Below, in pieces: positions 1 through 50,731 of a DNA stretch of 50,731 bases. A program made the position numbers and the translations under genes. The notes under the pieces were generated by a model, which worked only from the letters and a program-made list of their open reading frames with translations, had not been told where the DNA came from and searched no databases. Where the stretch lies: the sequence record PZ445412.1. The stretch is one strand, 5' to 3'. Source of the DNA: a phage. Numbering within the stretch: the stretch's first letter is position 1; each line of letters starts with the position of its first letter.

Positions 1-1572
1 ATGTTGATTTGGGAAGATTTAACAAAACTTGAAAAGCTGGCTATTAAGGAATTAAGCACACACGATTTTGATACTTTCGTTAAAATCTGGTTCCCGATCC
101 AGCAGGGCGAAAAATGGATTCCTAACTGGCATCACCTTTATATTGCAAGGGCAATTGATGAAATTATTGAAGGTGTGCGCAAAGATACCATTTTTAACGT
201 AACGCCAGGTTCAGGCAAAACCGAATTGCTTTCGATCCACTTTCCGCCTTATTCATATTTGAAATTGAACAAGGTGCGAAATCTTAATATTTCGTTTGCT
301 GATACGCTGGTTAAACGTAACAGCAAGCGTGTGCGCGATCTGGTTAACTCGCGAGAATGGCAAGAGCTTTACCCCGCAAAAACTGGTACAAGCAAGGATG
401 ATGAATTTCAGATCCTTAATGACGCTGGCAAAGTTCGCCTGGAAATGATTAGTAAATCAATGGGCGGTCAGATTACTGGTAGCCGTGGCGGTTACATCAC
501 GCCTGGCGTTTATTCCGGTTGCGTAACGCTTGACGATCCAGAAAAGCCAGATGATATGTTTTCGAAGGTGAAGCGTGAGCGCGGTCAAATGATCGCAAAG
601 AACACCATTCGATCGCGTCGCGCACATTCAGAAACGCCGATTATCGTTATTCAGCAGCGTCTACACGCGCAGGATATGACATGGTTTCTGATGAATGGCG
701 GAATGGGTATTGAATTTGATCAGATATCAATTCCGGCGATGGTTACAGAGGAATACGGGAAATCGCTTCCTGATTGGTTGCAACCGCACTTTGAAAAGGA
801 TGTGCTTTCGTCTGAATACATCGTTATTGACGGCGTGAAGTATTATTCTTTTTGGCCTAGCAAGGAAAGCATTCATGACCTGAAAGCGCTACGCGATGCT
901 GATTTGTACACGTTCCTTTCTCAGTATCAGCAAGAGCCAATTGCTCTTGGCGGTAACGCAATTAACGTTGGATGGTTCCAGTATTACGGAACTGGAGAAA
1001 AATCAACGATGCCAAAACCGGATCGCTTTGATTATACGTTTATTACAGCAGATACCGCTCAGAAAGAAGGTGAGCTAAACGACTACAGCGTTTTATGTTA
1101 TTGGGGCATGTTCAAAGGCCGTATATATTTTATTGACGGTGTGCGCGGAAAATGGGAAGCGCCAATGTTAGAAACGCAGTTTAAAGCGTTTGTTAAACAG
1201 TGCTGGAACCGTAACAAAGAATGCGGAAACTTGCGTAAAATTTACGTGGAAGATAAAGCGAGCGGTACAGGTTTGATCCAGAATTGCCGCAAAGCATTTC
1301 CGATAGAAATTACGCCAGTGCAACGCGATAAAGACAAAGTAACGCGCTGCATGGACGCACAGCCAGTGATCAAGAATGGTTATGTTGTATTGCCTGAATC
1401 GCATCACATGCTTGCTGAATTTCTGGCAGAGGCTGCGGCATTCACTTATGATGATAGCCATCCTCATGATGATATTATGGATAACCTTTTTGATGCTGTT
1501 AATATTGAGCTTAACCTTGCTGATAATGCGGTTGATAGAATGAAGCGTTTAGCTGGATTAGCGAAGCGTTAA
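1..1572 (+). CDS. terL: terminase large subunit
   Basis: 523-aa ORF starting at base 1, RBS AGGTGA at window end; Walker-A-like TPGSGKTE; followed by portal; directly downstream of terS across the window junction. Confidence 0.8.
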   Translation: MLIWEDLTKLEKLAIKELSTHDFDTFVKIWFPIQQGEKWIPNWHHLYIARAIDEIIEGVRKDTIFNVTPGSGKTELLSIHFPPYSYLKLNKVRNLNISFADTLVKRNSKRVRDLVNSREWQELYPAKTGTSKDDEFQILNDAGKVRLEMISKSMGGQITGSRGGYITPGVYSGCVTLDDPEKPDDMFSKVKRERGQMIAKNTIRSRRAHSETPIIVIQQRLHAQDMTWFLMNGGMGIEFDQISIPAMVTEEYGKSLPDWLQPHFEKDVLSSEYIVIDGVKYYSFWPSKESIHDLKALRDADLYTFLSQYQQEPIALGGNAINVGWFQYYGTGEKSTMPKPDRFDYTFITADTAQKEGELNDYSVLCYWGMFKGRIYFIDGVRGKWEAPMLETQFKAFVKQCWNRNKECGNLRKIYVEDKASGTGLIQNCRKAFPIEITPVQRDKDKVTRCMDAQPVIKNGYVVLPESHHMLAEFLAEAAAFTYDDSHPHDDIMDNLFDAVNIELNLADNAVDRMKRLAGLAKR

Positions 1573-1585
1573 TGTGTAAAATCAA

Positions 1586-1612
1586 AGGCTGGAATATTCC
1601 GGCCTTTTTTAT
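1586..1612 (+). terminator. hairpin plus T-tract between terL and portal (attenuator/terminator)
   Basis: GGCTGG-AATATT-CCGGCC stem followed by TTTTTTATT. Confidence 0.4.
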
Positions 1613-1625
1613 TATGGGGGTATTT

Positions 1626-2921
1626 ATGAGCGACAAGGTAAAGGCCATTACTAAAGAAGATGGTTACAACGAAATTTTCGGATCTAAAGATGGAACGTTT
1701 AGGCCAAATGCTTTTTACATGCAAAGTGCGGCATTTAAAACGTTATCGCAATTTTATGAAGAAGATGGAATGGCGCGGCGCATTGTCGATGTTATTCCCG
1801 AAGAAATGGTAACACCTGGTTTTAAAGTTGACGGCGTGAAAAATGAAAAGGCTTTTAAATCGCGTTGGGATGAATTGCGATTAAACGCTAAAATTATTGA
1901 TGCACTTTCATGGTCGCGGTTATTTGGCGGTTCTGCAATTCTTGCTGTTGTTGCTGATAACAGAATGCTGAAATCACCTGTAAAGCCTGGCGCACAACTT
2001 GAAGATATTCGCGTATATGATCGCTATCAGATCACCATTCAGGAGCGTGAAACTAATGCGCGGAGTGTTCGTTACGGTGAGCCAAAACTTTATAAGATCT
2101 CACCTGGCGGAGATATACCGGAATTCTTTGTTCATTACTCGCGTATTTGCATCATTGATGGTGAGCGCGTATCGAATGAAAAACGCCGTCAAAATGATGG
2201 TTGGGGCGCAAGCATTTTAAACAAGCGTTTGATTGAGGCGATTGTTGATTATAACTATTGCCAGGAATTAGCAACGCAATTGCTACGCCGAAAACAACAA
2301 GCAGTATGGAAAGCGCGTGATCTGGCTTTGATGTGCGACGATGAAGAAGGTCGCTATGCGGCGCGTTTGCGTTTGGCTCAGGTTGATGACGAAAGCGGAG
2401 TTGGTAAGGCAATTGGTATTGATGCCACAGATGAAGAATATGAGGTTCTCAATTCTGACGTTTCCGGCGTTCCAGAGTTCTTACAGGAAAAGATTGATCG
2501 AATTGTTGCCCTAACTGGCATTCATGAAATCATCCTCAAAAATAAGAACACTGGCGGCGTTTCAGCGAGTCAAAACACGGCGCTAGAGACTTTCTATAAG
2601 TTGATTGATCGCAAGCGCGGAGAGGATTACAAGCCGATTCTTGAATTCCTTTTGCCTTTCATGATCGCAGAAACGGAATGGTCTATTGAATTCGAACCGT
2701 TAAGCGTTCCGAGCGATAAGGACAAAGCTGAAATTATGGCTAAGAACGTTGAATCTGTTGTAAAATTGAAAGCTGAACAGGCGATTGATCTCAAAGAAAC
2801 AAGAGACACTTTGCGATCCATTTGTCCAGATCTTAAAATCAGTGACAATGACAACATTGAATTGCCAGAGCCGGAAGATTTAGATCCAGAGCCAGGGCAA
2901 GAGGGAGGATTGAATAAATGA
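1626..2921 (+). CDS. portal protein
   Basis: Large ORF immediately after terL; likely start MSDKVKAI at 1626 after GGGGG RBS (six-frame ORF starts 1572); acidic C-terminus; position typical of portal. Confidence 0.7.
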   Translation: MSDKVKAITKEDGYNEIFGSKDGTFRPNAFYMQSAAFKTLSQFYEEDGMARRIVDVIPEEMVTPGFKVDGVKNEKAFKSRWDELRLNAKIIDALSWSRLFGGSAILAVVADNRMLKSPVKPGAQLEDIRVYDRYQITIQERETNARSVRYGEPKLYKISPGGDIPEFFVHYSRICIIDGERVSNEKRRQNDGWGASILNKRLIEAIVDYNYCQELATQLLRRKQQAVWKARDLALMCDDEEGRYAARLRLAQVDDESGVGKAIGIDATDEEYEVLNSDVSGVPEFLQEKIDRIVALTGIHEIILKNKNTGGVSASQNTALETFYKLIDRKRGEDYKPILEFLLPFMIAETEWSIEFEPLSVPSDKDKAEIMAKNVESVVKLKAEQAIDLKETRDTLRSICPDLKISDNDNIELPEPEDLDPEPGQEGGLNK

Positions 2922-3589
2922 TGTTTCCCGATATGACAGAGAGCGACGTTGAAAAGGCGCTTAATGATCTTGCGGTTGATATCACTGAAAACAATGCTGA
3001 TGTAGAGGCGGCAATTGCCGCCTTTATGTTGCTGGTTTACGGGTTCGCCGTTAGTGCATACAAATACCACACTCGCCAATTTATCAGAATGGCAAAGCAA
3101 ACAGGAGGCGCAAATAATCGATCCGTTATCCTTCTGATTGGTGGCGTTTACGGAAATATGAATGAACGCTGGTTCAATTCAAAATACATAACCTGGCGAT
3201 CACTTATTGAGGCATCCGTAAGGAAATTTGCGTATAATGTGCTTGATGATTGGGAAGTACAACAGCGTTTAAATGAGTTACGCGAGCAAGCAGAAACAAG
3301 AGCACAGATCCGAAAGCGCCTAAGAAAATATAAGGCGTGGGCTAAAAATAGGGCGTCTGGTTTTGTTGGTTCATGGTATTCCGTGTTAATGTTTCAACGC
3401 GTAGTTGATGCCGGAGTTACCCATTATATTTGGCGCACTCAGGAAGATAACAGGGTTAGACCTGAACACGCGAAATTGGACATGAAGCGGATCTCATTAG
3501 CTATAAAGCACATATTCCCAGGGCAGGAATATAATTGTCGCTGTTGGGCGCAACCGGATTGGAAAACAGAGCAAGAGGTATATTTATGA
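2918..3589 (+). CDS. head morphogenesis / minor capsid protein (SPP1 gp7 / Mu F-like)
   Basis: 223-aa ORF overlapping portal stop (ATGA); position and size typical of F-like head morphogenesis protein. Confidence 0.5.
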   Translation: MMFPDMTESDVEKALNDLAVDITENNADVEAAIAAFMLLVYGFAVSAYKYHTRQFIRMAKQTGGANNRSVILLIGGVYGNMNERWFNSKYITWRSLIEASVRKFAYNVLDDWEVQQRLNELREQAETRAQIRKRLRKYKAWAKNRASGFVGSWYSVLMFQRVVDAGVTHYIWRTQEDNRVRPEHAKLDMKRISLAIKHIFPGQEYNCRCWAQPDWKTEQEVYL

Positions 3590-4695
3590 AGAAGGTGCAA
3601 CGTTTTGATAGTGTCAGAGTAAAGGCTCATTTTGATGAACATGGGTTCTTAGTGGATCGGCCTATTGTGGCGCGAATTGGTTTGCAGATTTATCAAACGC
3701 CATACGGCGAGCGCCGAGAATTCAGGCCAGCAAGTGAAGTATTTAAAGCTGATAGCCTGGCGACTTACGCAGGGAAACCAATCACAGTAGGTCACGTCAC
3801 TGTAACTCCTGAAAACGCCGAGAAGGTTGTTGTTGGATCGTGTTCCGGCGCTGGCATTCCAAATGGTGTGGGCGTTGAAGCGCCGTTAAACATTTACGCA
3901 AAACGAGCAATCGAAAGCGCAAAGAAAAAACAAACGGCTGAAATTAGCGTTGGTTATACGTCGATTGATATTGATAAGCCTGGTTATGGATCTAATGAAA
4001 CTGGTGAATACATCTTTGAAGAAGATCTAAAAGAAGATGAACAGCCACCGGAAGGATGGGTAAAATTTGATGCGCTGCAAACAAGCATTAGCGTTAACCA
4101 TATTGCGTTAGTGTTTAAGGGTCGCGCTGGCATTGCAAAATTGAATCTTGATAGCGAGCAAGAATTCCCGTATGATATCGACGTTAAATTAAATAAAGAG
4201 GACGAAGTTATGACCGTTAAAATTAAACTTGATGGTGCTGTTGAATTTGACGTACCAAAAGAAGTTGCTACTTTTATCGAAACCGTGAAAGCAGACGCTA
4301 CAGCGGCAAAAACTAAAGCCGATAGCCTGGAAGCAGAGCGCGATGCGCTACAGGCGAAAGTTGACGGCATTCCGGCGCAGATTGAAGAAGCCGTGAAAAA
4401 GGCAAAAGCTGACGCTGATGAACATGCTGCACTGGTCGCTACCGCTTCCGAAGTTGGCGTAAAATGCGACGGCTTAACAGCAAAAGAAATTAAAATCGCA
4501 TATGTGAAAGAGGTCATGGGTAATGACATTAGCGCAAAGGCTGATGCATATATTGATACCGCTTTTGATATCGCGAAAGAATCTGATAAAATGGCGGCTC
4601 AACGTATCGCATTAAAAGGCGATGCAGCAAAAAACAAACAGGATGCAGCGGAAACCGTTCTTGATCCTTCCGCGCGTCTGAATAAAGCTAAGTAA
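3586..4695 (+). CDS. prohead protease / scaffolding protein (fusion-like)
   Basis: Start MKKVQRF at 3586 overlapping upstream stop; Ala/Lys/Glu-rich coiled-coil C-terminal half typical of scaffold; lies between portal and capsid genes. Confidence 0.45.
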   Translation: MKKVQRFDSVRVKAHFDEHGFLVDRPIVARIGLQIYQTPYGERREFRPASEVFKADSLATYAGKPITVGHVTVTPENAEKVVVGSCSGAGIPNGVGVEAPLNIYAKRAIESAKKKQTAEISVGYTSIDIDKPGYGSNETGEYIFEEDLKEDEQPPEGWVKFDALQTSISVNHIALVFKGRAGIAKLNLDSEQEFPYDIDVKLNKEDEVMTVKIKLDGAVEFDVPKEVATFIETVKADATAAKTKADSLEAERDALQAKVDGIPAQIEEAVKKAKADADEHAALVATASEVGVKCDGLTAKEIKIAYVKEVMGNDISAKADAYIDTAFDIAKESDKMAAQRIALKGDAAKNKQDAAETVLDPSARLNKAK

Positions 4696-4707
4696 GGAGA
4701 AAATATT

Positions 4708-5187
4708 ATGGCTCAGATTTCAGCAAGTTATCATGTTGCAATGGCTCGTGCCTTGCCTGGTCAAGTTTCTGACACTTCCGCGTATAACATCGACGGCGCT
4801 TGTGTTCTTGATGGTGATACCGGAACAACAATTTATGTTGGCGTTGGTGTTCAACATGGCGGAATTAGCGCAAGCGGTGAGAAATTAATTAAGGCTATGG
4901 CGGCGTCTGGTAATGCTTATGGTGTTGCTATTCGATCCAACTTCCAGACCACATCTAAAGATGGTCGCATGGTTTATGAGGCTGGTAGCGGAATTAACGT
5001 AATGACTAAAGGGCGCGTTTGGATGCTATCTGTAGAATCAGAAGCGCCAGCATTCAAAACACCTATCAGACTTGACAATTCAGGACAGGTTGATTTAATG
5101 TCTGGATTAATTGAAACTACTTGGATCGCAACTGGAGACTTTACGGAATTCCAAGGTCTAAAACTCGTTGAGGTTCAACTGGTATAA
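4708..5187 (+). CDS. head-module protein, paralog 1 (possible decoration/structural protein)
   Basis: RBS AGGAGA; shares motifs YNIDG and G(R)xW(V/M) with the next ORF; followed by hairpin terminator. Confidence 0.4.
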   Translation: MAQISASYHVAMARALPGQVSDTSAYNIDGACVLDGDTGTTIYVGVGVQHGGISASGEKLIKAMAASGNAYGVAIRSNFQTTSKDGRMVYEAGSGINVMTKGRVWMLSVESEAPAFKTPIRLDNSGQVDLMSGLIETTWIATGDFTEFQGLKLVEVQLV

Positions 5188-5191
5188 TAAT

Positions 5192-5217
5192 AAGGCCGGA
5201 TTATTCCGGCCTTTTAT
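5192..5217 (+). terminator. rho-independent terminator-like hairpin
   Basis: GGCCGGA-ttatt-CCGGCC followed by TTTTAT; same stem family as 1586-1612. Confidence 0.5.
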
Positions 5218-5230
5218 ATATGGTGGTTTT

Positions 5231-5671
5231 ATGTCTGATTACGGTTCTATAATAGGTATAGTTGAAAATGGGTGCTTGGTAGATTCAAGCCTTTATAATA
5301 TAGATGGCTCGCCAGTTATGGATGTTTCAGCCGTGATAGGTAAGGCCGTATGTGTTGATCGCATATCTTGCGGTTACAAAATAATCAGCCACAATTTTAA
5401 TGAAAACTCAAAGCATTACGGAATCGTTACGCGTGATTATATGGATTTTTGCAAAGAATATTACGACGCCGGAGATCCGGTTAACGTAATAACTCATGGT
5501 CGAATTTGGGTAATCACTCAGGACGAACAGGATATTCCATCGTATAAAGATCCTGTTTTTGTTAAAGACAATGGCTCTATATCAACAAGTGGATTTCCTA
5601 CCAGTTGGTTTTTTACTGGCGAATACGTAAGATATTCACACGGATATATTTTACTATCAGTTCAGTTGTAG
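5231..5671 (+). CDS. head-module protein, paralog 2
   Basis: Start MSDYGS at 5231 after terminator hairpin; paralogous to 4708-5187 (LYNIDGSPV, HGRIWVITQ). Confidence 0.4.
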   Translation: MSDYGSIIGIVENGCLVDSSLYNIDGSPVMDVSAVIGKAVCVDRISCGYKIISHNFNENSKHYGIVTRDYMDFCKEYYDAGDPVNVITHGRIWVITQDEQDIPSYKDPVFVKDNGSISTSGFPTSWFFTGEYVRYSHGYILLSVQL

Positions 5672-5760
5672 CGTGCTAACACAAAAAACACTTGAACGTT
5701 TAACAAAAAATGCTATATTAAAGCCGTTATTATGACGGCTTTTCTATGAGGGAAAATATT

Positions 5761-6735
5761 ATGTCTAAAGAAATGAAATATGATGAATTTGAAGCAAACG
5801 TGATCGCCAACCACATGCAGTTACGCGGCGCTAAAAACGACGCATCTGATATGGGTATTTGGACGGCTCAAGAGCTTCATAAAATTAAGGCTCAAGCCTA
5901 TGAAAAAGAATATCCGGCAGGTTCCGCACTGCGTGTATTCCCTGTAACGTCCGAGCTTTCTGATACGGATAAAACCTTTGAATATCAGACTTTCGACAAA
6001 GTAGGACACGCAAAAATCATCGCTGATTACACTGATGATCTGCCAACTGTTGACGCGCTGATGACTTCTGAATTCGGTAAAGTGTTCCGCCTTGGTAATG
6101 CGTTCCTGATTTCCATTGACGAAATCAAAGCAGGTCAACGCACTGGCAAGAGCCTTTCCACTCGCAAGGCCAACGCAGCACAGAATGCGCATGATCAGCT
6201 TGTAAATCACCTGGTTTTCAAAGGTTCTAAACCGCATAAAATTATCAGCGTGTTTGATCATCCAAACCTGACAACTATCAACTCCGCAGGTTGGAACAAC
6301 GCCGCAGGTACTGGTAAAAAGCCGGAAACCGCACAGGATGAATTAGAGCAAGCGATTGAAAAAATCGAAACGCTGACAAACGGGCAGCACCGCGCTAATA
6401 TGATCCTGATTCCGCCGTCAATGCGTAAAGTTCTGATGGTTCGTATGCCGGAAACCACCATGAGCTATCTTGATTATTTCAAGCAGCAGAATGGCGGTAT
6501 CACTATTGAATCCATTTCCGAGCTTGAAGATATCGACGGCGCAGGGACTAAAGCGGCACTGGTTTACGAAAAAGATCCGATGAACATGAGCATTGAGATT
6601 CCAGAAGCGTTTAACATGCTGACCGCGCAACCTAAAGACCTGCATTTCAAAGTGCCTTGCACCTCTAAATGCACTGGTCTGACGATTTACCGTCCGTTGA
6701 CGCTTGTTCTGATTAAAGGTCTTGTAGTAGGCTGA
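5761..6735 (+). CDS. major capsid protein
   Basis: 325-aa ORF, RBS GAGGG 8 nt before ATG at 5761; strong terminator downstream; position after scaffold. Confidence 0.7.
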   Translation: MSKEMKYDEFEANVIANHMQLRGAKNDASDMGIWTAQELHKIKAQAYEKEYPAGSALRVFPVTSELSDTDKTFEYQTFDKVGHAKIIADYTDDLPTVDALMTSEFGKVFRLGNAFLISIDEIKAGQRTGKSLSTRKANAAQNAHDQLVNHLVFKGSKPHKIISVFDHPNLTTINSAGWNNAAGTGKKPETAQDELEQAIEKIETLTNGQHRANMILIPPSMRKVLMVRMPETTMSYLDYFKQQNGGITIESISELEDIDGAGTKAALVYEKDPMNMSIEIPEAFNMLTAQPKDLHFKVPCTSKCTGLTIYRPLTLVLIKGLVVG

Positions 6736-6751
6736 TAATTAAATTAATATA

Positions 6752-6780
6752 GGGAACCGTTAAAAGGTTCCCTTTTTTAT
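6752..6780 (+). terminator. rho-independent terminator after major capsid gene
   Basis: GGGAACC-gttaaaa-GGTTCCC followed by TTTTTTAT. Confidence 0.75.
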
Positions 6781-6796
6781 ATCTGGAGAAAAACAA

Positions 6797-7069
6797 ATGG
6801 CTAAAGAAAAAGAAGTTACACTGGTAAACACTGGCGTTGCACTGATTATTATTGATCGCGTTGACGTTATGCCAGGTAAAGAAATTACCGTTGCGGAAAG
6901 CGTGTTAGAGCGGCAGGGTACAAAATCACTGGTTGCACAAGGCAAGCTAACCGTAAAAGATAACAGCGAGCTAAACGATAAGATCATTGAAGCGTTCAAC
7001 GAAAAACGCAAGCCAAACCCAATCGAAGGCAAAAGCAAAGCACAGCTTGAGGAAGGCGGCGAGTATTAA
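6797..7069 (+). CDS. hypothetical head-associated protein
   Basis: 90-aa ORF with RBS GGAGAAA, flanked by terminators on both sides. Confidence 0.4.
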   Translation: MAKEKEVTLVNTGVALIIIDRVDVMPGKEITVAESVLERQGTKSLVAQGKLTVKDNSELNDKIIEAFNEKRKPNPIEGKSKAQLEEGGEY

Positions 7070-7075
7070 TTAGAA

Positions 7076-7103
7076 AGGGCGCTCATGTAGCGCCTTTTTT
7101 ATT
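7076..7103 (+). terminator. rho-independent terminator
   Basis: GGGCGCT-catgt-AGCGCC followed by TTTTTTATT. Confidence 0.7.
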
Positions 7104-7117
7104 ATGGAGAATACACC

Positions 7118-7522
7118 ATGAATGATATTGAGATCCTAGAGCAAATTTATAAAATCGCGCCAGCATTCAAGAAAGTTGATCCTGAATTGATTCAGGCATG
7201 GATTGAACTGGCTAAAGATTTCGTTTGCGAAAAGCATTTCAAAGACAAATATTTCCGCGCTGTTGCTCTTTACACTTTGCACCTAATGACTTTTGACGGA
7301 GCTATGAAACAGGAAAGTGAGAGCGTAGAAAGCTACTCTCATCGTATAGCGTCATTTTCCCTGACTGGTGAGTTTTCGCAAACGTTCAGCAAAGTTAGCG
7401 ACGACACAAGCGGTAACACGTTGCGCCAAACGCCGTGGGGTAAAATGTACGAAGTTCTCAACAAGAAAAAAGGCGGCGGATTTGGCCTTACAACTGCATT
7501 TCATCGGAGGTGCTCACGATGA
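7118..7522 (+). CDS. head-tail connector / head completion protein
   Basis: RBS GGAGAA; position between capsid and tail genes. Confidence 0.4.
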
Positions 7523-7890
7523 ATTATGAACAAATCAGATCTATGGCATCGGCTGGAATTAATTTTTTTAGCGATGGAACGGGTGAATTTGATTGCATTA
7601 CTCAACCTGGAAGCGTTGAAATTGTTGGCGGTATTGAGGTTGAAAAACCTGAAATAAAGGTGAAGATTAAAGGTCTTGTGAGAGCACCACGGACGCGAGA
7701 AGTTGACGGAGAGACAATTAGAGTTACCGACAAGTTAGGCGTTTTTAATGCTGATATAGAGCTTAAAAACGGATATCAGATTGATATCGACGGCGAGCGT
7801 TATGTTATGGTTGAAACAAGACCAATCAGACCAACTAGCATTACCGTTGCTTACCGTCCAATAATGCGGAGGGTTGCGGTTCATGGCTGA
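7519..7890 (+). CDS. head-tail adaptor protein
   Basis: Start MNYEQ at 7519 overlapping upstream stop; position. Confidence 0.35.
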
Positions 7891-8323
7891 TTATTCGATC
7901 CGAGAATTTCATGGCAATGTTGACAAATGGATCGAGCAAGTAGAAAGCGGATTGAATGACGTGATTCAGATTTTTGGTGAAAAGGTTCACGGCGCATTAG
8001 TTGATATTGCGCCAGTGTACACAGGACGATTCAAAGCCAATATGCAGATCACAGCAAACAAGCCGCCTCTTTACGCGCTCAATCAATATGATCCTGATGG
8101 TGAGAAAACAAAGGCGGAAGGTCGCAGGACGCTTTATGCTTTATTGCATGGCGGCGGTGCTATCAAATCAATATACTTTTCCAATATGCTGATTTACGCT
8201 AATGCTCTTGAATATGGTCATTCAAAGCAAGCGCCAGCGGGGGTATTTGGTATCGTTGCGATCCGGTTGCGCTCTTACATGGCGGAAGCGATAAGGGAGG
8301 CGAGAAAGAAAAATGCACTATGA
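7883..8323 (+). CDS. tail completion / neck protein
   Basis: Start MADYSIREF at 7883; overlapping, translationally coupled late genes. Confidence 0.35.
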   Translation: MADYSIREFHGNVDKWIEQVESGLNDVIQIFGEKVHGALVDIAPVYTGRFKANMQITANKPPLYALNQYDPDGEKTKAEGRRTLYALLHGGGAIKSIYFSNMLIYANALEYGHSKQAPAGVFGIVAIRLRSYMAEAIREARKKNAL

Positions 8324-8705
8324 ATTATCTGTTGCGGCAAGAATGGCGCTGGCTCAAGAATACGAAAGCGAATATATGATCGCTTATGAAAACGTTGAAT
8401 TTACGCCACCAAAAGGCGGCGGCATTTGGCTGAAATATGACTACAAAGAAGCAGATACAATAATTCATGATCTGAAAAGGAAATGCATTAGCTATATTGG
8501 AATGGTTCAGATCGGAATTGAATTCCCGCCAGGCTCAGGAATTGATAAGGCTCGCAAGCTGGCAAAAAATATTGCTGATTTCTTTGAAGATGGTAAAATG
8601 CTTTCGAATGGCTATATTTCAGAAGGTGCAAAAGTGCATCAAGTTCAGAAATCAGAATCAGGCTGGTTTTATCCAGTACGTTTTTATGTTCGTTATGATG
8701 GTTAA
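8313..8705 (+). CDS. tail terminator-like protein
   Basis: 130-aa ORF immediately upstream of major tail protein. Confidence 0.35.
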   Translation: MHYELSVAARMALAQEYESEYMIAYENVEFTPPKGGGIWLKYDYKEADTIIHDLKRKCISYIGMVQIGIEFPPGSGIDKARKLAKNIADFFEDGKMLSNGYISEGAKVHQVQKSESGWFYPVRFYVRYDG

Positions 8706-8719
8706 TAAAGGGGGCTATT

Positions 8720-9382
8720 ATGCACTTACCTAACGGAGCACAGATTTTTATTGAGAATACTCGCGCACAGGCAGTAAGCGCAACCAACGTTAGCAACGCT
8801 GAAAAACCGGAGTTCACTGTTGCAAGTGGCGGCACTGACTTTAAAAAGGGTGATTACATTATCGTTACCGCCTCAAGCTGGGGTAAATTGCTTGATCGCG
8901 TTCTGCGTGTGACGGCTGGAGAAGAAACAAAGGTTACTGTTGAAGGTATCGACACGACTGATGAAAACGTTTTTCCGTCTGGTAACGTTACCGCAAGTTT
9001 TGCCAAAATCAACGGATGGTCTGAAATTCCATGCGTACAGGATTTGGGTCAAGACGGCGGCGAGCAACAGTATTACAATTACCAGTGTTTGAGCGATGAC
9101 CAGGAGCAGCAGTTACCAACCTATAAAAGCGCGGTATCACTGACTTACACATTTGCGCATGAGTACGATAACCCTATTTATCCGCTCTTGCGTAAGGCTG
9201 ACGAATCCGGCGACGTTAAAGCATTGCGCATGTATGTACCAAAAGCGAAAGAAATGCGCCTTTGGGCTGGTGTGCTTTCTTTCAACGAGATCCCGCAAAC
9301 GGCGGTAAACGAAATGGAAACCGTTTCTTTGTCGGTATCCCTGAAAGGTCGCTTTACTTTCTTGCCGTCTACTCAGGCTTAA
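8720..9382 (+). CDS. major tail protein
   Basis: 220-aa ORF with RBS AAGGGGG; followed by terminator and then chaperone G/GT and tape measure (canonical siphovirus order). Confidence 0.6.
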   Translation: MHLPNGAQIFIENTRAQAVSATNVSNAEKPEFTVASGGTDFKKGDYIIVTASSWGKLLDRVLRVTAGEETKVTVEGIDTTDENVFPSGNVTASFAKINGWSEIPCVQDLGQDGGEQQYYNYQCLSDDQEQQLPTYKSAVSLTYTFAHEYDNPIYPLLRKADESGDVKALRMYVPKAKEMRLWAGVLSFNEIPQTAVNEMETVSLSVSLKGRFTFLPSTQA

Positions 9383-9387
9383 TTTAA

Positions 9388-9415
9388 AGGGGCGCATTGC
9401 GTCCCTTTTTTATTT
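9388..9415 (+). terminator. rho-independent terminator after major tail gene
   Basis: GGGGCGC-att-GCGTCCC followed by TTTTTTATTT. Confidence 0.6.
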
Positions 9416-9453
9416 GATGTAATATCACCTCAATATTTAACCACTCAGGAGAA

Positions 9454-9774
9454 ATGATAATGGCTAAAATGAAATTGACTCTTGCCCCGCTTCCAGATTT
9501 CAAACTTCCAGTTAAATTTGTATTGCCGGATGGTAACGAGCAGAAAATTGTGTTTACCGTTAAGCATAAAAAGGCCAGCGAGATTCAAGAGCTTTACCAG
9601 AAAGAAGGTATTAAAGATCCTGAATTCATCATGAATGTTGCCGTTGGTTGGGATCTGGAAGAAGAGTTCAACGAAGAAAACGCTCAACTGTTAGTTGATT
9701 ATTATCCTGGCGCGGCGCTGGCTCTTATGGGATCTTATTTAAGTGCGCTGGCAGGGCAACGCGTAAAAAACTAA
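9454..9774 (+). CDS. tail assembly chaperone (lambda G-like)
   Basis: 106-aa ORF before tape measure; ends with slippery A_AAA_AAC directly before stop. Confidence 0.6.
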   Translation: MIMAKMKLTLAPLPDFKLPVKFVLPDGNEQKIVFTVKHKKASEIQELYQKEGIKDPEFIMNVAVGWDLEEEFNEENAQLLVDYYPGAALALMGSYLSALAGQRVKN

Positions 9775-10091
9775 AACGGGCGGTTTATCTGTATTATCAG
9801 AAACCGCCGACAGATGCAGAATTGCAAGCCGTAGGATTAACACGCGCAGACTATGAAGGAGAAGATCCGCCAGAGGTCATATTTGATGAAAGTATGATGC
9901 AATCATGGGATATATTTTGCGCGATGGGCACACAGTGGCGTAGTGCTGGCGCTGGTGCTTACGGTTTTGATTATAATGTTTTGCCTATGTTATTCAGAAT
10001 CTATAAAATAGACGATGAAGAAATGGCCTTAAATGACTTGCGCATCATGGAACAAAAAGCACTGGAAATGATGCAAGCAAATAACAAATAA
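9454..10091 (+). CDS. tail assembly chaperone GT-like, predicted -1 frameshift product
   Basis: The -1 frame is open from 9699 to 10091; slippery heptamer AAAAAAC at 9765-9771; stem-loop GGCGGTTT...AAACCGCC 7 nt downstream. Confidence 0.5.
9765..9808 (+). promoter_or_regulatory. programmed -1 ribosomal frameshift site (slippery A_AAA_AAC plus stimulatory stem-loop)
   Basis: Heptamer at 9765-9771 in the G frame just before its stop; stem 9779-9786 / 9801-9808. Confidence 0.5.
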
Positions 10092-10115
10092 AGCGCCTAC
10101 GGGCGCTTTTTTTAT
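10091..10115 (+). terminator. rho-independent terminator-like hairpin before tape measure gene
   Basis: AGCGCC-tacg-GGCGCT followed by TTTTTTTAT. Confidence 0.55.
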
Positions 10116-10128
10116 GAGGGTAAAATAT

Positions 10129-13038
10129 ATGGCTGAACAATTTGCAGGTTTAACACTTGGCGTTAACGTCGAGCAGTTAAACAGGGCTGTAAAGTCATTG
10201 CAGGACTTTAAAAAAGCAAACGACGAAGCAAAGAAAGGCGTTGAGAGCTTTGTTAATGAGGAAGAAATTGCAAAGCAAAGAGCAAAGCAATTAGCTGATG
10301 AATTGGCGAAACAGAGCCGTGAATTTAAACGCATTCAGGACACTGTTGATCCGACAGCGGCGAAAATGCGCAAGCTATCTCAGGCCGCAAGTGATCTTGA
10401 TAAGCTATGGCAAAAGGGCATTGTTCCCGATGAAACGTTTTTCCAGTTGGGGAGTATGCTGGAAACTCAGATCAGTAAGCTGGAGCGTAATAAAAAGGCG
10501 TTAACGGAAGAAGGCCGCGCAGCACTTGAGGAATCAAAAGCCAAAGAGAAAGCAGCGTTAGCCGGAAAAACTTTCCTTGCGGATCTGGAATCGCAAGCCG
10601 CCGCTCTTGGCAAAACAAAAGCCGAATTGCTGGAAATGAAAGCGGCGCAACTTGGCGTAAGTGCTCAGGCAGCGCCATTTATCGCACAGCTTAAAGCGCA
10701 AGAAAAACAGATGAAGTTAACCGGAATTAGCGCTGGGCAATACAAGCAAGCTATGGCGCAACTTCCGGCTCAGATCACTGACGTTGTAACGTCGCTGGCT
10801 TCCGGTATGCCTGTTTGGTTGGTTGCAATCCAGCAGGGTGGACAGATTAAAGATTCTTTCGGCGGCGTTGGTAATACGTTTAAAGCGCTGTTGTCGTTTC
10901 TGAATCCGGTAAACGTTGGCCTTGCCGCATTAGCCGTTTCAATGGGTGCTCTTGTTAAGGCTGGTTATGATGCGTATAAATCGCAACGTGACTTGCAAGA
11001 GGCGTTGGTGCTGACTGGTGGATATGCTGGCACAAGCGGCGCACAGTTCGATAAGCTGGCGCAGGACATTAATAACAGCACTGATGCGACGATAGGAAAC
11101 ATCCGATCTATCGCAACAGAGCTTGCAAAATCCGGCAAGTTCACGATTGATCAGATTAAAGCAATCACGAAGACTACCGCTCAGTGGTCAACTGTAACGG
11201 GTGAATCAAGCGACAAGATAACCGATTACTTTAATAAGATTGCTGGCGATCCGGTTAAAGGTCTTGCAGAGCTAAACGAGCAATTCAACTTTTTAAGCGA
11301 AGGGCAGTTAACTTATATTGCAGACCTGGAGAAAACGAAAGGCAAAACGGAAGCAGTAACGGCGGCGACAAAGTTATTTGCTGATGTTATGGATCAGAGA
11401 TTAGCTAAACTGGCAGACTCCGCAACGCCATTAGAAAAGATGTGGACGAACATTAAAAAATGGGCGTCAGATGCATGGGGTTGGGTTGGGGATCATACGC
11501 TGGCGGCGCTTAACCTGATTATTGACGTTGTAGCCGGAACCGTTGAGCAGGTTCGTTACTTGCTTAATCAGGGTGATATTCTCATTGGTGAGTTTATCGT
11601 GTCTGCAACAAAGGCTATGCAAAAAATACCTGGTCTTGATGGAGTTGGTGATTCAGTAATTGCACAGCAGCAACAGATCATTAATAAATCAAAAGAGCAA
11701 AACAAAGAGCTATTAAAATCAATTGCCGAACGTAACGAGCGAGTCAAAAAAGGCGAGCAGGGTTACATTGACATGATGAAAAATCGTGCGGCGGTTGAAC
11801 AGCAATATGCTACTAAAACAAAGGAGAATATCAGGAAGGAAGCCGAGGAATTAGCCAAGCGCGATAAAAAACAAAAGGCTGAAAAAGTTAAAGTATCGGC
11901 TGGCGATAAGCTGGAAGAACAATATCAGCGTGATATCCTGGCTTTAGAAACTCAATTAAGAGTTTTGAAAGAGCATAAGACGATCACTGATACCATAAGC
12001 CAGCAACGTAAATCTTTATGGGCTGAACAGGCTAAAATTCAGATTCTGCAAGAAGCCTCAACAAAGCGGCAACTTACTGATGAAGAAAAAAGCATTTTAG
12101 CCAACAAAGATAAGATCCTGGCGATGGCTGAACAAAAAGCCATTTTAGGCGATCAGATTGTTGCACAAACGCGCCTTAATCAGTTGCAAGATAGCTCAAT
12201 CAAGTTTATCCAGCAGCAGAAAGCAGCAACAGAAGCACTAGCCAAAACCAGAGGGTTAAGCGAGCGTGAAGCAGCAAGAGCGGCGGAACGTGCAAAGGTT
12301 GAATCTGATTATCTTGCTAAGGGAGGACAGAAAGAAGATCCGCAACTTAAAGCCATGATGGATGCCTTAGACAACCGCTATAAAGAGGAAGATGCTAAAC
12401 GTGCTGATTGGTTGGCTGGAGCTAAAAATGCCTTTGCGGAGTACGGCGAGGAAGCAATGAACATGTATGATAATATCGGCAACATTGCGAGCCAGGCGCT
12501 AAACGGCCTATCGCAACAAATGGCTGATTTTTTGACTACTGGACAAGCCAACTTCAAAGACTTTGCAAAATCAATCATTAGCCTGATTGTTCAGATGATC
12601 ACAAAAATGGTTATCTTCAATAGCATTTCCGGCATGATGGGCGGCTCAACCTGGACGCTTGGAAGCCTTTTAAGCGGTGCTGGTTTTGCTGGCGGCGGTT
12701 ATACTGGCGACGGTGGCAAATATGATCCGGCTGGAGTTGTTCATAAAGGTGAGTTTGTTTTTACCAAAGAGGCAACGCAAAGGATCGGAGCCAAAAACCT
12801 ATATCGCATGATGCGAGGTTATGCAAACGGCGGTCAAGTAGGAAGCGTGACAACTGGCGGCGCTGGCATCAATCGCGGTGCATCGCAATTTGCGTTTGGT
12901 GATATCAACGTTAACATTGACAACGGTCAAGATCCAAAAGGGATGGAAACTGGTATCAAGATGATTTTCACTGAAATGATTCAACGGTCATGCTCGCAAG
13001 GTGGCGAGGTTTATAATTTTGTTCATGGGAGGGCTTAA
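10129..13038 (+). CDS. tail tape measure protein
   Basis: About 970 aa, long coiled-coil regions, Gly-rich C-terminus; start MAEQF at 10129. Confidence 0.85.
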   Translation: MAEQFAGLTLGVNVEQLNRAVKSLQDFKKANDEAKKGVESFVNEEEIAKQRAKQLADELAKQSREFKRIQDTVDPTAAKMRKLSQAASDLDKLWQKGIVPDETFFQLGSMLETQISKLERNKKALTEEGRAALEESKAKEKAALAGKTFLADLESQAAALGKTKAELLEMKAAQLGVSAQAAPFIAQLKAQEKQMKLTGISAGQYKQAMAQLPAQITDVVTSLASGMPVWLVAIQQGGQIKDSFGGVGNTFKALLSFLNPVNVGLAALAVSMGALVKAGYDAYKSQRDLQEALVLTGGYAGTSGAQFDKLAQDINNSTDATIGNIRSIATELAKSGKFTIDQIKAITKTTAQWSTVTGESSDKITDYFNKIAGDPVKGLAELNEQFNFLSEGQLTYIADLEKTKGKTEAVTAATKLFADVMDQRLAKLADSATPLEKMWTNIKKWASDAWGWVGDHTLAALNLIIDVVAGTVEQVRYLLNQGDILIGEFIVSATKAMQKIPGLDGVGDSVIAQQQQIINKSKEQNKELLKSIAERNERVKKGEQGYIDMMKNRAAVEQQYATKTKENIRKEAEELAKRDKKQKAEKVKVSAGDKLEEQYQRDILALETQLRVLKEHKTITDTISQQRKSLWAEQAKIQILQEASTKRQLTDEEKSILANKDKILAMAEQKAILGDQIVAQTRLNQLQDSSIKFIQQQKAATEALAKTRGLSEREAARAAERAKVESDYLAKGGQKEDPQLKAMMDALDNRYKEEDAKRADWLAGAKNAFAEYGEEAMNMYDNIGNIASQALNGLSQQMADFLTTGQANFKDFAKSIISLIVQMITKMVIFNSISGMMGGSTWTLGSLLSGAGFAGGGYTGDGGKYDPAGVVHKGEFVFTKEATQRIGAKNLYRMMRGYANGGQVGSVTTGGAGINRGASQFAFGDINVNIDNGQDPKGMETGIKMIFTEMIQRSCSQGGEVYNFVHGRA

Positions 13039-13385
13039 TGTTAGATGAATTTACCTGGTGTACGCAGATTCAGAGCGGCGGCGGTGTAATGACAACTATC
13101 AATAACGACAGGGAGGTTGTTTTTGGTAACGGTTATCGCCAAAAGGCATCTTCTGGATTTAACACGGAGCGGAGGGAGTTTTCTATTGTTTACGCTGGCA
13201 CTGATTATAAAAAAGTGAAAGCGTTCATGACGGATCACAGATTAAAGCCTTTCTTGTGGAGGATGCCGGATGGTGATTTAGGATTGTTCACGGTTAAAGC
13301 CGGAACGGTAGGACTAACGCCAATAAGCCCAACCGCTCAGGAAGTCAAAGCAACATTCACGGAAGAATTTACATCCATGCGATAA
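13038..13385 (+). CDS. minor tail protein (lambda M-like)
   Basis: 115-aa ORF overlapping tape-measure stop; position. Confidence 0.55.
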   Translation: MLDEFTWCTQIQSGGGVMTTINNDREVVFGNGYRQKASSGFNTERREFSIVYAGTDYKKVKAFMTDHRLKPFLWRMPDGDLGLFTVKAGTVGLTPISPTAQEVKATFTEEFTSMR

Positions 13386-13389
13386 ATCA

Positions 13390-13413
13390 AAGCCGCCATT
13401 GTGCGGCTTTTTT
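13390..13413 (+). terminator. rho-independent terminator
   Basis: GCCGC-cattgt-GCGGC followed by TTTTTTAT. Confidence 0.6.
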
Positions 13414-13457
13414 ATTGTGTCTATAATGGTGCTTTATTGTGTCTATAATGGTGCTTT
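13414..13457 (+). repeat. perfect 22-bp tandem duplication containing TATAAT (tandem promoter candidate)
   Basis: ATTGTGTCTATAATGGTGCTTT repeated twice, directly upstream of RBS GGAGGG of the L-like gene. Confidence 0.7.
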
Positions 13458-13474
13458 ATTGGAGGGCATAGAAT

Positions 13475-14233
13475 ATGGCTGAAAAACAGATCAAAAAGAC
13501 TTTTGAAAATTGTCTGCAATCGCTTTTCCCTGGTGAAATAATTACGCTTGTTGAGGTTGACGGCACAAAATTTGGTGCGCAGGTTTACCGCTTTCATGCT
13601 GAAAATATCGCGTACACTCCAGAGGAATTAATGCAAGCGCGTGAAACTGGAATATTGCCGCCGAAAGATATTAAATTTCGTGGCGAGGTTTACGGGGCGC
13701 GGCCTTTTGGGATTACTGGCATTGGCTTTACAAGTAACGGAAAGGCAGAGAAACCACAATTAGCGCTTTCAAATTTAGATAGCCGCGTATCTGCATTAAT
13801 CAGATCATATAATGGCATGATGCAAGCCAAAGTAACAATTTGGGTTACATCGGCTGATTTAATTGATGAAGAAGGAAACGTGGAGGATGGCGCATATAGA
13901 AAGTTGGTTTATTATATTGAGCGTCCGAATTTTGTTAATCAGACAGTTGCACGTTTTGAATTAACATCACCTTATGATATGGATGGAATTATGATCCCGC
14001 CACGACTCACGCAAAGCGTTTGTTATTGGGCGCAAAGGGGATGGTATAGAAGCGGGAAAGGTTGTGGATATAACGGATCGGCAATGTTCGATAAAGACAA
14101 TAATCCGGTAACAGATCCGAGCAAGGATTATTGCGCCGGAACAGTGACAGCCTGTAAATTGCGCTTTGGCGCTCAAAATGAATTAGATTTCGGCGGTTGC
14201 GCGGTTGCATCACTATTGAGGAAAAACCAATGA
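13475..14233 (+). CDS. minor tail protein (lambda L-like)
   Basis: 252-aa ORF; Cys cluster near C-terminus; position. Confidence 0.6.
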   Translation: MAEKQIKKTFENCLQSLFPGEIITLVEVDGTKFGAQVYRFHAENIAYTPEELMQARETGILPPKDIKFRGEVYGARPFGITGIGFTSNGKAEKPQLALSNLDSRVSALIRSYNGMMQAKVTIWVTSADLIDEEGNVEDGAYRKLVYYIERPNFVNQTVARFELTSPYDMDGIMIPPRLTQSVCYWAQRGWYRSGKGCGYNGSAMFDKDNNPVTDPSKDYCAGTVTACKLRFGAQNELDFGGCAVASLLRKNQ

Positions 14234-14952
14234 TTAACGCAAAAATTAAACTTGAAATTATGCGCCATGCCAATGACATTTATCCTAATGAATGTTGCGG
14301 CCTGGTAACTCAAAAATCACGCGTACAGAAATATCACCGGATCGACAACGTAAGCAAGGAGCCGGAAAAGCATTTTGAAATGGACGCTGAACAATATGCA
14401 GAAGTTGAGGACGGCGGCGCTGATATCATAGCGATAGTTCACAGCCACACAGGGGAAGGGGCAACCACAATCCCTAGCGCACACGATTTGTGCATGTGTG
14501 ATGAAACTGGTGTTTCTTGGGTTATCGTTTCGATACCAGAGGGAGACATGAGAATTATAGAACCGCAATCACGACCTTTGATTGGTCGCCCATGGTCGCT
14601 TGGCGCTTATGATTGTTGGGGGCTTATTATGGCCTGGCATAAAGAGCAAGGCGTGATACTGAATGATTTCCGCAAGCCGTATGAATGGTGGAAGCCGGAA
14701 TATGGTGAAAACCTTTATCAAGATAATTACTTGAAAGAAGGTTTTATAGAAACAGGCGAACCGCCAAAGCCAGGTGATATGATCATAATGCAGTTGCAAG
14801 CGCCAGTATGGAACCATGCCGGAATTTATTTAGGCAACAATCAACTATTGCATCATGCATTCGGCAAGTTGTCGCGAGTTGATTTATATTCTGGATGGTA
14901 TCATGAACACACAACAATGATTTGCAGACATAAGGATCTGAAAAATGAATAA
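14230..14952 (+). CDS. tail assembly protein (lambda K-like, MPN/JAB + NlpC/P60)
   Basis: HSHTGEG JAB-like motif and Cys/His NlpC/P60-like C-terminal half; start MINAKIK at 14230. Confidence 0.65.
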   Translation: MINAKIKLEIMRHANDIYPNECCGLVTQKSRVQKYHRIDNVSKEPEKHFEMDAEQYAEVEDGGADIIAIVHSHTGEGATTIPSAHDLCMCDETGVSWVIVSIPEGDMRIIEPQSRPLIGRPWSLGAYDCWGLIMAWHKEQGVILNDFRKPYEWWKPEYGENLYQDNYLKEGFIETGEPPKPGDMIIMQLQAPVWNHAGIYLGNNQLLHHAFGKLSRVDLYSGWYHEHTTMICRHKDLKNE

Positions 14953-15544
14953 GGTTATCAACGTAAAATTATCAGGCTCATTAGGTCGCCGCTTTGGTGT
15001 TTTCCATAAATATGCTGTTGATAGTTGGCCTGAATGCGTAAGGGCATTATCAAGCCAGGTTGAAGGATTCAAAGAATTTATGCAAAGTGAAATCGGATCA
15101 AAGATGAAATTTGCAATTTTCGTTGATGGTAAAAATGTTGGCCTGAATAATGATAGCGCATGGCGTTGCGCTCGCGAGGTTCGAATTGTTCCGGTTCCAA
15201 CAGGTTCAAAAAGCGGCGGTTTATTTCAGGTTGTTTTGGGTGCTGTTATTATGGTCGCTGCGTTTTTCACTGGTGGTGCATCGCTGGCGGCTATGGGTGC
15301 TTTTTCATCGGCTGCATTTATGATGGGTGGCGCAATGGCTCTTGGCGGAGTAATGCAGATGATTAGCCCACAACAAGGAGGAATGAGAATGGAGAGCCAA
15401 AGCGCAGCAAATAAACCATCATATGCGTTTGGTGGTGCTGTTAATACTACGGCGGCAGGTTATCCGGTATGTTTACCATATGGTTATAGAACGGTTGGCG
15501 GCGCTGTATTCAGTGCTGGCTCATACGCAGAAGATAAACTTTAA
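14945..15544 (+). CDS. tail assembly protein (lambda I-like)
   Basis: 199-aa ORF with Gly/Ala-rich hydrophobic C-terminal region; position before J. Confidence 0.6.
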   Translation: MNKVINVKLSGSLGRRFGVFHKYAVDSWPECVRALSSQVEGFKEFMQSEIGSKMKFAIFVDGKNVGLNNDSAWRCAREVRIVPVPTGSKSGGLFQVVLGAVIMVAAFFTGGASLAAMGAFSSAAFMMGGAMALGGVMQMISPQQGGMRMESQSAANKPSYAFGGAVNTTAAGYPVCLPYGYRTVGGAVFSAGSYAEDKL

Positions 15545-15550
15545 TTATAT

Positions 15551-15578
15551 AAACCCGCCGTTGCGCGGGTTTTTTGTT
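15551..15578 (+). terminator. rho-independent terminator
   Basis: CCCGCC-gttg-CGCGGG followed by TTTTTTGTT. Confidence 0.6.
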
Positions 15579-15601
15579 ACATGTACAATGGCAGCACGTT
15601 T

Positions 15602-15623
15602 AAATAGCACAAAAGGTTAAAAG
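15602..15623 (+). promoter_or_regulatory. box variant directly upstream of J start
   Basis: AAATAGCACAAAAGGTTAAAAG, 3 nt before ATG, no hairpin. Confidence 0.35.
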
Positions 15624-15625
15624 CT

Positions 15626-18600
15626 ATGATCAAAAATATGATAACTGGCAGTAAGGGCGGTTCTTCAAAGCCTCATACACCTGTTGAAATGGAAGATAAC
15701 CTAATTTCAATTAACAGGATCAGAATTCTTTTAGCTGTTTCTGATGGTGAAGTTGATCCAGACTTTTCATTGAAAGATTTATATTTTGATGACGTTCCGG
15801 TTATGAATCAGGATGGTTCGCTAAACTTTCAGAATGTTAAGGCGGAATTCAGACCAGGGACGCAAACGCAGGATTATATTCAGGGGTTTACTGATACAGC
15901 CAGCGAAATTACAGTTGCTCGCGATCTGACAGCCGCAACTCCTTATATTATTTCTGTTACCAATAAAAACCTTTCTGCGATCCGTATTAAAATTTTAATG
16001 CCTCGCGGGGTTACTCAGGAAGATAACGGAGATCTAACAGGTGTTCGCGTTGAATATGCTGTTGATATGGCTGTTGATGGCGCTGAATATAAAGAGGTTT
16101 TGCATGATGTAATTGAAGGTAAAACAATGAGCGGTTACGACAGAAGCCGCCGAATTGATTTACCTGCTTTCAATGAGCGTGTTTTATTGCGCGTCCGTCG
16201 CCTTACAGATAGCACGTCAGCAAGGGTAACGGATCTGATTAAAATGCAAAGCTATGCGGAAGTTGTAGACGCTAAATTTCGTTACCCACTGACTGGTTTA
16301 GTATATGTTGAGTTTGACAGCGAATTATTCCCTAATGCGTTGCCGAATATCAGCATTAAGAAAAAATGGAAAATCATTAATGTTCCGTCAAATTATGATC
16401 CTATTTCCCGCACTTACTCAGGGTCATGGGATGGAACCTGGAAAAAGGCATGGAGTAATAACCCTGCTTTTGTTCTTTATGATTTGATTACCAATCAGCG
16501 TTACGGACTCGATCAAAGAGAGTTAGGCATCGCGCTTGATAAATGGAGCATTTACGAATGTGCGCAGTATTGCGATCAGATGGTTCCAGACGGTAAAGGC
16601 GGAACAGAGCCGCGCTATCTTTGCGACGTTGTGATCCAGAGCCAGGTAGAGGCGTATCAGCTTGTGCGTGATATTTGTTCAATATTCCGTGGCATGAGCT
16701 TTTGGAATGGTGAAAGCCTTTCAATCGTGATCGATAAGCCTCGCGATGCGTCATACATCTTTACTAATGACAACGTGGTTAACGGTGAATTCACTTACAC
16801 GTTTGCCAGCGAAAAAAGCATGTACACGCAATGCAACGTGACTTTCGACGACGAACAAAACATGTATCAACAGGATGTTGAGGGAGTTTTCGAAACTGAG
16901 GCGGCGTTACGCTTTGGCTATAACAGCACGTCAATTACTGCGATTGGATGCACACGACGCAGCGAAGCCAACCGCCGTGGACGCTGGATTTTAAAAACCA
17001 ACGTCAAGAGCACAACGGTAAACTTTGCTACAGGTCTGGAAGGTATGATCCCAACAGTAGGCGATGTGATTGTTGTATCGGATAACTTCTGGTCAAGCGC
17101 TCTAACGCTGAATCTATCAGGTCGAGTGATGGAGGTTAGCGGGTTGCAGGTGTTCACGCCGTTTAAGGTAGACGCAAGAGCAGGTGATCGCATTCTGGTA
17201 AATAAGCCGGATGGTAAGCCAGTTGGTCGAACCATTGCGCGTGTGAGTGATGACGGTAAAACGCTAACGCTAAACACGACATTTGGTTTTGACGTTCAGC
17301 CGGATACCATTTTTGCAATTGAGCGAACCGATATTGCACAGCAACGATATGTTGTAACCGGAATCACTAAGGGTGACGGTGATGAAGAATTTACCTACAA
17401 CATAACGGCTGTTGAATACGATCCGAACAAATACGATGAAATTGATTATGGCGTAAACATTGATGACCGTCCGACTTCAATCGTGCAGCCTGACATTTTG
17501 CCAGCACCGCAAAACGTCAAGATCGAATCTTATTCGCGAGTTGTCCAGGGCGCGAGCGTGGAAACAATGCATGTTTCATGGGATAAGGTTGAATATGCAA
17601 GCCTTTATGAAATGCAGTGGAGAAAAGACAATGGCAACTGGAACAACACGCCGCGCACAGCCAACAAGGAAACGGAAGTTGAAGGAATTTATGAGGGTAA
17701 CTATCACGTAAGGGTTAGATCTGTTGCAGCGAATGGTTCAGCGTCTGGATGGTCAGCAATTGTAAGCGCCGGATTAACTGGCAAGGTTGGCGAACCGGAA
17801 AGGCCAATTAACCTTACTGCGTCTGACAATGAAGTTTTCGGAATTCGCGTAAAATGGGGTATGCCAGAAGGAAGCGGAGACACGGCATATATTGAGTTGC
17901 ATCAAGCGCCAAACGGTTCTGATGGTCATCCTATTGTTGATGAAGCAACGCTCTTAACGCTGATACCGTTCCCGCAATATGAGTATTGGCATTCAATACT
18001 GCCAGCGGGTCATGTTGTCTGGTACAAGGCAAGGGCAGTTGACAAAATCGGTAACGTTTCTGATTGGACTGATTTTGTGCGCGGCATGGCTTCCGACGAT
18101 ACGAGCATTATCACGGATCATATTAAGGTCGATATTGAAAATTCTGATGGCTATAAGTGGTTGCAGGAAAACGCAATAAAGGCCAATGATAAGATCCACA
18201 GCACAGCGGAATCAGTGATTGAAAACGCATTAGCGAATGATAAAGATGTTCGACGTATGCGAGTTGAAAACGGAAAGCGTAAAGCGGAGTTCTTGCAATC
18301 GCTGAAACTCATTGCAGACGAAACAGAAGCAAGGGTAACGCAGGTCACTCAAATGAGTGTGCAATTTGACGAGAAATTAACGGCTCAAAATAGCGAATTG
18401 AGAGAGGTTATTGCTAACAGCACTGAAACCATTAGCCAAAGGATTGATCAGCTTACAGCTACGTTTGAGAGCGAAATTGATGGTGTTAAGCAGGATATCA
18501 AAGCACAGATAACTGATGTTAACCAGGCAATCACCAATGAATCGGAAGCGCGAGCATCAGCGGATAGGGCGTTATCAACTCAAATTGGTGATACCCAATC

Positions 18601-19402
18601 AGCGGTTAACCAGAAACTTGATTCATGGGTTAACGGTACAAGCGTTGGTGCGATGTACGGAGTTAAGTTGGGGATCAGGTATAACGGGCAGGAATATAGC
18701 GCAGGTATGGCTCTTTCTCTTGTCGCTGATGGTGGCGGAGTTAAATCACAATTCCTGTTTGATGCCGGAAGATTTGCGATCATCAACAATGCTCAAAGCG
18801 GAGCCTTTACATTGCCGTTTGTAGTTGAGAATAACCAGGTGTTTATCAATAGCTTGCTTGTGAAAAACGGCTCTATTGGTAACGCTCAGATAGCTAACTT
18901 CATTAACTCTAACAACTGGCAAAGCGGTGTTGCAGGTTGGGCGATTAACAAGGATGGTTATGCCGAATTCAACCAAGTAACTGTAAGGGGTGGCGTTTAT
19001 GCTTCATACGGATCATTCACTGGCAGCGTTTACGCGCAAGACGGATGGTTTAGGGGTACTGTTTACGCTGAAAAAATTGAGGGTGACGTTGCAAAGGCTG
19101 TTGTTCTTCCGTTTAACGGATCGGTTCACATTCCGGCGGTTAACTATAACAGACACCTTGTGATCCCTTATGTTGGTATTCACGGGTACACATATTCAGG
19201 TGGTACATGGGGCGGCGGTACTGTTTGGGTTGATTCAACATATGGTGGTCGCCTTGCTAACGTTCGGGCAACTGCAATGCATGGCGGATCAAGTGGTTAT
19301 GTTCTGTTGCCAGCAGGTAACGCAACCACGCTTTCATATGGTGGAGATCTAAACCACGCAAACGCAGTACCGATCTTAACAGTTCTGTTATTCAAAGCAT
19401 AA
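15626..19402 (+). CDS. central tail fibre / host specificity protein (lambda J-like)
   Basis: 1258-aa ORF, largest gene, downstream of K/I-like genes; strong terminator downstream. Confidence 0.85.
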   Translation: MIKNMITGSKGGSSKPHTPVEMEDNLISINRIRILLAVSDGEVDPDFSLKDLYFDDVPVMNQDGSLNFQNVKAEFRPGTQTQDYIQGFTDTASEITVARDLTAATPYIISVTNKNLSAIRIKILMPRGVTQEDNGDLTGVRVEYAVDMAVDGAEYKEVLHDVIEGKTMSGYDRSRRIDLPAFNERVLLRVRRLTDSTSARVTDLIKMQSYAEVVDAKFRYPLTGLVYVEFDSELFPNALPNISIKKKWKIINVPSNYDPISRTYSGSWDGTWKKAWSNNPAFVLYDLITNQRYGLDQRELGIALDKWSIYECAQYCDQMVPDGKGGTEPRYLCDVVIQSQVEAYQLVRDICSIFRGMSFWNGESLSIVIDKPRDASYIFTNDNVVNGEFTYTFASEKSMYTQCNVTFDDEQNMYQQDVEGVFETEAALRFGYNSTSITAIGCTRRSEANRRGRWILKTNVKSTTVNFATGLEGMIPTVGDVIVVSDNFWSSALTLNLSGRVMEVSGLQVFTPFKVDARAGDRILVNKPDGKPVGRTIARVSDDGKTLTLNTTFGFDVQPDTIFAIERTDIAQQRYVVTGITKGDGDEEFTYNITAVEYDPNKYDEIDYGVNIDDRPTSIVQPDILPAPQNVKIESYSRVVQGASVETMHVSWDKVEYASLYEMQWRKDNGNWNNTPRTANKETEVEGIYEGNYHVRVRSVAANGSASGWSAIVSAGLTGKVGEPERPINLTASDNEVFGIRVKWGMPEGSGDTAYIELHQAPNGSDGHPIVDEATLLTLIPFPQYEYWHSILPAGHVVWYKARAVDKIGNVSDWTDFVRGMASDDTSIITDHIKVDIENSDGYKWLQENAIKANDKIHSTAESVIENALANDKDVRRMRVENGKRKAEFLQSLKLIADETEARVTQVTQMSVQFDEKLTAQNSELREVIANSTETISQRIDQLTATFESEIDGVKQDIKAQITDVNQAITNESEARASADRALSTQIGDTQSAVNQKLDSWVNGTSVGAMYGVKLGIRYNGQEYSAGMALSLVADGGGVKSQFLFDAGRFAIINNAQSGAFTLPFVVENNQVFINSLLVKNGSIGNAQIANFINSNNWQSGVAGWAINKDGYAEFNQVTVRGGVYASYGSFTGSVYAQDGWFRGTVYAEKIEGDVAKAVVLPFNGSVHIPAVNYNRHLVIPYVGIHGYTYSGGTWGGGTVWVDSTYGGRLANVRATAMHGGSSGYVLLPAGNATTLSYGGDLNHANAVPILTVLLFKA

Positions 19403-19415
19403 AAGGAGTTAAATC

Positions 19416-19450
19416 AATGCCCTGGCTTAACGGTCGGGGCATTTTGTTTT
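19416..19450 (+). terminator. rho-independent terminator after J
   Basis: ATGCCC...GGGGCAT followed by TTTTGTTTTC. Confidence 0.6.
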
Positions 19451-19862
19451 CTTTTGTTCCACGATGTTCACAACCGAATCCGGCGTAAAATTGAAAACGT
19501 CTTGATAACAAAAAGAACAAATTAAATATCTATATAATACATACACTTAGAGTTTAATTATTATTATATATATCTATTTGTATTCTTCTTGTTTCCATTG
19601 TTCTCTATGGTTTGTGGTGGTTGTGTGTTTTGTATTGGTTGATGGTTATATATCACATGGTATGTATTTATATATGGTATGCGGCGTAAATGCGTAAACA
19701 ATGGAACGCAAAAACAACAATTAGTAAAATCATAAACTTACGATGTGATTTTGTTGTCAATGCTAGTTGTAAACGTATGCAAAACAAAAAGAACACTTAA
19801 AGGGTATTGACTACATGCAACAAAGACATATAATGCAGACATACCAACGAGAGGATGACCAA

Positions 19863-20918
19863 ATGAGCGATTTTAAAGTTTACACCTTTGACCAGTTAAC
19901 CAATGATGAATATCACGATCCTAAAGGTTGGGCGGCTGAATACGTTAGCGGTTCAAGCCTGGCAGAAATCTTTGCAACTTGTCCGGCAGCATGGAAATAC
20001 AGACCACGCGAAGAAAGCAAAGCTCTTGTTTTCGGTACGCAGTCACATACCAACTTTCAAAGCAGTGAGTTGTTCGCAAAAGAGTACCGCCGAGCGCCAG
20101 CGCCGGAAGATTACGAAAACTTAATCACAAGCCAAACGGCATTAGCAAGCAAGTTAAAATCTTTTGGCCTGACTGGTACATCTGGGAAAACCTATCCAGA
20201 TCTGATTAAGATGATTGTTGATTGCGGTGAGGATCTTAATGTTCAGTGGCTGATTGAAATGATCGCAGAGAGCCAGGCGCGAGCGGATAAAGTTGAATTG
20301 GTTCCGGCTAAAGATTACGACGCTTGCGTTACCATGCGCCGCGTACTGGAAAGCATACCGGAACACAACGCTTGCATGAATAGCCCAACAGCACAACGCG
20401 AGCTATCAATTTTCGGCACTATCAAAGGCGTGAAAGTCAAAGTAAGGCTTGACCATGTTGATATTTGCAAGGATGTGCTTGCAACAGTGATTTCCGGCTA
20501 TGGTGGTGATGGTAATCCGGTATATGAAACAACGCGATTTGATGAAGCGATTGTGATCACGGATTATAAAACAACGTCAAGCGCTAACCCGTCAGAGTTT
20601 GCAAGGCTGGCATTCGATCATGGCTACTACTTGAAAATGGCATTGCAGCATGACCTATTCAAGAAAGCGTATCCAGAAGAAACGCGCCCCGTAGTAGTCA
20701 GATTGCTGGCGCAGGAAAAGAAAGAGCCTTATTTACCGATCGCATACCGCATGACGGATGAACAATTGAAGATCGGACGGCTTCAATACATGAGTGTGAT
20801 AAACCAGTTTGCAGAATGCCAGGTAAATGACGTTTGGCCTTCATACGCAAACGGAGAGCCGGAAATTGATCTTCAAACACCTGATTGGGTTCGTCGTCAA
20901 TACAAAGGTTTTTTATAA
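19863..20918 (+). CDS. PD-(D/E)XK-family exonuclease (RecE-like recombination nuclease)
   Basis: Motifs RLDHVD and ITDYKTT (D...D/E-x-K); precedes Erf-like and SSB genes; start MSDFKVY at 19863. Confidence 0.5.
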   Translation: MSDFKVYTFDQLTNDEYHDPKGWAAEYVSGSSLAEIFATCPAAWKYRPREESKALVFGTQSHTNFQSSELFAKEYRRAPAPEDYENLITSQTALASKLKSFGLTGTSGKTYPDLIKMIVDCGEDLNVQWLIEMIAESQARADKVELVPAKDYDACVTMRRVLESIPEHNACMNSPTAQRELSIFGTIKGVKVKVRLDHVDICKDVLATVISGYGGDGNPVYETTRFDEAIVITDYKTTSSANPSEFARLAFDHGYYLKMALQHDLFKKAYPEETRPVVVRLLAQEKKEPYLPIAYRMTDEQLKIGRLQYMSVINQFAECQVNDVWPSYANGEPEIDLQTPDWVRRQYKGFL

Positions 20919-20938
20919 ATAGCACTTTTTGCTAAAAC
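20917..20938 (+). promoter_or_regulatory. conserved 22-bp box plus hairpin element
   Basis: AAATAGCACTTTTTGCTAAAAC; hairpin GATGCGTG-gtatacta-CACGCATC at 20949-20972. Confidence 0.6.
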
Positions 20939-20995
20939 TGCCATTCGATGCGTGGTATACTACACGCATCAACCAACGAGAGAGAGGAAATAAAA

Positions 20996-21286
20996 ATGGA
21001 ACAGCAATTCAATGAACAAGACATTCAAGATGTGCGCGATCACGTAGGCGGATTTGTAAACGCATTAGGAATTATGCAACGCCAGTTCTTGCGCGTAATT
21101 GATCCAAGCGAATCACCGGAAACTCTTGAATATGTTCGCAAGGTTGCATATTCGATTGATAACGTTGTGTTAACGGTTCTTCAAATGGAAAATAACGAAG
21201 AGCATCGCAAGATGATTAATCAGGCAAGTGAAATCATGATCCAGAATTTGATTGATTATCACAACGAGAACGAAGAAAAGCATTAA
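20996..21286 (+). CDS. hypothetical acidic protein
   Basis: Start MEQQF at 20996 after box/hairpin element; RBS GAGAGAGG. Confidence 0.4.
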   Translation: MEQQFNEQDIQDVRDHVGGFVNALGIMQRQFLRVIDPSESPETLEYVRKVAYSIDNVVLTVLQMENNEEHRKMINQASEIMIQNLIDYHNENEEKH

Positions 21287-21332
21287 TTAACACGGCGGCG
21301 CAAGCCGCCATTATTAAACCGGAGTCAATGAA

Positions 21333-21995
21333 ATGAAATTTTCCGAACAAAACGCAAACGTAATTAAGGCATTGTTTGAGGCGCGTCAATTATTCACCAA
21401 AGTAAAAAAGGATAAGCAAAACACGCACCTGAAAAATAAATATGCAACTCTTGACAGCGTTCTTGATGCTATTATGCCTGGCCTTACTGATAAGGGTTTA
21501 TTCCTTACTCAAGATCAGAAAGTTGGCGAAGATTTGAAATCAATGACGGTTTTAACTCGCTTCATTCACGTTGAATCAAATGAATGGGTTGAATATAGTT
21601 TCACGTTGCCAATGCAGAAATTAGATCCACAAGGCGGCGGCTCAACAAACAGCTATGCGCGACGTTATGCGCTTTGCACAGCTCTTGGCCTGGCAACGGC
21701 TGACGATGACGCAAATCTTGCCACAAAAAACGCGCAGGATTGGAAAAAAGATCTTGATGCTTGCGATAACCTTACAGACTTGCAAGAAACGTTTAAAACG
21801 GCTTACAAGCAATCTGATGCGGCTAACCGGAGAATCATTAAAGAGCATTACGACAAGCTGAAAGCGAAAATGGAGATCGGAAAGGCTCGCGGTTTTAATC
21901 CGGCTGAACCAGCGGCAAATGTTGCGAAGAATGAAAAAGTTGAAAACCAACCGCAACAGGAAGTAAAATCACATTCTATCACTGACTTTGAATAA
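21333..21995 (+). CDS. single-strand annealing protein (Erf-like)
   Basis: Motifs KNKYATLDSVLDAI and SYARRYAL, recalled as Erf-family signatures; sits between nuclease and SSB. Confidence 0.5.
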   Translation: MKFSEQNANVIKALFEARQLFTKVKKDKQNTHLKNKYATLDSVLDAIMPGLTDKGLFLTQDQKVGEDLKSMTVLTRFIHVESNEWVEYSFTLPMQKLDPQGGGSTNSYARRYALCTALGLATADDDANLATKNAQDWKKDLDACDNLTDLQETFKTAYKQSDAANRRIIKEHYDKLKAKMEIGKARGFNPAEPAANVAKNEKVENQPQQEVKSHSITDFE

Positions 21996-22033
21996 TTTAT
22001 CGCGGGGCGATAACGCCCCGATAAGGAAATAAA

Positions 22034-22462
22034 ATGCACGTTATCACCGGAGAAATTCGCAAAGAGCCTTTTGTTAAGCAAGGGCAAAACGGCACACTTT
22101 ATATTGTTGAGCTTTCAGAATCATATAAAGATCGAGAAGGTAACAGACAATACACCAATTACAAATTCTTCTTTAATGCAAAAAGCGAGGGAATGAATAA
22201 TTGGTATCGTGAGGCATTCCAGCAGGGTAAAATTATTTCTGTATCTTGCGACCAGTTGCGCATTGATAGCAGCGAATATAACGGGCAGATTTATAACACT
22301 CTAACAAGTGCCGGATTTGCTAACCTGCAATTTAGCCAGCGCGGAGGGCAGCAACAAGCGCCACAGCAGCAAAGCCAGCCACGCCAACAGCAGCAGCCAC
22401 GACAGCAAGCGCCTCAAAATAACGAGCCGCCTATGGATTTTGACGACGATATTCCATTCTAA
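22034..22462 (+). CDS. ssb: single-stranded DNA-binding protein
   Basis: Gln/Pro-rich linker and C-terminal acidic tail MDFDDDIPF, the canonical SSB C-terminus. Confidence 0.85.
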   Translation: MHVITGEIRKEPFVKQGQNGTLYIVELSESYKDREGNRQYTNYKFFFNAKSEGMNNWYREAFQQGKIISVSCDQLRIDSSEYNGQIYNTLTSAGFANLQFSQRGGQQQAPQQQSQPRQQQQPRQQAPQNNEPPMDFDDDIPF

Positions 22463-22467
22463 AAATA

Positions 22468-22490
22468 AAGGGGCTTACGCCCCTTTTTCA
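22468..22490. terminator. bidirectional terminator between convergent ssb and minus-strand block
   Basis: AAA-GGGGC-ttac-GCCCC-TTTTT. Confidence 0.6.
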
Positions 22491-22732
22491 CTTTCTTTGA
22501 TACCCAAAACAGCAATTACCTTAACTGCGATCCGGCTTGCAAGTTCAAGCTGTTGTGCGTTAAGCGTTCCTGTATTCATGATAGACAACAGTCCAGACAT
22601 AGAGCCAAGAGCTTTAAAATCAGTAAAGGCTGATTTCATAATATCCATTTGTTGATGACCACCATTCACAATCGCTTGTGCGCGTTCTGATAGGTCTGCA
22701 ACTACCTTTTCAACACCATCACTTTTCGTCAT
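22475..22732 (-). CDS. hypothetical protein
   Basis: 85-aa ORF, last gene of the minus-strand block; convergent with ssb. Confidence 0.35.
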   Translation of the reverse strand: MTKSDGVEKVVADLSERAQAIVNGGHQQMDIMKSAFTDFKALGSMSGLLSIMNTGTLNAQQLELASRIAVKVIAVLGIKESEKGA

Positions 22733-23216
22733 TTTCTGCTACCTTTTCCGCCTGAGTTGCTTGTTGTGGCATGTTAGGCCACGGGCTAATCGCTTCACGT
22801 TCTGCAACAGGCTTTTCCGGTTCAATCCCTAAAAACTTGCCAACAAACTCACCAACGAAATTAGAGCTATCACTTATATAAACGTGCATCCGATCCAGAT
22901 CTGAGGACGTTACACTATTTGGCGCAATCATGATGCGCTGTTGATGAAAGCCGATATACATCACATTAACAGGGCGCTCAAGTGCCCCAGGGTTTGGGGC
23001 AATAACTCCCATGATCCAACAATAATGGATTTGACCATCGCCTAAAGGCTCACATCCAGCATTTAGCCAGTTCACTTTCTGATGTGGGAACATCATAGAC
23101 GAATCTGTTGCGTCACGCCGTAGCGACCAATTAACGCCACCAATTTCAATATTTGGACGTGGGCGCATACCGTTAAACTGAGTCACACCAGCACCATTCT
23201 GATTCATGTTTTGCAT
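22719..23216 (-). CDS. hypothetical protein
   Basis: 165-aa ORF, co-oriented, overlapping the downstream ORF. Confidence 0.4.
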   Translation of the reverse strand: MQNMNQNGAGVTQFNGMRPRPNIEIGGVNWSLRRDATDSSMMFPHQKVNWLNAGCEPLGDGQIHYCWIMGVIAPNPGALERPVNVMYIGFHQQRIMIAPNSVTSSDLDRMHVYISDSSNFVGEFVGKFLGIEPEKPVAEREAISPWPNMPQQATQAEKVAENDEK

Positions 23217-23230
23217 ATCGGCTTACCTTC

Positions 23231-23578
23231 TTACATTGATTTCATTTTACGCAGAGCGCAAATACACGCGGCGGCAAGATCTGTTAATTCTTTCTCAATG
23301 CCGTGATGCGAGCCATCTGATTTTTCAGTCATTAACTCTTTGTATTCCATTTCAACAATTGACATCATGCCGCCTGGCTTGTCGTGGTACGCTTCCCAAG
23401 TATGCGGAGGGTTTGAAATGCGTTCATGAACATCTGCCATAGCTGAACCATGTTCATGAGTTCGATAATGATAACCATCATGATCTTTTTCCTCATGCGA
23501 GCCAATAACAATGCGCGGTAAATGAATGCGTGGCATTCGATAGCCAGCGATCTTAATATGTGACATAAAAGCCTCCAT
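23231..23578 (-). CDS. hypothetical His-rich protein
   Basis: 115-aa ORF with many His residues (HEEKDHDGYHYRTHEHG...). Confidence 0.4.
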   Translation of the reverse strand: MEAFMSHIKIAGYRMPRIHLPRIVIGSHEEKDHDGYHYRTHEHGSAMADVHERISNPPHTWEAYHDKPGGMMSIVEMEYKELMTEKSDGSHHGIEKELTDLAAACICALRKMKSM

Positions 23579-23609
23579 AGAGAAAAGCGCCCCGAAAGGC
23601 GCTTATTTA

Positions 23610-24320
23610 TTAGCAGCCACAGCAGCCAGTAGGCGGCGTTGGCGGGGTAGGCAGTTTGAAGTTAACCAACTGCTCAACCTGGTTAATTTTGCAATTCAGC
23701 GCGGCGGTTTGATTCGCCTGAGACAGTGCAAAACGAGCCTCTTGCAGTTGCGATTTCATATCGCAAATGAGAACAGCCTGAGAATCAGCGAACTGTTGAC
23801 GCATCAGATCACGCGTTGCGTTGCCCTGGCGTTCAATATTCAGGTTTGTCTCGCAGCAACATCTTTCGGCGGCAAGTTGCGCCTCAAAACTAGCTCGCTG
23901 TTGCTCAAACGACTGAGCACAAATAGCACCAGTAATTGTGTTAGTGCTTTGAGTGATCGCAGTGTTAAGACCTGCAAAGCCCTGGACGGATGCCAAAAGG
24001 TTCTGCGTGTTCTGATTGGTAATGCCGTTAAAAGTTGAAGCGGCGGAGCGTTCAACAGTTAAGTTTGTCGCGTTCTGTCCTTGCAGGGTTTGCAGTCCCA
24101 AGTTGTTGACACCAGTCTGAATGTTATTGATACCATCAAGAACGGCGTTTGCACCAACAGCAACAGCAGCACCATCGCCACCACCATTAAAGCCACGACC
24201 ACCAAAGCCATTGCCGAACCATGAACCAATCAGGCCGCCGACAGCGCCGCCAAGACCAGCCGCACCAGCTTCACCGCCACCAAAACCGCCACCCGTAGGT
24301 AATAGAGTCATATCTGACAT
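23610..24320 (-). CDS. Gly-rich protein with Cys-rich C-terminus (possible fibre-associated protein)
   Basis: N-terminal Gly-rich low complexity, central Gln/Asn-rich region, CCCE motif and C-terminal PTPPTPPTGCCGC; directly downstream of tail fibre gene. Confidence 0.45.
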   Translation of the reverse strand: MSDMTLLPTGGGFGGGEAGAAGLGGAVGGLIGSWFGNGFGGRGFNGGGDGAAVAVGANAVLDGINNIQTGVNNLGLQTLQGQNATNLTVERSAASTFNGITNQNTQNLLASVQGFAGLNTAITQSTNTITGAICAQSFEQQRASFEAQLAAERCCCETNLNIERQGNATRDLMRQQFADSQAVLICDMKSQLQEARFALSQANQTAALNCKINQVEQLVNFKLPTPPTPPTGCCGC

Positions 24321-24439
24321 AATGAATTCCTCTTTGACATTAAAAAATTAAAAATTTAAGTAACATTTTCGTTACGCGGTGGAGTATGCGCCTTATTGGA
24401 TGGAATAGATATGGAAGGATTGTAAAGAATTGGTAAATA

Positions 24440-24464
24440 AAAAAGGGAGGCGTTGCGCCTCCCG
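24440..24464 (-). terminator. rho-independent terminator after tail fibre gene (minus strand)
   Basis: GGGAGGCG-ttg-CGCCTCCC with a T-run on the minus strand. Confidence 0.65.
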
Positions 24465-24469
24465 TTGTA

Positions 24470-26389
24470 TTATGGTAGTTCTGGAATTGTTGTGGCATTA
24501 CCTCCAGCCAATCCAGCAATCATTTCCTTCAATTGTTCAATATCAGCTTTTAAACTTGAAACTTCACTTTCTAACGCTTCATTTTTACCCTGCAACTCTT
24601 GAACAACAACAATAAGATCAGAAATAACGGCGCGATCATTAACGTTCATGATTTCGAATTCATCACCGTTTTCATCTGTTGCAGTTCCGCCAAAGAAAAC
24701 GTAAGTGTCGTCTATTTCAGCCATTTGTTGCGCAAGGTATCCACGCTGCAAAACATGGTTTCCCTTATAATAAAACTCCATAACACCAATCTGTTTAACG
24801 CGATCCCATGCGCCAGGCTTAGGAGGTTCAAATCTATCCTTAATACGAACATCAGATCCCTGAATAGCGCAGCGCCCCTCAGGTGTATAGAATCCATTAT
24901 CGTTTCGCATCGAGTACCATACGACACTACCGCCAAATGTGTTAAAAGACCAAACATATTGATACTGTTGCCCAGGGACACCTGCAACATAGTTTTGAAC
25001 ACCAAACCACGAGTTTTCAACATATGTAAGAAGGTTTGCGCCATCGCTTGATTGTTGAGATTTTTCTTTAATCAAAGCAGCAGTCCACGGGCCTCCCTGA
25101 CCATAATAAGCCTTAGCCCACACCGCATTAAATGTAACATCCTGATCAATTCCAACCCCTAAATTTCGTCTTGCTTGAGCTACATTATCAGCACCAGTAC
25201 CACCTTGCGCAATACCTAGAGCCGACCAACCTTTTAGATAGCGATTGAACATACCCCATGTTCCATCATTCCTTACAGATATCTCTTTTAAACCATCTGG
25301 AGAAAGCATTGACGTGAAAACAGAATCCTGAATTATTCTATCAACTTGCAAATTTATTTTTGCTTGCGTAACGTTTTCAGCACCAGTGCCGCCAGCGCCA
25401 ATAGAAAGTGCCGATGTGCTGTTGTTGTCATTACGTGCAACTCGCCATTCTCCATTGTTAGCGATCCGCAATTCATAAGTCCATGCAGGATTTCTGAAAG
25501 AGTTGTAAGCGCCAGTATCTTGATCTTTTACAGAATTAACCGCCTCAACTTTCAAAGCTTCCCTTGCAAGGTCTTTGTTTGCAAGATCATTAAGGTTTTG
25601 ATCCTTATGCAGCAGATTTTCAGGTTGCACCTGTTGCGCCCATTGGCGAGCTTCATCACGCGCAGTCTCAGCGCCAGCCTTTGCATTATCAGCACCAACC
25701 TTTGATTGCTCTGCGGCGAATTGTGCGTTTTCCGCTTCATCACGCGCGTCTAACGCTTCATTTTTAATTCCGGTTATCTCAGTAACGGCAGAATCTTTAA
25801 TCTGTTGCGTTTGGTTTTTTATTGCGTCCGTGTCTGCCTTAATCTGATTGGTTTCGGCAACAGCGGCATTCTTAATCTGTTGAGTTTCAGAAACAGCGGT
25901 ATCCTTAATCTGTTGCGTTTCAGTAACAGCAGCATCCTTTATTGTTTGCGTGTAGTTTTTTAATTGTTCCGTCGCGGCTCGGTCTGCATCAGTTTTTTGC
26001 GCGGAAGCCTCAGCGCGAGCAACAAGATCCTGTATTGTTTTTAAATCAAAGTTTTTGAAAAATTCAATCGCTTCCTCAATAACAGTTTCTTTACTTTGGT
26101 AATAGCGCAGCGTTTCCGCAACATCTTGCGCCATTCCATCTACCGTTAAAGAGTCATTCAACAGGATCACATAATTTCCGTTTTCTACTGGCTCGCCGTC
26201 AGTCTGGATCGCTTTCATTTCCGTGTCACTTACAATATCGCTAATCACAGCCAATTTAAGAGGCGATGTGAGAAATACGATTGTTGCGCCAGCGCGGATA
26301 AGAGAAAGAGGCTCACGCCATTTTGTGCCAGTACCAGTAATAACGCCTTGCGCGTCCATTGCAGCCGTACCAGTGCGATATAAAGCCAT
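24470..26389 (-). CDS. side tail fibre with C-terminal chaperone-like domain
   Basis: 639 aa; about 11-aa tandem repeats (TQQIKDTAVSE-like); C-terminal coiled-coil tail; own sigma70-like promoter and terminator. Confidence 0.7.
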   Translation of the reverse strand: MALYRTGTAAMDAQGVITGTGTKWREPLSLIRAGATIVFLTSPLKLAVISDIVSDTEMKAIQTDGEPVENGNYVILLNDSLTVDGMAQDVAETLRYYQSKETVIEEAIEFFKNFDLKTIQDLVARAEASAQKTDADRAATEQLKNYTQTIKDAAVTETQQIKDTAVSETQQIKNAAVAETNQIKADTDAIKNQTQQIKDSAVTEITGIKNEALDARDEAENAQFAAEQSKVGADNAKAGAETARDEARQWAQQVQPENLLHKDQNLNDLANKDLAREALKVEAVNSVKDQDTGAYNSFRNPAWTYELRIANNGEWRVARNDNNSTSALSIGAGGTGAENVTQAKINLQVDRIIQDSVFTSMLSPDGLKEISVRNDGTWGMFNRYLKGWSALGIAQGGTGADNVAQARRNLGVGIDQDVTFNAVWAKAYYGQGGPWTAALIKEKSQQSSDGANLLTYVENSWFGVQNYVAGVPGQQYQYVWSFNTFGGSVVWYSMRNDNGFYTPEGRCAIQGSDVRIKDRFEPPKPGAWDRVKQIGVMEFYYKGNHVLQRGYLAQQMAEIDDTYVFFGGTATDENGDEFEIMNVNDRAVISDLIVVVQELQGKNEALESEVSSLKADIEQLKEMIAGLAGGNATTIPELP

Positions 26390-26419
26390 AATTACACCTC
26401 ATTTTATTCATTGAAACAG

Positions 26420-26455
26420 TGTAGTGATTATGCGATATTGCTATGTTACATGCAA
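26420..26455 (-). promoter_or_regulatory. sigma70-like promoter for tail fibre gene
   Basis: On minus strand TTGCAT, 17-nt spacer, CATAAT; about 30 nt upstream of fibre ATG. Confidence 0.5.
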
Positions 26456-26480
26456 TAAAAAACCCCGCCTTAGCGGGGTT
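26455..26480 (-). terminator. rho-independent terminator after primase gene (minus strand)
   Basis: CCCCGC-taag-GCGGGG followed by TTTTTT on minus strand. Confidence 0.65.
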
Positions 26481-26544
26481 CGTCAACGACAACGAGAAGT
26501 CAATGAAACAGATTCATCGAAAAGTGTTAGTAGCATGATTAATA

Positions 26545-27471
26545 TTATAATAAGTCACTTGCCTTGTAAAGCCTCCGCTCTATTCCATTTTTGAATTTAC
26601 CGTTAACTGGTAACATTACGTCTAATTCGCGATCATCAGCAGCAATCAAAGTATCGCGATCATTAGCATGGCACACAACGCGCATTTTACGATCTCCTTT
26701 GTATCTGTATGCAACAATTTCAAGATTTGAAGGTGAGAAACACGCCCATACTTCTTGCCCCGTCGCCAGGTGTATATGTTGCGCATCAATCCAATCAACG
26801 CAAAGGTAAATTGTTTTGTCAGTCTTGCCAGTTACCGCAACGCTTCCGCGCGTGTAATCTTTCGCGTAAAAACTGCTTTTCCCTTCCTCATTGACGAAAA
26901 GAATATTGCACATATCATCATCCAATTCATCACTATGCACCAGGTGGCAAGGAATAGCGTGTATATGTTCGTCATATCCACCAGGATTGATTTTTACGCC
27001 TACTTGATACGATTCACCGTCTAACGGATAAAACGCCTCAAAAATGCTTAGGTGCGTTGCTGTCATGGTTTCTGTTTTACTCATTACCTCAGCGCATTTT
27101 TCGTGTGGTGATTGCGATCCGAAATTATAACCGGAGTCACGTTTTGCCGCTTTGTTCGCCTTGTTGACAACCTCAACCGGAACCAGGTTTAACCATTCGC
27201 CTAGAGTGTCGATTGCTTCACTGTAATTTTCACCACGTATGCGCATGAATAATCCGATCCCTGAATCATTCCCGCATTGGTTGCAAATGTTGCCGCCGTC
27301 GCCTTTCTCGTTGATTTTGTCAGTCCAACGAAAGCGATCTTTACCGCCGCAATAAGGGCAAGGCTGATGCTTTCCGTTAAAGGTTAATTGAGGAATATCG
27401 CAAAGTTTCATTAATGCCGCTTGCCACATGCCGCGCATCTTTGGGATCACTTCTTCTTTTTGATAATGCAT
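26545..27471 (-). CDS. DNA primase (zinc-binding, P4-alpha-like N-terminal type)
   Basis: CPYCGGKDRFRW...CNQC zinc-finger motif near N-terminus. Confidence 0.55.
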   Translation of the reverse strand: MHYQKEEVIPKMRGMWQAALMKLCDIPQLTFNGKHQPCPYCGGKDRFRWTDKINEKGDGGNICNQCGNDSGIGLFMRIRGENYSEAIDTLGEWLNLVPVEVVNKANKAAKRDSGYNFGSQSPHEKCAEVMSKTETMTATHLSIFEAFYPLDGESYQVGVKINPGGYDEHIHAIPCHLVHSDELDDDMCNILFVNEEGKSSFYAKDYTRGSVAVTGKTDKTIYLCVDWIDAQHIHLATGQEVWACFSPSNLEIVAYRYKGDRKMRVVCHANDRDTLIAADDRELDVMLPVNGKFKNGIERRLYKASDLL

Positions 27472-27484
27472 TTCTCAACCTCCA

Positions 27485-27521
27485 AATAAAAAACCTGGCA
27501 CGATGATAAACCATGCCAGGC
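27485..27521 (-). terminator. hairpin plus T-tract between HTH gene and primase (minus strand)
   Basis: CCTGGCATGG...CGTGCCAGG followed by TTTTTTATTT on minus strand. Confidence 0.5.
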
Positions 27522-27529
27522 CGGAATTT

Positions 27530-28138
27530 TTAGCAATCAGTGCTATCGACGGAAATCACAACGCGTTTCTTCTGATTGGCTTCCTTTGCTTTGCGCCGTT
27601 CTTCTTTCGCCTTTTCGCGTTCAGCTTTGCGCCGCGCTTTCTCCTTCTCGCGTTCTTCTGGACTCATAGACCGCAACGGATCGTAAGGCCGCACAAATCC
27701 TCTTGCTTCCGCTTCCTCTTTGGTTACAAATCGCATCAGCTTTCTGTTGCTGCAACGATTCTCTAATGGCTTGCCGTTATTATCAAATTTGATATCTGGA
27801 CGGCAATATGAAGCGCGGAAGCCGTTAAAACCTTTGCGTCGGTAATCTTTCTGGATCAGTTCAGCGCCTTTAGTTGAAATCATGCCGCGCTCTTTCCATC
27901 CCCATACTGTTTTAAGGTTAACGCCAATTTCACGCGCCAGGGCAGCGCAACCGCCGTAAGCGTTGACAACTTCATCAAGCCGCGCTTTTAATCCGGCTCT
28001 TACTTCTTCCTTTAATACAAGATAACCGCTAACAGGTGCGCGACGTTTACGATCTTTACCACGTCTTACGCCGTTGTTACCATTGATTGTTCGTTTGTCG
28101 ATTTCGCCAGTTGAGGCAGCAATTTTGATTTCGCTCAT
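27530..28138 (-). CDS. HTH DNA-binding protein with basic C-terminal tail
   Basis: HTH-like segment CAALAREIGVNLKTVWGWKERG; Lys/Arg/Glu-rich C-terminus; first gene of leftward unit upstream of primase. Confidence 0.4.
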   Translation of the reverse strand: MSEIKIAASTGEIDKRTINGNNGVRRGKDRKRRAPVSGYLVLKEEVRAGLKARLDEVVNAYGGCAALAREIGVNLKTVWGWKERGMISTKGAELIQKDYRRKGFNGFRASYCRPDIKFDNNGKPLENRCSNRKLMRFVTKEEAEARGFVRPYDPLRSMSPEEREKEKARRKAEREKAKEERRKAKEANQKKRVVISVDSTDC

Positions 28139-28148
28139 ATTTTCACCT

Positions 28149-28170
28149 GTAGCACTTTTTGCTAAAAAAC
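28149..28170 (+). promoter_or_regulatory. conserved 22-bp box upstream of helicase
   Basis: GTAGCACTTTTTGCTAAAAAAC followed by TATGATAT and a small hairpin. Confidence 0.5.
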
Positions 28171-28226
28171 TTGATTAAGTTTGTGTATGATATGCCTCAA
28201 ATGGCATTTAGTCAAAAGGATAAAAA

Positions 28227-30200
28227 ATGATTCCTAACATTGAAAAGCAGATTGCAGATCTTGGAGAGGAAAGAATTAAGGCAATCCAGAAGCGTTTCAC
28301 GGTTGGTGAGATTGTCCCGTATGAATACCAATGCGTTGCTTACGCTGAAATTGCAAAGCGCTTGAGCAAGTATGTCGATCCGTTTTTCGTTAAAGCGGCG
28401 GTATCGGCAGGTAAAACAATAATCTTTGCTATGGTTGCGGCTCAGTGTCGGAAAATGGGATTGAAAGCGTTATTTCTGGCGCGTCAATCTGAAATCGTGG
28501 ATCAGGATTCAAAAGAGATTAGCGCCTTTGGTGTTCCGAATTCCGTTTATTGCGCTGGCCTGAATACCAAAAGCGCTTATTTCCCGATTGTTGTCGGATC
28601 GGAAGGTACTGTAATTGGTGGATTGAATAAAGCGTTAGGTGATTACGTCCCACAGGTTTTAGGTATAGATGAATGTCATCAAGTCAACTGGAATGATATT
28701 GTTGAAGCCGAGGAAAACGGCGAAAGCATAGAGCAAATGATGACGCCGAAAGGTGAACCAGTTGAAGGGCATCCATTGCTGATTGGTTCAGGACGCGCAC
28801 AATACACCATTATCATTGCAGAAATGCGCCGCCGTTGTCTTGAGACTTACGGTCATCAGTTGCGCATATTTGGAATGACCGGATCGGAATATCGCGGAAT
28901 TGAGCCGATACTTGTCGAAGATAAAAGAATTCCTGGGTTTTGGCGTGAGCAGATCACAAACATTGATACTGATTACCTGGTAAAATTTGGTTCAGTTGTT
29001 CCCACATATTTTGGCAATGTTGGTGATTTGGGTTACGACTTATCAGAATTTACGCCAGTGCATGAATTTGGCGTTGCTGATTATGACCAGAAGCAATTAA
29101 AGGCCATGAGTGACAAGATTCACCAATCAGTAACCATGACGCAGAAAATAATGCAGATGGTTCATGAGGTAATGAAAAACCGCTTATGTGCTCTTGTTAC
29201 TTGCGCTGACGAAAGGCACTGCAAAGAGGCGGCGGCGGCGCTTCCGTCTGGCACGAAATATCACATTATTACCGGAAAAACTGGAGAGAAACAGCGGCGC
29301 TTATGGCTTGAGGATGCCTATGAAGGGCGCGTGAAATACATCTTCCAGGTTCAGGCGCTAACAACTGGCGTTAACGTTCCGCCGTGGGATACTTCTGTGA
29401 TTTTGCGTAAGATCGGAAGCCTGACGCTATTAACTCAGCTTTTGGGGCGTGGTATGCGTCAATTAAAAACTTACCATAAAGAAGTATTGGGAATGCACAA
29501 AACGGATCACCTTGTTTTGGATTTTTCCGGCACGATGTTTGAAATGGGTAATTTGTATTTCGATCCTATGTTAGAGCAAGCGCAATTCCAGTTGCGTAAA
29601 TCACAGGATAAAGATCCGAAATATTGCCCGATTTGCGGCACAGAAAATTCATTCTATGCTCGCCGTTGCATTAATGAGGATGAAAACGGAAATCGTTGTG
29701 AACATTTCTGGACGTTCCAGGAGTGTGAGGATCAGATTGATGACCGCACAAAGAAAGTTATTGTAAAAGGTTGCGGCGCAAAAAATGACGTTGCTGCGCG
29801 TGTATGCCGTTGCTGTAATGTTCAGTTACGCGATCCAAATGATAACTTGTCCGGCAAGATGTACCGTAAAAACGATTGGTGCGACGTGTTAGATTTTAAT
29901 GTGACGCTGACAAAAAACCAGGCTGGCGTAATATTCTGCTACACGTTGCGTGATAGTGGCGGCGTAGAATTCAGGGCATACGAAAAATATTTCCCTGAAT
30001 CAGAACACAAGATATGCAAAACGCTTTGGACAAAGGCGGTTAGAACTCACGTTATAGATCGCCAGGCCGCAAACTTTATGATCACTTGCCGCAATGCAAT
30101 TAAGATCATGAGTTATGCGGGGCAAATATTGCCGCCAAAACGTGTTACCCATCGCAAGAACACAAAGAAAGAAGATTTGATCGCACAGAAGGAGTTTTAA
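28227..30200 (+). CDS. superfamily-2 ATP-dependent helicase with C-terminal zinc ribbons
   Basis: Walker A AVSAGKT, DExH box GIDECHQ, C-terminal CPICG...C..C and CG...CRCC pairs. Confidence 0.7.
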   Translation: MIPNIEKQIADLGEERIKAIQKRFTVGEIVPYEYQCVAYAEIAKRLSKYVDPFFVKAAVSAGKTIIFAMVAAQCRKMGLKALFLARQSEIVDQDSKEISAFGVPNSVYCAGLNTKSAYFPIVVGSEGTVIGGLNKALGDYVPQVLGIDECHQVNWNDIVEAEENGESIEQMMTPKGEPVEGHPLLIGSGRAQYTIIIAEMRRRCLETYGHQLRIFGMTGSEYRGIEPILVEDKRIPGFWREQITNIDTDYLVKFGSVVPTYFGNVGDLGYDLSEFTPVHEFGVADYDQKQLKAMSDKIHQSVTMTQKIMQMVHEVMKNRLCALVTCADERHCKEAAAALPSGTKYHIITGKTGEKQRRLWLEDAYEGRVKYIFQVQALTTGVNVPPWDTSVILRKIGSLTLLTQLLGRGMRQLKTYHKEVLGMHKTDHLVLDFSGTMFEMGNLYFDPMLEQAQFQLRKSQDKDPKYCPICGTENSFYARRCINEDENGNRCEHFWTFQECEDQIDDRTKKVIVKGCGAKNDVAARVCRCCNVQLRDPNDNLSGKMYRKNDWCDVLDFNVTLTKNQAGVIFCYTLRDSGGVEFRAYEKYFPESEHKICKTLWTKAVRTHVIDRQAANFMITCRNAIKIMSYAGQILPPKRVTHRKNTKKEDLIAQKEF

Positions 30201-30202
30201 AG

Positions 30203-30610
30203 ATGGTTAATGATAAAGGAGATTATCTGGAGTATTACGACAAATCAGATCCAGATACAAGAAAAGAAGAATCTCACCAGGTTGATTCTTACTCATGGCT
30301 TATATACGAATTCCCCATGTGGCTTGTTTGGCACACTAAAAACGAAGGGAAGAAAACCATTGGCACAGCAGTAAAAGATCAGCAAGCAGGTGTGAAAAAG
30401 GGAGTAAGCGACATTCTAATCCTGACTGGTTTTATTGGCTGCAAATATTCATTCATTGCCATTGAGCTTAAAAAAGCCAACAAGAAAGGCACAAAAGTAA
30501 GCAAGGAACAAAAGGAATTCTTACGTCGCGTTAGGGAATGCGGAGGATTTGCCGCCGTATGCTATGGTGTAGAGCAAGTAAAATTGGCTATCGCAGACGC
30601 TACAAAATAG
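30203..30610 (+). CDS. VRR-NUC domain nuclease
   Basis: GVSDILIL...IAIELKK pattern consistent with the VRR-NUC D...E.K core; follows helicase. Confidence 0.5.
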   Translation: MVNDKGDYLEYYDKSDPDTRKEESHQVDSYSWLIYEFPMWLVWHTKNEGKKTIGTAVKDQQAGVKKGVSDILILTGFIGCKYSFIAIELKKANKKGTKVSKEQKEFLRRVRECGGFAAVCYGVEQVKLAIADATK

Positions 30611-30626
30611 CACTTTTTGTTAAAAC
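30605..30626 (+). promoter_or_regulatory. conserved 22-bp box plus hairpin element
   Basis: AAATAGCACTTTTTGTTAAAAC; hairpin GGCGCA-acggaa-TGCGCC; CATAATGCAC; AGAACGAAACGGAG. Confidence 0.6.
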
Positions 30627-30681
30627 AGGCGCAACGGAATGCGCCATAATGCACCCATCAGAACGAAACGGAGAATTAACC

Positions 30682-30960
30682 ATGAAAAAGATGTTATCAG
30701 TAGTTGCTTTATCACTTGCCCTTGTCGGTTGCATGGATAAACCCAAAACATATATTTGCGGAAATGAAGCGTTTGAGGTTACAAGCGACTATATGAAAGT
30801 TGTGCAAGGCAAAAGCACAGGCGTTGTAATGGATAATATCAGCAAAAATCAATATAAGTTGTTTACGCCAATTGGAACGGCTTATTACACTGTTAACGAT
30901 AGCACCATTGATATTAAAGTTGGCGTTTATCAGCACACTCTAACTTGCGAGGTAAAATAA
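30682..30960 (+). CDS. lipoprotein (candidate Cor-like superinfection exclusion protein)
   Basis: Signal peptide with lipobox LALVGC; start MKKML at 30682 after box/hairpin element. Confidence 0.55.
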   Translation: MKKMLSVVALSLALVGCMDKPKTYICGNEAFEVTSDYMKVVQGKSTGVVMDNISKNQYKLFTPIGTAYYTVNDSTIDIKVGVYQHTLTCEVK

Positions 30961-30961
30961 A

Positions 30962-31699
30962 ATGGCTAAGGATTTTCAGGACAAAGCAACCATTGATACT
31001 TTTGAGCCGGAAATGGATTTTCATGAATTGCAACACGGCAGATATTCAGATATTGCGTTGCGTTCAGGTGGTCATTATCAGCCAGTTAGAGAAAACCCAA
31101 TGTTCAAGGTTAGCGGCAACCGTTACGCCGGAAGTAAGACACCTGATGTTGTGCGTGATTTGTGGGAAACGCCAGATGAAATTGTAGAATATTTGGCTGA
31201 ACGTTACGGCAAATACGATCTTGATGCAGCCGCAAGCGAAAACAACAAGAAATGCGATAAGTTTTACAGCAAGGAAACAAACTGCTTAAAACGTTGGTGG
31301 GGTAGCAATAAGCATGTTTGGCTCAATCCACCATACAGCAATCCAGATCCGTTTGTGTTAAAAGCAATTGAGCAGATGGAACACGGAAACCAGATTGATA
31401 TTTTACTTCCGGCTGACAACTCAACAGCATGGTTTAGCGATGCACAAAAACACGCGGCTGAAATTATCTGGATCACTGGCGAAACATGGGAAGAAGAAGG
31501 AAAACAATATTCCCGCACTGGTCGAGTATCGTTTATTTCTGGAATGACAGGTGAACCAGTTAGCGGAAACAATAAAGGAAGCGTGATTTTTATCATGCGA
31601 CAACTGAAAGAAGGTGAGCAACAACAAACTCATTATGTGCCAATTAGTGAAATTTGCCCTTCTGTTGAGAACAAACGCACAAAAGCGCGGAGTATTTAA
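30962..31699 (+). CDS. dam: DNA N6-adenine methyltransferase (phage Dam type)
   Basis: Catalytic NPPY motif (WLNPPYSNPDP) and upstream DLDAAAS motif. Confidence 0.75.
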   Translation: MAKDFQDKATIDTFEPEMDFHELQHGRYSDIALRSGGHYQPVRENPMFKVSGNRYAGSKTPDVVRDLWETPDEIVEYLAERYGKYDLDAAASENNKKCDKFYSKETNCLKRWWGSNKHVWLNPPYSNPDPFVLKAIEQMEHGNQIDILLPADNSTAWFSDAQKHAAEIIWITGETWEEEGKQYSRTGRVSFISGMTGEPVSGNNKGSVIFIMRQLKEGEQQQTHYVPISEICPSVENKRTKARSI

Positions 31700-31701
31700 A
31701 G

Positions 31702-31968
31702 ATGGAAAAGATTGAAACTATTGTTGAAAATGGCGTTGAATATCGACGCGTTGAATTAACTGAACGTGGTTTATGGTTGCTTTATCGCGCTATGGTTTGC
31801 GAAGCTATAGAGAAAGCGAAAGAAACTGAAACAGTAGGATCTGATTTGTGGATGTTCACAGGTGCGCTTGATATGAGCTTTGATGAAACAAAAGAGCTTG
31901 TATTGAGCAAGTGGGAAGAAAAGATAAATCAAGATCTCAAAGAATTTTTAGCAGATCCGAATAAATAG
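31702..31968 (+). CDS. hypothetical acidic protein
   Basis: 88 aa, Glu/Asp-rich; stop codon embedded in box element. Confidence 0.4.
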   Translation: MEKIETIVENGVEYRRVELTERGLWLLYRAMVCEAIEKAKETETVGSDLWMFTGALDMSFDETKELVLSKWEEKINQDLKEFLADPNK

Positions 31969-31985
31969 CACTTTTTGTTAAAAAT
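31963..31985 (+). promoter_or_regulatory. conserved 22-bp box plus hairpin element
   Basis: Box then hairpin TGCCCC-gcgaaagt-GGGGCA, ATAATCA, TCAACGAAAC. Confidence 0.6.
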
Positions 31986-32038
31986 GCCCCGCGAAAGTGG
32001 GGCATAATCATTTCAACGAAACACGATAGGGCTTTAAG

Positions 32039-32203
32039 ATGGAAATCAAAAACATTGAATACTTCAAAGATGCGCAATGGCTGGCAAGAGAGGCAATTTT
32101 CTTGCGTGATCGAAAAAATCCTATTGTTGTGTCACAGATACTTTGGAATGACGCTATGAAACTTCTTAAAAAGGCTTACGGTCATGAAAATAATGAGGGG
32201 TAA
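32039..32203 (+). CDS. hypothetical small protein
   Basis: 54-aa ORF after box/hairpin/TCAACGAAAC leader; not in the 60-aa ORF track. Confidence 0.35.
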   Translation: MEIKNIEYFKDAQWLAREAIFLRDRKNPIVVSQILWNDAMKLLKKAYGHENNEG

Positions 32204-32426
32204 AAAAGAAACATGGGATTTAGCTAAAAAAGGCGGTCTTGATGAAGGGATCGCAAAAATAGCGCAATATTTCGATATTAAAGACGTGTGCGTTATTGTC
32301 GGTGATGAAATGGCATATGTGGATGAAAAGCCGCGCAAGGTTCATCGCGTTCCGGCAATTCCGACAACAATTGACTATAAAGAAGTGATCAACAAAACCA
32401 AAGAGCAAAGGAAATATTACAAGTGA
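32184..32426 (+). CDS. hypothetical protein
   Basis: 80-aa ORF overlapping upstream gene end. Confidence 0.35.
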   Translation: MKIMRGKKETWDLAKKGGLDEGIAKIAQYFDIKDVCVIVGDEMAYVDEKPRKVHRVPAIPTTIDYKEVINKTKEQRKYYK

Positions 32427-32519
32427 AAACAATTAAATTCATGTTTGCTGTTGCCTTGCCGCCAATGCTGGCATGGTTTATGATGTATGCCGTTGTTATG
32501 AAATAAGAGGATTTGTGAA

Positions 32520-33635
32520 ATGAGTGCGGCAAAAATTACGGACGAACAACTTATTGCAGAAAGGGCGGCAGGTTTAAAACTGCGTGAGATTGCGGAAAAA
32601 TACGGAATGAGCTTGCGCCAGGTTGAGCACCGACACAGCAAATTGGCTAAACGTGGGGAAATATCAACAATCGGATCGCCTGGCTTTGCTGTAATTGGTG
32701 AATCACAGCTTAAACGTGCAAATGGTGAGGTTGTAATGACCTGGACTAAAACGCACAAAGACAAAGCACAATTAGAGGCAATCATGCAAGCGGCTATGGC
32801 TGCATTTTCGGAAGAAGTGCCGCGCGTCGAACCGCAACCGGAAAAGATTGTTGACTACTCGCAAACGCTGGCGTTATATCCGATCTTTGATATCCATATT
32901 GGCGCAATGGCTCATAAGCATGAAAGCGGTGAGAATTACGACACGGCAACGGCGGAAAACGTCATGAATGAGTTTTTCGATTATGCAGTTGATAAAGCGC
33001 CGAATAGCGAAAAGGCTGTATTGCTGATTGGTGGTGATATGATTCACAGTGACGGTCTGGAGGCTGTAACACCTGCAAGCGGTCACGTTTTGGATCAAGA
33101 TAGCCGTTACGCAAAACTTGTTTATGTTGCTATCCGCGCCACGCGTCGAGCAGTAAGCAGAATGCTGGAAAAACATAAAGAGGTTGAATTGCAGATCATT
33201 GAAGGTAATCACGACCAATCAGGAATGATCTGGCTACGTGCTGCAATGGCGGCGGCGTATGAGAATGAGCCACGCGTAAAGGTTGATGTTTCTCCGCGTG
33301 TCGTGCATCACACTCAATATGGTAAAACATTCCTGGCTTATCATCATGGTCACACTGTACGCAAACCAGAAACGCTTTTAATGATGTGTGCAGCGGATTG
33401 GCGGGAAGATTTCGGAAACTCCAATTCAATGTATGCTCATGTAGGGCATTGGCATCATCAGACCGTCACAGAAACTAGCCTGGGCATTGTTGAGGTTCAT
33501 AGCACTATGGCGGCTAAAGATGCTTATGCGGCGCGTGGAGGTTGGCGTTCACGCCGTCGAGCGGCGGTAATTATCTATGATAAGGAATATGGCGAGATAG
33601 GGCGCTTCATGTTCTACCCTGAAATGATTGCATAA
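32520..33635 (+). CDS. metallophosphoesterase with N-terminal HTH-like domain
   Basis: Calcineurin-like motifs GDMIHSD, EGNHDQ, HHGH, GHWHH; N-terminal LKLREIAEKYGMSLRQV HTH-like. Confidence 0.55.
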   Translation: MSAAKITDEQLIAERAAGLKLREIAEKYGMSLRQVEHRHSKLAKRGEISTIGSPGFAVIGESQLKRANGEVVMTWTKTHKDKAQLEAIMQAAMAAFSEEVPRVEPQPEKIVDYSQTLALYPIFDIHIGAMAHKHESGENYDTATAENVMNEFFDYAVDKAPNSEKAVLLIGGDMIHSDGLEAVTPASGHVLDQDSRYAKLVYVAIRATRRAVSRMLEKHKEVELQIIEGNHDQSGMIWLRAAMAAAYENEPRVKVDVSPRVVHHTQYGKTFLAYHHGHTVRKPETLLMMCAADWREDFGNSNSMYAHVGHWHHQTVTETSLGIVEVHSTMAAKDAYAARGGWRSRRRAAVIIYDKEYGEIGRFMFYPEMIA

Positions 33636-33746
33636 TTAAATTATCACCTAAAAAGGCTGGCTAAATGCTGGCCTTTTTTTGTTTTTGTCGTTAACATAAT
33701 CAGACTATTTTTGATATTGACTTTTTAATTTTTAAAGGATCTGGTT

Positions 33747-33962
33747 ATGCGTGAATTTATTAACTTTGCAACTTATTCAAGCGGTGGCGCTACCTTCTCA
33801 GGCGCTGCAAGTGGTCAATTACTGTTGGCGGCTCTAACATTCATATTCTTTGTTATTTTCGGCGCTATTGGCTTGTGGTTAAGGTGGCGTGACAGCAAGG
33901 CGATCCGAGAAGCGTTAGAGTGTGGAGATCTTAAAACCGCTCTTAAAATTAACCAAAAATAG
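33747..33962 (+). CDS. holin (possible pinholin)
   Basis: 71 aa, hydrophobic TM segment LLLAALTFIFFVIFGAIGLWL, charged C-terminus; directly upstream of endolysin. Confidence 0.55.
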   Translation: MREFINFATYSSGGATFSGAASGQLLLAALTFIFFVIFGAIGLWLRWRDSKAIREALECGDLKTALKINQK

Positions 33963-33974
33963 GGAGTGAATTTA

Positions 33975-34469
33975 ATGGCTATTAAAAAGACAATAGCCGC
34001 TACCATAACGGGCGCGGCTCTAATGATGGCATCGCCCTTGATTGAAGAAATTGAGGGCGTGAGGTATAAGCCTTACAAGGATATTGCAGGAATCTGGACT
34101 GTATGCCACGGCATCACCGGAAAGGATGTGATATTAGGAAAGGAATATACCAGGCGAGAATGTGACGCGCTACTTGCAAAGCATATGAAAGTTGCGGCTG
34201 ACGCTGTTGATAAAGCGGTTAAGGTTGATATTCCTATTTCTATGCGAGCGGCCTTGTACTCATTCACATTCAACGCCGGAACGGGGGCATTCAGGAAATC
34301 AACCATGTTGAAGAAGATCAACAATGGTGATCTGTATGGTGGTTGTGGCGAGCTTTGGAACTGGACATATTACCGGAACCCGAAAACGGGCAAAAAGGAA
34401 AAATCAAAGGGATTGAAGAATCGCCGCGCTGTTGAATATAAATATTGTGTAATGGATCTGAATAAATGA
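33975..34469 (+). CDS. endolysin, lysozyme type with putative SAR N-terminus
   Basis: [23 protein letters not shown] closely matches the catalytic region of P21-type SAR lysozymes; Gly/Ala-rich weak TM at N-terminus. Confidence 0.75.
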
Positions 34470-34855
34470 AAAGAAAATTACTGGCTATTATGATGTGCAT
34501 TGCTCTTTCTGGTTGTTCAGCTTCAAGCGTGTTACCTGGTCTGATTGGTAGCAAGCCTGATATAACGGCACAGGCTGGAGCGGAGAATGTGAAACAGACT
34601 GTTGGTGTAACCGCAAAGCAGGATACATCAAGCAAGCAGAAAACCACATTCAAAGAATCGGCAGTTGGCGAGGTTGACACGTCTAATAAAAAGCAGGTGA
34701 GCACTTCAAGCATTAAGGCAGAAAACATCACAGCGGAAAGAATAGAGATCCGCAATAATGATGGTCTTAATGTTCCGGCAATCGCAATGGGTATATTGAT
34801 GTTTATTGCGGGTATGTTGGCGGGTTGGTCACTGAAACGAAATAAGGCGGCATAA
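34466..34855 (+). CDS. unimolecular spanin (u-spanin)
   Basis: Lipobox LSGC at N-terminus plus C-terminal TM helix; last gene of lysis cassette. Confidence 0.65.
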
Positions 34856-34871
34856 GCCGCCTTTATTATTA
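34841..34871. terminator. bidirectional terminator between lysis cassette and leftward operon
   Basis: GGCGGC-ataa-GCCGCC flanked by A-run and T-run. Confidence 0.6.
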
Positions 34872-35093
34872 AAAAATGTTGTTCATTAAGTCTTGGAAAG
34901 TATTTTCGCTATAATCCCTTTCCTCAATAATGTGAGCACCTTTCTTTTTTATGTTCCACAACATTTCTTCATATTCACTTCTGTTGATCCCAAAAGTTCT
35001 ACCATCATCAACAAAAGCAGTACCTTTATCGTTGAATGTATCAAATGTGACGTTAACAACGCGAGTGGTTTTGATAGTATATTTCAGAGTCAT
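34869..35093 (-). CDS. hypothetical protein
   Basis: 74 aa; preceded by box, hairpin and TCGAAACGAAAC leader; last gene of leftward operon. Confidence 0.45.
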   Translation of the reverse strand: MTLKYTIKTTRVVNVTFDTFNDKGTAFVDDGRTFGINRSEYEEMLWNIKKKGAHIIEERDYSENTFQDLMNNIF

Positions 35094-35152
35094 GGTTATT
35101 CCCCTTTGTTCGTTTCGTTTCGATGAAACAAATATACCCGATGCGAGATCGG

Positions 35153-35176
35153 GTTTTTTGACAAAAAGTGCTATTC
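35153..35176 (-). promoter_or_regulatory. conserved box plus hairpin element (minus orientation)
   Basis: Reverse complement GAATAGCACTTTTTGTCAAAAAAC; hairpin CCCGAT-ctcgc-ATCGGG; TATATT; TCGAAACGAAACGAAC. Confidence 0.6.
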
Positions 35177-35368
35177 AAAGCGTCTGACGTGAATCAGCAA
35201 TTCACCATCATTGTTTGTCAGTTGGTGCTCTTGATCCTCAAACGCTCGCATATCTGAATACAGGAGAAGCATTAAGGCATAAACAAAATCATCATGCGGA
35301 ATTTGCATTGCTGAACTTTCTTTCAAAATAAGATCTATCAAATGTTGGCTTGCTGAATAATTCTTCAT
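35171..35368 (-). CDS. hypothetical small protein (start uncertain; may begin at 35308)
   Basis: Stop codon TAG is embedded in box 35153-35176 as for other real genes; overlaps 35292-35684 in another frame. Confidence 0.3.
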   Translation of the reverse strand: MKNYSASQHLIDLILKESSAMQIPHDDFVYALMLLLYSDMRAFEDQEHQLTNNDGELLIHVRRFE

Positions 35369-35684
35369 CGCTCATTTTCTCAATGTTCATCATCTCCCAC
35401 ACATAACGATTGGAATCACCTTCCAGGCTATGCAACTCAAAATTAAACGGCCTTTTCATCTTGTTTTTGCACCAGTACACGCAATGAACGCCGTCAAGAT
35501 ATCCATAACCCATCATTCGCGCTATAAACTCTTTGCTTGAGCTTGATGCGAAATAGCGGGGCGTTACCCCCGCATTTTTGGCGAGCCTTTCACATTCACG
35601 GTGTCGGAATATAAATCTTGCTAACTCTTGGCGGTTGAATTTCTCGCGAGACTCGCAAAAGCGATACAGATCTAATAAGAACAT
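35292..35684 (-). CDS. hypothetical protein
   Basis: 130-aa ORF immediately downstream of the 526-aa gene. Confidence 0.45.
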   Translation of the reverse strand: MFLLDLYRFCESREKFNRQELARFIFRHRECERLAKNAGVTPRYFASSSSKEFIARMMGYGYLDGVHCVYWCKNKMKRPFNFELHSLEGDSNRYVWEMMNIEKMSDEELFSKPTFDRSYFERKFSNANSA

Positions 35685-35686
35685 GA

Positions 35687-37267
35687 TTACCCCATTAACG
35701 CCGGATTGACATAAACAAATTTACCCACGCTGCAAACATAATTCTTTTCTTCAAGCATTGGCAATAATTGTTCCTCAATTCGTTTCATCACGCCTGATTG
35801 ACCTGTAAACGGCTTAACCTTACGAGCACTTTCATAGATCGCTCTTGCATTGGTAACGCCTTTATTTTGACGTGAGATCTTAATGATGATTTCAATTAAC
35901 TTGCTCATTTCGGCATCATCGCCAGCGTGACCGGAAGCATTCGCGGCGTTGATATATGTTTTGCTTAATTCGCTGAACATCACCAAAGCCTCTTGCATTG
36001 TCTCAACTTCAATTTCTCGCGACTTTTGCGGCGTACCGTTTGGATTAAACCAATTGCGGATCGTGTGCAATACTGACGCAATGCGGATCACTTGCTTATC
36101 CATTTTACCCAAAGCACCACGCAACATTGTATGTGAATATTTCCCGCCGTCTGCTAAATCTGGCTCTAATTGCTGTCGAGCAATATTAAGAACACGCATT
36201 GCAGAACGTGACGGCTTCAATACAACATTTTGTTCAGTCATGATGTTATGAATCAACTGAAAATATTGCGCCTTTAATTCTTTATCAACTGGCGTGTAAT
36301 CAAGATCACCATTTTCATCAATAAATACACGCTCGCCTAACATTGTTTTTTCACGTACAAGCAAGAAACGTTCACTAACACCGATACCCCGCGCCCCTGC
36401 ATCCATGATCCCTTTTATCGTTTCATCCTGGGCAATTACGCTCATGCAGCCCAACGCAACAAAACTCATATTGTTTTCAGAGTTTGCGCGAGCTATTGAA
36501 ACGTGTCCGGCGTCCCATGCTTTTAGAACCAATTCGCTGTTAGTCTTGCGATCACTATTAGCGTAAGTCAATCCGAGTAAGCTGTTGATGCTTGTTGCTT
36601 CATCGGAAATGACAGCAAAGTTACCCTGGCGATTGTTGATCTTTGCTAACCCTTCCGGCGTGGTGTCTGATACCGGAAAAACGATATCGCACATTTTTTC
36701 TAACTTTTCCTCTAATTCCTCCTTTTCCTCAAACAACGCCGCTAACTCAGTGCCGGAACGTTCAGCTTTCAATTCCTTTTCAACGCCTTTTAATTTAGCT
36801 GCGATCTTCTTTCGCTCTTTCTTGCGTTGTTCGTTTATTCGCTCAACTTCACAGACCATTGGCGCAATAGCCAGGCTGTTGATTGCTGACTTACCAGTTG
36901 ACGGCGGCTGACTGGTTACAACATAAAGCGCCGTTGGTTGTTCAGTGCCGTGGTACTCAACCTGGAAACGTCCAACCATAGCGGCGGAAACGCAACCAAT
37001 GAAATGCATATAGGCTGATGATTCAGGAAATTGAACAGATTGCGCAATGCTACGTGACAGTTTACCCACAACATCAACATCATTACCCAAAGAGATCACA
37101 GGATAGCGGTCATTAGCGCCGTTGATATCCTTTACAGGTTCCCAAAAGCTGGACGATTGGCGGTAGCCGTTCGACTGAATAGCAACGCGAAGCGGCGATG
37201 TTCCCTGCGATTCTGCAATGGCTATAACTTGTTGAGGTGTCAATTTGTTGGTGTCAAAGTCAAACAT
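35687..37267 (-). CDS. DUF3987-like P-loop protein (primase-associated helicase-like)
   Basis: 526 aa, Walker-A-like TSQPPSTGKSA; family assignment from memory of P4-alpha C-terminal-like proteins. Confidence 0.4.
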   Translation of the reverse strand: MFDFDTNKLTPQQVIAIAESQGTSPLRVAIQSNGYRQSSSFWEPVKDINGANDRYPVISLGNDVDVVGKLSRSIAQSVQFPESSAYMHFIGCVSAAMVGRFQVEYHGTEQPTALYVVTSQPPSTGKSAINSLAIAPMVCEVERINEQRKKERKKIAAKLKGVEKELKAERSGTELAALFEEKEELEEKLEKMCDIVFPVSDTTPEGLAKINNRQGNFAVISDEATSINSLLGLTYANSDRKTNSELVLKAWDAGHVSIARANSENNMSFVALGCMSVIAQDETIKGIMDAGARGIGVSERFLLVREKTMLGERVFIDENGDLDYTPVDKELKAQYFQLIHNIMTEQNVVLKPSRSAMRVLNIARQQLEPDLADGGKYSHTMLRGALGKMDKQVIRIASVLHTIRNWFNPNGTPQKSREIEVETMQEALVMFSELSKTYINAANASGHAGDDAEMSKLIEIIIKISRQNKGVTNARAIYESARKVKPFTGQSGVMKRIEEQLLPMLEEKNYVCSVGKFVYVNPALMG

Positions 37268-37318
37268 CTAAAAATCTCCTTCTTGTTGCCGCTAATTATA
37301 ACGGCAACATTCTACAGC

Positions 37319-37340
37319 CTTTTAGCAATTCGTGCTATTT
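37319..37340 (-). promoter_or_regulatory. conserved box (GAATTG type) plus hairpin element
   Basis: Reverse complement AAATAGCACGAATTGCTAAAAG; hairpin TGTTGCCG-ttataatta-CGGCAACA with TATAAT in the loop. Confidence 0.6.
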
Positions 37341-37583
37341 GATCGGCTCAACCCTGGCTAATAACTTTCCATCTATAATGCTATGACATTCAAGAGTTTT
37401 AGGATCGAATGCAAGCGAACGATGGAACGTATGACCAATCAGAAAATATGAATGCTTATCCCTGATGCGATAGACCGTTTCACCTTCCTTTAATGAAGAT
37501 ATCTCACTGAAAACAACCTTGTAACGGTATTTTTGCATGGCCTCAGAACGGTGAGGAATGTAATCTTTTTCCGGTAAACTCAT
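37335..37583 (-). CDS. hypothetical protein
   Basis: 82-aa ORF, start overlapping upstream gene stop. Confidence 0.4.
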   Translation of the reverse strand: MSLPEKDYIPHRSEAMQKYRYKVVFSEISSLKEGETVYRIRDKHSYFLIGHTFHRSLAFDPKTLECHSIIDGKLLARVEPIK

Positions 37584-37942
37584 GAGTATTTGGCCTCAAA
37601 CAGATAAGCACCGCCAGCGGCTGAAAATCCAACTTCTTCCCGATACAGCGTGAAACGATCGCCGTTTTCGTCGAACACGTATCCAGCAACAGCACCTAAC
37701 ACGCGCCCTTGTTCGATCTGATAACGCTTATCGGCCTTGAAAGTTTTCTTGATCTGCATGGAGTGATTTACCCATTTGCAAAGGATTGTTTTTGTCTTGA
37801 CTTGACGGAAAGTCATTCCGGTTAAATTGGCGTGAATCCATTTCCCATCTAACTTAACGAAAGTATCATCATTTTCATCAACGCGTGCCTTGTATAGACG
37901 GTTATCAGATCCGATAAGTTTAATTGATTTGAATTTAGCCAT
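37580..37942 (-). CDS. hypothetical protein
   Basis: Start MAKFKSIK at 37942 with RBS AGGAGA; six-frame ORF extension (to 38035) runs through the box. Confidence 0.45.
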   Translation of the reverse strand: MAKFKSIKLIGSDNRLYKARVDENDDTFVKLDGKWIHANLTGMTFRQVKTKTILCKWVNHSMQIKKTFKADKRYQIEQGRVLGAVAGYVFDENGDRFTLYREEVGFSAAGGAYLFEAKYS

Positions 37943-37997
37943 TTGATTTATCTCCTTTTGTTTCGACGAGTGCATTATGCCGGATTCTAGATCCGGC

Positions 37998-38019
37998 GTT
38001 TTAACAAAAAGTGCTATTT
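37998..38019 (-). promoter_or_regulatory. conserved 22-bp box plus hairpin element
   Basis: Reverse complement AAATAGCACTTTTTGTTAAAAC; hairpin GCCGGAT-ctaga-ATCCGGC; CATAATGCAC; TCGAAAC. Confidence 0.6.
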
Positions 38020-38709
38020 CTGATTTGCCAGGCATACAGCAAGCGCAAAGCCGCGCGGAGTGAGTGAGCGGATCAGCTTTGTGCGCTTAGACTTGCCGCC
38101 GAGCTTTTGCCAGCCTGGATTGTTGTTCCCTGTTGGCAATACTGCGTTTGTATCCGGCATCACAAAGCCGTTACCCGTCCAAAGACAAGTTTTTTTGGTG
38201 TACGCATCGCGAGCGGGAATGATTTCAGGAAAGTGAGGATGTTTATCATCTTCCGGCAATAGACCGCCAAACGCGCAAGGATGAAATATAAAATCAGGTT
38301 GCCGCCACATCGACGACAGGACGCTAACAGGATTCTCGATCATGTATGGCACATTGAACCAATCCGCAATTTCAGCCGCAATCTTGCATGTTGAAACGGC
38401 CTTATCCTGGAATAGCGGATCACGTTCACGCTTTGCGGCAAAGTGACGCGAACCGCTAACAGCTAAATCAGTGCATGGAGGAAATGCAATCACAAAATCA
38501 GGCTTTCCGTAAACCTCATTGCGAGCCTTAAAGCTGAAATCTGAATCAATCCAAACGTTTACATACTCAATGTTGGGATGACTTACGCGCACTGAATGGT
38601 AATCACCATGATCGGCATCATCATAATTGAAACAGATTACTTTGTGACCACGTTCAGCCCACGGCAACGCATCATAACCGGAACCGCTAAAAAGAGAAAA
38701 AACTAACAT
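38014..38709 (-). CDS. putative C5-cytosine DNA methyltransferase-like protein (short)
   Basis: LFSGSG (motif I-like), FPPC with catalytic-type Cys, IENP (ENV-like); start MLVFSLF at 38709 with RBS AAGGAT; only about 231 aa. Confidence 0.35.
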   Translation of the reverse strand: MLVFSLFSGSGYDALPWAERGHKVICFNYDDADHGDYHSVRVSHPNIEYVNVWIDSDFSFKARNEVYGKPDFVIAFPPCTDLAVSGSRHFAAKRERDPLFQDKAVSTCKIAAEIADWFNVPYMIENPVSVLSSMWRQPDFIFHPCAFGGLLPEDDKHPHFPEIIPARDAYTKKTCLWTGNGFVMPDTNAVLPTGNNNPGWQKLGGKSKRTKLIRSLTPRGFALAVCLANQK

Positions 38710-38816
38710 ACTTAAATCCTTTGTGTATGGCCTTGTAAGGCGTTTTGTTTGGTGGTGTCGCAACTGTATTGGTTGCGACCTGAAATCGCGACACGATGCG
38801 AAACAGGCCGCTAATT

Positions 38817-39053
38817 TTAGAATGGGAAACAGCGCTTGCAAGATGGATCGAAGTTACAACCGCAATCATTGATTATTGCATTAGGATCAGCAAGCATCAC
38901 GCTACTTTCTTGATCCATATCCATAGCGCCTAATGCGTCATCAAGCGTTATTTCAAGATAGGCAACTTTGAGCGCCCACTCTTTGTTAAGTCCAGCCGCC
39001 TCCGCTTCATGTAGGCGAGCAAAGAAAGCATCTTGAACCATGATTAACTCCAT
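38817..39053 (-). CDS. hypothetical protein
   Basis: 78-aa ORF in leftward operon. Confidence 0.4.
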   Translation of the reverse strand: MELIMVQDAFFARLHEAEAAGLNKEWALKVAYLEITLDDALGAMDMDQESSVMLADPNAIINDCGCNFDPSCKRCFPF

Positions 39054-39265
39054 TTCTCGATCAGGAAAGAAAGATCATCAACAAGCGCGTAAGCATCGCT
39101 TTCAGTCATGCGTCGGATTTTGCCTCCTGGATGTTCGCCCACAGCGTAACCAGTTTTTACGCGGGTAATCGTTAACTGATGGAATCCAGAAGCGCGATCC
39201 ATTTTCAAAACTACTTTCCCGTGAGCTTTGACAATGTTCATGATGGATTCAGTTTTCAGTTTCAT
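39044..39265 (-). CDS. hypothetical protein
   Basis: 73 aa; preceded by GAATTG-type box 39320-39343. Confidence 0.45.
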   Translation of the reverse strand: MKLKTESIMNIVKAHGKVVLKMDRASGFHQLTITRVKTGYAVGEHPGGKIRRMTESDAYALVDDLSFLIEKWS

Positions 39266-39319
39266 TTTTGATTCTCCATTTTGTTTGTGTGAAAGTATGA
39301 TACCAATCAGAGCGATATC

Positions 39320-39343
39320 GTTTTTAGCAATTCGTGCTATTTA
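39320..39343 (-). promoter_or_regulatory. conserved box (GAATTG type)
   Basis: Reverse complement AAATAGCACGAATTGCTAAAAAC; followed by TGGTATCATACT. Confidence 0.5.
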
Positions 39344-39487
39344 CGGCGATAAACGGATATCCTGTTAAATCTGCGGGTCTGTATTTCTTGTGCGGCCTCC
39401 ACCAATTAACATCTTTTGACAGCATGAAAACCTTGTTGCCGACAATTTGATAAAAGCAACCATTTTCCACATTCTTAAACAGATTTT

Positions 39488-39721
39488 TCACAACCTAACC
39501 TCATGATATTCGATGAATTCTTGCACATATGAGCATTCTCGCGGCGACTCCTGGCCTTTTAGAACTTCACAACCACCATTGAACAGATAGCAGTGCTGGC
39601 AAAGGTTGCCGCCCACGTTTTCCTCAGCGATCTGAATTCCGGTACACAAACCGCCACCAAACCTATGAGGAAAATCGTAAGCCTGGCAGCGGCACGTTGC
39701 TTGATGCCGCTTACGTTTCAT
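39488..39721 (-). CDS. hypothetical Cys-rich (zinc-binding-like) protein
   Basis: 77 aa with about 9 Cys (CRC...C...CxxC...C...C). Confidence 0.4.
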   Translation of the reverse strand: MKRKRHQATCRCQAYDFPHRFGGGLCTGIQIAEENVGGNLCQHCYLFNGGCEVLKGQESPRECSYVQEFIEYHEVRL

Positions 39722-39990
39722 TAGATGTTCTCGCTAATAAACTGGATAACCTGGCGAAGATGTTTTTCATCCTTAATTGTCGCTGGTAATTCTTCCTTAA
39801 CTTCTTGGCTTAGATAGATATTACCTTTCCATGTAAAACTACCATCATCATTAATGTAATAAGAGCAAAGCCATTCGCAATCATTATCAGCCTCCCAAAT
39901 GCACAATACATCCATATCATTAAATTGCTCAACGCTTAACTCAATGCCACGTTTGCCAGCGAAGTTAGTAGTTGTTTTTGATACCATCAT
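39721..39990 (-). CDS. hypothetical protein
   Basis: 89 aa; preceded by box 40045-40067 and TCGAAACGAACCGGAG leader. Confidence 0.45.
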   Translation of the reverse strand: MMVSKTTTNFAGKRGIELSVEQFNDMDVLCIWEADNDCEWLCSYYINDDGSFTWKGNIYLSQEVKEELPATIKDEKHLRQVIQFISENI

Positions 39991-40044
39991 TTTTAGATTC
40001 TCCGGTTCGTTTCGATGAATGTATTATGCCAAAACAAACCGGAT

Positions 40045-40067
40045 CGCTTTTAACAAAAAGTGCTATT
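40045..40067 (-). promoter_or_regulatory. conserved 22-bp box element
   Basis: Box then GGCATAATACA and TCATCGAAACGAACCGGAG leader. Confidence 0.55.
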
Positions 40068-40261
40068 TAGTCAGATTCCATTACGATGACCGGATCAAGA
40101 CGTTCAAGCACGACTTTGAAATCTGCGTAAAAAGTCGGGCGGCGTTTTGTCAATTCCTCATAGGTATCAGTTGCCAGGCAAGCGTGATCACCTTCATAGC
40201 ACACAACGCGTTTACCGTTGGCGCGGCTGATTGCAACCACGCGGTAAGTGTTCTTGCTCAT
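40067..40261 (-). CDS. hypothetical protein
   Basis: 64-aa ORF, coupled to neighbours. Confidence 0.4.
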   Translation of the reverse strand: MSKNTYRVVAISRANGKRVVCYEGDHACLATDTYEELTKRRPTFYADFKVVLERLDPVIVMESD

Positions 40262-40491
40262 GAAATCACCTCAATTTCGCAAAGATGATCGACGCCAGGC
40301 GCATAAACCCCGCTTTTATCATTAGTGACGCAGAGGCAAAGAGACAATCCGCGATTATCAACGATGTGCAGCCAATCCATGCGGGTATAAAGAATTTCGT
40401 ATTCGCGCTCACTGTCAAAAGTCCAAACGCCAATGAATTCACCAAGCGCCTTAACTCTTACCTTCTTGCCTACAAATTTTTGATCGTTCAT
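40258..40491 (-). CDS. hypothetical protein
   Basis: 77-aa ORF, ATGA overlap with upstream gene. Confidence 0.4.
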   Translation of the reverse strand: MNDQKFVGKKVRVKALGEFIGVWTFDSEREYEILYTRMDWLHIVDNRGLSLCLCVTNDKSGVYAPGVDHLCEIEVIS

Positions 40492-40713
40492 TTATTCATC
40501 CTCAACAGTTTCAAACACGGTATTAAATGCCAGAAGTTTAAATTTCTTGCCAGGCTCAACAACCTGAATATTCCAGGTAATTCCGCCGTGATATGCGACC
40601 ATATCATCAATATCGACGGTGATTTGTGCGCCCTTCTTGAATAAACCTTTCTCATGAGTAGCGTCACGTTCAGTAACTACAGTTTCGAATTGCGTTTGTT
40701 GTTCAAAGTTCAT
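40492..40713 (-). CDS. hypothetical protein
   Basis: 73 aa; preceded by box 40769-40790, hairpin and CAACCAATCAGGAG leader. Confidence 0.45.
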   Translation of the reverse strand: MNFEQQTQFETVVTERDATHEKGLFKKGAQITVDIDDMVAYHGGITWNIQVVEPGKKFKLLAFNTVFETVEDE

Positions 40714-40768
40714 CGTTGATTCTCCTGATTGGTTGATGCGTGTATTATGCCGGAATTAGATCCGGCAC

Positions 40769-40790
40769 GTTTAACAAAAAGTGCTATTTC
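40769..40790 (-). promoter_or_regulatory. conserved 22-bp box plus hairpin element
   Basis: Box; hairpin GTGCCGGA-tctaat-TCCGGCAC; ATAATACACGCATCAACCAATCAGGAG. Confidence 0.6.
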
Positions 40791-40933
40791 AAAACACAAA
40801 ATGCCCTGGCGCTAAAAGTATTATCTTTGACTATTTGCCGCGCCTCCAGGCAACGAGCTTTGCTGTGAAATTCTTGCGTTGTTACCGCCTCACCTTGCAT
40901 TGTTTGAAGCGCAATAATTAGCACGTAAATCAT
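40784..40933 (-). CDS. hypothetical small protein (49 aa)
   Basis: ATG overlaps stop of upstream gene (ATGA); its TAG stop is embedded in box 40769-40790; below the 60-aa track cutoff. Confidence 0.35.
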   Translation of the reverse strand: MIYVLIIALQTMQGEAVTTQEFHSKARCLEARQIVKDNTFSARAFCVLK

Positions 40934-41169
40934 TTTTCCTTTCCTTCATTGTATGTAAGGTTAATGTGAATTGATGCACTTCCGACAATTTCAGCGGTTC
41001 CAATCTCAACCATGTATATCAATTCATGGCGGCTAAATGATGTGTACGCAGGGAAGCCGTCAACAATGCGCATAACCGGAAGTTCACTGTATTTTGTGTT
41101 AGGCACTGCATATTCATTGCCAGTGCTCTTAATGCGTATAAGAATCATTTTATTCTCCCACGATCCCAA
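40930..41169 (-). CDS. hypothetical protein
   Basis: 79-aa ORF. Confidence 0.4.
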   Translation of the reverse strand: MGSWENKMILIRIKSTGNEYAVPNTKYSELPVMRIVDGFPAYTSFSRHELIYMVEIGTAEIVGSASIHINLTYNEGKEK

Positions 41170-41434
41170 AGATAGAAATTATTGAGTTTGTACGACTCCG
41201 GCGATACTTGCGCATAACAAACGTTAAGTTTTCGCCTTGCTGATGACCTAGCGTGATCGGCATTTCAGAACCATCACCGAATTCATCACCAATCTTTTTT
41301 GGCTTTTCTCGCCACGCGCAAATAAAACCAAATTTATCACGCGTGATATAGCGGTATATGTTAGGAAGGGGCAATTTCAACCCCTCGAAATCAACCTGTT
41401 GCGTGTAACTGCGAAAATTAAGCGTGGAATTCAT
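41150..41434 (-). CDS. hypothetical protein
   Basis: 94-aa ORF. Confidence 0.4.
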   Translation of the reverse strand: MNSTLNFRSYTQQVDFEGLKLPLPNIYRYITRDKFGFICAWREKPKKIGDEFGDGSEMPITLGHQQGENLTFVMRKYRRSRTNSIISIFGIVGE

Positions 41435-41573
41435 ACATCACCTCACCAAATTCACCAACGATTTGAGCCTTATAAAAACCGCCTTTACTTGCAATGTTAT
41501 ATGCTGCGTGCATTGGCATTTCGAATTGTTCAGCTTTGCTGTTTTCGTGCTCCCAGGTAATCAGTACGACCAT
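41418..41573 (-). CDS. hypothetical small protein, first gene of leftward operon
   Basis: Start MVVLITWEHE at 41573 with RBS GAGGAT after box 41629-41650. Confidence 0.4.
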   Translation of the reverse strand: MVVLITWEHENSKAEQFEMPMHAAYNIASKGGFYKAQIVGEFGEVMYEFHA

Positions 41574-41628
41574 TTTGTAATCCTCAATTCGTTTCGATGA
41601 AGTAATCATAGCAATTCGTGACTGATTG

Positions 41629-41650
41629 GTTTTAACAAAAAGTGCTATTC
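41629..41650 (-). promoter_or_regulatory. conserved 22-bp box, first element of leftward operon
   Basis: Box followed by CCAATCAG, CACGAATTGCTA and TCATCGAAACGAATTGAGG. Confidence 0.55.
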
Positions 41651-41656
41651 ATGCGA

Positions 41657-41684
41657 TAGACCGATTGGTCTAGACCGTTTGGTC
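41657..41684. promoter_or_regulatory. two abutting 14-bp palindromes (operator-like)
   Basis: AGACCGATTGGTCT and AGACCGTTTGGTCT just upstream of the first leftward box. Confidence 0.55.
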
Positions 41685-41721
41685 TAATGAACACATCGTT
41701 TTCTGTATCGAACGGATTCAC

Positions 41722-41815
41722 GATCACGTTATGCGATCACAATATGATCATGTTGATGATTGATGTGTGAGTTGATTTGATTTTATTTGATGGGATTTGA
41801 TTAGATTTGAGTAGC
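41722..41815. repeat. GATC cluster plus 10-bp-phased ATTTGA iterons (candidate origin or protein-binding array)
   Basis: Three GATC within 30 bp; ATTTGA at 41775, 41785, 41795, 41805 with exact 10-bp spacing. Confidence 0.6.
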
Positions 41816-42248
41816 TAGTGAGCAGAAATAATCACACCTTGCCGATCAGAGAAAACTTTTCCCGCAAAACATCACTCCAGGCTAGCTCTTGTCTCAATCT
41901 GTTTTCTGCTGTCTCAATTCGCACATTCCGCAAAAAAGCGAAACGGTTCACAAACAGAAAGAACAAATAAATCACCTATATAATAATAATAAAATCAACT
42001 AGTTAGTTATATATATCTATTTATGGTTATATATCTGTCTTAGTTGTTCTGTCTATATAGGCATACCCTGGTATATTTCAATTTATATATTGATATTGGT
42101 ATCTATGGGTATATATATCTATATATGCTCGATTTCCGGCGCAAACTGGTGAACAGGCGAAAAAGACAAGCGTTTTCATTGCTTTGCGTTGAAATTTGTC
42201 TCAAATCGCATATTGAAATGTATTAAGAACCAAAAGAACTTGACACGT

Positions 42249-42275
42249 TATAGAACAAGTTATAACATTCACGGC
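42249..42275 (+). promoter_or_regulatory. sigma70-like promoter candidate for rightward early genes
   Basis: TTGACA, 15-nt spacer, TATAAC; followed by ACCAATCAGGAGG leader. Confidence 0.35.
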
Positions 42276-42304
42276 GTACCAAAAACCAATCAGGAGGAAA
42301 AACA

Positions 42305-42760
42305 ATGGAAGAATTCGACTACATCCCAATGAAAGATTTCTGCAACGGCCTACGCGAAAAGGCAAAGAGCATTGCAGAAGGTGAACCACTAGTGATCCCG
42401 TTGGCTATGCTGGTTCAAAAACTGCATCCAGAAGATGCGAGAAAGGTTACAGCCAGCTACATAAGAACCATCCTTGTGCGCACACCTGAAATCAAAGAGA
42501 AAGGAAGCGTGAGCATCAAGAAGTGCAATTGCCCGGATCGCGGTGAATACCTTGAAGTGACGCTCAACGAAAACAAAAAGCGTCGAGTGATCACAAGTGA
42601 CGACCTTCCAGCAATCAAGGAGGCGGCTGTAAGTAGCGCTTTCGAGAAGTTTATGCACATTCAGCCTGACGTTACAGATCTTGAAGGTGATCAGTTAGTT
42701 GGTGCTACTGTAGCGTTGCGCCGCATGAAAAATCTGATTAAGTCAATGATTAAGGGGTGA
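42305..42760 (+). CDS. hypothetical protein, first gene of rightward early block
   Basis: 151 aa; RBS CAGGAGGA; TTGACA promoter-like hexamer upstream at 42249. Confidence 0.5.
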   Translation: MEEFDYIPMKDFCNGLREKAKSIAEGEPLVIPLAMLVQKLHPEDARKVTASYIRTILVRTPEIKEKGSVSIKKCNCPDRGEYLEVTLNENKKRRVITSDDLPAIKEAAVSSAFEKFMHIQPDVTDLEGDQLVGATVALRRMKNLIKSMIKG

Positions 42761-43047
42761 TGAAAATGAAAATGTCTAAAATAGACTCACTAGCAAAGGT
42801 GATTGCCGAGGAATTGCGAGATCAGAGCGTTAGTGATTCAGATTGGAATATCCTAAAAGAAAACGTTATGCGCCTGTTAGGTAATCGTGTGAGAGTTGTT
42901 TCTGACTACATTGACACGAAAGGCCGAGAATGCACTATGGATGTTGTTTATGTTGCCGGATCGCCAGCGTACCTAACAGCAACAAAAGCTCTCATTGAAA
43001 GCGGAGCTAAATTTACAGTTATTCCGTTGACAGTGACAAAGGGGTGA
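42757..43047 (+). CDS. hypothetical protein
   Basis: 96-aa ORF overlapping upstream stop. Confidence 0.4.
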   Translation: MMKMKMSKIDSLAKVIAEELRDQSVSDSDWNILKENVMRLLGNRVRVVSDYIDTKGRECTMDVVYVAGSPAYLTATKALIESGAKFTVIPLTVTKG

Positions 43048-43051
43048 TGTG

Positions 43052-43153
43052 ATGAATACAAAATACATTGAATTGTGTCTATGCTTGCTTATCCTGGCTT
43101 ATCCTGGCGATTGCGGCAACTTTCGGATCGATGGCTGTTATGATTTTTGTTGA
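43052..43153 (+). CDS. tiny Cys-rich peptide (33 aa); an alternative overlapping TM peptide in another frame ends at 43175
   Basis: ATG 7 nt after RBS-like AAAGGGGTG; alternative frame gives a hydrophobic peptide whose stop overlaps the next ATG. Confidence 0.25.
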   Translation: MNTKYIELCLCLLILAYPGDCGNFRIDGCYDFC

Positions 43154-43171
43154 CGCTATGGACGGCCTAAA

Positions 43172-43279
43172 ATGAAAGCATTCGCCTTTGTCGCTGCAAT
43201 GTGGTGTGTTGTTATTGATAGTCCTGGCGTGGCGCTAGTTGTGTTGGGTCTGATTTTGTTGGGGGTGTTTGATGAATAA
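43172..43279 (+). CDS. tiny single-TM peptide (35 aa)
   Basis: MKAFAFVAAMWCVVIDSPGVALVVLGLILLGVFDE; coupled to neighbours. Confidence 0.35.
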   Translation: MKAFAFVAAMWCVVIDSPGVALVVLGLILLGVFDE

Positions 43280-43385
43280 GAAACTTTTAGATCATGCCGT
43301 GGTGTTCTTTATCGCTGCTGCTGGATTTTCGCTGTTGTCAATTGCTTTTTCAATCCTTGCTTTTGCCGTGTCAATGCTGAAATGA
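43272..43385 (+). CDS. tiny single-TM peptide (37 aa)
   Basis: MNKKLLDHAVVFFIAAAGFSLLSIAFSILAFAVSMLK; ATG overlaps upstream stop. Confidence 0.35.
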   Translation: MNKKLLDHAVVFFIAAAGFSLLSIAFSILAFAVSMLK

Positions 43386-43405
43386 CGGATTACATCCTGA
43401 TTGGT

Positions 43406-43427
43406 AAATAGCACTTTTTGTTAAAAC
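43406..43427 (+). promoter_or_regulatory. conserved 22-bp box plus hairpin element
   Basis: Box; hairpin GGGGT...ACCCC enclosing TTGACATAATT; TCGAAACGAAACGAGG. Confidence 0.6.
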
Positions 43428-43482
43428 TCAATTGGGGTGGTTTGACATAATTACCCCATCGAAACGAAACGAGGAAAATAAA

Positions 43483-43740
43483 ATGTTTGAACTGAAACGC
43501 GTAACTGTTGAGATCCTGAATGATGGCTCTTACGATGGAATGAAACACTTAACCTTCCCGATCCGCATTGAGAATTGCATTGATTATGGTATTGAAGTTG
43601 GAATGGTTGACGTTCCGCTTGATGCACTTATCGCGGCTGGCTATGACAAAGAGAAAGGCCAATGTGCTGATATACCGGATAGCTATGAAAGCGACACGCA
43701 TTTCCCGTTCACATATGGCGAATGCCGGATTGTTGATTGA
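43483..43740 (+). CDS. hypothetical acidic protein
   Basis: Start MFELKRV at 43483 after box, hairpin and TCGAAACGAAACGAGG leader. Confidence 0.45.
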   Translation: MFELKRVTVEILNDGSYDGMKHLTFPIRIENCIDYGIEVGMVDVPLDALIAAGYDKEKGQCADIPDSYESDTHFPFTYGECRIVD

Positions 43741-43812
43741 GGTTATAAAATGAGCAGTTAGCACAATGAGCACGTAATGCAATTCTACCGCCATAGAATA
43801 AAGAAAATTCTC

Positions 43813-43833
43813 AATAGCACGAATTGCTAAAAC
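43813..43833 (+). promoter_or_regulatory. conserved box (GAATTG type)
   Basis: AATAGCACGAATTGCTAAAAC; hairpin GGTAT-agtaatccc-ATACC with TATAGT. Confidence 0.55.
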
Positions 43834-43889
43834 AGAATCTTGGGCTTGCGGTATAGTAATCCCATACCAAACAAATAGAGGATCACAAA

Positions 43890-44204
43890 ATGGAATTAGC
43901 ACGTAACGCGATTTATGGTTTACACCTCAAAGGCGGCAAAGGTTCAACTTATGCGCACCTGTTTCATGTTAACGATCGCGGCCAGGTTGATATTGCAATG
44001 TATGTTGACCAACTGGTTAAAGGTTGTGAGTCCGACAAGTTCAGACCGGACCTGATTGAATACGATCACACATACAGTCATGACCACTGGTTAGATGGTT
44101 ATAAGTTTACAATGCTGGATACCCATGTTATTGACACAGGCAAGTTAACTAATCGAGACTATAAGCGCATGGCTCGAAAGGTAGTTAAACTTAAAGCGCA
44201 ATAG
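43890..44204 (+). CDS. hypothetical protein
   Basis: 104 aa; preceded by GAATTG-type box 43813-43833. Confidence 0.45.
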   Translation: MELARNAIYGLHLKGGKGSTYAHLFHVNDRGQVDIAMYVDQLVKGCESDKFRPDLIEYDHTYSHDHWLDGYKFTMLDTHVIDTGKLTNRDYKRMARKVVKLKAQ

Positions 44205-44219
44205 CACAAAATGTTAAGC
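44200..44219 (+). promoter_or_regulatory. box variant plus hairpin with extended -10
   Basis: AATAGCACAAAATGTTAAGC; hairpin GGTCAT...ATGACC enclosing TGGTATAAT; GCATCAACCAACCAAAGGAG. Confidence 0.55.
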
Positions 44220-44276
44220 GGTCATGTGTCCTGATTGGTATAATGACCGCATCAACCAACCAAAGGAGAAGTAAAA

Positions 44277-44384
44277 ATGTCTAAAGAGTCTATCAAGCAA
44301 TTTCTGAAATACGGTTCTATGATTGTGCTCGCTACCGTTGTGCTGGCTGGCATCGCATATAGCATTATTGAGTTTGCGGGGTAA
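44277..44384 (+). CDS. tiny single-TM peptide (35 aa)
   Basis: MSKESIKQFLKYGSMIVLATVVLAGIAYSIIEFAG; preceded by box variant, hairpin with TGGTATAAT, RBS AAGGAG. Confidence 0.4.
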   Translation: MSKESIKQFLKYGSMIVLATVVLAGIAYSIIEFAG

Positions 44385-44387
44385 TTG

Positions 44388-44930
44388 ATGTTTACGATCA
44401 ACTTATGGGGAAGGGATTATGTTAATCCCTATGTTGTGACAAAACAGCGTTTCGTTATTTTCGACCTGGACGGCACATTGTCAAATGGTGAGCACCGCTT
44501 GCACCTGTTGCCAACGGTTGATTTGCACCTTACTGAAAGCTGGAGTGAGTTTAATCGCGCCGCAAAGGATGATTCACCATTCAGCAATAACATTGCCGTG
44601 TGCAATGCCATGTTTGATGCCGGATACCTGGTTATCATCCTAACAGGTCGAAGTGATGAAGTTGAATCGGAAACACGAGCATGGTTGGCTGAAAACGGCG
44701 TTTCTTTCGATTGGCTGATTATGCGCCGCGCCAGCGATAACCGGAAAGATACCGTAATCAAAGAGGAAGTTTTACGTACTATCGGACTTGATCGCATTGT
44801 CGCATGTTGGGATGACTCACCAAACGTTATTGCACACCTGCGCGGCCTGGGCTTGACGGTTTACCAGGTCATTGACTACGGAGAGCAGTTGCACGATCAC
44901 TTAAAGTCTCACGGAGTGGAGAAGTTATGA
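44388..44930 (+). CDS. HAD-superfamily phosphatase (polynucleotide 3'-phosphatase-like)
   Basis: HAD motif I FDLDGTLS near N-terminus. Confidence 0.5.
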   Translation: MFTINLWGRDYVNPYVVTKQRFVIFDLDGTLSNGEHRLHLLPTVDLHLTESWSEFNRAAKDDSPFSNNIAVCNAMFDAGYLVIILTGRSDEVESETRAWLAENGVSFDWLIMRRASDNRKDTVIKEEVLRTIGLDRIVACWDDSPNVIAHLRGLGLTVYQVIDYGEQLHDHLKSHGVEKL

Positions 44931-45103
44931 AACTAAAATGCATCGGTGAATATCCAGGTTTTACGGTTGGCAACATGTACAATGCAACAATCGGAATGGA
45001 TCACACATTTGGTTATGAATGCTATGTTGTCATTGATGATGATGGTGATTCACGTAGCATTGATTTCGAAACAGAGGATTTTATAGAGGATCGCTATCTG
45101 TGA
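44927..45103 (+). CDS. hypothetical small acidic protein (58 aa)
   Basis: ATG overlaps upstream stop (ATGA); acidic C-terminus. Confidence 0.35.
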   Translation: MKLKCIGEYPGFTVGNMYNATIGMDHTFGYECYVVIDDDGDSRSIDFETEDFIEDRYL

Positions 45104-45200
45104 TTGAAAACTATGATCCAATGGCGCTTGCTTGGGGGATTGGTGCTTTTATCGTGGCGGTTGTGATTTTCTTATGGGATATCAACAGGAGAGACAAATA

Positions 45201-45380
45201 ATGTATACATACGTTTTACTGATGGTTGTCATGGGCTATCAATCAGGCGGCGCTTTGAGTCATGAGTTTACCGGAATTGAAGCGTGTGAGAATGCAGCAC
45301 AGCAGATGAAAGAGAAGTTGGGGCGCAATCGTGATGTTGTTTATTCATGCGTACCGAAAAACTCAAGTCTCGTTAAATAG
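45201..45380 (+). CDS. hypothetical small protein
   Basis: Start MYTYVLL at 45201 with RBS GGAGAGA; stop embedded in box 45375-45396; a 26-aa hydrophobic peptide ORF (45121-45201) precedes it. Confidence 0.4.
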   Translation: MYTYVLLMVVMGYQSGGALSHEFTGIEACENAAQQMKEKLGRNRDVVYSCVPKNSSLVK

Positions 45381-45427
45381 CACTTTTTGCTAAAACTTGC
45401 TAAGGCACATTTGATAAAGTGTGCCTT
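45375..45427 (+). promoter_or_regulatory. conserved box plus class-B hairpin
   Basis: Box; hairpin AAGGCACA-tttgataaag-TGTGCCTT. Confidence 0.6.
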
Positions 45428-45453
45428 GTCGAGACAAGCAAGGAGAATGACGA

Positions 45454-45708
45454 ATGAAATATTACAGGTGCGGCAGTCTTATTTATCGTGACGATGGGGT
45501 TAATATTTTTGTTGCCTATTATGACAAGATGGAATTTTTTGAATCCATTTACACAAGGCGCGTTTTTAATTCAATGGTTGATGCCGGATTTATGAAAGAG
45601 TGCGAGCCACCAAAAGCGAAGCCGTTTTATAAAAATGTTGATTTCTGGCATAACGCCGTATTGATCACAATTCTGTTAATTCTTTCCGTGGGGTTTATTT
45701 TCTTATGA
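45454..45708 (+). CDS. hypothetical membrane protein (C-terminal TM anchor)
   Basis: RBS AAGGAGAA; C-terminal hydrophobic segment AVLITILLILSVGFIFL. Confidence 0.45.
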   Translation: MKYYRCGSLIYRDDGVNIFVAYYDKMEFFESIYTRRVFNSMVDAGFMKECEPPKAKPFYKNVDFWHNAVLITILLILSVGFIFL

Positions 45709-45887
45709 TGCTTGATAACCGTAAAGAGACTGAAAAAACGATCAGCTATCTGCGTGAGCTTGCCGATAGACTGGAAAACGGCGAAGTGGGATTAAATGAT
45801 ATTACGATTGAAGCGCGTAATATTTGTTGGAACGTTGAAGAAGAAACATTAACACTACAAACTGTTAAGGCGGTAAACAATGGCTAA
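45705..45887 (+). CDS. hypothetical protein
   Basis: 60-aa ORF coupled between membrane protein and kinase. Confidence 0.4.
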   Translation: MMLDNRKETEKTISYLRELADRLENGEVGLNDITIEARNICWNVEEETLTLQTVKAVNNG

Positions 45888-46455
45888 AATTATCATCCTA
45901 AATGCGCCTCCTGGTGCTGGTAAAGATACGATCGGCAAGATGATTTCAGTTTTCGCAGACGGTAAGCAATGCCGCATCATTAGCTTTAAAGAGCCAATGT
46001 TTGACATAGCGTTAGCTATCCTGGGTAAAGAGAACTATCAGCGCTTCATGTTGGCTTATGATGACAGAGAGCAGAAAGAAAGACCGCAAACATTCCTGAT
46101 GGGTATGTCGCCGCGAGAGTTCATGATCTGGATTAGTGAGGATGTGATCAAGCCTAAATTCGGAAGGGATTATTTCGGCGTAAGGTTTAACCAAAAGGTA
46201 AAAGAGTGCGATGCTCCTGTTGTTTGCACTGACGGCGGTTTTCCAGATGAAATTATCGCGCTAATCAATGCTGGTAATGAGGTGAAGTTATGCCGATTGC
46301 ATAGGGACGGATTCACGTTTGCAGGTGATAGCCGCAACTACATTCGAATCAATCCATACTACCAGAAAAACGGATATAGTGAGCACGATTACTTATTAAC
46401 CAATGAAAAGCCGATGATTACAGTTAGCGAAATCATTCGCGATCACCTTAAATAG
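45880..46455 (+). CDS. P-loop nucleotide kinase (dNMP kinase-like)
   Basis: N-terminal P-loop NAPPGAGKDT; stop embedded in box 46450-46471. Confidence 0.55.
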   Translation: MAKIIILNAPPGAGKDTIGKMISVFADGKQCRIISFKEPMFDIALAILGKENYQRFMLAYDDREQKERPQTFLMGMSPREFMIWISEDVIKPKFGRDYFGVRFNQKVKECDAPVVCTDGGFPDEIIALINAGNEVKLCRLHRDGFTFAGDSRNYIRINPYYQKNGYSEHDYLLTNEKPMITVSEIIRDHLK

Positions 46456-46501
46456 CACGAATTGCTAAAACTTGCGCAAGGCCATTTGATATAGTGGCCT
46501 T
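46450..46501 (+). promoter_or_regulatory. conserved box (GAATTG type) plus class-B hairpin
   Basis: Box; hairpin AAGGCCA-tttgatatag-TGGCCTT. Confidence 0.6.
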
Positions 46502-46535
46502 ATTCAAGAGAAGCAACCAATCAGAGGAATAACCG

Positions 46536-46733
46536 ATGAAAATTAAATGCACCAAATCAAACACCATGAATCTGACAGTTGGCGCGATTTACCATATGGA
46601 AGAAGGTGTAAACGGATTTAGCCCAACTGTTACGCATGAATACGGCGGTCACTTCTTCTTAAACGGTAAAGACGGATTATCTGTAAATGTTGGCTCTTTC
46701 GTTCTGGCAGAATTTGAGGTCGTGGAGGAATAA
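46536..46733 (+). CDS. hypothetical protein
   Basis: 65 aa; after box, hairpin and CAACCAATCAGAGG leader. Confidence 0.45.
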   Translation: MKIKCTKSNTMNLTVGAIYHMEEGVNGFSPTVTHEYGGHFFLNGKDGLSVNVGSFVLAEFEVVEE

Positions 46734-46735
46734 AA

Positions 46736-46900
46736 ATGTTTTGGATTCATTCGCCGCAAGGATTGCTTTATGTGCCTGGCGTTGAGTTAGAAGAGCGGCG
46801 CGACGGCGACACGGTGAACATCATAACGAAGGATTCAAAAGGCCATACACTAAAAACGTATGTTTTTAACACTCCGGTTAAGGTTGAAAAAGATGATTAA
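46736..46900 (+). CDS. hypothetical small protein (54 aa)
   Basis: ATG 3 nt after upstream stop; not in the 60-aa track. Confidence 0.35.
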   Translation: MFWIHSPQGLLYVPGVELEERRDGDTVNIITKDSKGHTLKTYVFNTPVKVEKDD

Positions 46901-47036
46901 GATGTGGTTAATATTTATCCTGCTTGTCATAATTGGCAATATTTTGATTGTCGCTAATTGTGTTCCTTTTGGTGGCGCTGTTTTGGGTATGGCTGGTTAT
47001 TACGTTGGGTATAAAGGGAATAAATTAGATGAATAG
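46893..47036 (+). CDS. tiny membrane peptide (47 aa)
   Basis: MIKMWLIFILLVIIGNILIVANCVPFGGAVLGMAGYYVGYKGNKLDE; overlaps neighbours. Confidence 0.35.
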   Translation: MIKMWLIFILLVIIGNILIVANCVPFGGAVLGMAGYYVGYKGNKLDE

Positions 47037-47274
47037 AAAAATGCTGGTACGCGCATTCGCAAAGATTGCTAAAAGATGGGGTGATTCAGCTAAAACACCT
47101 TACACGTTTGGCATGTACGGTTACAAGAATGCTCGCGCATGGGGTCGCATCATTACAGATAACTATGAATCCGAAATGCTGGAGGCTTACGCAAGCTGGA
47201 TTGATACACCGCTAAATGAATGGGGCCAGGCTGAATATGATTGTTTTGCTGATGAAGAAATTTCTTGCTGGTAA
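47029..47274 (+). CDS. hypothetical protein
   Basis: 81-aa ORF. Confidence 0.4.
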   Translation: MNRKMLVRAFAKIAKRWGDSAKTPYTFGMYGYKNARAWGRIITDNYESEMLEAYASWIDTPLNEWGQAEYDCFADEEISCW

Positions 47275-47286
47275 GGAGACTAAACG

Positions 47287-47799
47287 ATGAAAGCTAAAAA
47301 TGATTTTTATAACTACCTGACGAAAGGTCGTGACTATACCGTTTTGAATAGCATTGATACTCTTTACCTGGTTGTTGCTGATAATGGCGTTAGAGTTTGG
47401 CTTGATAAAACGCTTTTCGAAAGCGAGCACCTAAGCAATGCAAAGCGAATAGCAGATGAAGCAAGCGCATTAGCAGAGCGTGAACGAATTCGCGATATAG
47501 TAGCGGAGCAGGTTAGAAATTCTTGTTTGCCTGGTGGCGATATCTTCAAATCAATGCGCGGTGAAATGACGGTTGGAATTAAAGATCGCGTAATTGCAAA
47601 ATCAGTTGATTCTGTAATTGAGAATGCGAAATTCAATGCAATGATTGAATCGGAGCCTAATGAATACATCAAAGTGCTGGAACAATTGCGCGAAGTATTG
47701 CGAGTGCCGGATGGTGAAAACATTGTGACTCATGCAAAGGTTGTAAGAACGTTGGCTGATGCTTTGCTTGACGTTTATCCAGGAATGAAGCGCAAATAG
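47287..47799 (+). CDS. hypothetical protein
   Basis: 170 aa, RBS AAGGAGA; stop embedded in box 47794-47815. Confidence 0.45.
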   Translation: MKAKNDFYNYLTKGRDYTVLNSIDTLYLVVADNGVRVWLDKTLFESEHLSNAKRIADEASALAERERIRDIVAEQVRNSCLPGGDIFKSMRGEMTVGIKDRVIAKSVDSVIENAKFNAMIESEPNEYIKVLEQLREVLRVPDGENIVTHAKVVRTLADALLDVYPGMKRK

Positions 47800-47845
47800 C
47801 ACTTTTTGTTAAAACTTCCGCGAGGACATTTGTTAAAGTGTCCTC
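47794..47845 (+). promoter_or_regulatory. conserved box plus class-B hairpin
   Basis: Box; hairpin GAGGACA-tttgttaaag-TGTCCTC. Confidence 0.6.
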
Positions 47846-47871
47846 ATTGAAGCGAAACAGAGGAAAACGCA

Positions 47872-48084
47872 ATGAAAATCAAAATCACCAAAATCGACAC
47901 TATCAACGGCGACGGCTCAATCACTCTTGAGCAATGCGGGTTGGTTATCGGGGATGTTCTGGAGGTTGACGGGCATTTCAGCGACGGATCTTATTGTGTG
48001 ATTGCGCCGCGTAACAGCGAGTTTATCAAAGCTGGCGACAATATCAGTGTTAACCATGATGAATGCGAGGTTGTAGAAAAATGA
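47872..48084 (+). CDS. hypothetical protein
   Basis: 70 aa; after box, hairpin and GAAGCGAAACAGAGGAAA leader. Confidence 0.45.
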   Translation: MKIKITKIDTINGDGSITLEQCGLVIGDVLEVDGHFSDGSYCVIAPRNSEFIKAGDNISVNHDECEVVEK

Positions 48085-48413
48085 TTCAGATTAACCTATC
48101 AGAAGAACAAGCGAAATCATTGTTGCGCGGCCTGGGCTGGCGAATGGGTAGCGGTAGCGAGGCGGTTGTAAACATCAAAGAGGAAGTAGCAAAAGAGCTT
48201 TTTGCACAGCTTGAGCATAAACTGATGCCAACCTCAACAAGCGCGGCGGAGTTGGCAGTGTGGCGGCATGAAAACGGCCTTAATGAAATGGATGTTGAGA
48301 AGTGGAAGCGTAAAAACTGTAAAGAGGTTGTAAGCGTTCCAATGGATGTTGTTAGAAAAAACCAACTTCCTTACTATCCGGCTTTTGAAGTTATCATGAA
48401 TATAGGTGGTTAA
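48081..48413 (+). CDS. hypothetical protein
   Basis: Start MIQINLSEEQ at 48081 overlapping upstream stop. Confidence 0.4.
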   Translation: MIQINLSEEQAKSLLRGLGWRMGSGSEAVVNIKEEVAKELFAQLEHKLMPTSTSAAELAVWRHENGLNEMDVEKWKRKNCKEVVSVPMDVVRKNQLPYYPAFEVIMNIGG

Positions 48414-48414
48414 A

Positions 48415-48756
48415 ATGATTTACGTTCACACTTACGGGATCGGGAAGTTTGCCAGCAAGCAGATCCGAAACATTCACGACACGCATGATGAAGCGGAAGC
48501 GCAACGGCGCGTTTTGGGTGGAGTGGTTCAGGCGTTTGAATCAGTGGAAAACTTAGAAAGCGAATGGATGGAGCGCGAGAACATAAAGGATCTGATTGTT
48601 GATGAGGTGTCATGCTTGATTGATGATCTCACAACTGATGCGCCAGGGTCGCCGAGAAACTATGAGCCAGGCTCAACGCAATGGGATTGTTGGAAGGTCA
48701 AAACGCTAAGCAACATCCGTGATATTCTGGACGGAAAATTTAACGAAATTGAATAG
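48415..48756 (+). CDS. hypothetical protein
   Basis: Start MIYVHTY 2 nt after upstream stop. Confidence 0.4.
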   Translation: MIYVHTYGIGKFASKQIRNIHDTHDEAEAQRRVLGGVVQAFESVENLESEWMERENIKDLIVDEVSCLIDDLTTDAPGSPRNYEPGSTQWDCWKVKTLSNIRDILDGKFNEIE

Positions 48757-48941
48757 TGTTTAAAGCGCCTCAATAGCATTCTAATAGGTGCTAATTTTGG
48801 AAAGGTGATTGTATGCCTAATTACATAAACCTTCTCAGTGGTGCGCACAGAAGCAAGAGGAAGCACTAGAGCGCGGCGACACTGACACAGCATTACATTA
48901 CTTTGAAATGTACCAACTTTGGAAATCAAGAGGACTGTAAA

Positions 48942-49169
48942 ATGTTTGGATTATGCGAAGCACAATTTAACATCGTTAAACGCGCTGCAAAGGCTTGTGC
49001 TGATGATGTGAGAAAAGAAATCAAGAGAGGCAGCAAATACGATCAGATAGCATCAGGCATCATAACCAAACATCACGCACAGGTTTCGGTGTTGATTACA
49101 AGGTTGCGCTTCATCTGGCTTGTTGGTTATCTCGAGGGTCGTTATGGTCAATCTGGCGAGTACGAATAA
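48942..49169 (+). CDS. hypothetical protein
   Basis: Start MFGLCEAQ at 48942 with RBS AAGAGGA. Confidence 0.4.
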   Translation: MFGLCEAQFNIVKRAAKACADDVRKEIKRGSKYDQIASGIITKHHAQVSVLITRLRFIWLVGYLEGRYGQSGEYE

Positions 49170-49351
49170 TAGCCAGTTGGTTCAAGTAAGGTTGACGGCG
49201 TGTTGTCTGATTGGTAGATTAAACGCCGTGAACATAAGATGTGTTTACACACAACGCGCGGCGCGATAGCCGTAAAGCCAAATCGGATGGGATTGCATTG
49301 CAAATGACCGTCGCGGGAGCCGTAACCCGCAACCACTCAGGAGATTAATTT

Positions 49352-49561
49352 ATGAAATACACTTTGCTTTTCAAAGAAAGAGTTTTGCATCCTGGTAGCG
49401 ATCTTCTTGTTAATCGCGTAATTGTTTCAGAAAAAGATTTCGATATTGATGTTCAAAGGGATGGTGTCATAATCTCAAACAAAGAAGATACAAAAGCGTT
49501 TTCATTCCCCAAACACAACATCATTCAGCTTATCGCAGAGGAAGAAAATAATGCAGAATAA
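49352..49561 (+). CDS. hypothetical protein
   Basis: 69 aa, RBS CAGGAGA. Confidence 0.4.
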   Translation: MKYTLLFKERVLHPGSDLLVNRVIVSEKDFDIDVQRDGVIISNKEDTKAFSFPKHNIIQLIAEEENNAE

Positions 49562-49712
49562 AGAGATTGCAAAGGTAACTATCATCGTTGAGCGTGACGG
49601 CAAGAAAACGCGATATAAAAAGAGATTTAAACAAGGTGAGGCGATGTTAGGCCGCGTTGGTGATTTCATGGTGAAGTTGCAAGAGGATAAACCGGATGAA
49701 ATTCAAGGTTAA
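49551..49712 (+). CDS. hypothetical small basic protein (53 aa)
   Basis: ATG overlapping upstream gene end; Lys/Arg-rich. Confidence 0.3.
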   Translation: MQNKEIAKVTIIVERDGKKTRYKKRFKQGEAMLGRVGDFMVKLQEDKPDEIQG

Positions 49713-49878
49713 ATTAACTATCCGGCGCATGGGTCGCAATTGCGGAACATGTAAGCAAGATTTCGAATGCGAGGTTGATGCTTTAGGATCACTTGAGGCA
49801 GCAGCCAAAGCCAAAGAACTTTCAGGCGCTAACCCTGAAACGCACCAATTTTCAATCAATTATGTGAGGGCTATATAA
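49696..49878 (+). CDS. hypothetical protein
   Basis: 60 aa with CxxC (CGTCKQDFEC). Confidence 0.35.
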   Translation: MKFKVKLTIRRMGRNCGTCKQDFECEVDALGSLEAAAKAKELSGANPETHQFSINYVRAI

Positions 49879-50108
49879 TGCTGATGTTTATTGCTGGATT
49901 CGGTTTTTGTGCGCTGATTTGCTTTTTTGTTTATCTTTGCGTTTCCTGGGGTGTTCGTGCTTGCGTAAGAGATAACGAACTGGTTATTGCCGTATACAAA
50001 AACAAAAGCGATGTTTGGGAAATTACACGAAATTACGAAAAGATTGCTGATGAAATTGCGTTTCGTCGCAAGTTTGGCAAGCCTGGAAGCATTAAGTACA
50101 TCGACTGA
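49878..50108 (+). CDS. hypothetical membrane protein
   Basis: N-terminal TM segment MLMFIAGFGFCALICFFVYLCV. Confidence 0.4.
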   Translation: MLMFIAGFGFCALICFFVYLCVSWGVRACVRDNELVIAVYKNKSDVWEITRNYEKIADEIAFRRKFGKPGSIKYID

Positions 50109-50124
50109 TGCAACGCCAAAAGAT

Positions 50125-50150
50125 AACCCGCCTTGTGCGGGTTTTTTTGT
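50125..50150 (+). terminator. rho-independent terminator upstream of terS
   Basis: CCCGCC-ttgt-GCGGG followed by TTTTTTTGT. Confidence 0.6.
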
Positions 50151-50195
50151 GCCTACAATTTAGCTATAATCACGCCTCAACAGGAGGATTTTATT

Positions 50196-50720
50196 ATGGC
50201 TAAAAAAACAGAAGCGCCAGCGGCGGAAAGTCTAAACTTTAAAAAGTTATGGAATAAGCGATATTCCGATCTGGTAGGTAGTGAGATTGATAAACGCGCA
50301 ACGCTAACGCCGGAACAAGTCATGAACCTGATTGTTCAGTATTTTGAGTGGGCGGAGTTAACCGCCATTAAAGCAGGTGAAACGGCATCCTTTCAGGGTC
50401 GAGTGTATCAGGATACGATTCACAAGCCGCGTATTTTTACATGGGAAGGGTTAAAGCTGTTTTGCGGTTTTTCCGGCACAGCACTAGCAAAGTGGAAACT
50501 TAAACCAGGCTATGATGTTGTGATCGAATTTGCTGAGTCTGTAATAAAAGAGCAGAAATACCAGTTAGCCGCAAACGGAATGATTAACAGCACCATGATC
50601 GCAAAAGAGCTTGGCATTGATAAAGGCGACACGTTCAATATTAGCGCCAACGCAAAAGAGCAAGACAATACAGAAGAAGCGATGAAAAACGCAGTCGCAA
50701 GCGTCCTAAGCAAGATTTAA
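50196..50720 (+). CDS. terS: terminase small subunit
   Basis: Start MAKKTEAP at 50196 with RBS CAGGAGGA; immediately upstream of terL across the window junction; terminator and promoter-like element upstream. Confidence 0.6.
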   Translation: MAKKTEAPAAESLNFKKLWNKRYSDLVGSEIDKRATLTPEQVMNLIVQYFEWAELTAIKAGETASFQGRVYQDTIHKPRIFTWEGLKLFCGFSGTALAKWKLKPGYDVVIEFAESVIKEQKYQLAANGMINSTMIAKELGIDKGDTFNISANAKEQDNTEEAMKNAVASVLSKI

Positions 50721-50731
50721 AGGTGAATGCT

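Follow-up and report, generated by a model that had tools for sequence, protein, structure and literature searches.

What does a glycine-rich protein with a cysteine-laden C-terminus do when its gene lies directly behind the lateral tail fibre gene of a phage? The question is raised by the stretch of DNA analysed here (the window; 50,731 nucleotides), which is that of the T1-like Escherichia phage DanielBernoulli (Bas08) of the genus Tlsvirus. An initial annotation, made from the sequence alone, had proposed that the protein might be a fibre tip, an assembly factor or a membrane-active virion protein. The gene (bas08_0030, hereafter gene A), its neighbours and the signals around them are listed in Table 1.

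Gene A belongs to a widespread, uncharacterised phage family

The product of gene A begins with the conserved N-terminus MSDMTLLPTGG, which is followed by a stretch rich in glycine and aromatic residues (aa 12–60) that holds a glycine zipper, by Gln/Asn/Thr-rich helical repeats with the motif QGFAGLN (aa 64–135), by the CCC motif (aa 154–156), Cys186 and Cys210, and finally by a PTPPTPP linker and a GCCGC tail. Residues 1–60 include 23 Gly, 9 Ala and 4 Phe, and half of the residues between aa 64 and 135 (36 of 72) are Gln, Asn, Thr or Ser. The motif GSWFGNG is conserved among the homologues as well.

Protein A matches a single family, PHROG 9288 (E 1.5e-123; residues 1–235 on positions 1–234 of the 234-position profile), which consists of uncharacterised phage proteins. 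We found 188 homologues in a large protein database and 231 phage records with a match, and a profile search extended the family to 113 clusters at 50% identity. The dN/dS ratio of the gene is 0.08–0.22 overall, 0.07–0.34 in the Gly-rich part and 0–0.31 in the tail, values which indicate purifying selection throughout. The homologue counts and the dN/dS ratios place the features of gene A beyond chance or low-complexity noise, and comparative evidence of this kind marks it as a translated, selected gene. The Gly-rich protein of 236 aa with CCCE and a Cys-containing end, as first described, is thus real, its translation matching in addition.

No credible match to Pfam, NCBIfam or PADLOC was found for protein A or for the three proteins encoded downstream (B, C and D), and not a single PADLOC defence profile reached E ≤ 1 with any of the four. 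No characterised relative of protein A was found. Existing annotations of the family are in conflict, 'putative sugar-binding protein' standing against 'lateral tail fiber chaperone'. The accession, the locus tag and the PHROG number of protein A were not found in the literature; the paper on the BASEL collection leaves the 'sugar-binding' annotation without explanation, and the papers on KanT1 and P400 do not mention the gene.

Table 1. Genes and transcription or translation signals in and around the gene A operon (positions in the window).
Feature	Position	Strand	Description
Bidirectional terminator	22467–22486		Closes the operon; terminator-like hairpins on both strands; common to the convergent ssb gene
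Gene D (bas08_0027)	22475–22732	minus	85 aa; PHROG 7239; synteny; last gene of the operon
Gene C (bas08_0028)	22719–23216	minus	165 aa; beta-rich; two conserved Cys
Gene B (bas08_0029)	23231–23578	minus	115 aa; PHROG 9157; synteny with A
Hairpin between A and B	23585–23604	minus	GC-rich, with T-rich tail; right after the stop codon of A; terminator scan
Gene A (bas08_0030)	23610–24320	minus	ORF with ATG start; 236 aa
Ribosome-binding site of A	24328–24333	minus	AGAGGA, 7 nt before the ATG; read from the sequence
5' leader stem-loop	24360–24375	minus	GTAAC-GAAAAT-GTTAC, 5-bp stem; conserved; −55 to −40 from the ATG of A
−10-like hexamer	24383–24388	minus	CATACT, candidate operon promoter; 7 nt ahead of the leader stem-loop
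Intrinsic terminator	24445–24463	minus	Ends the lateral tail fibre transcript; 8-bp stem with 7 GC pairs, then TTTTTTATTT
Lateral tail fibre gene	24470–26389	minus	PHROG tail fibre, E 3e-194
u-spanin gene	34466–34855		Bas08 u-spanin

Gene A leads a mobile operon with signals of its own

Gene A is the first of four genes, the order of which (A236-B115-C165-D85, the numbers being protein lengths) is kept in 35 of 39 viral contigs. The operon is also present in phages eiAU, CAjan, PJ16, X1 and PY100, and an alphaproteobacterial metagenome-assembled genome contains A-B-C. T1 and 9g lack the operon, and several in-frame stops make gene A a pseudogene in the T5-like phage polluks. A search of 185,579 genomes, each representing a bacterial or archaeal species, gave no close relative. 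Gene A does not belong to the core virion genes of T1-like or 9g-like phages; it leads an autonomous accessory operon of four genes which moves horizontally between unrelated phages.

The signals that the operon owns are a promoter-like box and a covarying stem-loop 5' of A, a conserved hairpin between A and B, and a terminator at the end of the operon. The CATACT box aligns with TATACT, TAGAAT, TAAATT, CATAAT and AATACT in 17 loci, and in L024 and L028 good −35 elements pair with it (TTGTCA, 16-nt spacer, TAGAAT). Since no good −35 element was found for the box in Bas08, where this element is poor, its promoter function there is one that we infer. The 5' stem-loop was detected by RNAalifold on an unbiased alignment. 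Its bases pair in 89% of the alignment cells, as compared to 78% in shuffled alignments, and its covariation score is 0.468 versus 0.261; none of 500 shuffles reached the observed value of either measure. Controls slid along the alignment gave 21–63% pairing, and four of the five base pairs display compensatory changes. Scored sequence by sequence against shuffles, the hairpin is not significant (p 0.02–0.9); its support comes only from the aligned covariation test. A hairpin of the type AGCGCC-loop-GGCGCT is found 3' of A in 19 of 21 loci, distant ones included, and is probably a partial terminator or an mRNA-stabilising element. The sole Rfam match was that of the terminator, weakly, to sroE.

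In protein B the N-terminal half is rich in His, and the C-terminal motif EMEYxELM ... KELTDLAAAC is conserved; natural poly-His tracts occur in several homologues of B, and many of these contain CxC in addition to the conserved Cys of AAAC. One homologue (L046) matches Pfam MazG (PF03819) over ~30 residues with E 3.7e-4 and 21.2 bits against a cut-off of 22, whereas Bas08 B and eight other copies of B gave no match to that family. Cys66 of protein C is invariant and Cys55 nearly so; its best fold match is the Eag chaperone SciW. Protein D is small and reads as helical.

The operon does not seem tied to fibre specificity

Gene A does lie directly downstream of the tail fibre gene, as had been noted, with 149 nt between the two and both on the minus strand. 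The further proposal that they share one transcription unit was not confirmed: the fibre transcript ends at a strong intervening intrinsic terminator, beyond which come the promoter-like box and the conserved 5' hairpin (Table 1). In 22 of 39 loci the operon follows a fibre gene with a shared N-terminal domain, a bias that would fit a virion role. It is found directly 3' of the lateral fibre gene in Drexlerviridae, in Seuratvirus/Nonagvirus (CAjan), in eiAU and in the alphaproteobacterial metagenome genome, and T5-like phages carry a remnant of it in the same place.

Elsewhere the operon and the fibre part company. In PY100 and X1 it is located among dam/ssb genes, ~26 kb from unrelated fibre genes, and no homologue of the Bas08 lateral fibre was found in PY100; in PJ16 it lies between the genes for the large terminase subunit (TerL) and the portal protein. 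The T1 fibre has an N-terminal region in common with that of Bas08, yet T1 lacks the operon, and polluks combines an intact fibre ORF with its dead copy of A. In Salmonella phage 36 (L018) A–D are 92–99% identical to those of Bas08 despite a fibre that is similar only over aa 1–410. The Bas08 lateral fibre carries a C-terminal Peptidase_S74 domain, an intramolecular chaperone of its own, and neither protein A nor 22 diverse members of its family matched tail fibre assembly families (Caudo_TAP, gp38-like and others) in Pfam, NCBIfam or PHROG. In view of these placements, the absence of the operon from T1 and 9g and its own signals, the readings of gene A as a fibre tip or fibre-specific assembly factor are not supported. 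MED16 gp24, a Pantoea phage protein encoded 3' of a fibre gene and identified in virions by mass spectrometry, is unrelated to A.

A glycine zipper at the N-terminus of protein A

The Gly-rich stretch of protein A contains five glycines at four-residue spacing (G24xxxG28xxxG32xxxG36xxxG40), and GxxxG is found family-wide. G28 and G32 are invariant across an alignment of 22 distant members, and G36 is almost invariant among close ones. The segment has an interfacial partitioning energy of −4.7 kcal/mol but stays under the thresholds for a transmembrane helix (maximum 19-residue Kyte-Doolittle mean of 1.13, predicted insertion energy of +5.2 kcal/mol). Of 58 full-length representatives of the family, 10 reach a Kyte-Doolittle mean of at least 1.6 in a stretch at the same position, so that by hydropathy a true transmembrane helix is predicted in distant relatives where A has the zipper. 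The charge on the N-side is consistently acidic. No signal peptide was found on A, B, C or D; protein A has neither a Sec nor a Tat signal, and no lipobox or strong transmembrane domain was found in it.

Among solved structures, the best sequence matches of protein A are the regions of influenza HA2 and HEF2 that comprise the fusion peptide and the adjoining helix. These matches are non-significant (E 0.027–0.1, the best being 0.027 with the family profile and 0.085 with the single sequence) and are probably compositional in origin. Together with the GxxxG zipper and its partitioning energy, they make the Gly-rich N-terminus look membrane-active, as would suit the membrane-active protein considered in the initial annotation. 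A TonB-box or TolB-box at the N-terminus would be a speculative further lead.

A predicted helical rod with clustered cysteines

The structure prediction that had been called for was run with AlphaFold2 on an alignment of 33 sequences. It yielded a disordered N-terminus (aa 1–63) and one helix spanning aa 64–220, as would suit a rod, at a low confidence (pLDDT 50). The heptad register is weak over aa 64–135, while the composition, the GxxxG pattern, the interfacial energy and the predicted helix are compatible with a fusion peptide joined to a coiled coil. More speculatively, the helices could give way to curli-like amyloid repeats of 22 residues, or the protein could have a head, rod and tail like those of intermediate filaments.

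Protein A has nine cysteines (134, 154–156, 186, 210, 233, 234 and 236). Three of them form CCCE (aa 154–157), and the last three lie in the C-terminal end PTPPTPPTGCCGC (aa 224–236). The CCC motif and Cys186 are invariant family-wide, whereas the GCC(GC) tail is specific to a subfamily: the poly-Cys tail, described earlier as an unusual property of the protein, is present in the Bas08 copy and is not a family trait, 33 of 120 close homologues being without GCC. These 33 lack Cys210 as well, 83 homologues carry Cys210 together with the terminal GCC, and clear discordance was seen in none; the other four have the tail, the position of Cys210 being unreadable there by the search pattern. Cys-rich C-terminal tails turn up again in distant members of the family, and in one locus (L065) a partner protein has a CCC of its own. 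Since the gain or loss of Cys210 goes along with that of the C-terminal CC, and since the neighbouring protein B has natural poly-His tracts in several homologues, the cysteines of A look like a cross-linking or metal site, in line with the metal binding or disulfide formation suggested at the outset.

A possible role at the envelope, and its alternatives

Protein A appears to have less in common with a tail fibre part than with an abundant protein encoded first in a mobile accessory operon. The reading that we prefer, and to which we assign a probability of roughly 0.35, is that A is a membrane-seeking, helical oligomer stapled by metal or disulfides, which would work at the envelope of the infected cell with its three partners. 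As judged from the anatomy of operon and protein, A would be produced at higher levels than B, C and D, and would be an elongated, probably oligomeric alpha-helical protein the zipper of which may behave like a fusion peptide or a weak membrane anchor. Given the lack of Sec and Tat signals, and a zipper with too little hydrophobicity for a signal-anchor, the C-terminal rod of ~190 residues is most likely cytoplasmic. On that side of the membrane the invariant CCC and Cys186 could tie A chains via a shared metal; in the Bas08 subfamily Cys210 might join this tie, as might the C-terminal CC, which the PTPPTPP linker would fold back, and after lysis the cysteines could form disulfides. The His-rich, MazG-like B is a candidate metal donor or partner, and the beta-rich C a candidate holder of the hydrophobic N-terminus of A. 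The weakest step is the role itself, for which we would suggest an accessory function at the level of the envelope, such as exclusion of superinfecting phages or control of membrane integrity or lysis, and presumably not host recognition.

Two other explanations strike us as unlikely, though each has something to recommend it. If A were a virion-associated fibre accessory, either a coiled-coil whisker or collar fibre (in the manner of T4 fibritin) or a general trimerisation chaperone (in the manner of T4 gp57A) that aids the lateral fibres, with B–D as adaptors, then the position 3' of the fibre gene in several phage groups and in the T5-like remnant would be explained; the long predicted helix would suit a fibrous rod, the bracketing hairpins suggest high expression, as with structural genes, T1 could do without an accessory whisker, and one depositor named the PJ16 homologue a 'lateral tail fiber chaperone'. 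Such a role sits poorly with the remote operons of PY100, X1 and PJ16, with the homologous fibre N-terminus that T1 keeps without the operon and with the intact fibre beside a dead A in polluks; A–D do not co-vary with the distal fibre, which has its S74 chaperone domain, and the tail-assembly families of Pfam and PHROG gave no match. The other explanation is a cytoplasmic metal- or redox-dependent complex with no role at the membrane, for instance in counter-defence or host takeover, built around the MazG-like B with A as a scaffold bearing the cysteine cluster. Conserved cysteines in A (CCC, Cys186), B (AAAC, and CxC in many copies) and C (Cys55, Cys66), the poly-His tracts and near-threshold MazG match of B homologues, the lack of signal peptides on all four proteins and a patchy accessory distribution typical of counter-defence genes all speak for it. 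The invariant GxxxG zipper and the transmembrane helices of distant relatives, however, favour a link to the membrane, the MazG-like match covers only ~30 residues of a single homologue, and A–D matched nothing in PADLOC, Pfam or NCBIfam.

Less probable again is an extra lysis or membrane-fusion factor, spanin-like or holin-associated, acting at the end of infection. In one locus (L058) genes for holin-like, endolysin and spanin-like proteins come next after the cassette, which in another (L010) itself lies behind holin-like genes, and the fusion-peptide-like N-terminus with its long helix, the cysteines and the Pro-rich tail recall lambda Rz/Rz1. Bas08, however, already has a holin, an endolysin and a u-spanin ~10 kb away, the last without similarity to A, and A offers no lipobox, no strong transmembrane domain and no route for its rod to the periplasm. 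A resemblance to bacteriocins or microcins had been raised in the initial annotation. We give very little credence to a bacteriocin-, microcin- or colicin-like protein that would be freed at lysis and its disordered Gly-rich N-terminus threaded through an outer-membrane protein of neighbouring cells. The low-charge Gly-rich N-terminus followed by a long helix does resemble the translocation-plus-receptor layout of colicins, GSWFGNG is conserved, and C-terminal cysteines occur in class II microcins too. Against this, the genes nearby encode neither a cytotoxic domain nor an immunity protein, an ABC exporter or a C39 peptidase, and B–D have no transporter domains; 236 aa is too large for a microcin, and a virulent phage has no obvious gain from such a product. 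Nor is MSDMTLLPTGG a double-glycine leader: such leaders have 15–24 residues, while here GG comes after only 11 and the leader consensus is missing.

Returning to the envelope-associated oligomer, a broader version of it is conceivable but doubtful: A-B-C-D may be an unrecognised, widespread phage system in which the abundant A, a fusion-peptide-like zipper and long helix stapled by a metal-thiolate or disulfide cluster and loaded with the aid of a poly-His partner, would form a membrane-active assembly and represent a new class of envelope machinery, which might serve exclusion, help entry or remodel membranes. Relatives of the cassette are found in virulent phages of enterobacteria, in prophage-like regions of alphaproteobacteria and in low-GC phage contigs.

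Significance and comparison with known systems

Many phages of the Drexlerviridae, Queuovirinae, Nonanavirus, eiAU-like and PY100-like groups carry the same cassette, several candidates for therapy or biocontrol among them. Defining the role of a glycine-zipper protein with a Cys cluster and a poly-His partner could add a new accessory function, and at minimum would correct tail-fibre annotations. Since Bas08 is an E. coli K-12 phage from the BASEL collection, which is in wide use, the operon is directly testable. The novelty consists in the failure of all membership tests against characterised families, which does not by itself demonstrate a new mechanism; to our knowledge, most phage protein families are equally uncharacterised.

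The tail fibre assembly proteins lambda Tfa/Caudo_TAP, T4 gp38 and T4 gp57A are often encoded just 3' of the fibre gene, as A is here, and gp57A is a small helical oligomer, as A may be. Unlike them, A has no sequence match among such proteins, shows no co-variation with the fibre tip, occurs away from fibres and is missing from T1. Class II microcins, which have Cys near the C-terminus, and the translocation domains of colicins, with their translocation-plus-receptor architecture, are similar to A in its Gly-rich, low-charge composition and the cysteines near its end.

Spanins such as the lambda pair Rz/Rz1, which is disulfide-linked and proline-rich (Rz1 having a proline-rich segment), and the u-spanins of the T1 gp11 type are phage-encoded helical envelope proteins, and chains tied by Cys would make A analogous to them. 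Unlike spanins, A lacks both a lipobox and a strong transmembrane domain and is encoded outside the lysis cassette; hhalign gave a probability of relatedness to the Bas08 u-spanin of 0.2%. In the class I fusion subunits (influenza HA2, HEF2 of influenza C/D and HR1 of coronaviruses), as is predicted for A, a Gly-rich, aromatic, amphipathic segment leads directly into a long helix rich in Gln, Asn, Ala and Leu, and the tails of spike and HA have Cys-rich C-terminal ends. Unlike these proteins, A has no signal peptide, C-terminal transmembrane anchor, receptor-binding partner or cleavage site; there is no evidence in A for a trimer of hairpins and no significant sequence homology to a class I viral fusion protein, so that the likeness would be one of architecture only.

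The register of the zipper itself provides a further comparison. The (G/A/S)xxxGxxxG register is kept across homologues of A, which in its GxxxGxxxGxxxGxxxG segment (G24–G40) resembles the glycine-zipper segments of the SlyB/17-kDa-antigen type. The GxxxG register also recalls the prePAAR transmembrane domains of type VI secretion systems, which are associated with Eag chaperones, the very group to which SciW, the best fold match of the neighbouring protein C, belongs.

Conservation of gene A

Over all 50,731 bp, the window matches the complete genome of Escherichia phage DanielBernoulli (Bas08; Drexlerviridae, Tempevirinae, Tlsvirus; MZ501059.1) at 100% identity, the two sequences being rotated against each other by 536 nt (subtracting 536 from a record coordinate gives the window coordinate). 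No basis for the deposited name of bas08_0030, the gene for the Gly/Cys-rich product (hereafter A), was found in the BASEL paper. The composition described in the initial annotation was confirmed: 23 of residues 1–60 are glycines, Q/N/T/S account for 36 of the 72 residues in the Gln/Asn/Thr-rich region (aa 64–135), CCCE is present at aa 154–157 and the Cys-rich C-terminal tail is PTPPTPPTGCCGC (aa 224–236), with nine cysteines in the whole protein.

A matches the uncharacterised PHROG 9288 from end to end (E = 1.5e-123). Homologues number 188 in a large protein database, 231 phage records contain matches, and profile searches delineated a family of 113 clusters at 50% identity. The dN/dS ratio of A is 0.08–0.22, with both the Gly-rich part (0.07–0.34) and the tail (0–0.31) being constrained; sequence comparison thus clearly indicates that A is translated and under selection. 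On the opposite (plus) strand, the Gly-rich codons overlap a Pro/Ala-rich ORF of 76 aa (24121..24351); it was rejected as a gene, being an artefact that mirrors the runs of GGN codons in A.

Features of the A-B-C-D operon and a related locus (window coordinates unless stated otherwise)
Feature	Position	Strand	Remarks
A (bas08_0030)	23610..24320	minus	236-aa ORF; deposited as 'putative sugar-binding protein'
B	23231-23578	minus	His-rich; conserved C-terminal motif in homologues
Strong terminator after fibre gene	24463-24445	minus	between fibre gene and A
-10-like hexamer	24388-24383	minus	CATACT; unbiased alignment of 17 diverse loci
5-bp stem-loop	24375-24360	minus	GTAAC-N6-GTTAC; 7 nt after hexamer; operon leader
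GC-rich hairpin	23604-23585	minus	directly after A stop codon; AGCGCC-loop-GGCGCT; T run often follows equivalents
Bidirectional terminator closing operon	22486-22467	both	shared by convergent ssb gene (22034-22462, plus) and end of A-D
Decayed A copy, Salmonella phage polluks (L002)	5791-6520 (L002)		after intact lateral fibre gene

Organization of the A family

The plan of the family was read from alignments of close and distant members. They share the N-terminus M-x-D-M-x-L-x-P-x-G-G, an acidic N-terminal flank and a Gly/aromatic stretch, the glycines of which keep a GxxxG register (G24, G28, G32, G36 and G40 in Bas08; even remote members never deviate at G28 and G32). QGFAGLN-containing repeats of ~22 residues vary in copy number; an invariant CCC, T-R-x-L-I, L-C-D-x-K and S-Q-x-A-Q-T follow in this order before a tail rich in Pro and Thr. 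The final GCC(GC) is confined to a subfamily. Cys210 occurs together with the terminal Cys pair in 83 of 120 close homologues, and 33 lack both; the other four have the tail, with the Cys210 position unread by the search pattern, so that none is clearly discordant. This joint presence or absence argues that the two work together. A helix spanning Cys210–Phe221, followed by PTPPTPP folding back along it, would place Cys210 beside the C-terminal cysteines.

Distant relatives often have other CxC- or CC-rich tails, and the same proteins tend to carry a true hydrophobic helix at the position of the glycine zipper. Such relatives, which contain a true transmembrane helix and whose C-terminal tails are rich in CxC, are encoded on two low-GC metagenomic contigs (L061, 7001–8328; L065, 175–1533). 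The small partners 3' of these genes differ, that in L065 (895–1311) having its own CCC motif.

The Bas08 zipper has a Kyte-Doolittle value of 1.13 and a predicted insertion energy of +5.2 kcal/mol, which is too weakly hydrophobic for a Sec signal-anchor; the membrane interface is favoured (−4.7 kcal/mol). AlphaFold2 predicted, at low confidence (pLDDT 50), a disordered segment (aa 1–63) and a single helix (aa 64–220). Searches of Pfam, NCBIfam and PADLOC returned no family matches. When A and its family profile were compared with all solved structures, the best sequence matches were to influenza HA2/HEF2, in the regions that comprise fusion peptide plus helix, and to a coronavirus HR1; these are not significant (E = 0.027–0.1), and we take the resemblance to be an analogy of architecture rather than homology.

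The four-gene cassette and its putative transcription signals

A is the first gene of a cassette, bas08_0030 to bas08_0027, encoding A (~230 aa), the His-rich B (~115 aa), C (~165 aa) and D (~85 aa). The order is retained in 35 of 39 viral contigs, and is also found in eiAU, CAjan, PJ16, X1 and PY100. In addition, a 258-kb contig of an uncultured alphaproteobacterial metagenome-assembled genome carries A-B-C with tail-fibre-like genes on one side and a holin-like/endolysin/spanin-like cluster on the other (L058, 5917–7309), so the module also occurs in prophage-like regions far outside Enterobacterales. Poly-His tracts (e.g. HHHHHYHHGHH, HIHHHHHH) are natural in several B homologues (homologous loci L005, 6564–6923; L048, 5581–5961; L046, 5604–5921), one of which scored 21.2 bits against Pfam MazG (threshold 22). 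Searches with D gave no informative match.

Co-transcription of A with the fibre gene, proposed in the initial annotation, is not supported, owing to the terminators, promoter-like box and leader hairpin around A. The hexamer and stem-loop keep their positions upstream of A across 17 diverse phage loci, and the stem covaries (GTAAC/GTTAC, GTAGC/GCTAC, GTGGC/GCCAC, CCACC/GGTGG). Pairing is possible in 89% of cells, compared with 78% in shuffles and 21–63% in slid controls; none of 500 shuffles reached the observed pairing or covariation score. Some loci have a good −35 element (TTGTCA, 16-nt spacer, TAGAAT), which the Bas08 hexamer lacks. The hexamer and stem-loop probably represent a promoter and a 5'-terminal mRNA hairpin. 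A hairpin equivalent to that following A is present at 19 of 21 loci (including the homologous loci L003, L004, L005, L008, L010 and L017), suggesting attenuation or stabilisation that raises A over B, C and D. This arrangement points to an A message that is stable and abundant, with transcription reading through into the three genes that follow. At the terminator shared with ssb, T1 is arranged in the same way, except that the fibre gene directly occupies the site.

Relationship to the tail fibre and possible function

Just upstream of the cassette, 22 of 39 loci carry a fibre gene with the shared N-terminal domain, which speaks for a link between the two. However, in PY100 and X1 the cassette resides among dam/ssb genes, ~26 kb from unrelated fibre genes, and in PJ16 between the genes for the large terminase subunit (TerL) and portal. 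In T1 a homologous fibre N-terminus abuts the ssb-side neighbour and the cassette is absent, as it is from 9g. The cassettes of Salmonella phage 36 and Bas08 are 92–99% identical, yet their fibres share no similarity beyond aa 410, and the Bas08 fibre carries its own Peptidase_S74 intramolecular chaperone domain. In polluks, a T5-like phage, the fibre ORF is intact, while the A copy contains several in-frame stops and B, C and D are missing. A search of 185,579 species-representative genomes of bacteria and archaea yielded no close relative. The cassette thus has the character of a mobile accessory unit that phages can dispense with and that is often located where the tail module ends; we consider a virion or fibre-accessory role unlikely. 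Many other T5-like records contain fragments of A only. In the Bas08 lateral fibre (24470–26389, minus strand), the C-terminal Peptidase_S74 domain (aa 512–561, E = 3.2e-5) precedes a coiled-coil-like segment, and the mature fibre is therefore probably cleaved near residue 511.

The operon is autonomous, selected and mobile, and its first product combines a conserved glycine zipper, a long helix-prone region and coupled Cys clusters. We tentatively propose (probability about 0.35) that A is a membrane-associated, Cys-tied oligomer acting with helpers at the envelope. A would be made in excess and tied to the inner membrane by its zipper, with the rod on the cytoplasmic side, there being no export signal; it would oligomerise, its Cys layers being tied intracellularly by a metal or, once the cell has lysed, by disulfides, and B and C may serve as helpers. 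The likeliest role would be an envelope-level accessory one, such as superinfection exclusion, membrane integrity or lysis control. The earlier interpretation is supported in part, in its membrane-active and its Cys cross-linking or metal-binding elements. We consider a purely cytoplasmic role, in metal or counter-defence, about as improbable as a virion or fibre-accessory one; membership of known defence systems was not borne out. A lysis factor is a still weaker candidate: Bas08 has its own u-spanin (34466–34855), unrelated to A. Least credible is a bacteriocin-like role; A could not be assigned to microcins or colicins. Nor could A be placed among tail fibre assembly proteins, spanins or class I fusion proteins. 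What A shares with known groups is the glycine-zipper sequence pattern and PHROG 9288; no new mechanism is demonstrated, and the cassette represents a conserved operon without a characterised relative that is easily testable in a model phage.

Follow-up and report, generated by a model that had tools for sequence, protein, structure and literature searches.

Hendecad repeats of varying number and a predicted chaperone domain in the lateral tail fibre gene of Escherichia phage DanielBernoulli

The fibre gene and its repeat array

The window, by which we mean the whole stretch of 50,731 nucleotides that was analysed, matched phage DanielBernoulli (MZ501059.1) with 100% DNA identity. DanielBernoulli, or Bas08, is a T1-like coliphage (Escherichia phage; Drexlerviridae, Tlsvirus), and 176 phage records matched by DNA. 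The gene under study had been called a side tail fibre gene in the initial annotation, a name borne out by its annotation as a lateral tail fiber protein in DanielBernoulli and by its matches to PHROG tail-fibre families (best phrog_5481, E 3e-194; the others span aa 1 to ~250). The gene lies between the primase/helicase and the ssb/recombination genes, a position common to the annotations of DanielBernoulli, Tls, KMM3, MBBL140 and LL5, and in DanielBernoulli its neighbours include a recombination protein gene and an exonuclease VIII-like gene. Phage, gene and chaperone domain were all known beforehand, and no new system is described here. The main parts of the gene are as follows.

24470..26389, minus strand: lateral tail fibre gene, bas08_0031, 639 aa (ORF listing; annotation in MZ501059.1)
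26045..26389, minus strand: conserved virion-anchor region, aa 1-115, near-invariant among relatives
25631..26044, minus strand: predicted continuous alpha-helix, aa 116-253, the proximal stalk (AlphaFold2 model, hydrophobic periodicity)
25763..25969, minus strand: repeat array, aa 141-209 (three canonical 11-residue and two 7-residue units, with a degenerate unit at either end)
24857..25492, minus strand: distal beta-rich part, aa 300-511, presumed receptor-binding (secondary structure of the model)
24473..24856, minus strand: Peptidase_S74 / intramolecular chaperone auto-cleavage (ICA) domain, aa 512-639, 14.2 kDa

The full-length AlphaFold2 model is a monomer with a pTM of 0.29; it was used for secondary structure and domain-level matches, and its overall shape was ignored. 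In the anchor region it places a beta domain (aa 1-76) followed by a helix (aa 83-112). Residues 1-169 are homologous to the N-terminus of the Klebsiella phage depolymerases 7vyv and 7lzj (E 6e-49), and the counterpart in Depo32 has been named the 'N-terminal anchor domain' (PMC10581125). Foldseek also aligned the N-terminal beta domain with the N-terminal barrels of F1-ATPase (E 0.06-0.3).

The array is composed of the following units, all read in the frame of 24470-26389.

Leading end of the array, minus strand: degenerate unit EQLKNYTQTIK
25838..25936, minus strand: canonical 33-nt units DAAVTETQQIK, DTAVSETQQIK and NAAVAETNQIK, the block whose unit number varies
25796-25837, minus strand: 7-residue units ADTDAIK and NQTQQIK, which follow the canonical units
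25763-25795, minus strand: degenerate trailing unit DSAVTEITGIK

The canonical units share the consensus [D/N]xAVxETxQIK. The gene had been credited with four to five imperfect ~33-bp repeats at 25730-25960; this is a fair description of three canonical and two degenerate units, it agrees with Tandem Repeats Finder and the autocorrelation, and the interval spans nearly the whole array. Tandem Repeats Finder reported a period of 33 nt at 25837-25951 (3.5 copies, 83% matches), with a score of 142, its highest in the window. The canonical units have 26-29 of 33 nt in common (79-88% identity between neighbours), and exact matches at lag 33 extend over at most 12 nt. The lag-33 autocorrelation gave 73 matches of 99, the best in the 50.7-kb window over lags 9 to 60, with a runner-up of 54; 2000 codon shuffles of the gene gave a mean of 40.1 matches (sd 2.5, maximum 52). 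When synonymous codons were redrawn from the gene's own usage with the protein fixed, 47.2 ± 2.4 of 66 matches were expected and 55 were observed (p ~0.0009), so the repeats resemble one another at the nucleotide level beyond what the peptide repeat alone would give. A plus-strand ORF at 25805-25963 (52 aa) was rejected as a gene, being merely the antisense reading of the repeats.

The predicted stalk helix is 138 residues long, ~20 nm if straight, and is modelled with a pLDDT of ~86-90 for aa 141-200. The hydrophobic period across the array is 3.62-3.64 residues, close to the hendecad (11-residue) ideal of 11/3 = 3.67, and it falls to 3.48-3.50 residues in the 7-residue-period segment that follows (aa 210-253). 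Over 88 units, columns A3, V4, E6, I10 and K11 are near-invariant and fit a packing pattern; T7 is also conserved. The array thus combines an 11-residue sequence repeat with a period near 3.67 inside a continuous predicted helix, the marks of a hendecad coiled coil, and each unit is calculated to add ~1.6 nm. We presume that the stalk is a trimer because S74-containing fibres are trimeric and an AlphaFold trimer has been published for a related fibre.

The region might instead be a binding motif in several copies, or be disordered or beta-structured, and its counterpart is indeed invisible in the cryo-EM map of Depo32. We find this reading barely credible, as the Depo32 counterpart is described as a helical bundle (PMC10581125), the helix here is predicted at a pLDDT of ~90 with a hydrophobic period of 3.63 residues, and the five columns are near-invariant over the units compared.

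Unit number among related phages

The number of canonical units ranges from 0 to 4 among the relatives compared.

4 units: KKP 3830
3 units: DanielBernoulli, Tls, KMM3, MBBL140, LL5, YSP2
2 units: 011D2, Henu4_2, Sazh, Stevie, Punny
1 unit: Brooksby, FSL SP-126
0 units: L013, L015, P0004, P0090

In a broad blastn of the stalk region the alignments started at query positions 108, 142/145 and 175, in steps of one unit; exact numbers are not readable in that table, which did not enter the counts. Most of the proteins found with a query of aa 1-283 were short or truncated (<=500 aa), and full-length homologues were collected with aa 254-639. Stalks of 88, 99, 110 and 121 residues occur in database proteins, and that of KKP 3830 has 132, one unit more. 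The DNA alignment of the relatives (A3) has in-register gaps of exactly 33 or 66 nt, and all of the observed indels are in frame. The proposal that the repeats expand and contract and so change fibre length is supported by these differences, which extend to near-identical alleles. No description of a unit-number series in Drexlerviridae fibres was found in the papers searched, and a literature search on hendecad repeats in phage fibres found nothing relevant.

The clearest single case is KKP 3830. Its stalk is near-identical to that of YSP2 on either side of a single exact 33-nt insertion, and the extra unit is a chimera of the 5' half of YSP2 unit 2 and the 3' half of unit 1. As judged from its sequence, this gained unit is the mark of misaligned pairing.

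Other repeats, motifs and junctions of the gene are as follows.

25734..25747, minus strand: first copy of a 14-nt direct repeat, GCGCGTGATGAAGC, encoding ARDEA
25650..25663, minus strand: second copy of GCGCGTGATGAAGC
25586..25663, minus strand: conserved end of the stalk, ARDEARQWAQQVQPENLLHKDQNLND, with a mosaic junction directly after it in some relatives
25379-25393 and 25190-25204, minus strand: two 'GGTGAxN...NL' motifs in the distal part

In the 7-residue-period segment after the array, relatives carry deletions of 14 and 28 residues. The deletion of 28 residues (84 nt) falls between the two GCGCGTGATGAAGC copies and is found in Tls, Henu4_2 and Brooksby (alignment A3). Farther on, homology to LL5, MBBL140 and L016 ends directly after HKDQNLND, and homology to some relatives ends directly after the first GGTGAEN motif. 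In the distal part of the Tls fibre there is a third 63-aa module, with its junction exactly at the GGTGA motif.

With a gene so clearly mosaic, the differences in unit number could have been spread by recombination among alleles that already differed, the repeats marking old duplications. The breaks after HKDQNLND and the first GGTGAEN motif are in keeping with this, and so is the identical 84-nt deletion in phages with 3, 2 and 1 units (Tls, Henu4_2 and Brooksby, respectively), combinations that recombination could assemble. We nevertheless think it quite unlikely that allele shuffling explains the series. Alleles at least 95.5% identical across the upstream 420 nt have 2, 3 or 4 units, and the chimeric insertion in KKP 3830, with its near-identical flanks, is a local event.

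The opposite extreme would be a fast-switching contingency locus, at which slippage varies fibre length at high frequency within a population. Tandem in-frame repeats in a host-interaction gene, with a natural range of unit numbers, might suggest as much, but several observations make it highly improbable. The units are merely 79-88% identical with exact matches of at most 12 nt, and changes that are always in frame give no on/off switching. Between phages, orthologous units resemble one another far more closely than do adjacent units of a single phage; this, together with the short exact run, indicates that indel events are infrequent. Orthologous units are also stable over phages that differ upstream by up to ~25%. 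In a 10-day evolution experiment with U136B, a relative with 3 units, no repeat indels were reported in the orthologous gene (PMC10304864). Given this result, the imperfect identity of the units and the in-frame indels, the array was not classed as a simple-sequence contingency (phase-variation) locus, in which long runs of identical units would be gained or lost so as to switch expression at high frequency.

The C-terminal domain

The features of the C-terminal domain are as follows.

24854-24856 and 24839-24841, minus strand: codons of Ser512 and Lys517, with G511|S512 as the predicted scissile bond
24506..24637, minus strand: aa 585-628, the helix that ends the chaperone domain; its period is 7-residue-like and it has weak bZIP/GCN4-like matches

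Pfam assigned aa 512-561 to PF13884 with a score only just over the cut-off (24.6 bits versus 22; E 3.2e-5), and PF13884 is precomputed in many homologues. In the sequence S512-D-V-R-I-K517 both S512 and K517 are invariant in alignment A1, and the motif S-D-x-R-x-K occurs in 44 homologues, its Ser lying 100-135 residues before the C-terminus. In the model, strands and helices occupy 527-583, and a helix follows at 585-628. The best Foldseek match, covering query aa 512-628, was the MyRF ICA domain 7dc3 (E 4.8e-5, TM 0.62-0.67, rmsd 2.6 A, ~120 columns). Among PDB sequences, the C-terminus of a tail fibre (8jov) was matched with an E of 7.6e-5; apart from this the PDB sequence searches gave only GCN4-like coiled coils, with no match to T5 pb1 or to the K1F endosialidase. 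What ties the domain to the chaperone family is thus the Pfam score, the motif and the fold match, and these support the assignment of the C-terminal 128 residues as a Peptidase_S74 intramolecular chaperone domain. A chaperone cleaved off the C-terminus had been proposed in the initial annotation, which placed it in a coiled-coil region; the domain assignment stands, but the chaperone comprises the entire alpha/beta domain of 128 residues, of which the coiled-coil helix is only the last third.

Cleavage at G511|S512 is predicted by analogy. In T5 pb1, Ser1264 and Lys1269 are needed for cleavage and the S1264A mutant stays uncleaved (PMC4690869); the spacing of Ser512 and Lys517 is the same. 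A literature search that combined S74 with Drexlerviridae gave no relevant result.

The S74-like domain may alternatively be kept in the mature fibre as a folding or trimerisation domain, as has been proposed for the C-terminal fin of the P22 tailspike. The Pfam score barely over its cut-off leaves room for this, and the paper on TLS speaks of a '78 kDa structural protein' where it describes Gp55 anew, a product taken here as the orthologue of the fibre. For the Tls orthologue a mass of 74.1 kDa uncleaved and 59.9 kDa cleaved is predicted, so the band is nearer the uncleaved mass and may argue against cleavage. The band was, however, described without sequencing identification, and the gel mobility of trimeric fibres is often anomalous. 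With an invariant Ser and a Lys five residues on, in the S-D-x-R-x-K context and corresponding to the cleavage residues of T5 pb1, we hold retention to be the less likely outcome by a good way, though a less unlikely one than the other alternatives considered here.

Proposed mechanism and comparison with known systems

We consider it probable that the 33-bp repeats are hendecad units of a presumably trimeric coiled-coil stalk, that the number of units is changed by mispairing, and that the fibre ends in an S74-type chaperone. Weighing against parts of this reading are the infrequency of indel events, the evolution experiment with U136B and the '78 kDa' band of TLS. The stalk would join the conserved virion-anchor domain to an exchangeable distal receptor-binding part. 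Neighbouring units, at their level of identity, may now and then misalign, through replication slippage or through annealing or recombination at short homologies, with whole units gained or lost; the phage's own recombination protein and exonuclease VIII-like gene are possible contributors to the short-homology route. Because such indels come in steps of 33 nt, each equal to one structural period, neither the reading frame nor the register of the coiled coil would be disturbed and the fibre would still fold, its stalk longer or shorter by ~1.6 nm per unit. The same logic may apply to the heptad segment with its deletions of 14 and 28 residues. The chaperone domain would nucleate folding of the trimer from the C-terminus and then cleave itself off at G511|S512, as in T5 pb1 and the K1F endosialidase, leaving a predicted mature fibre of 55.8 kDa.

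A further and rather doubtful suggestion is that the hendecad array and the heptad segment form an evolvable spacer, whose reach is tuned to the thickness of the host O-antigen or capsule, with unit number under host-dependent selection and unit gain or loss perhaps promoted by the phage's single-strand-annealing recombination genes.

Under the mispairing mechanism preferred here, a fibre can change its length without breakage, since the sizes of its indels match the local period (11 residues, or 14 or 28 where the period is 7). The comparison also maps natural cut points, namely the unit boundaries, the HKDQNLND block and the GGTGA motifs, which could serve in building chimeric Drexlerviridae fibres or length variants that probe reach in adsorption.

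Among known fibres, T5 pb1 is likewise a siphovirus lateral fibre with a chaperone of ~130 residues (~133 in pb1, 128 here) and a Ser with a Lys five residues on. The pb1 chaperone has a mixed alpha/beta part and a trimeric coiled-coil helix, the trimer being inferred here. It differs in length (1396 aa versus 639), in its shaft and 'bullet' tip, and in that its cleavage has been demonstrated, whereas that of the present fibre is only inferred; phmmer found no similarity to pb1, and we know of no hendecad array in it. HHpred has tied the Tls orthologue to 4UW8 (PMC11447400).

Other Drexlerviridae fibres (Tls Stf; gp28 of Cronobacter phages CRES7 and CRES9) share the N-terminal anchor and the genomic position, and for the Cronobacter fibre a coiled coil, a beta region and an ICA domain have been described and an AlphaFold trimer published (PMC12090712). 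Drexlerviridae alleles differ in the number of hendecad units (0-4), in the 14- and 28-aa heptad deletions, in how many 63-aa GGTGA modules they carry and in their distal domain. Depo32 of a Klebsiella Webervirus (7VYV, 7LZJ) is homologous over aa 1-169, its 'N-terminal anchor domain and helical-bundle domain' (PMC10581125). Unlike the fibre of DanielBernoulli, it has a distal beta-helix capsule depolymerase with a carbohydrate-binding module and no S74 domain, and its helical segment is Ala/Ser-rich and without the IK repeat. The chaperone of the K1F endosialidase and the ICA domain of MyRF (7DC3) belong to the same Pfam family, PF13884, and the fold match of aa 512-628 is to the latter; the domains upstream of them are triple beta-helices, and sequence identity is ~20%.

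In streptococcal M proteins and the stalks of trimeric autotransporter adhesins, in-frame length variants arise through misaligned intragenic repeats, and in T-even tail-fibre genes short conserved motifs act as recombination junctions. No role in immune evasion or host range is known for the present array, which differs from these systems also in its 11-residue coiled-coil period, its place in a siphovirus lateral fibre and its range of 0-4 units, ~6.5 nm. The array is a tidy example of a familiar mode of length change in fibrous proteins.

The lateral fibre gene and its repeat array

The fibre gene was matched by megablast at 100% over its full length to Escherichia phage DanielBernoulli (MZ501059.1), which is Bas08 of the BASEL collection (50,731 bp; Drexlerviridae, Tempevirinae, Tlsvirus), and the window is the MZ501059.1 genome with a 536-nt rotation. 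The side tail fibre called in the initial annotation was supported by this match to an annotated lateral tail fiber protein and by matches to PHROG tail-fibre families (best E 3e-194). The phage, the gene annotation and the Peptidase_S74 domain were previously on record. The gene is flanked by a DNA primase gene and by recombination/ssb genes, likewise in Tls, KMM3, MBBL140 and LL5. The BASEL paper treats such proteins as lateral fibres, suggests O-antigen contact, and finds conservation confined to the far N-terminus; in Bas08 the J-like tip protein, not the lateral fibre, binds the terminal receptor, TolC (PMC8594841). Between its fibre gene and ssb, DanielBernoulli carries extra genes not present in Tls, MBBL140 and LL5. 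The first encodes 236 aa with a Gly-rich N-terminus, ends in PTPPTPPTGCCGC and has no Pfam match; this protein and its two neighbours gave PHROG matches only to families of unknown function.

Genes in and next to the fibre locus
24470-26389, minus: lateral tail fiber protein gene bas08_0031 (639-aa ORF, MZ501059.1 annotation)
22719-24320, minus: extra genes
23610-24320, minus: 'putative sugar-binding protein', the first extra gene

Tandem Repeats Finder reported a 33-nt period at 25837-25951 (3.5 copies, 83% matches) with a score of 142, the maximum in the window. The initial annotation's "four to five imperfect repeats" and their consensus were borne out, as the array consists of three canonical, two degenerate flanking and two seven-residue units.

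Units of the repeat array (25763-25969, minus; aa 141-209 in the fibre gene frame)
1: EQLKNYTQTIK, degenerate, flanking
2: DAAVTETQQIK, canonical
3: DTAVSETQQIK, canonical
4: NAAVAETNQIK, canonical
5: ADTDAIK, seven residues
6: NQTQQIK, seven residues
7: DSAVTEITGIK, degenerate, flanking

The lag-33 autocorrelation (73/99 matches) was the best in the window for lags 9-60, the runner-up reaching 54, and was far higher than in 2000 codon shuffles of the fibre gene (mean 40.1, sd 2.5, maximum 52). When synonymous codons were redrawn with the protein fixed, 47.2 ± 2.4 of 66 matches were expected and 55 observed (p ~0.0009), and the repeat units therefore share descent at the DNA level. The canonical units agree at 26-29 of 33 nt, and no exact lag-33 run exceeds 12 nt.

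The window also holds an intergenic repeat. The 22-mer TTTATTGTGTCTATAATGGTGC, which contains TATAAT, is perfectly duplicated in tandem directly after a terminator-like hairpin, and does not occur again anywhere in the window. Intergenic repeats of T1-like phages are listed as an open question in the TLS paper.

Intergenic repeat region
13389-13461: hairpin and 22-mer region
13389-13410: terminator-like hairpin, between ORFs 13038-13385 and 13475-14233
13411-13454: tandem 22-mer

Unit number among related phages

Fibre loci (L numbers) were collected from GenBank phage records and IMG/VR, and proteins (P numbers) from two database searches. Canonical units were counted between 'EQLKNxTQxIK' and 'ADTDAIK'.

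Canonical units per fibre
4: KKP 3830
3: DanielBernoulli, Tls, KMM3, MBBL140, LL5, YSP2
2: 011D2, Henu4_2, Sazh, Stevie, Punny
1: Brooksby, FSL SP-126, several IMG/VR contigs
0: L013, L015, P0004, P0090

The earlier proposal that the array expands and contracts is thus supported: relatives carry 0-4 units, and in the DNA alignment of their stalk regions they are set apart by gaps of exactly 33 or 66 nt that keep the unit register. Stalk lengths in the database proteins, taken from EQLKN to HKDQNL, were 121 (n = 9), 110 (n = 7), 99 (n = 15) or 88 (n = 2) residues; odd lengths of 93, 81 and 74 residues were accounted for by other repeat-bounded deletions. Both recent and old unit-number changes have occurred: 2, 3 or 4 units were present in alleles sharing at least 95.5% identity with DanielBernoulli across the upstream 420 nt. 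The clearest case is KKP 3830 versus YSP2, with near-identical flanks in the aligned stalk region. The KKP 3830 stalk, at 132 residues, is one unit above the 121-residue alleles, and its extra unit matches YSP2 unit 2 in its 5' portion, GATGCCGCCGTTTCTGAAAC, and YSP2 unit 1 in its 3' portion, GCAACGGATTAAG. Because it is such a chimera, it bears the signature of out-of-register duplication.

Units may be gained or lost via replication slippage or via short-homology recombination; annealing-based events are plausible because a putative recombination protein and an exonuclease VIII-like protein are encoded near the fibre gene. Orthologous units were 0-2 nt apart between close phages and neighbouring units within one phage 4-7 nt apart. 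In a 10-day evolution of U136B (3 units), the orthologous gene 57 acquired point mutations and 3'-terminal insertions, with no repeat indels reported (PMC10304864). On this divergence pattern and the U136B result, the locus does not look hypermutable. The U136B changes included K688N, which arose in parallel, and frame-shifting +82 and +86 bp insertions at nt 2281 and 2263 of 2373, at frequencies of 64-77% (PMC10304864). They correspond to about 24470-24860 of the window, and would lie in or near the C-terminal chaperone domain if U136B has the same domain.

Some records were irregular. The fibre gene of Citrobacter phage KMM3 is annotated as three overlapping ORFs (1501-3592 of its locus), and the reading frame of Salmonella phage 36 ends after 115 aa; frameshifts or sequencing errors could explain this, or else the lateral fibre has truly been lost. 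A Tlsvirus/T1-like fibre gene is present in 'Streptococcus phage MBBL140' (OR786094.1), itself classified as Tlsvirus in its record, and in ~15 'Campylobacter phage' records (MG0656xx). These host labels look doubtful, and contamination with T1-like coliphage may be their source.

Stalk structure and indel sizes

An AlphaFold2 model of the fibre was built from a 55-sequence alignment (mean pLDDT 75). Because pTM was 0.29, only local features were used.

Local features of the AlphaFold2 model
aa 1-76: N-terminal beta domain
aa 83-112: helix
aa 116-253: single continuous helix (pLDDT ~86-90 over aa 141-200), followed by a low-confidence linker
aa 305-508: beta-rich modules
C-terminus: alpha/beta domain with a long terminal helix, aa 585-628

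The hydrophobic period of the array is 3.62-3.64 residues (hendecad ideal 11/3 = 3.67), and that of aa 210-253 is heptad-like, at 3.48-3.50. Positions A3, V4, E6, I10 and K11 were almost invariant in 88 units from homologues. Residues 1-169 are homologous to the Klebsiella phage depolymerases 7vyv and 7lzj (E 6e-49), in which the equivalent region is described as an N-terminal anchor domain and a helical-bundle domain, both invisible in the cryo-EM map (PMC10581125). We conclude that the 33-nt repeats encode 11-residue units of a predicted proximal coiled-coil stalk. We infer that the stalk is trimeric, by analogy with known S74-containing fibres and the published AlphaFold trimer of a related Drexlerviridae fibre (PMC12090712). 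The N-terminal beta domain (26162-26389) also gave many weak Foldseek hits to the N-terminal beta-barrel of F1/V1-ATPase alpha/beta subunits (probability 0.8-1.0, E 0.06-0.3).

Other indels affect the heptad part. In Tls, Henu4_2 and Brooksby, 84 nt (28 aa) are missing exactly between two copies of GCGCGTGATGAAGC (25734-25747 and 25650-25663), and Punny lacks 14 aa of the same segment. Indel lengths (11 residues where the period is hendecad, 14 or 28 where it is heptad) are whole structural periods, and so fit selection, or mere viability filtering, for a kept coiled-coil register. At ~0.15 nm per helical residue, one unit was calculated as ~1.6 nm, the span of 0-4 units as ~6.5 nm and the helix as ~20 nm.

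Distal modules and the C-terminal domain

The distal fibre is built of ~63-aa modules, each opening with 'GGTGAxN...A..NL'. DanielBernoulli has two (motifs at 25190-25204 and 25379-25393), and Tls and MBBL140 have three; the motif count in full-length homologues was 0-3. DanielBernoulli follows Tls module 2 through GGTGGTACTGGTGC and then Tls module 3, a clean 189-nt module difference. Two mosaic junctions were seen. The similarity of LL5, MBBL140 and locus L016 ends directly after HKDQNLND (25586-25609), and that of YSP2, Sazh, Stevie and loci L007, L011 and L021 after the first GGTGAEN motif (25370-25393); this second break accounts for the many megablast hits ending near query nt 1019-1050.

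The assignment of the C-terminus as a Peptidase_S74/intramolecular chaperone domain is supported by a Pfam match at aa 512-561 (24.6 bits, curated cut-off 22), the S512-D-V-R-I-K517 motif, an alignment of tail-fibre chain 8jov across aa 507-611, and the fold. The motif did not vary among close relatives, and S-D-x-R-x-K was common to 44 homologues, followed by 100-135 residues. The top PDB matches of the model were three chains of the MyRF ICA domain 7dc3 (E 4.8e-5 to 1.2e-4, TM 0.62-0.67, rmsd 2.6-2.7 Å), which the 7dc3 paper describes as homologous to the phage chaperone. The Tls orthologue is named Peptidase S74 domain-containing protein in UniRef. The initial annotation had taken a C-terminal coiled coil for the chaperone; the domain assignment held, but coiled-coil helix makes up its last third only.

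In T5 pb1, the chaperone domain (residues 1263-1396) has a trimeric coiled coil at the centre with a flanking alpha/beta part and is released after folding; the scissile residue is Ser1264, with Lys1269 five residues on, and the S1264A mutant is not cleaved (PMC4690869). If the DanielBernoulli fibre behaves likewise, cleavage at G511|S512 would leave a mature protein of 55.8 kDa and release a domain of 14.2 kDa. The TLS paper, in re-describing Gp55, taken to be the fibre orthologue, mentions 'a 78 kDa structural protein'. This is closer to the predicted uncleaved mass of the orthologue (74.1 kDa) than to the cleaved one (59.9 kDa) and, with the band assumed to be the fibre, argues weakly against cleavage.

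A layout of this general kind, with coiled coil, beta region and ICA domain, was reported earlier for a related Drexlerviridae fibre (PMC12090712). Neither the hendecad unit-number series nor the correspondence of indel size with structural period was found in the searchable literature. The stalk repeat series is practically useful for fibre engineering and offers an easy way to ask whether the reach of the fibre matters. Fibrous surface proteins are well known to vary in length via intragenic repeats.

What the first reader, a model, noticed from the sequence alone, without database searches (positions are those of the whole stretch)
30646..30681. Conserved 5'-leader boxes (TCGAAACGAAAC and CAACCAATCAGGAG) between hairpin and start codon
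Many genes downstream of the box share one of two leader motifs immediately before the RBS: TCGAAACGAA(A)C (seen at 30664, 31995-32025, 35110-35128 reverse, 37955-37965 reverse, 39995-40010 reverse, 41590-41600 reverse, 43458-43470) or (CGCATC)AACCAATCAG(G)AG (20973-20990, 40725-40745 reverse, 42285-42300, 44250-44268, 46512-46526). CCAATCAG also occurs inside the 41629 and 44200 elements. These could be translational enhancers, RNA-binding-protein sites or processing sites that coordinate expression of otherwise unrelated small genes.
Basis: seen in the sequence. Interest (0 to 1): 0.5.

Follow-up and report, generated by a model that had tools for sequence, protein, structure and literature searches.

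The report
Shared promoter-leader cassette plus genome-wide 9-mer
The two "leader boxes" are the first transcribed bases of a promoter-like unit repeated about 18 times in this T1-like phage, and the CCAATCAG part of the second box is a separate 9-base DNA word that occurs 30 times on both strands, mostly inside genes, with no known function.

Summary
The window is the whole genome of Escherichia phage DanielBernoulli (Bas08, Drexlerviridae, Tlsvirus).

Box 1 (ATCGAAACGAAAC) is real. It is one conserved part of an ~80-bp cassette with 18 complete copies here, laid out as:
- the published 21-nt repeat aaATAGCACnnnTTGnTAAAA, which contains a dyad TAGCA-N5-TGCTA
- a fixed 22-nt spacer that is usually a hairpin
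- a TAnnnT hexamer with G two bases upstream
- a C-rich stretch
- the box, then a Shine-Dalgarno site and ATG

The box starts exactly 6 nt after the hexamer but 18-34 nt before the ATG. So it marks the predicted transcript 5' end, not the ribosome-binding site. Its leaders are short (~25 nt), A-rich and unusually unstructured.

Box 2 is composite. CATCAACCAA is a variant of the same leader. CCAATCAG belongs to a different element, the 9-mer MCCARTCAG:
- 30 copies against 0.8 expected, on both strands and mostly in coding sequence
- used in every stop-free reading frame and maintained by synonymous codon choice
- evenly spaced, with close neighbours almost always in one inverted orientation
- enriched in all Drexlerviridae loci fetched, at background level in outgroup phages

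The upstream repeat is already published (function unknown). I found no report of the promoter reading, the leader anchoring or the 9-mer. Transcription starts and the 9-mer's reader are inferred or unknown.

The parts
30605..30625 (+). 21-nt Drexlerviridae repeat AAATAGCACTTTTTGTTAAAA. It holds the dyad half-sites TAGCA (30608-30612) and TGTTA (30618-30622), at predicted -52 to -32 with the centre near -42.
   Evidence: Sequence. The consensus was published for TLS (PMC11447400). Logo of 56 cassettes from four subfamilies, 1.3-1.8 bit per position.
30628..30645 (+). Hairpin GGCGCA-ACGGAA-TGCGCC inside the promoter spacer. Its last base is the first base of the -10-like hexamer.
   Evidence: Covariation in 38 distinct orthologous cassettes: 72.9% of cells paired against 55.5% in shuffles (0/500). 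Covariation score 0.50 against 0.25, and 0.09-0.16 when partners are slid. 6 of 7 pairs have changes on both sides.
30645..30650 (+). -10-like hexamer CATAAT. The second-position A and last-position T are invariant in relatives.
   Evidence: A and T are invariant in alignment A3, which was selected only on the upstream box. 466 of 532 distinct cassettes have xAnnnT at this fixed distance, and the base two positions upstream is G in 80%.
30657..30669 (+). Leader box 1 copy of the finding, ATCAGAACGAAAC. Predicted transcript 5' end (+1 = A 30657), preceded by the discriminator GCACCC (30651-30656).
   Evidence: C(-1) and A(+1) are at least 90% conserved in A3. The box is anchored 6 nt after the hexamer in 138/162 cassettes. 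The start site itself is inferred, not measured.
30670..30684 (+). Shine-Dalgarno GGAG (30670-30673), spacer, and ATG (30682) of bas08_0036. This is a 92-aa protein with a lipoprotein-like signal (MKKMLSVVALSLALVGC).
   Evidence: PHROG 7420 and a weak Cor-like match.
20917..20998 (+). Cassette with leader ATCAACCAACGAGAGAGAGG, a box 2-like variant without CCAATCAG.
27469..27548 (-). Cassette upstream of the primase gene. Its leader lacks the box.
28147..28229 (+). Cassette upstream of the helicase gene. Its box lies inside the leader of the divergent regulator gene bas08_0033.
31963..32041 (+). Cassette with leader AACGAAACACG.
35091..35176 (-). Cassette with leader ATCGAAACGAAACGAAC. Its hairpin is also scored as terminator-like on both strands.
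37265..37340 (-). Cassette upstream of the DUF3987 helicase gene. Its leader lacks the box.
37940..38019 (-). Cassette with leader GTCGAAACAAAAGGAG.
39263..39342 (-). Cassette with the 9-mer antisense in its spacer, abutting the hexamer (CTGATTGG-TATCAT).
39988..40068 (-). Cassette with leader ATCGAAACGAACCGGAG.
40711..40789 (-). Cassette with leader ATCAACCAATCAGGAG. This is box 2: the leader variant plus the 9-mer abutting the Shine-Dalgarno site.
41571..41650 (-). Cassette with leader ATCGAAACGAATTGAGG and the 9-mer in sense orientation directly after the box.
43406..43485 (+). Cassette with consensus leader ATCGAAACGAAACGAGG. The 9-mer lies antisense directly upstream of the box (43397-43405).
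43812..43892 (+). Cassette with leader ATACCAAACAAATAGAGG.
44199..44279 (+). Cassette with leader ATCAACCAACCAAAGGAG. The 9-mer lies antisense in the spacer (CTGATTGG-TATAAT).
45375..45456 (+). Cassette of the type whose hairpin arms flank the hexamer (TAAAGT).
46450..46538 (+). Cassette with a 34-nt leader that ends in ACCAATCAG-AGG.
47794..47874 (+). Cassette with leader ATTGAAGCGAAACAGAGG.
770..49215 (.). 30 copies of the DNA word MCCARTCAG. Start positions: 770-, 3134-, 7361-, 7821+, 11011-, 12404-, 16289-, 16490+, 18594+, 20169-, 20881-, 24012-, 24225+, 25844-, 28779-, 29122+, 30422-, 33024-, 33214+, 34541-, 36908-, 37434+, 39302+, 40725-, 41622-, 42285+, 43397-, 44231-, 46516+, 49207-.
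   Evidence: 30 against 0.81 expected, with no shuffle of 100 reaching 30. 22 copies lie in CDS against 2.4+/-1.5 after synonymous-codon shuffling (0/500). Frames. Spacing and pair geometry.
42240..42268 (+). Canonical sigma-70-like promoter TTGACA-17-TAACAT of the rightward early genes. Its leader ends in ACCAATCAGGAGG.
28187..28215 (-). Canonical sigma-70-like promoter TTGACT-17-TATCAT upstream of bas08_0033.
27530..28138 (-). bas08_0033, a Cro/YdaS-like helix-turn-helix protein. It is the candidate binder of the dyad in the 21-nt repeat (inferred only).
   Evidence: Pfam YdaS_toxin HTH, E=2e-5 and below the curated cut-off. PHROG 2856 'transcriptional regulator'. The single-sequence structure model was unusable, pLDDT 46.6.

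Best explanation
The leader boxes are the start site and first ~13 transcribed bases of a promoter-leader cassette that drives many early or middle genes of T1-like phages.

Cassette layout, 5' to 3':
- the stop codon of the upstream gene
- the 21-nt repeat, whose dyad TAGCA-N5-TGCTA is centred near -42
- a 22-nt spacer, usually a GC-rich hairpin
- an extended -10 (TGn-TAnnnT) with no -35 at normal spacing
- a C-rich discriminator
- A(+1)TCGAAACGAAAC, then a Shine-Dalgarno site ~8 nt before the ATG

Inferred mechanism: host sigma-70 RNA polymerase starts at the conserved C-A step. A dimeric phage helix-turn-helix protein bound at about -42, the usual position of class II activators, probably switches these promoters on or off together; bas08_0033 is the candidate. 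The conserved initial sequence sets the start site. It also yields a uniform ~25-nt, A-rich, U-poor, unstructured 5' UTR that leaves the ribosome-binding site open, so unrelated small genes are expressed alike.

Box 2 is not a second leader family. CATCAACCAA is a variant of the same A/C-rich leader. CCAATCAG is a copy of a separate genome-wide DNA word that has been fitted into a free slot of the cassette, sharing its last bases with the Shine-Dalgarno site.

Shown: the architecture, its conservation, the anchoring of the box, the hairpin covariation and the low predicted structure. Inferred: promoter activity, the start site and the regulator.
For: - Copy number: 18 complete cassettes with constant spacing, all pointing at a downstream gene.
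- Logo of 56 cassettes from DanielBernoulli, T1, Rtp and KP36: the box is strong at -51 to -31, the spacer is unconserved (~0.1 bit) and +1 to +8 carries 0.4-0.8 bit. G at -14 is 80% although the search did not impose it; the hexamer's A and T were imposed by the search in that set.
- In 38 distinct orthologous cassettes chosen only by the box, A(-11) and T(-7) are invariant while the other hexamer positions vary. C(-1) and A(+1) are at least 90% conserved.
- 466 of 532 distinct cassettes have the hexamer at the fixed distance. ATCGAAAC starts 6 nt after it in 138/162, but 18-34 nt before the ATG.
- Leaders are mostly 24-26 nt, 50% A and 14% U. MFE of -28 to +30 is -3.4 against -7.1 kcal/mol for the other genes (P=7e-6).
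- The same cassette precedes different genes in different relatives. 7 of 28 DanielBernoulli/TLS homology breakpoints fall in cassettes, against 5.8% expected (P=0.001).
- Few canonical sigma-70-like promoters exist: 26 matches against 45 in shuffles here, and three intergenic ones reported for TLS. One lies in front of the HTH gene bas08_0033.
- For box 2.
Against: - No transcription start has been mapped in any T1-like phage that I could find, so +1 is a prediction.
- The consensus promoter scan does not call the cassettes, because no -35 lies at 16-18 nt.
- The spacer hairpin covaries. That implies a function as folded nucleic acid, for example a terminator or 3'-end hairpin for upstream transcripts. 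It leaves open that the whole unit acts in read-through RNA.
- T1 and KP36 records annotate these hairpins as terminators.
- Leader conservation is only moderate, and 6-7 of the 18 cassettes lack a recognisable box.
- The link to bas08_0033 rests on a sub-threshold Pfam match and gene position only. The structure model failed.
Confidence: 0.62

Rival explanations
1. RNA-processing or terminator module. The unit acts in polycistronic read-through RNA. The hairpin would be a terminator or a protective 3' hairpin for the upstream message. The AU-rich stretch plus CAUCGAAAC would be an endonuclease site (RNase E- or RNase III-like) that creates the 5' end of the next message, as at T7 early RNase III sites.
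For: The hairpin covaries in a register-specific way. The hairpins are annotated as rho-independent terminators in T1 and KP36, and some score as terminator-like here. The conserved box directly follows the hairpin and AU stretch.
Against: Most copies lack a U-tract after the hairpin; at 30646 it is followed by AUAAUGCACCC. The invariant A and T at hexamer positions 2 and 6, G two bases upstream in 80%, and a conserved C-A step 6-7 nt downstream are the signature of an extended -10 promoter. An RNA site does not predict them. Cassettes without any hairpin keep the hexamer and the box, for example 41650- and 28147+. The two readings are not exclusive.
Confidence: 0.15
2. One reading: the boxes are specific translational enhancers or binding sites for an RNA-binding protein, placed before the ribosome-binding site to co-regulate translation.
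For: The leaders are conserved in relatives regardless of the downstream gene. They are A-rich and the start regions are unusually unstructured. 43 of 203 distinct 9-mer sites abut a Shine-Dalgarno site in sense orientation, at a fixed distance from the ATG.
Against: Box 1 is fixed relative to the hexamer, not to the Shine-Dalgarno site or ATG. Its information content is low (0.4-0.8 bit per position), and the variants share composition more than sequence. The core of box 2 is mostly in coding DNA, on both strands. No Rfam family matches.
Confidence: 0.1
3. No function of its own: the leader similarity is only shared descent of duplicated cassettes, or gene conversion between them.
For: Cassettes are mosaic junctions and so are exposed to recombination. 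Box conservation is moderate.
Against: The spacer between two conserved blocks has diverged completely (~0.1 bit) while +1 to +8 is retained in four subfamilies whose proteins are only 55-70% identical. The C-A step is at least 90% conserved.
Confidence: 0.1
4. For the CCAATCAG core only: MCCARTCAG is a polar signal read on DNA by a tracking enzyme. It could be a start site for the phage primase, or a Chi-like stop or switch signal for a helicase-nuclease. A plain binding site for a monomeric DNA-binding protein is the alternative.
For: The word is under selection at the DNA level. It is family-specific. Spacing is more even than random, especially within one orientation: CV 0.48 in DanielBernoulli (P=4e-4) and CV 0.30 in KP36 (no random placement of 20,000 as even). 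Close neighbours almost always have one inverted orientation. Canonical Chi is not enriched. The two bases after the word avoid T.
Against: No reader has been identified. The orientation bias (about 2:1) is not universal; T1 has 11:14. The word does not coincide with recombination breakpoints. Pair interiors are not AT-rich. Known primases of this type recognise 3-5 nt (my own knowledge). The E. coli RecBCD signal is GCTGGTGG, not this word.
Confidence: 0.45

Closest known systems
21-nt intergenic direct repeat of phage TLS, aaATAGCACnnnTTGnTAAAA (PMC11447400, 2024)
   Same: It is the upstream block of the same cassette. [quoted passage not shown] The paper also notes the repeat in T1, Rtp and Rogue1. 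DanielBernoulli has 18 complete copies and one partial copy.
   Different: The paper leaves the function open (stoperator, enhancer site or UP element) and lists it as an unanswered question. Its text does not mention the fixed-distance hexamer, the dyad, the leader or CCAATCAG: a text search finds 0 occurrences of 'leader' and 'CCAATCAG'.
Extended -10 and class II activator-dependent sigma-70 promoters, e.g. lambda PRM with cI at -42 or CRP/FNR sites at -41.5 (my own knowledge)
   Same: TAnnnT with G at -14, no usable -35, and a dyad-symmetric site centred near -42.
   Different: No start site, activator or RNA polymerase dependence has been measured. A covarying hairpin fills the spacer, which is unusual for such promoters.
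PeSL (promoter-early stem-loop) cassettes of T4-type phages, Arbiol et al. 2010 (recalled from memory, not checked here)
   Same: A repeated early promoter plus stem-loop flanks small genes and marks the boundaries of swapped gene modules. Here the same cassette precedes different genes in relatives, and homology breakpoints fall in cassettes.
   Different: There is no sequence similarity. Here the stem-loop lies inside the promoter spacer, and a conserved upstream dyad and conserved leader are added.
Start-associated sequences (SAS) of Cluster K mycobacteriophages, Pope et al. 2011 (recalled from memory)
   Same: A short conserved word lies just upstream of many start codons of unrelated genes. 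The leader class of the 9-mer (AACCAATCAGGAG-N5-8-ATG; 43 of 203 distinct sites) looks similar.
   Different: Box 1 is anchored to the promoter, not to the start codon. About 80% of 9-mer copies are not in leaders, and they lie on both strands.
Chi sites and DNA uptake sequences (USS/DUS), and stoperators of mycobacteriophage L5
   Same: All are short asymmetric words, over-represented 10-fold or more, spread through coding DNA of a genome and specific to a lineage. USS are also evenly spaced and occur in both orientations (my own knowledge). Stoperators number ~25-35 per 50-kb phage genome (cited).
   Different: The word is not the E. coli Chi sequence, which is at background level here. Stoperators keep one orientation relative to transcription and are mostly intergenic; this word does neither. 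A virulent phage has no uptake machinery. I know of no description of the divergent-pair geometry for any of these.

Membership tests
Sigma-70 extended -10 promoter | -10 hexamer TAnnnT with A at position 2 and T at position 6 | tested here: met
   Both are invariant in 38 distinct orthologous cassettes selected only on the upstream box. 466/532 distinct cassettes have the hexamer at the fixed distance.
Sigma-70 extended -10 promoter | TG motif at -15/-14 | tested here: met
   G at -14 in 80% and T at -15 in 43-46% of cassettes, not imposed by the search pattern.
Sigma-70 extended -10 promoter | Primary transcript 5' end about 7 nt downstream of the hexamer | not testable with these tools
   Only the conserved C(-1)A(+1) step is seen. 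No mapped start sites were found in the literature held.
Class II activator-dependent promoter | Dyad-symmetric protein site centred near -41.5 that replaces the -35 element | tested here: met
   TAGCA at -49 to -45 and TG(C/T)TA at -39 to -35, centre about -42, relative to the predicted +1. No TTGACA-like hexamer lies at 16-18 nt. The position depends on the inferred +1.
Class II activator-dependent promoter | An identified activator that binds the site and is needed for transcription | not testable with these tools
   bas08_0033 is only a candidate. The structure model was unusable.
UP element | A/T-rich -40 to -60 region matching the UP consensus, with no need for G/C positions | tested here: inconclusive
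   The position and the TTTTT/TAAAA runs fit. However, the best-conserved bases are G and C of TAGCAC, and they form a dyad.
Intrinsic (rho-independent) terminator | GC-rich hairpin | tested here: met
   Hairpin with covariation.
Intrinsic (rho-independent) terminator | U-rich tract directly after the hairpin on the sense strand | tested here: not met
   At the finding the tail is ATAATGCACCC. Of the cassette hairpins, the scan calls only the one at 35136-35154 in the sense direction; the hairpin at 30628-30645 is called only on the opposite strand. T1-type copies (TTATTATCT) come closer.
PeSL-like mobile regulatory cassette | Repeated promoter plus stem-loop at the boundaries of exchanged gene modules | tested here: met
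   Different genes follow the orthologous cassette. 7/28 homology breakpoints lie in cassettes, P=0.001. This is a functional analogy only; there is no sequence relationship.
Start-associated sequence / translational leader motif | Fixed distance to the start codon, sense strand only, confined to leaders | tested here: not met
   Box 1 is anchored to the hexamer. The core of box 2 is 73% in coding DNA, on both strands.
Chi site (RecBCD) | Sequence GCTGGTGG, over-represented and co-oriented | tested here: not met
   0 copies in the window and 0-3 per Drexlerviridae genome. The E. coli sample has 14 per 50 kb, and some outgroup phages have 7-8 co-oriented copies.
Stoperator (L5-type) | One orientation relative to transcription, mainly intergenic | tested here: not met
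   12 sense against 18 antisense or other, and 22 of 30 inside genes.
Any Rfam RNA family | Match at the gathering score | tested here: not met
   0 matches in the whole window.

The most novel reading that the evidence does not exclude
MCCARTCAG would be a previously undescribed 'self word' of T1-like phages: a polar DNA signal kept at about one copy per 2 kb by selection on synonymous sites. Close copies lie in divergent pairs 50-800 bp apart. A DNA-tracking machine would read it. One candidate is the phage primase, making the word a defined Okazaki or leading-strand start site. The other is a phage- or host-encoded helicase-nuclease that degrades DNA lacking the word. The second option would explain how these phages destroy host DNA yet spare their own, which the TLS paper lists as an open question.
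Probability: 0.4. Interest if true: 0.8.

Novelty: new variant of a known kind. Interest (0 to 1): 0.55.

Why it matters
**The cassette.** The 2024 TLS paper lists the function of the 21-nt repeat as an open question for T1-like phages, and reports only three recognisable host-type promoters. Reading the repeat as the operator of ~18 activator-type extended -10 promoters with a common start site and leader gives a concrete regulatory model: a few canonical early promoters, one regulator and many dependent promoters. It can be tested directly in a BASEL-collection phage on E. coli K-12. The cassette would also be a compact, portable expression unit, and it marks where these phages swap genes.

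**The 9-mer.** If the word is read by a replication or nuclease machine, it would be a new example of sequence-based self-marking in a virulent phage. It would also matter for recoding or engineering these genomes.

Tried and rejected
- **Consensus promoter/terminator scan.** It does not call the cassettes, and finds fewer sigma-70-like sites than in shuffles.
- **Rfam.** No match in the window.
- **Literature.** String and keyword searches for the box, the 9-mer and Drexlerviridae start sites gave nothing relevant, except the TLS paper. The Rtp genome paper is not held.
- **Codon usage or a peptide motif as the cause of the 9-mer.** Rejected: all five stop-free frames are used, and synonymous shuffling gives 2.4 against 22.
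- **A host-driven word.** Rejected: E. coli phage JL1 has 1 against 1.05 expected, Chi-rich outgroup phages have 0-1 per 20 kb, and the E. coli sample has 4 per 50 kb.
- **Chi.** Rejected.
- **IHF site (WATCAR-N4-TTR, consensus from my own knowledge).** No TTR downstream in the logo.
- **Replication-linked orientation switch.** GC skew follows transcription only, and the minus-orientation bias is the same on both sides of the AT-rich non-coding region (site list).
- **Origin-like AT-rich pair interiors.** Not seen.
- **9-mer as a recombination junction.** 0/28 breakpoints.
A 48%-identical homologue in JL1 is not accompanied by the word. This is not decisive.
- **Structure of bas08_0033.** The single-sequence model failed (pLDDT 46.6), so no fold search was run.
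- **Y-box/CspA resemblance (CTGATTGG).** This is only a recalled similarity and was not pursued.
Full report
**Identity of the window**

The window is the complete 50,731-bp genome of Escherichia phage DanielBernoulli (Bas08, MZ501059.1; Drexlerviridae, Tempevirinae, Tlsvirus). It is rotated so that window coordinate equals record coordinate minus 536. The finding (30646-30681) is the stretch between the VRR-NUC gene and bas08_0036. It reads ATAATGCACCCATCAGAACGAAACGGAGAATTAACC, followed by the ATG at 30682.

**Check of the observation**

Box 1:
- TCGAAACGAAAC occurs exactly at 35112-35123(-) and 43459-43470(+), and with one mismatch at 40004-40015(-). That is 3 matches against 0.37 expected.
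- Looser copies lie at all the other cited places.
- The 10-mer core alone is not above chance (7 against 5.7), so the signal is positional.

Box 2:
- AACCAATCAGGAG is exact at two places, and 5 copies with at most one mismatch are found against 0.04 expected.
- Two cited places (20973, 44250) carry CATCAACCAAC without CCAATCAG.

**What box 1 belongs to**

All copies lie in a longer repeated unit. DanielBernoulli has 18 complete copies and one partial copy (15605). Each points at a downstream gene.

At the finding, the unit reads:

| Part | Window coordinates |
|---|---|
| 21-nt repeat AAATAGCACTTTTTGTTAAAA | 30605-30625 |
| hairpin GGCGCA-ACGGAA-TGCGCC | 30628-30645 |
| hexamer CATAAT | 30645-30650 |
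| GCACCC | 30651-30656 |
| ATCAGAACGAAAC | 30657-30669 |
| GGAG | 30670-30673 |
| ATG | 30682 |

The 21-nt repeat is already published for TLS (aaATAGCACnnnTTGnTAAAA; 21 copies, 18 intergenic, ~76 nt upstream of start codons; also in T1, Rtp and Rogue1). Its function is stated as unknown and listed as an open question. The authors found only three sigma-70-like intergenic promoters (PMC11447400). That paper mentions neither the leader nor CCAATCAG.

**Anatomy across the family**

A logo of 56 cassettes from DanielBernoulli, T1, Rtp and KP36 (four subfamilies or genera) shows:
- a strong block at -51 to -31
- an unconserved spacer (~0.1 bit per position)
- G at -14 in 80%
- a TAtaaT hexamer (its A and T were part of the search pattern in this set)
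- C-rich -4 to -1
- A at +1 (79%), and ATCGAAAC at +1 to +8 with 0.4-0.8 bit per position

Within the repeat, TAGCA (-49 to -45) and TG(C/T)TA (-39 to -35) form a 5-N5-5 dyad centred near -42.

I then took the cassette at one orthologous position, after the VRR-NUC gene, in helicase-anchored loci from IMG/VR. 73 of 79 loci have it, giving 63 distinct sequences. In an ungapped alignment of 38 distinct sequences selected only by the box:
- the A and T at hexamer positions 2 and 6 are invariant, while the other hexamer positions vary (CATAAT, TATTAT, TATCAT, TATAGT, TAATAT, TAGTAT and others)
- C(-1) and A(+1) are at least 90% conserved

Over all 532 distinct cassettes in the fetched Drexlerviridae loci, 466 have xAnnnT at the fixed distance. 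The preceding G is present in 80%.

This is the signature of an extended -10 sigma-70 promoter without a -35, carrying a dyad operator at the class II activator position. The promoter, +1 and the regulator are inferences, because I found no mapped transcription starts.

A consensus scan finds only a few canonical promoters. One is TTGACA-17-TAACAT at 42240-42268. Another is TTGACT-17-TATCAT at 28215-28187(-). The second lies in front of bas08_0033, a Cro/YdaS-like HTH protein. The helicase cassette's box lies within that gene's own leader. This is the layout expected for an early regulator that controls the cassettes and itself.

**The hairpin**

In the 38 orthologous cassettes, the seven predicted pairs are formed in 72.9% of cells against 55.5% in shuffles (0/500). 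The covariation score is 0.50 against 0.25, and 0.09-0.16 when partners are slid. Six of the seven pairs change on both sides. The hairpin is therefore selected as a structure.

Most copies lack a sense-strand U-tract, although T1-type copies come closer and database records call them terminators. I read it as a weak terminator or 3' hairpin for upstream transcripts, embedded in the next promoter. This leaves an RNA-processing reading of the whole unit as the main rival.

**Is the leader box a promoter element or an RBS element?**

ATCGAAAC (at most one mismatch) starts exactly 6 nt after the hexamer in 138 of 162 distinct cassettes. Its distance to the ATG ranges from 18 to 34 nt. It is therefore tied to the predicted start site.

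In DanielBernoulli the 17 annotated genes with a cassette in their upstream 100 nt differ from the other 72 genes:

| Measure | 17 cassette genes | 72 other genes |
|---|---|---|
| Predicted leader length | 21-34 nt, mostly 24-26 | not applicable |
| Base composition (leader; -28 to -1 for other genes) | A 50%, U 14% | A 34%, U 28% |
| Predicted folding energy, -28 to +30 | -3.4 kcal/mol | -7.1 kcal/mol (P=7e-6) |

The variants (ATCGAAACGAAAC, ATCAACCAAC, ATACCAAAC, ACACAAAC) share the A(+1) start and an A/C-rich, U-poor composition more than an exact word. The most economical reading has two parts. The leader sets the start site and initial transcribed sequence. It also gives a uniform, open 5' UTR.

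The same cassette precedes different genes in different relatives. In addition, 7 of 28 DanielBernoulli/TLS homology breakpoints fall in cassettes, against 5.8% expected (P=0.001). So the cassettes also act as junctions for gene exchange.

**Box 2 and the 9-mer**

CCAATCAG occurs 26 times against 1.6 expected. An unbiased k-mer scan ranks it first; the second-ranked family of words is the 21-nt repeat. One-mismatch analysis in five genomes defines the word as (A/C)CCA(A/G)TCAG:

| Genome | Copies of MCCARTCAG |
|---|---|
| DanielBernoulli | 30 (against 0.81 expected) |
| TLS | 27 |
| T1 | 25 |
| KP36 | 20 |
| Rtp | 14 |

(Counts.) The two bases after the word avoid T, but no other flank is conserved.

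Evidence that the word is selected at the DNA level:
- 22 of the 30 copies are inside genes, sense and antisense, in all five reading frames that carry no stop codon.
- Shuffling synonymous codons within genes gives 2.4+/-1.5 copies against 22 observed (0/500).
- At the TerL site the Pro codon is CCT in all 37 relatives retrieved, while neighbouring wobble positions vary.
- At sites shared between subfamilies, differences are confined to the word's two degenerate positions, even when the amino acid changes (Leu-Thr-Gly to Leu-Ile-Gly). Many other sites are lineage-specific, so sites turn over while their number is kept.

Evidence that the word is family-specific:
- Density is 4.2-4.4 per 10 kb in the Drexlerviridae loci fetched, and 0.40 per 10 kb in the outgroup loci with more distant terminases.
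- A 50-kb E. coli sample has 4 copies.
- E. coli phage JL1 has 1 against 1.05 expected.

The word is therefore a family-specific DNA-level element, not an RNA leader motif.

**Why the 9-mer appears in leaders**

Inside cassettes it occupies only four slots, each in one orientation:
- sense, abutting the Shine-Dalgarno site (CAG-GAG)
- sense, directly after TAAAA of the box
- antisense, abutting the hexamer (CTGATTGG-TATAAT, which supplies the TG)
- antisense, directly upstream of the box

About 21% of distinct sites (43/203) are of the Shine-Dalgarno-abutting type. In this genome 8 of 30 copies lie in the ~8% of DNA that is non-coding. This looks like a required word being fitted wherever it costs least. 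That is an inference.

**Geometry of the 9-mer**

Spacing is more even than random placement:
- all sites: P=0.009 in DanielBernoulli, 0.04 in T1, 0.01 in KP36, not significant in Rtp
- one orientation alone: CV 0.48 in DanielBernoulli (P=4e-4), and CV 0.30 in KP36, where no random placement of 20,000 was as even

Neighbouring sites 800 bp apart or less are almost always a '-' site followed by a '+' site (top strand CTGAYTGGK ... MCCARTCAG):

| Genome | '-+' pairs among close neighbours | Label-permutation P |
|---|---|---|
| DanielBernoulli | 7 of 8 | 1e-4 |
| TLS | 5 of 6 | 2e-3 |
| T1 | 3 of 4 | 0.03 |
| KP36 | 5 of 5 | 2e-4 |
| Rtp | 2 of 2 | 0.07 |

 Over all loci, 41 of 84 distinct '-+' neighbours are this close. 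The figures for the other types are 6/110 '+-', 6/161 '--' and 5/34 '++'. The pairs lie in different genes in different subfamilies.

Further observations:
- Pair interiors are not AT-rich.
- The sites do not coincide with homology breakpoints.
- Canonical Chi is at background level.
- The orientation bias is about 2:1 in most lineages but not in T1.

The candidates considered were the Zn-ribbon primase, the DEAD/ResIII-type helicase plus VRR-NUC pair, and the winged-HTH exonuclease bas08_0041. None is supported by specific evidence. A polar signal for a tracking enzyme (a primase start site, or a Chi-like signal) fits the spacing and orientation rules best, but this is speculation.

**Verdict**

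Box 1 is the start-proximal part of a conserved promoter-leader cassette whose upstream repeat is already published. Box 2 is that leader with an unrelated genome-wide word embedded in it.

The promoter model (confidence about 0.6) turns a stated open question into direct experiments. The 9-mer is the more surprising result and remains unexplained.

Noticed in passing
window 41650-42240: A ~600-bp non-coding region lies between the divergent early gene blocks. It contains the direct repeats GACCGATTGGTCTA / GACCGTTTGGTCTA (41660-41687), a run of GATTTGA-like repeats (41770-41812) and a very AT-rich stretch of TATATATCTAT-like repeats (41975-42125). It is flanked by a divergent 9-mer pair (41622-, 42285+) and is a candidate origin or packaging region.
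   Followed up: no
window 30682-30960: bas08_0036, the gene behind the finding's leader, starts MKKMLSVVALSLALVGC, a lipoprotein-type signal. It has a weak PHROG match to Cor superinfection-exclusion proteins. At the same position, relatives carry other genes.
   Followed up: partly
window 32520-33635: bas08_0041 is annotated 'hypothetical' in the record. It combines an N-terminal winged HTH (IscR-like, residues ~14-74) with the phrog_704 'DNA repair exonuclease' body. Full-length homologues occur in Dhillonvirus and in other non-Drexlerviridae phages of Salmonella, Klebsiella and Yersinia.
   Followed up: partly
L051 and L052 (IMG/VR contigs, TerL ~48% identical): Two related outgroup phages each have their own over-represented 8-mer on both strands: CGTGGCGG (18 in 20 kb) and TGTGGCRG (27 in 21.5 kb). 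The first base is switched at homologous positions. Lineage-specific words may be common in this wider group of siphophages.
   Followed up: partly
L068, L072, L084: These outgroup phage loci carry 7-8 canonical Chi sites in ~20 kb, nearly all on the terminase-coding strand. Drexlerviridae, with 0-3 Chi sites per genome, contrast with this.
   Followed up: no
L176 (Escherichia phage JL1) 3380-39851: GCAACCAAT has 14 exact copies against 0.5 expected. Many lie in gaps between annotated genes, several as close pairs 11-35 bp apart. It shares ACCAAT with the Drexlerviridae word but behaves like an operator or promoter repeat.
   Followed up: partly
window 15603-15628: A partial copy of the 21-nt repeat (ATAGCACAAAAGGTTAAAAG) lies directly before the ATG of the J-like tail-tip gene, with no hexamer or leader. 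T1 has the same arrangement at 25021.
   Followed up: no
L091 77-300: A tandem array of 11 copies of a 21-bp unit (TTTGAGTTTCCTGTGGAGGAG) lies at the end of an outgroup contig.
   Followed up: no
window 30610-30622 and other T-type boxes: The box reads GCAC-TTTTT-GTT. That is the complement of the EcoKI site AAC(N6)GTGC with a 5-nt instead of a 6-nt gap, so it is one base away from being a K-12 restriction site in every copy. This was read directly from the sequence; the EcoKI site is from my own knowledge.
   Followed up: no

Follow-up and report, generated by a model that had tools for sequence, protein, structure and literature searches.

The lipoprotein gene and its genomic setting

The window analyzed here (the whole stretch of 50,731 nucleotides in record PZ445412.1) corresponds to the full genome of Escherichia phage DanielBernoulli (Bas08, MZ501059.1; Drexlerviridae, Tempevirinae, Tlsvirus) after a rotation of 536 nt. 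At positions 30682..30960 of the plus strand lies bas08_0036, the ORF of a 92-aa lipoprotein that is annotated as a "hypothetical protein". Its product starts with a signal peptide (MKKMLSVVALSLALVGC, followed by MDKPK...) and reads MKKMLSVVALSLALVGC-MDKPKTYICGNE...TLTCEVK overall. A positively charged n-region is followed by a hydrophobic core and then by the lipobox L-V-G-C with Cys17. The signal peptide MKKMLSVVALSLALVG and the putatively lipid-modified Cys17 are encoded by 30682..30732 (+), and MKKMLSVVALSLALVG-C17 places the lipobox within the 15-25-residue range of signal peptidase II substrates. Gly16 and Cys17 are invariant in two sets of homologues, one of 31 sequences and one of 18 diverse sequences. 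Under the Lol rule of E. coli, Asp at position +2 causes retention in the inner membrane, whereas other +2 residues direct a lipoprotein to the outer membrane. Because the +2 residue of bas08_0036 is Met rather than Asp, sorting to the outer membrane would be expected in E. coli. The rest of the gene (30733..30960, +) encodes a mature domain of 75 aa plus the stop codon, which corresponds to PHROG 7420 and is predicted to form an eight-stranded beta-barrel. A six-frame scan of the window identified two lipobox ORFs in all, namely the u-spanin and bas08_0036, which is the sole non-lysis lipoprotein of the Bas08 genome.

The gene is located in the replication module, 11 kb from the tail gene J and not beside the J/RBP (receptor-binding protein) locus. 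On its left is a gene for a VRR-NUC nuclease (30203..30610, +; Pfam PF08774, E 2.5e-8), and on its right a gene for a Dam-type N6-adenine methyltransferase (30962..31699, +; PF05869, E 1.1e-62). Both are conserved flanks of the interval, which is referred to below as the slot. A preliminary description of this DNA had reported a 92-aa lipoprotein with a classic lipobox, inserted between the VRR-NUC and Dam genes. The coordinates and the LVGC/Cys17 motif proved exact, the flanks were confirmed by Pfam, and "inserted" is fair wording given that phage T1 has 64-67 nt between VRR-NUC and dam. By direct reading, a Shine-Dalgarno sequence GGAG (30670..30673, +) lies 8 nt 5' of the bas08_0036 ATG, and the Shine-Dalgarno sequence GAGG of dam (within 30949..30964, +) falls in the final bas08_0036 codons. 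The dam ATG (30962) is 1 nt past the bas08_0036 stop codon. The position of this GAGG and the 1-nt gap suggest that the two genes may be co-transcribed, possibly with translational coupling.

The upstream box/hairpin leader

The left boundary of the variable slot is a box, CACTTTTTGTTAAAAC (30611..30626, +). It has 15 copies in the window, compared with 1.2 expected, and all are oriented with transcription. Joined to the AATAG in front of it, in which the VRR-NUC stop codon lies, the box makes up a 21-nt direct repeat of T1-like phages that has already been reported in phage TLS as aaATAGCACnnnTTGnTAAAA (PMC11447400). In a typical copy, the box follows a TAG stop codon, and after it come a hairpin whose sequence varies, ATAAT, CATCGAAACGAA, and a ribosome-binding site. 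In front of bas08_0036, direct reading places the hairpin GGCGCA-ACGGAA-TGCGCC (GGCGCA-N6-TGCGCC; 30628..30645, +), which was also flagged as an inverted repeat, and a CATAAT hexamer that resembles a -10 element (30645-30650, +), followed by the conserved leader. The centroid fold contains the 6-bp stem of this hairpin, with a stability no greater than that of shuffled sequence (z -0.85). Hairpins of differing sequence follow most other box copies. RNAalifold across the copies detected no covariation, since the hairpins do not align in register.

The box is also found at the equivalent VRR-NUC/dam junction in T1, Weberviruses, and others. In T1, an identical leader stands directly 5' of dam, which demonstrates that the box/hairpin is not peculiar to the lipoprotein gene. 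The box/hairpin that the preliminary description assigned to this gene is thus present in both of its elements, but it is not gene-specific. Rather, it is a general leader of early and middle units. Since no box occurs between bas08_0036 and dam, the two genes probably form one unit. Two other readings of the element were rejected: a sigma-70 promoter, given a spacing of 22 nt between TTGTTA and CATAAT, and an intrinsic terminator, given that no T-run follows the hairpin.

Family and distribution among phages

By tblastn, the bas08_0036 family occurs in 232-234 phage records. These include approximately 47 Tlsvirus records from Escherichia, Salmonella, and Citrobacter (at least 80% identity), approximately 170 records of Klebsiella Weberviruses (62-78% identity), and 14 records of ETEP102-like coliphages (34% identity). 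The gene is always found in the VRR-NUC/dam interval. Three cysteines (Cys17, Cys26, and Cys89) are invariant across the family alignments, and the dN/dS of the mature part (0.14-0.28) indicates purifying selection. One contig has an internal stop codon in the gene and represents a natural pseudogene. The residue at +2 is Met in Bas08 and Ser, Gly, or Ala in most relatives. In the L051/P0040 subtype, Asp at +2 and Asn at +3 correspond to an inner-membrane retention signal in E. coli.

The only PHROG that matches the mature domain is PHROG 7420 (function unknown), with E 2.8e-53 over residues 1-92 and E 1.6e-42 for the mature part alone. Among 18 family members scanned against Pfam, eight matched LPAM_1, and no Pfam or NCBIfam family matched the mature protein. 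An HMM search of 1.8 billion cluster representatives gave 12 matches, of which 10 are lipoproteins of about 90 aa that have a common signature of a lipobox, Y-x-C-G, G-x-A, and C-[KE]-V. Eight of these are new (one is over-long, at 115 aa), and the other two are the known clusters P0025, which was part of the query alignment, and P0041, which is nearly identical to it. The remaining matches, P0042 and P0045, were rejected as family members because they are large, repeat-rich proteins with many spurious Pfam matches. When the family profile was searched against the sequences of solved structures, only chance matches came back (E at least 0.59). No published study of bas08_0036 was found in the TLS reannotation and its supplements or in the BASEL, KanT1, and Webervirus papers. 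Two orthologues, in one record each, are labeled "Cor superinfection exclusion protein" and "putative adhesin"; both labels are unsupported.

Predicted structure

AlphaFold2, run with 31 homologues, predicted eight beta-strands with a pLDDT of about 96 over residues 21-92. Cys26 is on the first strand of the predicted barrel and Cys89 on the last, and a disulfide between them probably clamps the barrel in this model. Packing eight strands into about 75 residues presumably leaves too little room for a ligand pocket, and the barrel may therefore be a module that binds proteins.

The nearest folds are, weakly, the MliC/PliC/PhiA lysozyme inhibitors (PF09864), which resemble the prediction in being lipoprotein or periplasmic eight-stranded barrels with cysteines on the first and last strands. 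The best Foldseek match, Brucella PhiA, had a probability of 0.99, a TM score of 0.5, and E 0.1, which is marginal and similar to the scores of unrelated barrels. Other evidence differs from what membership would predict. The hhalign probability against a mini-alignment of solved MliC/PliC sequences was 2.9%, none of the 18 members matched PF09864, and the lysozyme-contacting motifs SxSGAxY and YxxxTKG are absent from the family alignment. Membership was therefore rejected. A fold search of BFVD returned the family itself and nothing else.

The VRR-NUC/dam interval as a swappable slot

To survey the slot, primase-centered loci were collected from IMG/VR and GenBank, among which 59 distinct loci include both the J tip and the VRR-NUC/dam interval. 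The edges of the slot are constant, with the leader on the left and the start of dam on the right. The contents vary among phages. The slot is empty in 12 loci for which the J end is in the locus, or 13 when L059 (J off-locus) is counted; in T1 and 11 other loci, VRR-NUC and dam are separated by 53-79 nt. On flanks that are 98-100% identical, Weberviruses have family alleles A, B, or C, an unrelated 75-aa lipoprotein, or a 34-aa membrane peptide. Other lineages have signal-anchored paralogues of about 150 aa or a secreted 109-aa protein. All of the identified occupants are envelope-targeted except for a 79-aa ORF without a signal peptide in L043, and no slot ORF was found in L090 and L101.

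Comparisons between pairs of phages indicate how such differences may have arisen. The lipoproteins of GH-K3 and NJS1 are 69.6% identical, whereas their helicase, VRR-NUC (98.5%), Dam (98.4%), and downstream proteins are 98-100% identical. The nucleotide differences lie solely in the codons of the mature domain (64-80% identity, compared with 96-100% in the flanks), and the dS of the lipoprotein gene is 0.77, compared with 0.03-0.15 in the flanks. Positive selection in situ was rejected as the cause of this divergence. The high dS, together with a dN/dS of 0.28, indicates instead that old alleles have been exchanged by recombination. Similarly, the Bas08 allele has 77-80% identity to that of the Webervirus HelplessSquare, whereas every flanking protein is 55-64% identical, indicating exchange between genera. 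This allele behavior is typical of host-interaction genes.

The unrelated 75-aa lipoprotein is informative about the role of the slot. It is present in three Webervirus loci (L028, L031, and L036) and has 59% identity to Rtp45 (E 2e-29), with the disulfide motif kept, as well as 59% identity to the lipoprotein adjacent to the RBP gene of ETEP102 (E 4e-30). All of these belong to PHROG 4281. The same three Weberviruses carry an Rtp44-like RBP of 318 aa. In some phages, the VRR-NUC/dam slot is thus occupied by a genuine exclusion gene.

Association with J architecture and the receptor locus

In T1-like phages, the locus downstream of J encodes an RBP and its cognate exclusion protein (PMC8594841). 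The TolC phages, including Bas08, have no RBP locus downstream of J, and their J has a C-terminal receptor-binding extension instead; the receptor of Bas08 is TolC (PMC8594841). In the window, J extends over 15626-19402 (1258 aa), and its C-terminal extension, a TolC receptor-binding domain fused to J according to PMC8594841 and our locus comparison, corresponds to 18926..19402 (+). This extension is common, at 93-98%, to Tlsvirus loci only. The following 460-bp gap (19403..19862), which is the RBP/exclusion-lipoprotein site of other Drexlerviridae, contains no credible ORF and no lipobox ORF according to ORF and lipobox scans.

Across the 59 loci, the family lipoprotein is found in the slot of 30 loci with a long J (fused receptor domain) and four with a short J (separate RBP locus), whereas slots with anything else belong to five long-J and 20 short-J loci (odds ratio 30, Fisher p 1.2e-7, with shared ancestry ignored). 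Within Webervirus alone, the counts are 22 long and one short with the family, compared with two and six without it (p 2.5e-4, again with shared ancestry ignored). The independent events behind these tests are few, perhaps four to eight. In the 1.4 kb that follow J, a lipoprotein gene was found in none of the 31 long-J family loci, in none of the three loci with an Rtp45-like gene in the slot, and in nine of the 12 empty-slot loci. The nearest relative of Bas08 outside the Tls group, L048 (helicase 85%), differs from it both in the J tip and in what the slot contains.

The association does not extend to individual alleles. One-to-one co-variation of the lipoprotein allele with the J tip or RBP type was tested and found to be absent. 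Each of the Webervirus J types R1 and R2 is seen with alleles A, B, and C, and the distinction between A and B mostly tracks the backbone clade. Three loci with one J tip type (L051, L053, and L106; tips 90-98% identical) have lipoproteins that are only 31-47% identical to one another. Conversely, the mature lipoproteins of Bas08, with its TolC tip, and HelplessSquare, with an unrelated tip, are 80% identical. NJS1 and L014 have a short J with RBP loci, yet the family is present. GH-K3 and NJS1, both of which have the family lipoprotein, are cited in PMC10051899 as using OmpC and FepA, respectively. Finally, ETEP102-like phages carry an Rtp45-type gene and a family member (34% identity) together.

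Proposed function and alternative explanations

The best-supported explanation for these patterns, with about an even chance of being right, is that bas08_0036 is an envelope-level superinfection-exclusion or lytic-conversion factor and represents a new, structurally distinct class of lipoproteins. The recombination-prone VRR-NUC/dam slot would then be functionally equivalent to the exclusion gene at the RBP locus of other T1-like phages. Early expression from the box/hairpin leader of the replication operon, as part of one unit with dam, would yield a secreted protein that a six-residue tether holds, through its lipid anchor, at the periplasmic face of the outer membrane. Infected cells and their debris may thereby become refractory to Bas08 and to other phages with a J-borne receptor-binding domain. 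By analogy with Llp on FhuA and Rtp45 on LptDE, the likeliest mechanism would be binding at the periplasmic rim of the receptor, which is TolC for Bas08. The accessory slot itself is refilled with different envelope proteins by recombination.

The preliminary description had already raised the idea of superinfection exclusion. The general idea gains real, if indirect, support from the Rtp45 homologue in the slot and from the occurrence of the family nearly only where the exclusion gene beside the RBP locus is missing; the Cor-type comparison that came with it did not hold (see below). Its more specific form, a receptor-blocking factor, is partly contradicted by the mismatch between lipoprotein alleles and receptor-binding domains, the presence of an Rtp45-type gene as well in ETEP102-like phages, and the inner-membrane signal of the L051/P0040 subtype. 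Masking of TolC by bas08_0036 is accordingly a tentative proposal, possible but on the unlikely side, and it is made harder to picture by the fact that a periplasmic lipoprotein cannot enter the TolC lumen from outside the helical barrel. In a broader version that we regard as doubtful, PHROG 7420 would be a new structural class of exclusion lipoproteins for receptors other than TonB-dependent transporters, with the Bas08 protein docked on the TolC trimer from the periplasm and the Webervirus alleles on channels such as OmpK36. It would block phages with J-fused domains and might perturb TolC-dependent efflux or colicin uptake as well.

Several alternatives differ in how they account for the same observations. 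The slot could be a well-expressed insertion site for an envelope "moron" with a role other than exclusion, for example in outer-membrane stability, vesicle release, sensitivity to colicins or conjugation, or lysis timing. Such a site would readily accept proteins as different as the 34-aa peptide, the signal-anchored proteins of about 150 aa, and the secreted 109-aa protein, and could equally be left without any occupant, as in T1 and many others, or with a pseudogene, as in one contig. We nevertheless consider this unlikely, given that one slot occupant is an Rtp45 orthologue and that the slot content correlates with a host-recognition module at a distance of 10 kb, even though recombination occurs between the two. 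The correlation can also be read as exclusion after adsorption, in which the lipoprotein would interfere with a periplasmic step shared by phages whose receptor domain is fused to J, such as tail-tip/tape-measure penetration or channel formation. Under this reading, it is expected that the family follows the architecture of J and not one specific receptor-binding domain and that similar alleles stand beside unrelated J tips. The presence of an Rtp45-type receptor blocker alongside the family in ETEP102-like phages and the inner-membrane-retained subtype are both accommodated. The family members in the short-J phages NJS1 and L014 do not fit, and no lipoprotein of this fold is known to act in that way, which makes a post-adsorption block rather improbable.

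The likeness to MliC, PliC, and PhiA raises the further possibility of a periplasmic inhibitor of peptidoglycan hydrolases, which may blunt the muralytic activity of incoming tails or keep the SAR endolysin of the phage itself in check before lysis. In view of the marginal fold scores shared with unrelated barrels and the missing profile similarity and functional motifs, its probability is decidedly low. That bas08_0036 is a chance ORF or a decaying remnant is barely credible; the internal stop codon in one contig would fit, but the gene is present in 234 phage records from at least three lineages with invariant cysteines, a dN/dS of 0.14-0.28, a confident fold prediction, and a good Shine-Dalgarno sequence.

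Significance

TolC-dependent phages, among them TLS, U136B, and DanielBernoulli, are under study as a means of "phage steering" to counter antibiotic resistance mediated by efflux, and to our knowledge no exclusion factor is known for any TolC-dependent phage. If the proposed exclusion function is true, bas08_0036 would provide a new fold for receptor masking and possibly a natural ligand of TolC. It would also account for how phages whose receptor domain is fused to J escape self-inactivation on debris. Moreover, the slot and the J/RBP locus could then be read together to predict cross-resistance among approximately 230 sequenced phages of Klebsiella, Escherichia, Salmonella, and Citrobacter that are used in therapy cocktails. 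If bas08_0036 is not an exclusion factor, the strongly non-random pattern of slot contents still calls for an explanation.

Comparison with Cor, Llp, and Rtp45

No likeness in sequence or fold was found between bas08_0036 and Cor, Llp, or Rtp45, and the comparison with these systems concerns function and setting. Cor (T1/phi80/N15/HK022; PHROG 1119), which blocks FhuA, is also a small outer-membrane lipoprotein of T1-like phages and is presumed to be an analogue. Homology was rejected because the PHROG 1119 match of bas08_0036 (E 4.9e-4) spans residues 1-43 and is gone once the signal peptide is removed; BLASTP likewise gave no alignment to T1 Cor. The Cor-type comparison in the preliminary description thus fails for the mature domain, which lacks Cor similarity beyond this signal-peptide artefact and is predicted to form a different, eight-stranded barrel. 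The two also differ in setting and target. Cor is encoded beside the RBP locus of T1, in which the VRR-NUC/dam slot is empty, whereas bas08_0036 is 11 kb from J, and Bas08 is not an FhuA user.

Llp of phage T5 (PDB 8A60) is an early-expressed, disulfide-containing lipoprotein that blocks FhuA, and it is cited in 10.1101/2025.07.07.663478 (from PMC9586334) as acting from the periplasmic side by reverse allostery. Although its solved fold does not resemble the predicted barrel of bas08_0036, we propose Llp as a working model. Rtp45 (PHROG 4281) is a demonstrated exclusion lipoprotein for which a cryo-EM structure with LptDE is available (PDB 9RPS; 10.1101/2025.07.07.663478). It is bound at the periplasmic side of LptDE and distorts loops that the RBP needs (10.1101/2025.07.07.663478). 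According to the same paper, AF3 models published for LptDE and its exclusion proteins proved incorrect. Like bas08_0036, it is a small lipoprotein of T1-like phages, and its internal disulfide has a probable counterpart in the predicted barrel, but BLASTP gave no alignment between the two, including at the GWCAT...C disulfide motif. Rtp45 has about 57 aa in its mature form and inserts a long hairpin into the LptD lumen, whereas bas08_0036 is predicted to be a closed barrel of 75 aa; in phage Rtp, rtp45 is next to the RBP gene rtp44, whereas bas08_0036 is in the replication module. The distributions of Rtp45-type genes and the bas08_0036 family are largely complementary, and an Rtp45 orthologue occupies the same VRR-NUC/Dam slot in some Weberviruses. 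Taken together, these comparisons suggest that bas08_0036 may work like Rtp45 rather than belong to the same family.

Allelic variation of the lipoprotein and other occupants of its locus

The Bas08 lipoprotein (bas08_0036; window 30682-30960, + strand) shares 77% amino acid sequence identity with its homolog in the Klebsiella phage HelplessSquare (L002 16001-16279), and 80% in the mature part, whereas the flanking core proteins of these two phages share only 55-64%. Because the lipoprotein is closer than any flanking core protein, these comparisons imply transfer of the allele between genera. Other members of the family (PHROG 7420) show further variation. In the slot of L024, which is the variable interval between the VRR-NUC and dam genes on a contig shared with L086, the allele A copy is split by an internal stop into fragments of 31 and 55 aa. 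This copy may be a natural pseudogene or may reflect a sequencing error. A subtype found in the slots of L051, L052, and L055, as well as in proteins P0040 and P0044 (the latter with a read-through to 115 aa), has Cys-Asp-Asn after the lipobox and differs in this respect from all other members. Cys-Asp-Asn is an inner-membrane retention signal in Escherichia coli.

In some phages, the slot contains other genes. A 34-aa membrane peptide (MKNFLWVIASIGFGIVATGFGLWVITLAGHFKGF) is present in L008, L026, L032, L037, and L038, while the slots of L048, L050, and L061 encode paralogous signal-anchored proteins of about 150 aa with two conserved Cys residues and a secreted 109-aa protein. No PHROG match was found for the 34-aa peptide, the ~150-aa proteins, or the 109-aa protein.

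Start site, annotation, and the upstream repeat

An in-frame ATG further upstream of the lipoprotein gene extends the ORF to 140 aa (window 30538-30960), such that it spans the non-coding box/hairpin. Over-long starts of this kind underlie both the 140-aa TLS protein A5PJ18 in BFVD and the 133-aa cluster P0002, which has 107 member sequences, and they hide the signal peptide. Two GenBank records give an orthologue a functional label, "Cor superinfection exclusion protein" in one case and "putative adhesin" in the other. As for host labels, T1-like genomes are filed under Streptococcus phage MBBL140 (OR786094.1), approximately 19 "Campylobacter phage" records (e.g., A131 and A14a), and one Stenotrophomonas record; these unlikely hosts are probably due to contaminating coliphages or labeling errors.

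The box, AATAG-CACTTTTTGTTAAAAC, has 15 copies in the window (16-31, 5697-5712, 20923-20938, 28153-28168, 30611-30626, 31969-31984, 35155-35170, 37998-38013, 38977-38992, 40047-40062, 40768-40783, 41629-41644, 43412-43427, 45381-45396, and 47800-47815). Its start nearly always coincides with the TAG stop of the preceding gene; after it come a hairpin that differs between copies, then (c)ATAAT, CATCGAAACGAA, and a ribosome-binding site. The combined element resembles an activator-dependent promoter or the boundary of a cassette. In phage TLS, the repeat was described only as a direct repeat with no role assigned (PMC11447400).

The region downstream of J

No credible ORF was found in the 460 bp located 3' of the tail tip gene J (window 19403-19862), the position at which relatives encode the receptor-binding protein (RBP) and exclusion locus. 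In L101 (- strand), an 83-aa lipoprotein (MKNLLVLIAALSLIGCSTVREDGVCATYAYGACMLKWQNG...) adjoins a long J, within 1.4 kb after this gene, and the slot has no ORF. A related CVTYAYGSCM motif occurs in the T1-like L068. The L101 protein seems to represent a further lipoprotein class at the RBP locus. Klebsiella phage NJS1, the receptor of which is FepA according to literature as cited in PMC10051899, has allele C in the slot and no Rtp45-like exclusion lipoprotein gene. Directly 3' of its short J is an unannotated 318-aa ORF (L006 5148-6104, + strand) that is homologous to Rtp44, the LptD-binding RBP of phage Rtp (33% identity, E 3e-41).

Follow-up and report, generated by a model that had tools for sequence, protein, structure and literature searches.

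Two genes of a coliphage, one for a Dam methyltransferase and one for a much shorter protein with C5-cytosine methyltransferase motifs, raise the question of whether both products are working enzymes and what a phage would gain by carrying them. The window, by which we mean the whole stretch of DNA analyzed here (record PZ445412.1; 50,731 nucleotides), matched Escherichia phage DanielBernoulli (Bas08, MZ501059.1) at 100% when positions 30000 to 42000 were compared by megablast. It is the Bas08 record rotated by 536 bp (window coordinate = record coordinate - 536). Bas08 is a T1-like coliphage of the Drexlerviridae (Tempevirinae, Tlsvirus) with a complete genome of 50,731 bp. GenBank labels bas08_0037 (window 30962-31699, plus strand) a "Dam-like N6-adenine methyltransferase" and bas08_0051 (window 38014-38709, minus strand) a "Dcm-like C5 cytosine methyltransferase," and Tls, GJL01, Stevie, and other related records have the same annotation pair. 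The BASEL paper describes the Dam/Dcm pair as typical of Drexlerviridae (PMC8594841), while a Druantia preprint using Bas08 makes no statement on its methylases. The Bas08 pair is thus already known, being publicly annotated and having close orthologues with published activity data. With both genes annotated and laboratory tests done on close relatives, the identification is correct but ordinary, and it adds little to published orthologue data that include the short Dcm as a trigger of retron Ec86.

The adenine methyltransferase gene and its catalytic motif are placed as follows.

30962..31699, plus strand: T1-type phage Dam (DNA N6-adenine methyltransferase), 245 aa, bas08_0037, assigned by PF05869, TIGR01712, PHROG 111, and identity to T1 Dam
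31325..31336, plus strand: NPPY catalytic motif of Dam, residues 122 to 125, from the translation and its conservation in orthologues

The protein exceeded the cutoffs of Pfam PF05869 (E = 1.1e-62; 211.1 bits, cutoff 28.1) and of the NCBIfam equivalog TIGR01712, "phage N-6-adenine-methyltransferase" (191.7 bits, cutoff 97.05), and matched PHROG 111 at E = 1.3e-90. Each residue of its (D/N)PPY motif (N122, P123, P124, and Y125) is at least 90% conserved among 10 Dam orthologues. Relatives were found by tblastn in 1838 phage records, 933W-type Stx phages among them, and the KarlJaspers Dam is 67% identical; a PDB sequence search gave no meaningful match. T1 Dam (ST20), the founding member of PF05869/TIGR01712, is 64% identical over its full length, a stretch that takes in about 55 N-terminal residues lying outside the Pfam domain, and both proteins have NPPY. 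The gene order helicase, small ORF, dam is also identical in T1 and Bas08. Judged by its sequence, Bas08 Dam is a member of the T1 Dam family, with every testable feature of that family present, and the original prediction of a Dam at this open reading frame, made from NPPY, is borne out. Among the papers that our literature search covered, none was usable for T1 Dam biochemistry or T1-like phage methylomes. T1 Dam methylates GATC (1980s-90s literature), and GATC is the presumed m6A target of Bas08 Dam as well.

The second gene lies on the opposite strand.

38014..38709, minus strand: probable compact C5-cytosine DNA methyltransferase ("Dcm-like"), 231 aa, bas08_0051
38717..38722, minus strand: Shine-Dalgarno-like AAAGGA, 7 nt upstream of the dcm ATG, read from the sequence
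38677..38691, minus strand: motif I FSGSG (AdoMet-binding loop), residues 7 to 11; G9, S10, and G11 invariant; aligns to motif I of M.HaeIII and DNMT3B
38473..38484, minus strand: motif IV FPPC, residues 76 to 79, with the catalytic Cys79; P78 and C79 invariant; C79 aligns with C82 of the phage K42 enzyme
38329..38340, minus strand: motif VI IENP, residues 124 to 127, with Glu125; E125, N126, and P127 invariant; E125 aligns with K42 E128
38191..38196, minus strand: K172-K173, at the motif VIII basic-residue position; aligns with K175/K176 of K42 Dcm

The translation has FSGSG, then FPPC, then IENP, the order expected of a C5-methyltransferase, as had been predicted. The motif residues (G9, S10, G11, P78, C79, E125, N126, and P127) do not vary among 42 homologues with identities of 57 to 87%, so the motifs are not chance matches. 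A TTG start giving 275 aa (38014-38841) is mechanically possible, but the ATG matches the GenBank coding sequence and the lengths of the homologues. The protein belongs over its full length to PHROG 757, "DNA methyltransferase" (E = 3.7e-87, residues 1 to 230). Against PF00145 it scored 15.2 bits, below the cutoff of 22, over profile positions 3 to 93 of 324; a few close homologues carry a precomputed match to this profile. The short protein had no NCBIfam match, and PDB sequence matches were marginal (E = 0.31 to M.HaeIII, and E = 0.13 to DNMT3B when the family profile was used). As sequence-only comparison was marginal, structure prediction was needed to settle the fold. The family comprises 5371 clusters at 90% identity and, at 50% clustering, 1153 representatives that are nearly all 210 to 260 aa long. 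Since the family is uniformly small, the 231-aa size is a conserved trait and not a truncation. Members occur in 1526 phage records, from Drexlerviridae, Dhillonvirus, rV5-like, and other phages. The genes adjoining the short dcm in Bas08 encode small hypothetical proteins.

An AlphaFold2 model built with the 42 homologues (pLDDT 91.7, pTM 0.90) has the seven-stranded class I methyltransferase fold. Foldseek agrees with a C5-methyltransferase catalytic-domain fold, and BFVD holds the same fold in other phage "cytosine methylases." The two-domain architecture of M.HhaI and M.HaeIII, in which a recognition domain sits between motifs VIII and IX, is not found in the short protein, and 179 to 180 of its residues align structurally to these enzymes of 327 to 328 aa. 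Strand 174-179 is separated from the C-terminal helices by no more than some 28 residues (180-207), the region modeled with least confidence (pLDDT about 75), so that the protein lacks a separate target-recognition domain. The model thereby agrees with the earlier judgment that some 231 aa are too few for a standard recognition domain, and it depicts the protein as essentially a catalytic Rossmann domain alone. A split two-subunit methylase with a partner is unlikely, as the protein extends from motif I as far as the C-terminal helix and expression of K42 Dcm alone was reportedly sufficient. Membership in PHROG 757, the predicted fold, and the motifs, together with methylation demonstrated on relatives, support a real compact C5-methyltransferase rather than a decoy.

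The most informative relative is the Dcm of KarlJaspers (Bas06), which is 67% identical to the Bas08 short protein over its full length (E = 3e-119). Its place in the leftward block of early genes is the same, it has 236 aa (711 bp) against 231 aa, and its residues C82, E128, and K175/K176 align to Bas08 C79, E125, and K172/K173. The two phages differ in genus (Hanrivervirus and Tlsvirus), and one third of the residues differ, loop 180-207 included. Phage K42 is a strain 95.4% identical to KarlJaspers Bas06, and the lesions in all four of its Ec86 escapers fell within the 711-bp dcm or just upstream of it, two of them a point mutation 9 bp upstream of the gene's start codon (10.1101/2023.08.16.553469). 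K42 Dcm expressed alone was toxic only when Ec86 was present. Liquid chromatography coupled to mass spectrometry (LC-MS) found high 5-methylcytosine (5mC) in Ec86 msDNA with wild-type K42 Dcm and not with a C82A/E128A/K175A/K176A mutant, in which the predicted substrate-binding residues K175 and K176 were changed together with C82 and E128 (10.1101/2023.08.16.553469). Specificity for CCWGG was assumed from the name of the enzyme and supported by mutation of CCTGG in the msDNA, which abolished Ec86 defense (10.1101/2023.08.16.553469); this mutation could also disturb contacts between msDNA and effector. In dcm+ MG1655 with empty vector, msDNA 5mC was low and Ec86 was untriggered, unlike with the phage enzyme (10.1101/2023.08.16.553469). 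Since host Dcm left the msDNA low in 5mC, the phage enzyme differs from it in level, substrate form, or site.

A second relative, Pantoea phage vB_PagS_AAS23 (Drexlerviridae), infects a different host genus and has the same gene pair, gp34 (Dam) and gp52 (cytosine methyltransferase), the latter 58.5% identical to the Bas08 short protein. Its virion DNA was reported to be Dam and Dcm methylated on the basis of a restriction panel that included EcoRII and MboI (PMC8004638), digests that do not separate phage from host methylation. Methylation-sensitive digestion of virion DNA, which the original prediction had proposed as a check, has in this sense already been done on a relative.

If the two enzymes protect the phage, their target sites should be treated differently from other restriction sites. 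We compared site counts in the Bas08 genome with Markov expectation.

TCCGGA: 0 observed, 30.5 expected
GGCGCC: 0 observed, 18.5 expected
GCGCGC: 0 observed, 17.6 expected
GGATCC: 0 observed, 16.5 expected
AGGCCT: 0 observed, 13.8 expected
AAGCTT: 1 observed, 12.9 expected
CCSGG: 1 observed, 19.3 expected
GGWCC: 1 observed, 15.7 expected
GATC: 290 observed, 260 expected (O/E 1.12)
CCWGG: 117 observed, 96 expected

Many palindromes have been purged; GATC and CCWGG rank with the most enriched. Cleavage of the BamHI type is not known to be blocked by Dam methylation, and the absence of GGATCC despite abundant GATC fits this. The count of 117 CCWGG against a single CCSGG argues for protection specific to the W centre. 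On one conjectural reading, pressure came from enterobacterial CCNGG-cutting enzymes, which methylated CCWGG would resist, leaving CCSGG alone to be purged. Bas08 sites split cleanly into presumably methylated and eliminated ones, a division that could help predict which restriction systems the phage survives. EcoRI and EcoRV sites (28 and 22) are not avoided, which counts against self-protection.

A comparison across relatives links CCWGG to the state of dcm. Taking Dam as the anchor, we cut 20-kb loci from IMG/VR contigs and recorded for each the state of dcm and the number of sites, so that each genome is represented by 20 kb. CCWGG O/E was 0.79 to 1.32 in all 64 loci with an intact dcm, and likewise in 4 more in which dcm is cut by the locus edge or probably intact. 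In only four loci was CCWGG nearly eliminated, with 1 site against 13 to 28 expected. Two of these, SRT8 and vB_EcoS_IME347, lack dcm and were both isolated on E. coli BL21. The other two have a degraded dcm: that of L032 (taken as Citrobacter phage HCF1) carries an insertion of 43 aa along with a stop codon and fragments that are duplicated, and that of L031 is truncated at the C terminus. Purging thus occurred in 4 of 8 genomes with dcm absent or broken and in 0 of 68 others (Fisher p = 5e-5, ignoring shared ancestry, with about two independent lineages). T1, L052, and L085 are without dcm, yet their CCWGG sites are not purged. Automatic calling had given 7 "aberrant" dcm copies, but three (L056, L086, and L091) were merely cut by the locus edge and one (L038) is probably intact. 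The really disrupted copies are only those of L031, L032, and L092 (taken as IME18, isolated on BL21(DE3)), the last being split over two reading frames. E. coli B strains generally lack host Dcm. For this reason, and because BL21(DE3) is described as carrying the native retron Ec86 operon (10.1101/2023.08.16.553469), the pattern of disrupted or absent dcm fits the published idea of dcm as a liability in BL21-type hosts. Together these loci suggest that, within a single phage family, CCWGG is dealt with by methylation or, as an alternative strategy, by purging, and they offer a simple, testable case of a counter-defense gene turned liability.

The explanation that we hold to be very probable is that Bas08 carries two active orphan methylases whose main role is self-protection. 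Neither of these solitary ("orphan") DNA methyltransferases would have an endonuclease as partner; the T1-type Dam would put an N6-methyl group on the adenine of GATC, and the 231-aa C5-methyltransferase would most likely methylate CCWGG. Acting on replicating phage DNA, both enzymes would leave the progeny fully methylated whatever the Dam/Dcm status of the host. GATC and CCWGG would thereby be protected from restriction enzymes blocked by these marks, with other restriction sites dealt with by purging from the genome. The cytosine methylase would carry a cost because its activity is what retron Ec86 senses, aborting the infection. Homology, fold, motif conservation, and site statistics come from our own analysis, and activity was demonstrated by others on relatives; for Bas08, we infer which sites are targeted and that the marks counter restriction. 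The explanation is least secure in its assignment of CCWGG as the target and in taking anti-restriction to be the function under selection. Self-modification against restriction, as originally proposed, fits the site statistics of Bas08 and its relatives and the AAS23 digests, but the BASEL authors found no simple pattern tying Dam/Dcm genes to restriction resistance (PMC8594841).

The original prediction had also related the methylases to a group of three GATC sites in the window.

41722..41749, no strand: three GATC (Dam target) sites at 41722, 41735, and 41746, in a divergent intergenic region, from the sequence

The sites are real and conserved, but the link to the methylases is weak. Bas08 has one GATC per 175 bp (290 in 50.7 kb), and three sites lay as close together or closer in 90% of random placements and in 80% of Markov-3 simulated genomes, so we rejected the view that the cluster is statistically unusual. 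In 6 Tlsvirus phages the 12 GATC bases do not vary, and one of these phages is Brooksby, in which about 10 neighboring columns differ (hypergeometric p about 0.01, for a stretch chosen after the fact). By position, this intergenic region is the counterpart of the T1 genome terminus. In Tls, 20 bp separate the counterpart of the third GATC from the end of the record downstream of it, and in T1 two GATC sites end 20 bp before the right end. The equivalent intergenic region of KarlJaspers has no GATC. When the intergenic region was scanned for sigma-70 promoters, it yielded fewer sites than shuffled sequence did. The triple as a Dam-sensitive packaging or regulatory element is a lead and not a finding.

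These sites bear on a different account of the pair, in which the methylases serve mainly inside the phage: Dam might govern packaging, replication, or early transcription, or methylation might allow MutH/mismatch repair to be evaded, and the GATC triple would be the cis element. Cleavage at P1 pac, which is controlled by Dam methylation of GATC-containing hexamers, offers a precedent, and the invariance of the triple in six genomes even where neighboring bases change, its place at the equivalent of the T1 terminus, and the lack of a simple gene-resistance link in BASEL all agree with such a role. Yet the density of the triple is at chance level, KarlJaspers does without GATC there, and record ends are often arbitrary. 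An internal role also leaves unexplained why GATC and CCWGG alone escape genome-wide palindrome purging and why CCWGG is purged only where dcm is missing. We regard it as unlikely to be the main role, although it could coexist with self-protection.

Two further alternatives concern the short protein itself. It might be active on a target other than CCWGG: another site or a shorter one, in the way that DNMT3 reads CpG, or preferably hairpin or single-stranded DNA. The stretch of some 28 residues between motif VIII and the C-terminal helices, best structural matches to DNMT3B/3A, the lack of similarity to E. coli Dcm, and the contrast in MG1655 between host Dcm and a phage enzyme that raised msDNA 5mC and triggered Ec86 would all accord with this. 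Against it, the relatives in which CCWGG is purged are all ones that lack an intact dcm; the near absence of CCSGG and GGWCC beside abundant CCWGG points to protection at a W centre rather than at CCNGG or a 2- to 3-bp site; AAS23 DNA, tested with a panel that included EcoRII, was reported as Dcm methylated; and loss of CCTGG from the msDNA abolished Ec86 defense. A different target is accordingly quite improbable. The original prediction had left three options for this gene, a minimal methyltransferase, a different nucleotide-modifying enzyme, and an inactive decoy. The first is favored by the fold, the conserved catalytic residues, and the 67% identical Bas06 orthologue, whereas a catalytically dead protein (a decoy or a DNA-binding protein) or one that transfers a non-methyl group finds little in its favor. 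All catalytic motif residues are invariant across the family, the K42 counterpart of that orthologue made 5-methylcytosine by LC-MS, and the quadruple mutation abolished its effect. The match to 8yf3 reflects the shared fold, with other ordinary C5-methyltransferases scoring similarly. We consider a dead or differently acting protein extremely unlikely and retain two active methylases with a mainly self-protective role.

Among known systems, T1 shares its type of Dam with Bas08 but has no dcm, and its GATC sites are mildly under-represented (O/E 0.78), against the slight excess in Bas08. The catalytic domains of DNMT3A and DNMT3B, eukaryotic enzymes of de novo C5 methylation, resemble the short protein most closely in structure. 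They differ in having only 13 to 20% sequence identity to it and a length of about 280 aa, and in reading CpG as oligomers with DNMT3L, so the likeness is one of fold and not of family membership. Of the recognition regions known, those of DNMT3 enzymes are the smallest. The short-enzyme family is a natural minimal C5-methyltransferase, and how it reads DNA is a residual point of value. As a tentative possibility, the Bas08 enzyme may be among the smallest sequence-specific C5-methyltransferases, reading the 5-bp CCWGG without a recognition domain in a way not yet described, for instance as a dimer like that of DNMT3 spanning the palindrome or with its catalytic loop and the 28-residue loop acting together, while T1-like lineages switch between methylating and purging CCWGG according to the presence in their hosts of a retron that senses methylation, such as Ec86.

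E. coli K-12 Dcm and M.EcoRII probably have the same target site and chemistry as the short enzyme, hence the name "Dcm-like." E. coli Dcm is otherwise a different protein, with 472 aa, a full recognition domain, and an overlapping vsr gene. We rejected orthology, as BLASTP gave E = 1.8 and hhalign, which aligned no more than 25 columns near motif IV, a probability of 1.1%. We take the short protein to be a probable functional analogue of Dcm, and "Dcm-like" denotes presumed function, not ancestry.

We examined CCWGG content alongside the state of the dcm gene among the T1-like loci, each a 20-kb stretch anchored on Dam. CCWGG was nearly eliminated only in L025 (SRT8), L028 (IME347), L031, and L032 (putative Citrobacter phage HCF1), which have 1 site where 13 to 28 are expected. 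The dcm gene is absent from two of these four loci and present as a degraded copy in the other two. SRT8 and IME347 were both isolated on E. coli BL21. Another relative, the putative phage vB_EcoS_IME18 (L092; host BL21(DE3)), carries a dcm gene that appears to be broken:

L092:19481-20160, dcm homologue split across two reading frames

Residues 2 to 190 lie in one frame and residues 202 to 226 in another, which probably reflects either a frameshift pseudogene or a sequencing error. Counts of CCWGG sites showed no purging in the L092 locus.

Across the whole window, many restriction-type palindromes are strongly avoided, based on observed versus expected counts. TCCGGA (30.5 sites expected), GGCGCC (18.5), GCGCGC (17.6), GGATCC (16.5), AGGCCT (13.8), GCCGGC (10.5), and GCATGC (8.8) do not occur at all, while a single site remains for AAGCTT (12.9), CCSGG (19.3; site at 42532), and GGWCC (15.7; site at 44048). 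Site counts over the same sequence showed no avoidance of GATC, CCWGG, GAATTC, or GATATC. Among the T1-like loci examined, GGWCC is absent or nearly so (0 to 1 sites, with 5 to 13 expected) in most of L006 to L093, independent of dcm status. CCSGG is avoided only in some clades, namely the Tls-like phages, L029, and L037, and in T1 itself site counts indicated avoidance of neither GGWCC nor CCSGG.

Both methyltransferase genes are accompanied by a small open reading frame (ORF):

30682-30960, + strand, bas08_0036, directly upstream of dam
38687-38794, - strand, bas08_0052, annotated 35-aa ORF

The N terminus of bas08_0036, MKKMLSVVALSLALVGC, resembles the signal peptide of a lipoprotein, lipobox included. 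A single base separates the end of its stop codon from the dam ATG, suggesting translational coupling of the two genes. The bas08_0052 ORF and the beginning of dcm share 23 nt, and a TTG-started, 275-aa extension of dcm in a mechanical ORF list spans the bas08_0052 stretch.

The divergent intergenic region that holds three GATC sites (41722-41749) contains further elements:

41659-41684, GACCGATTGGTC and GACCGTTTGGTC, a pair of adjoining palindromes that are almost identical
41750-41810, short-repeat run rich in TGAT/GATT, TTGATGATTGATGTGTGAGTTGATTTGATT..., directly 3' of the GATC triple

The palindromes are unchanged in 6 Tlsvirus genomes and look like putative operator sites for some DNA-binding protein. 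The repeat run is mostly kept among Tlsvirus phages. No GATC was found in the equivalent intergenic region of KarlJaspers. In the stretch 41722-41769 of the window, the conserved GATC triple is followed after 20 bp by the point at which the Tls record ends. One possibility is that the GATC-triple region serves in packaging or regulation as an element that responds to Dam methylation. In T1 (L005 48803-48836), two GATC sites end 20 bp short of the right genome end and are followed by TGATG/GTGATT repeats similar to those of the window. The T1 genome junction bears a tract resembling the 41750-41810 run.
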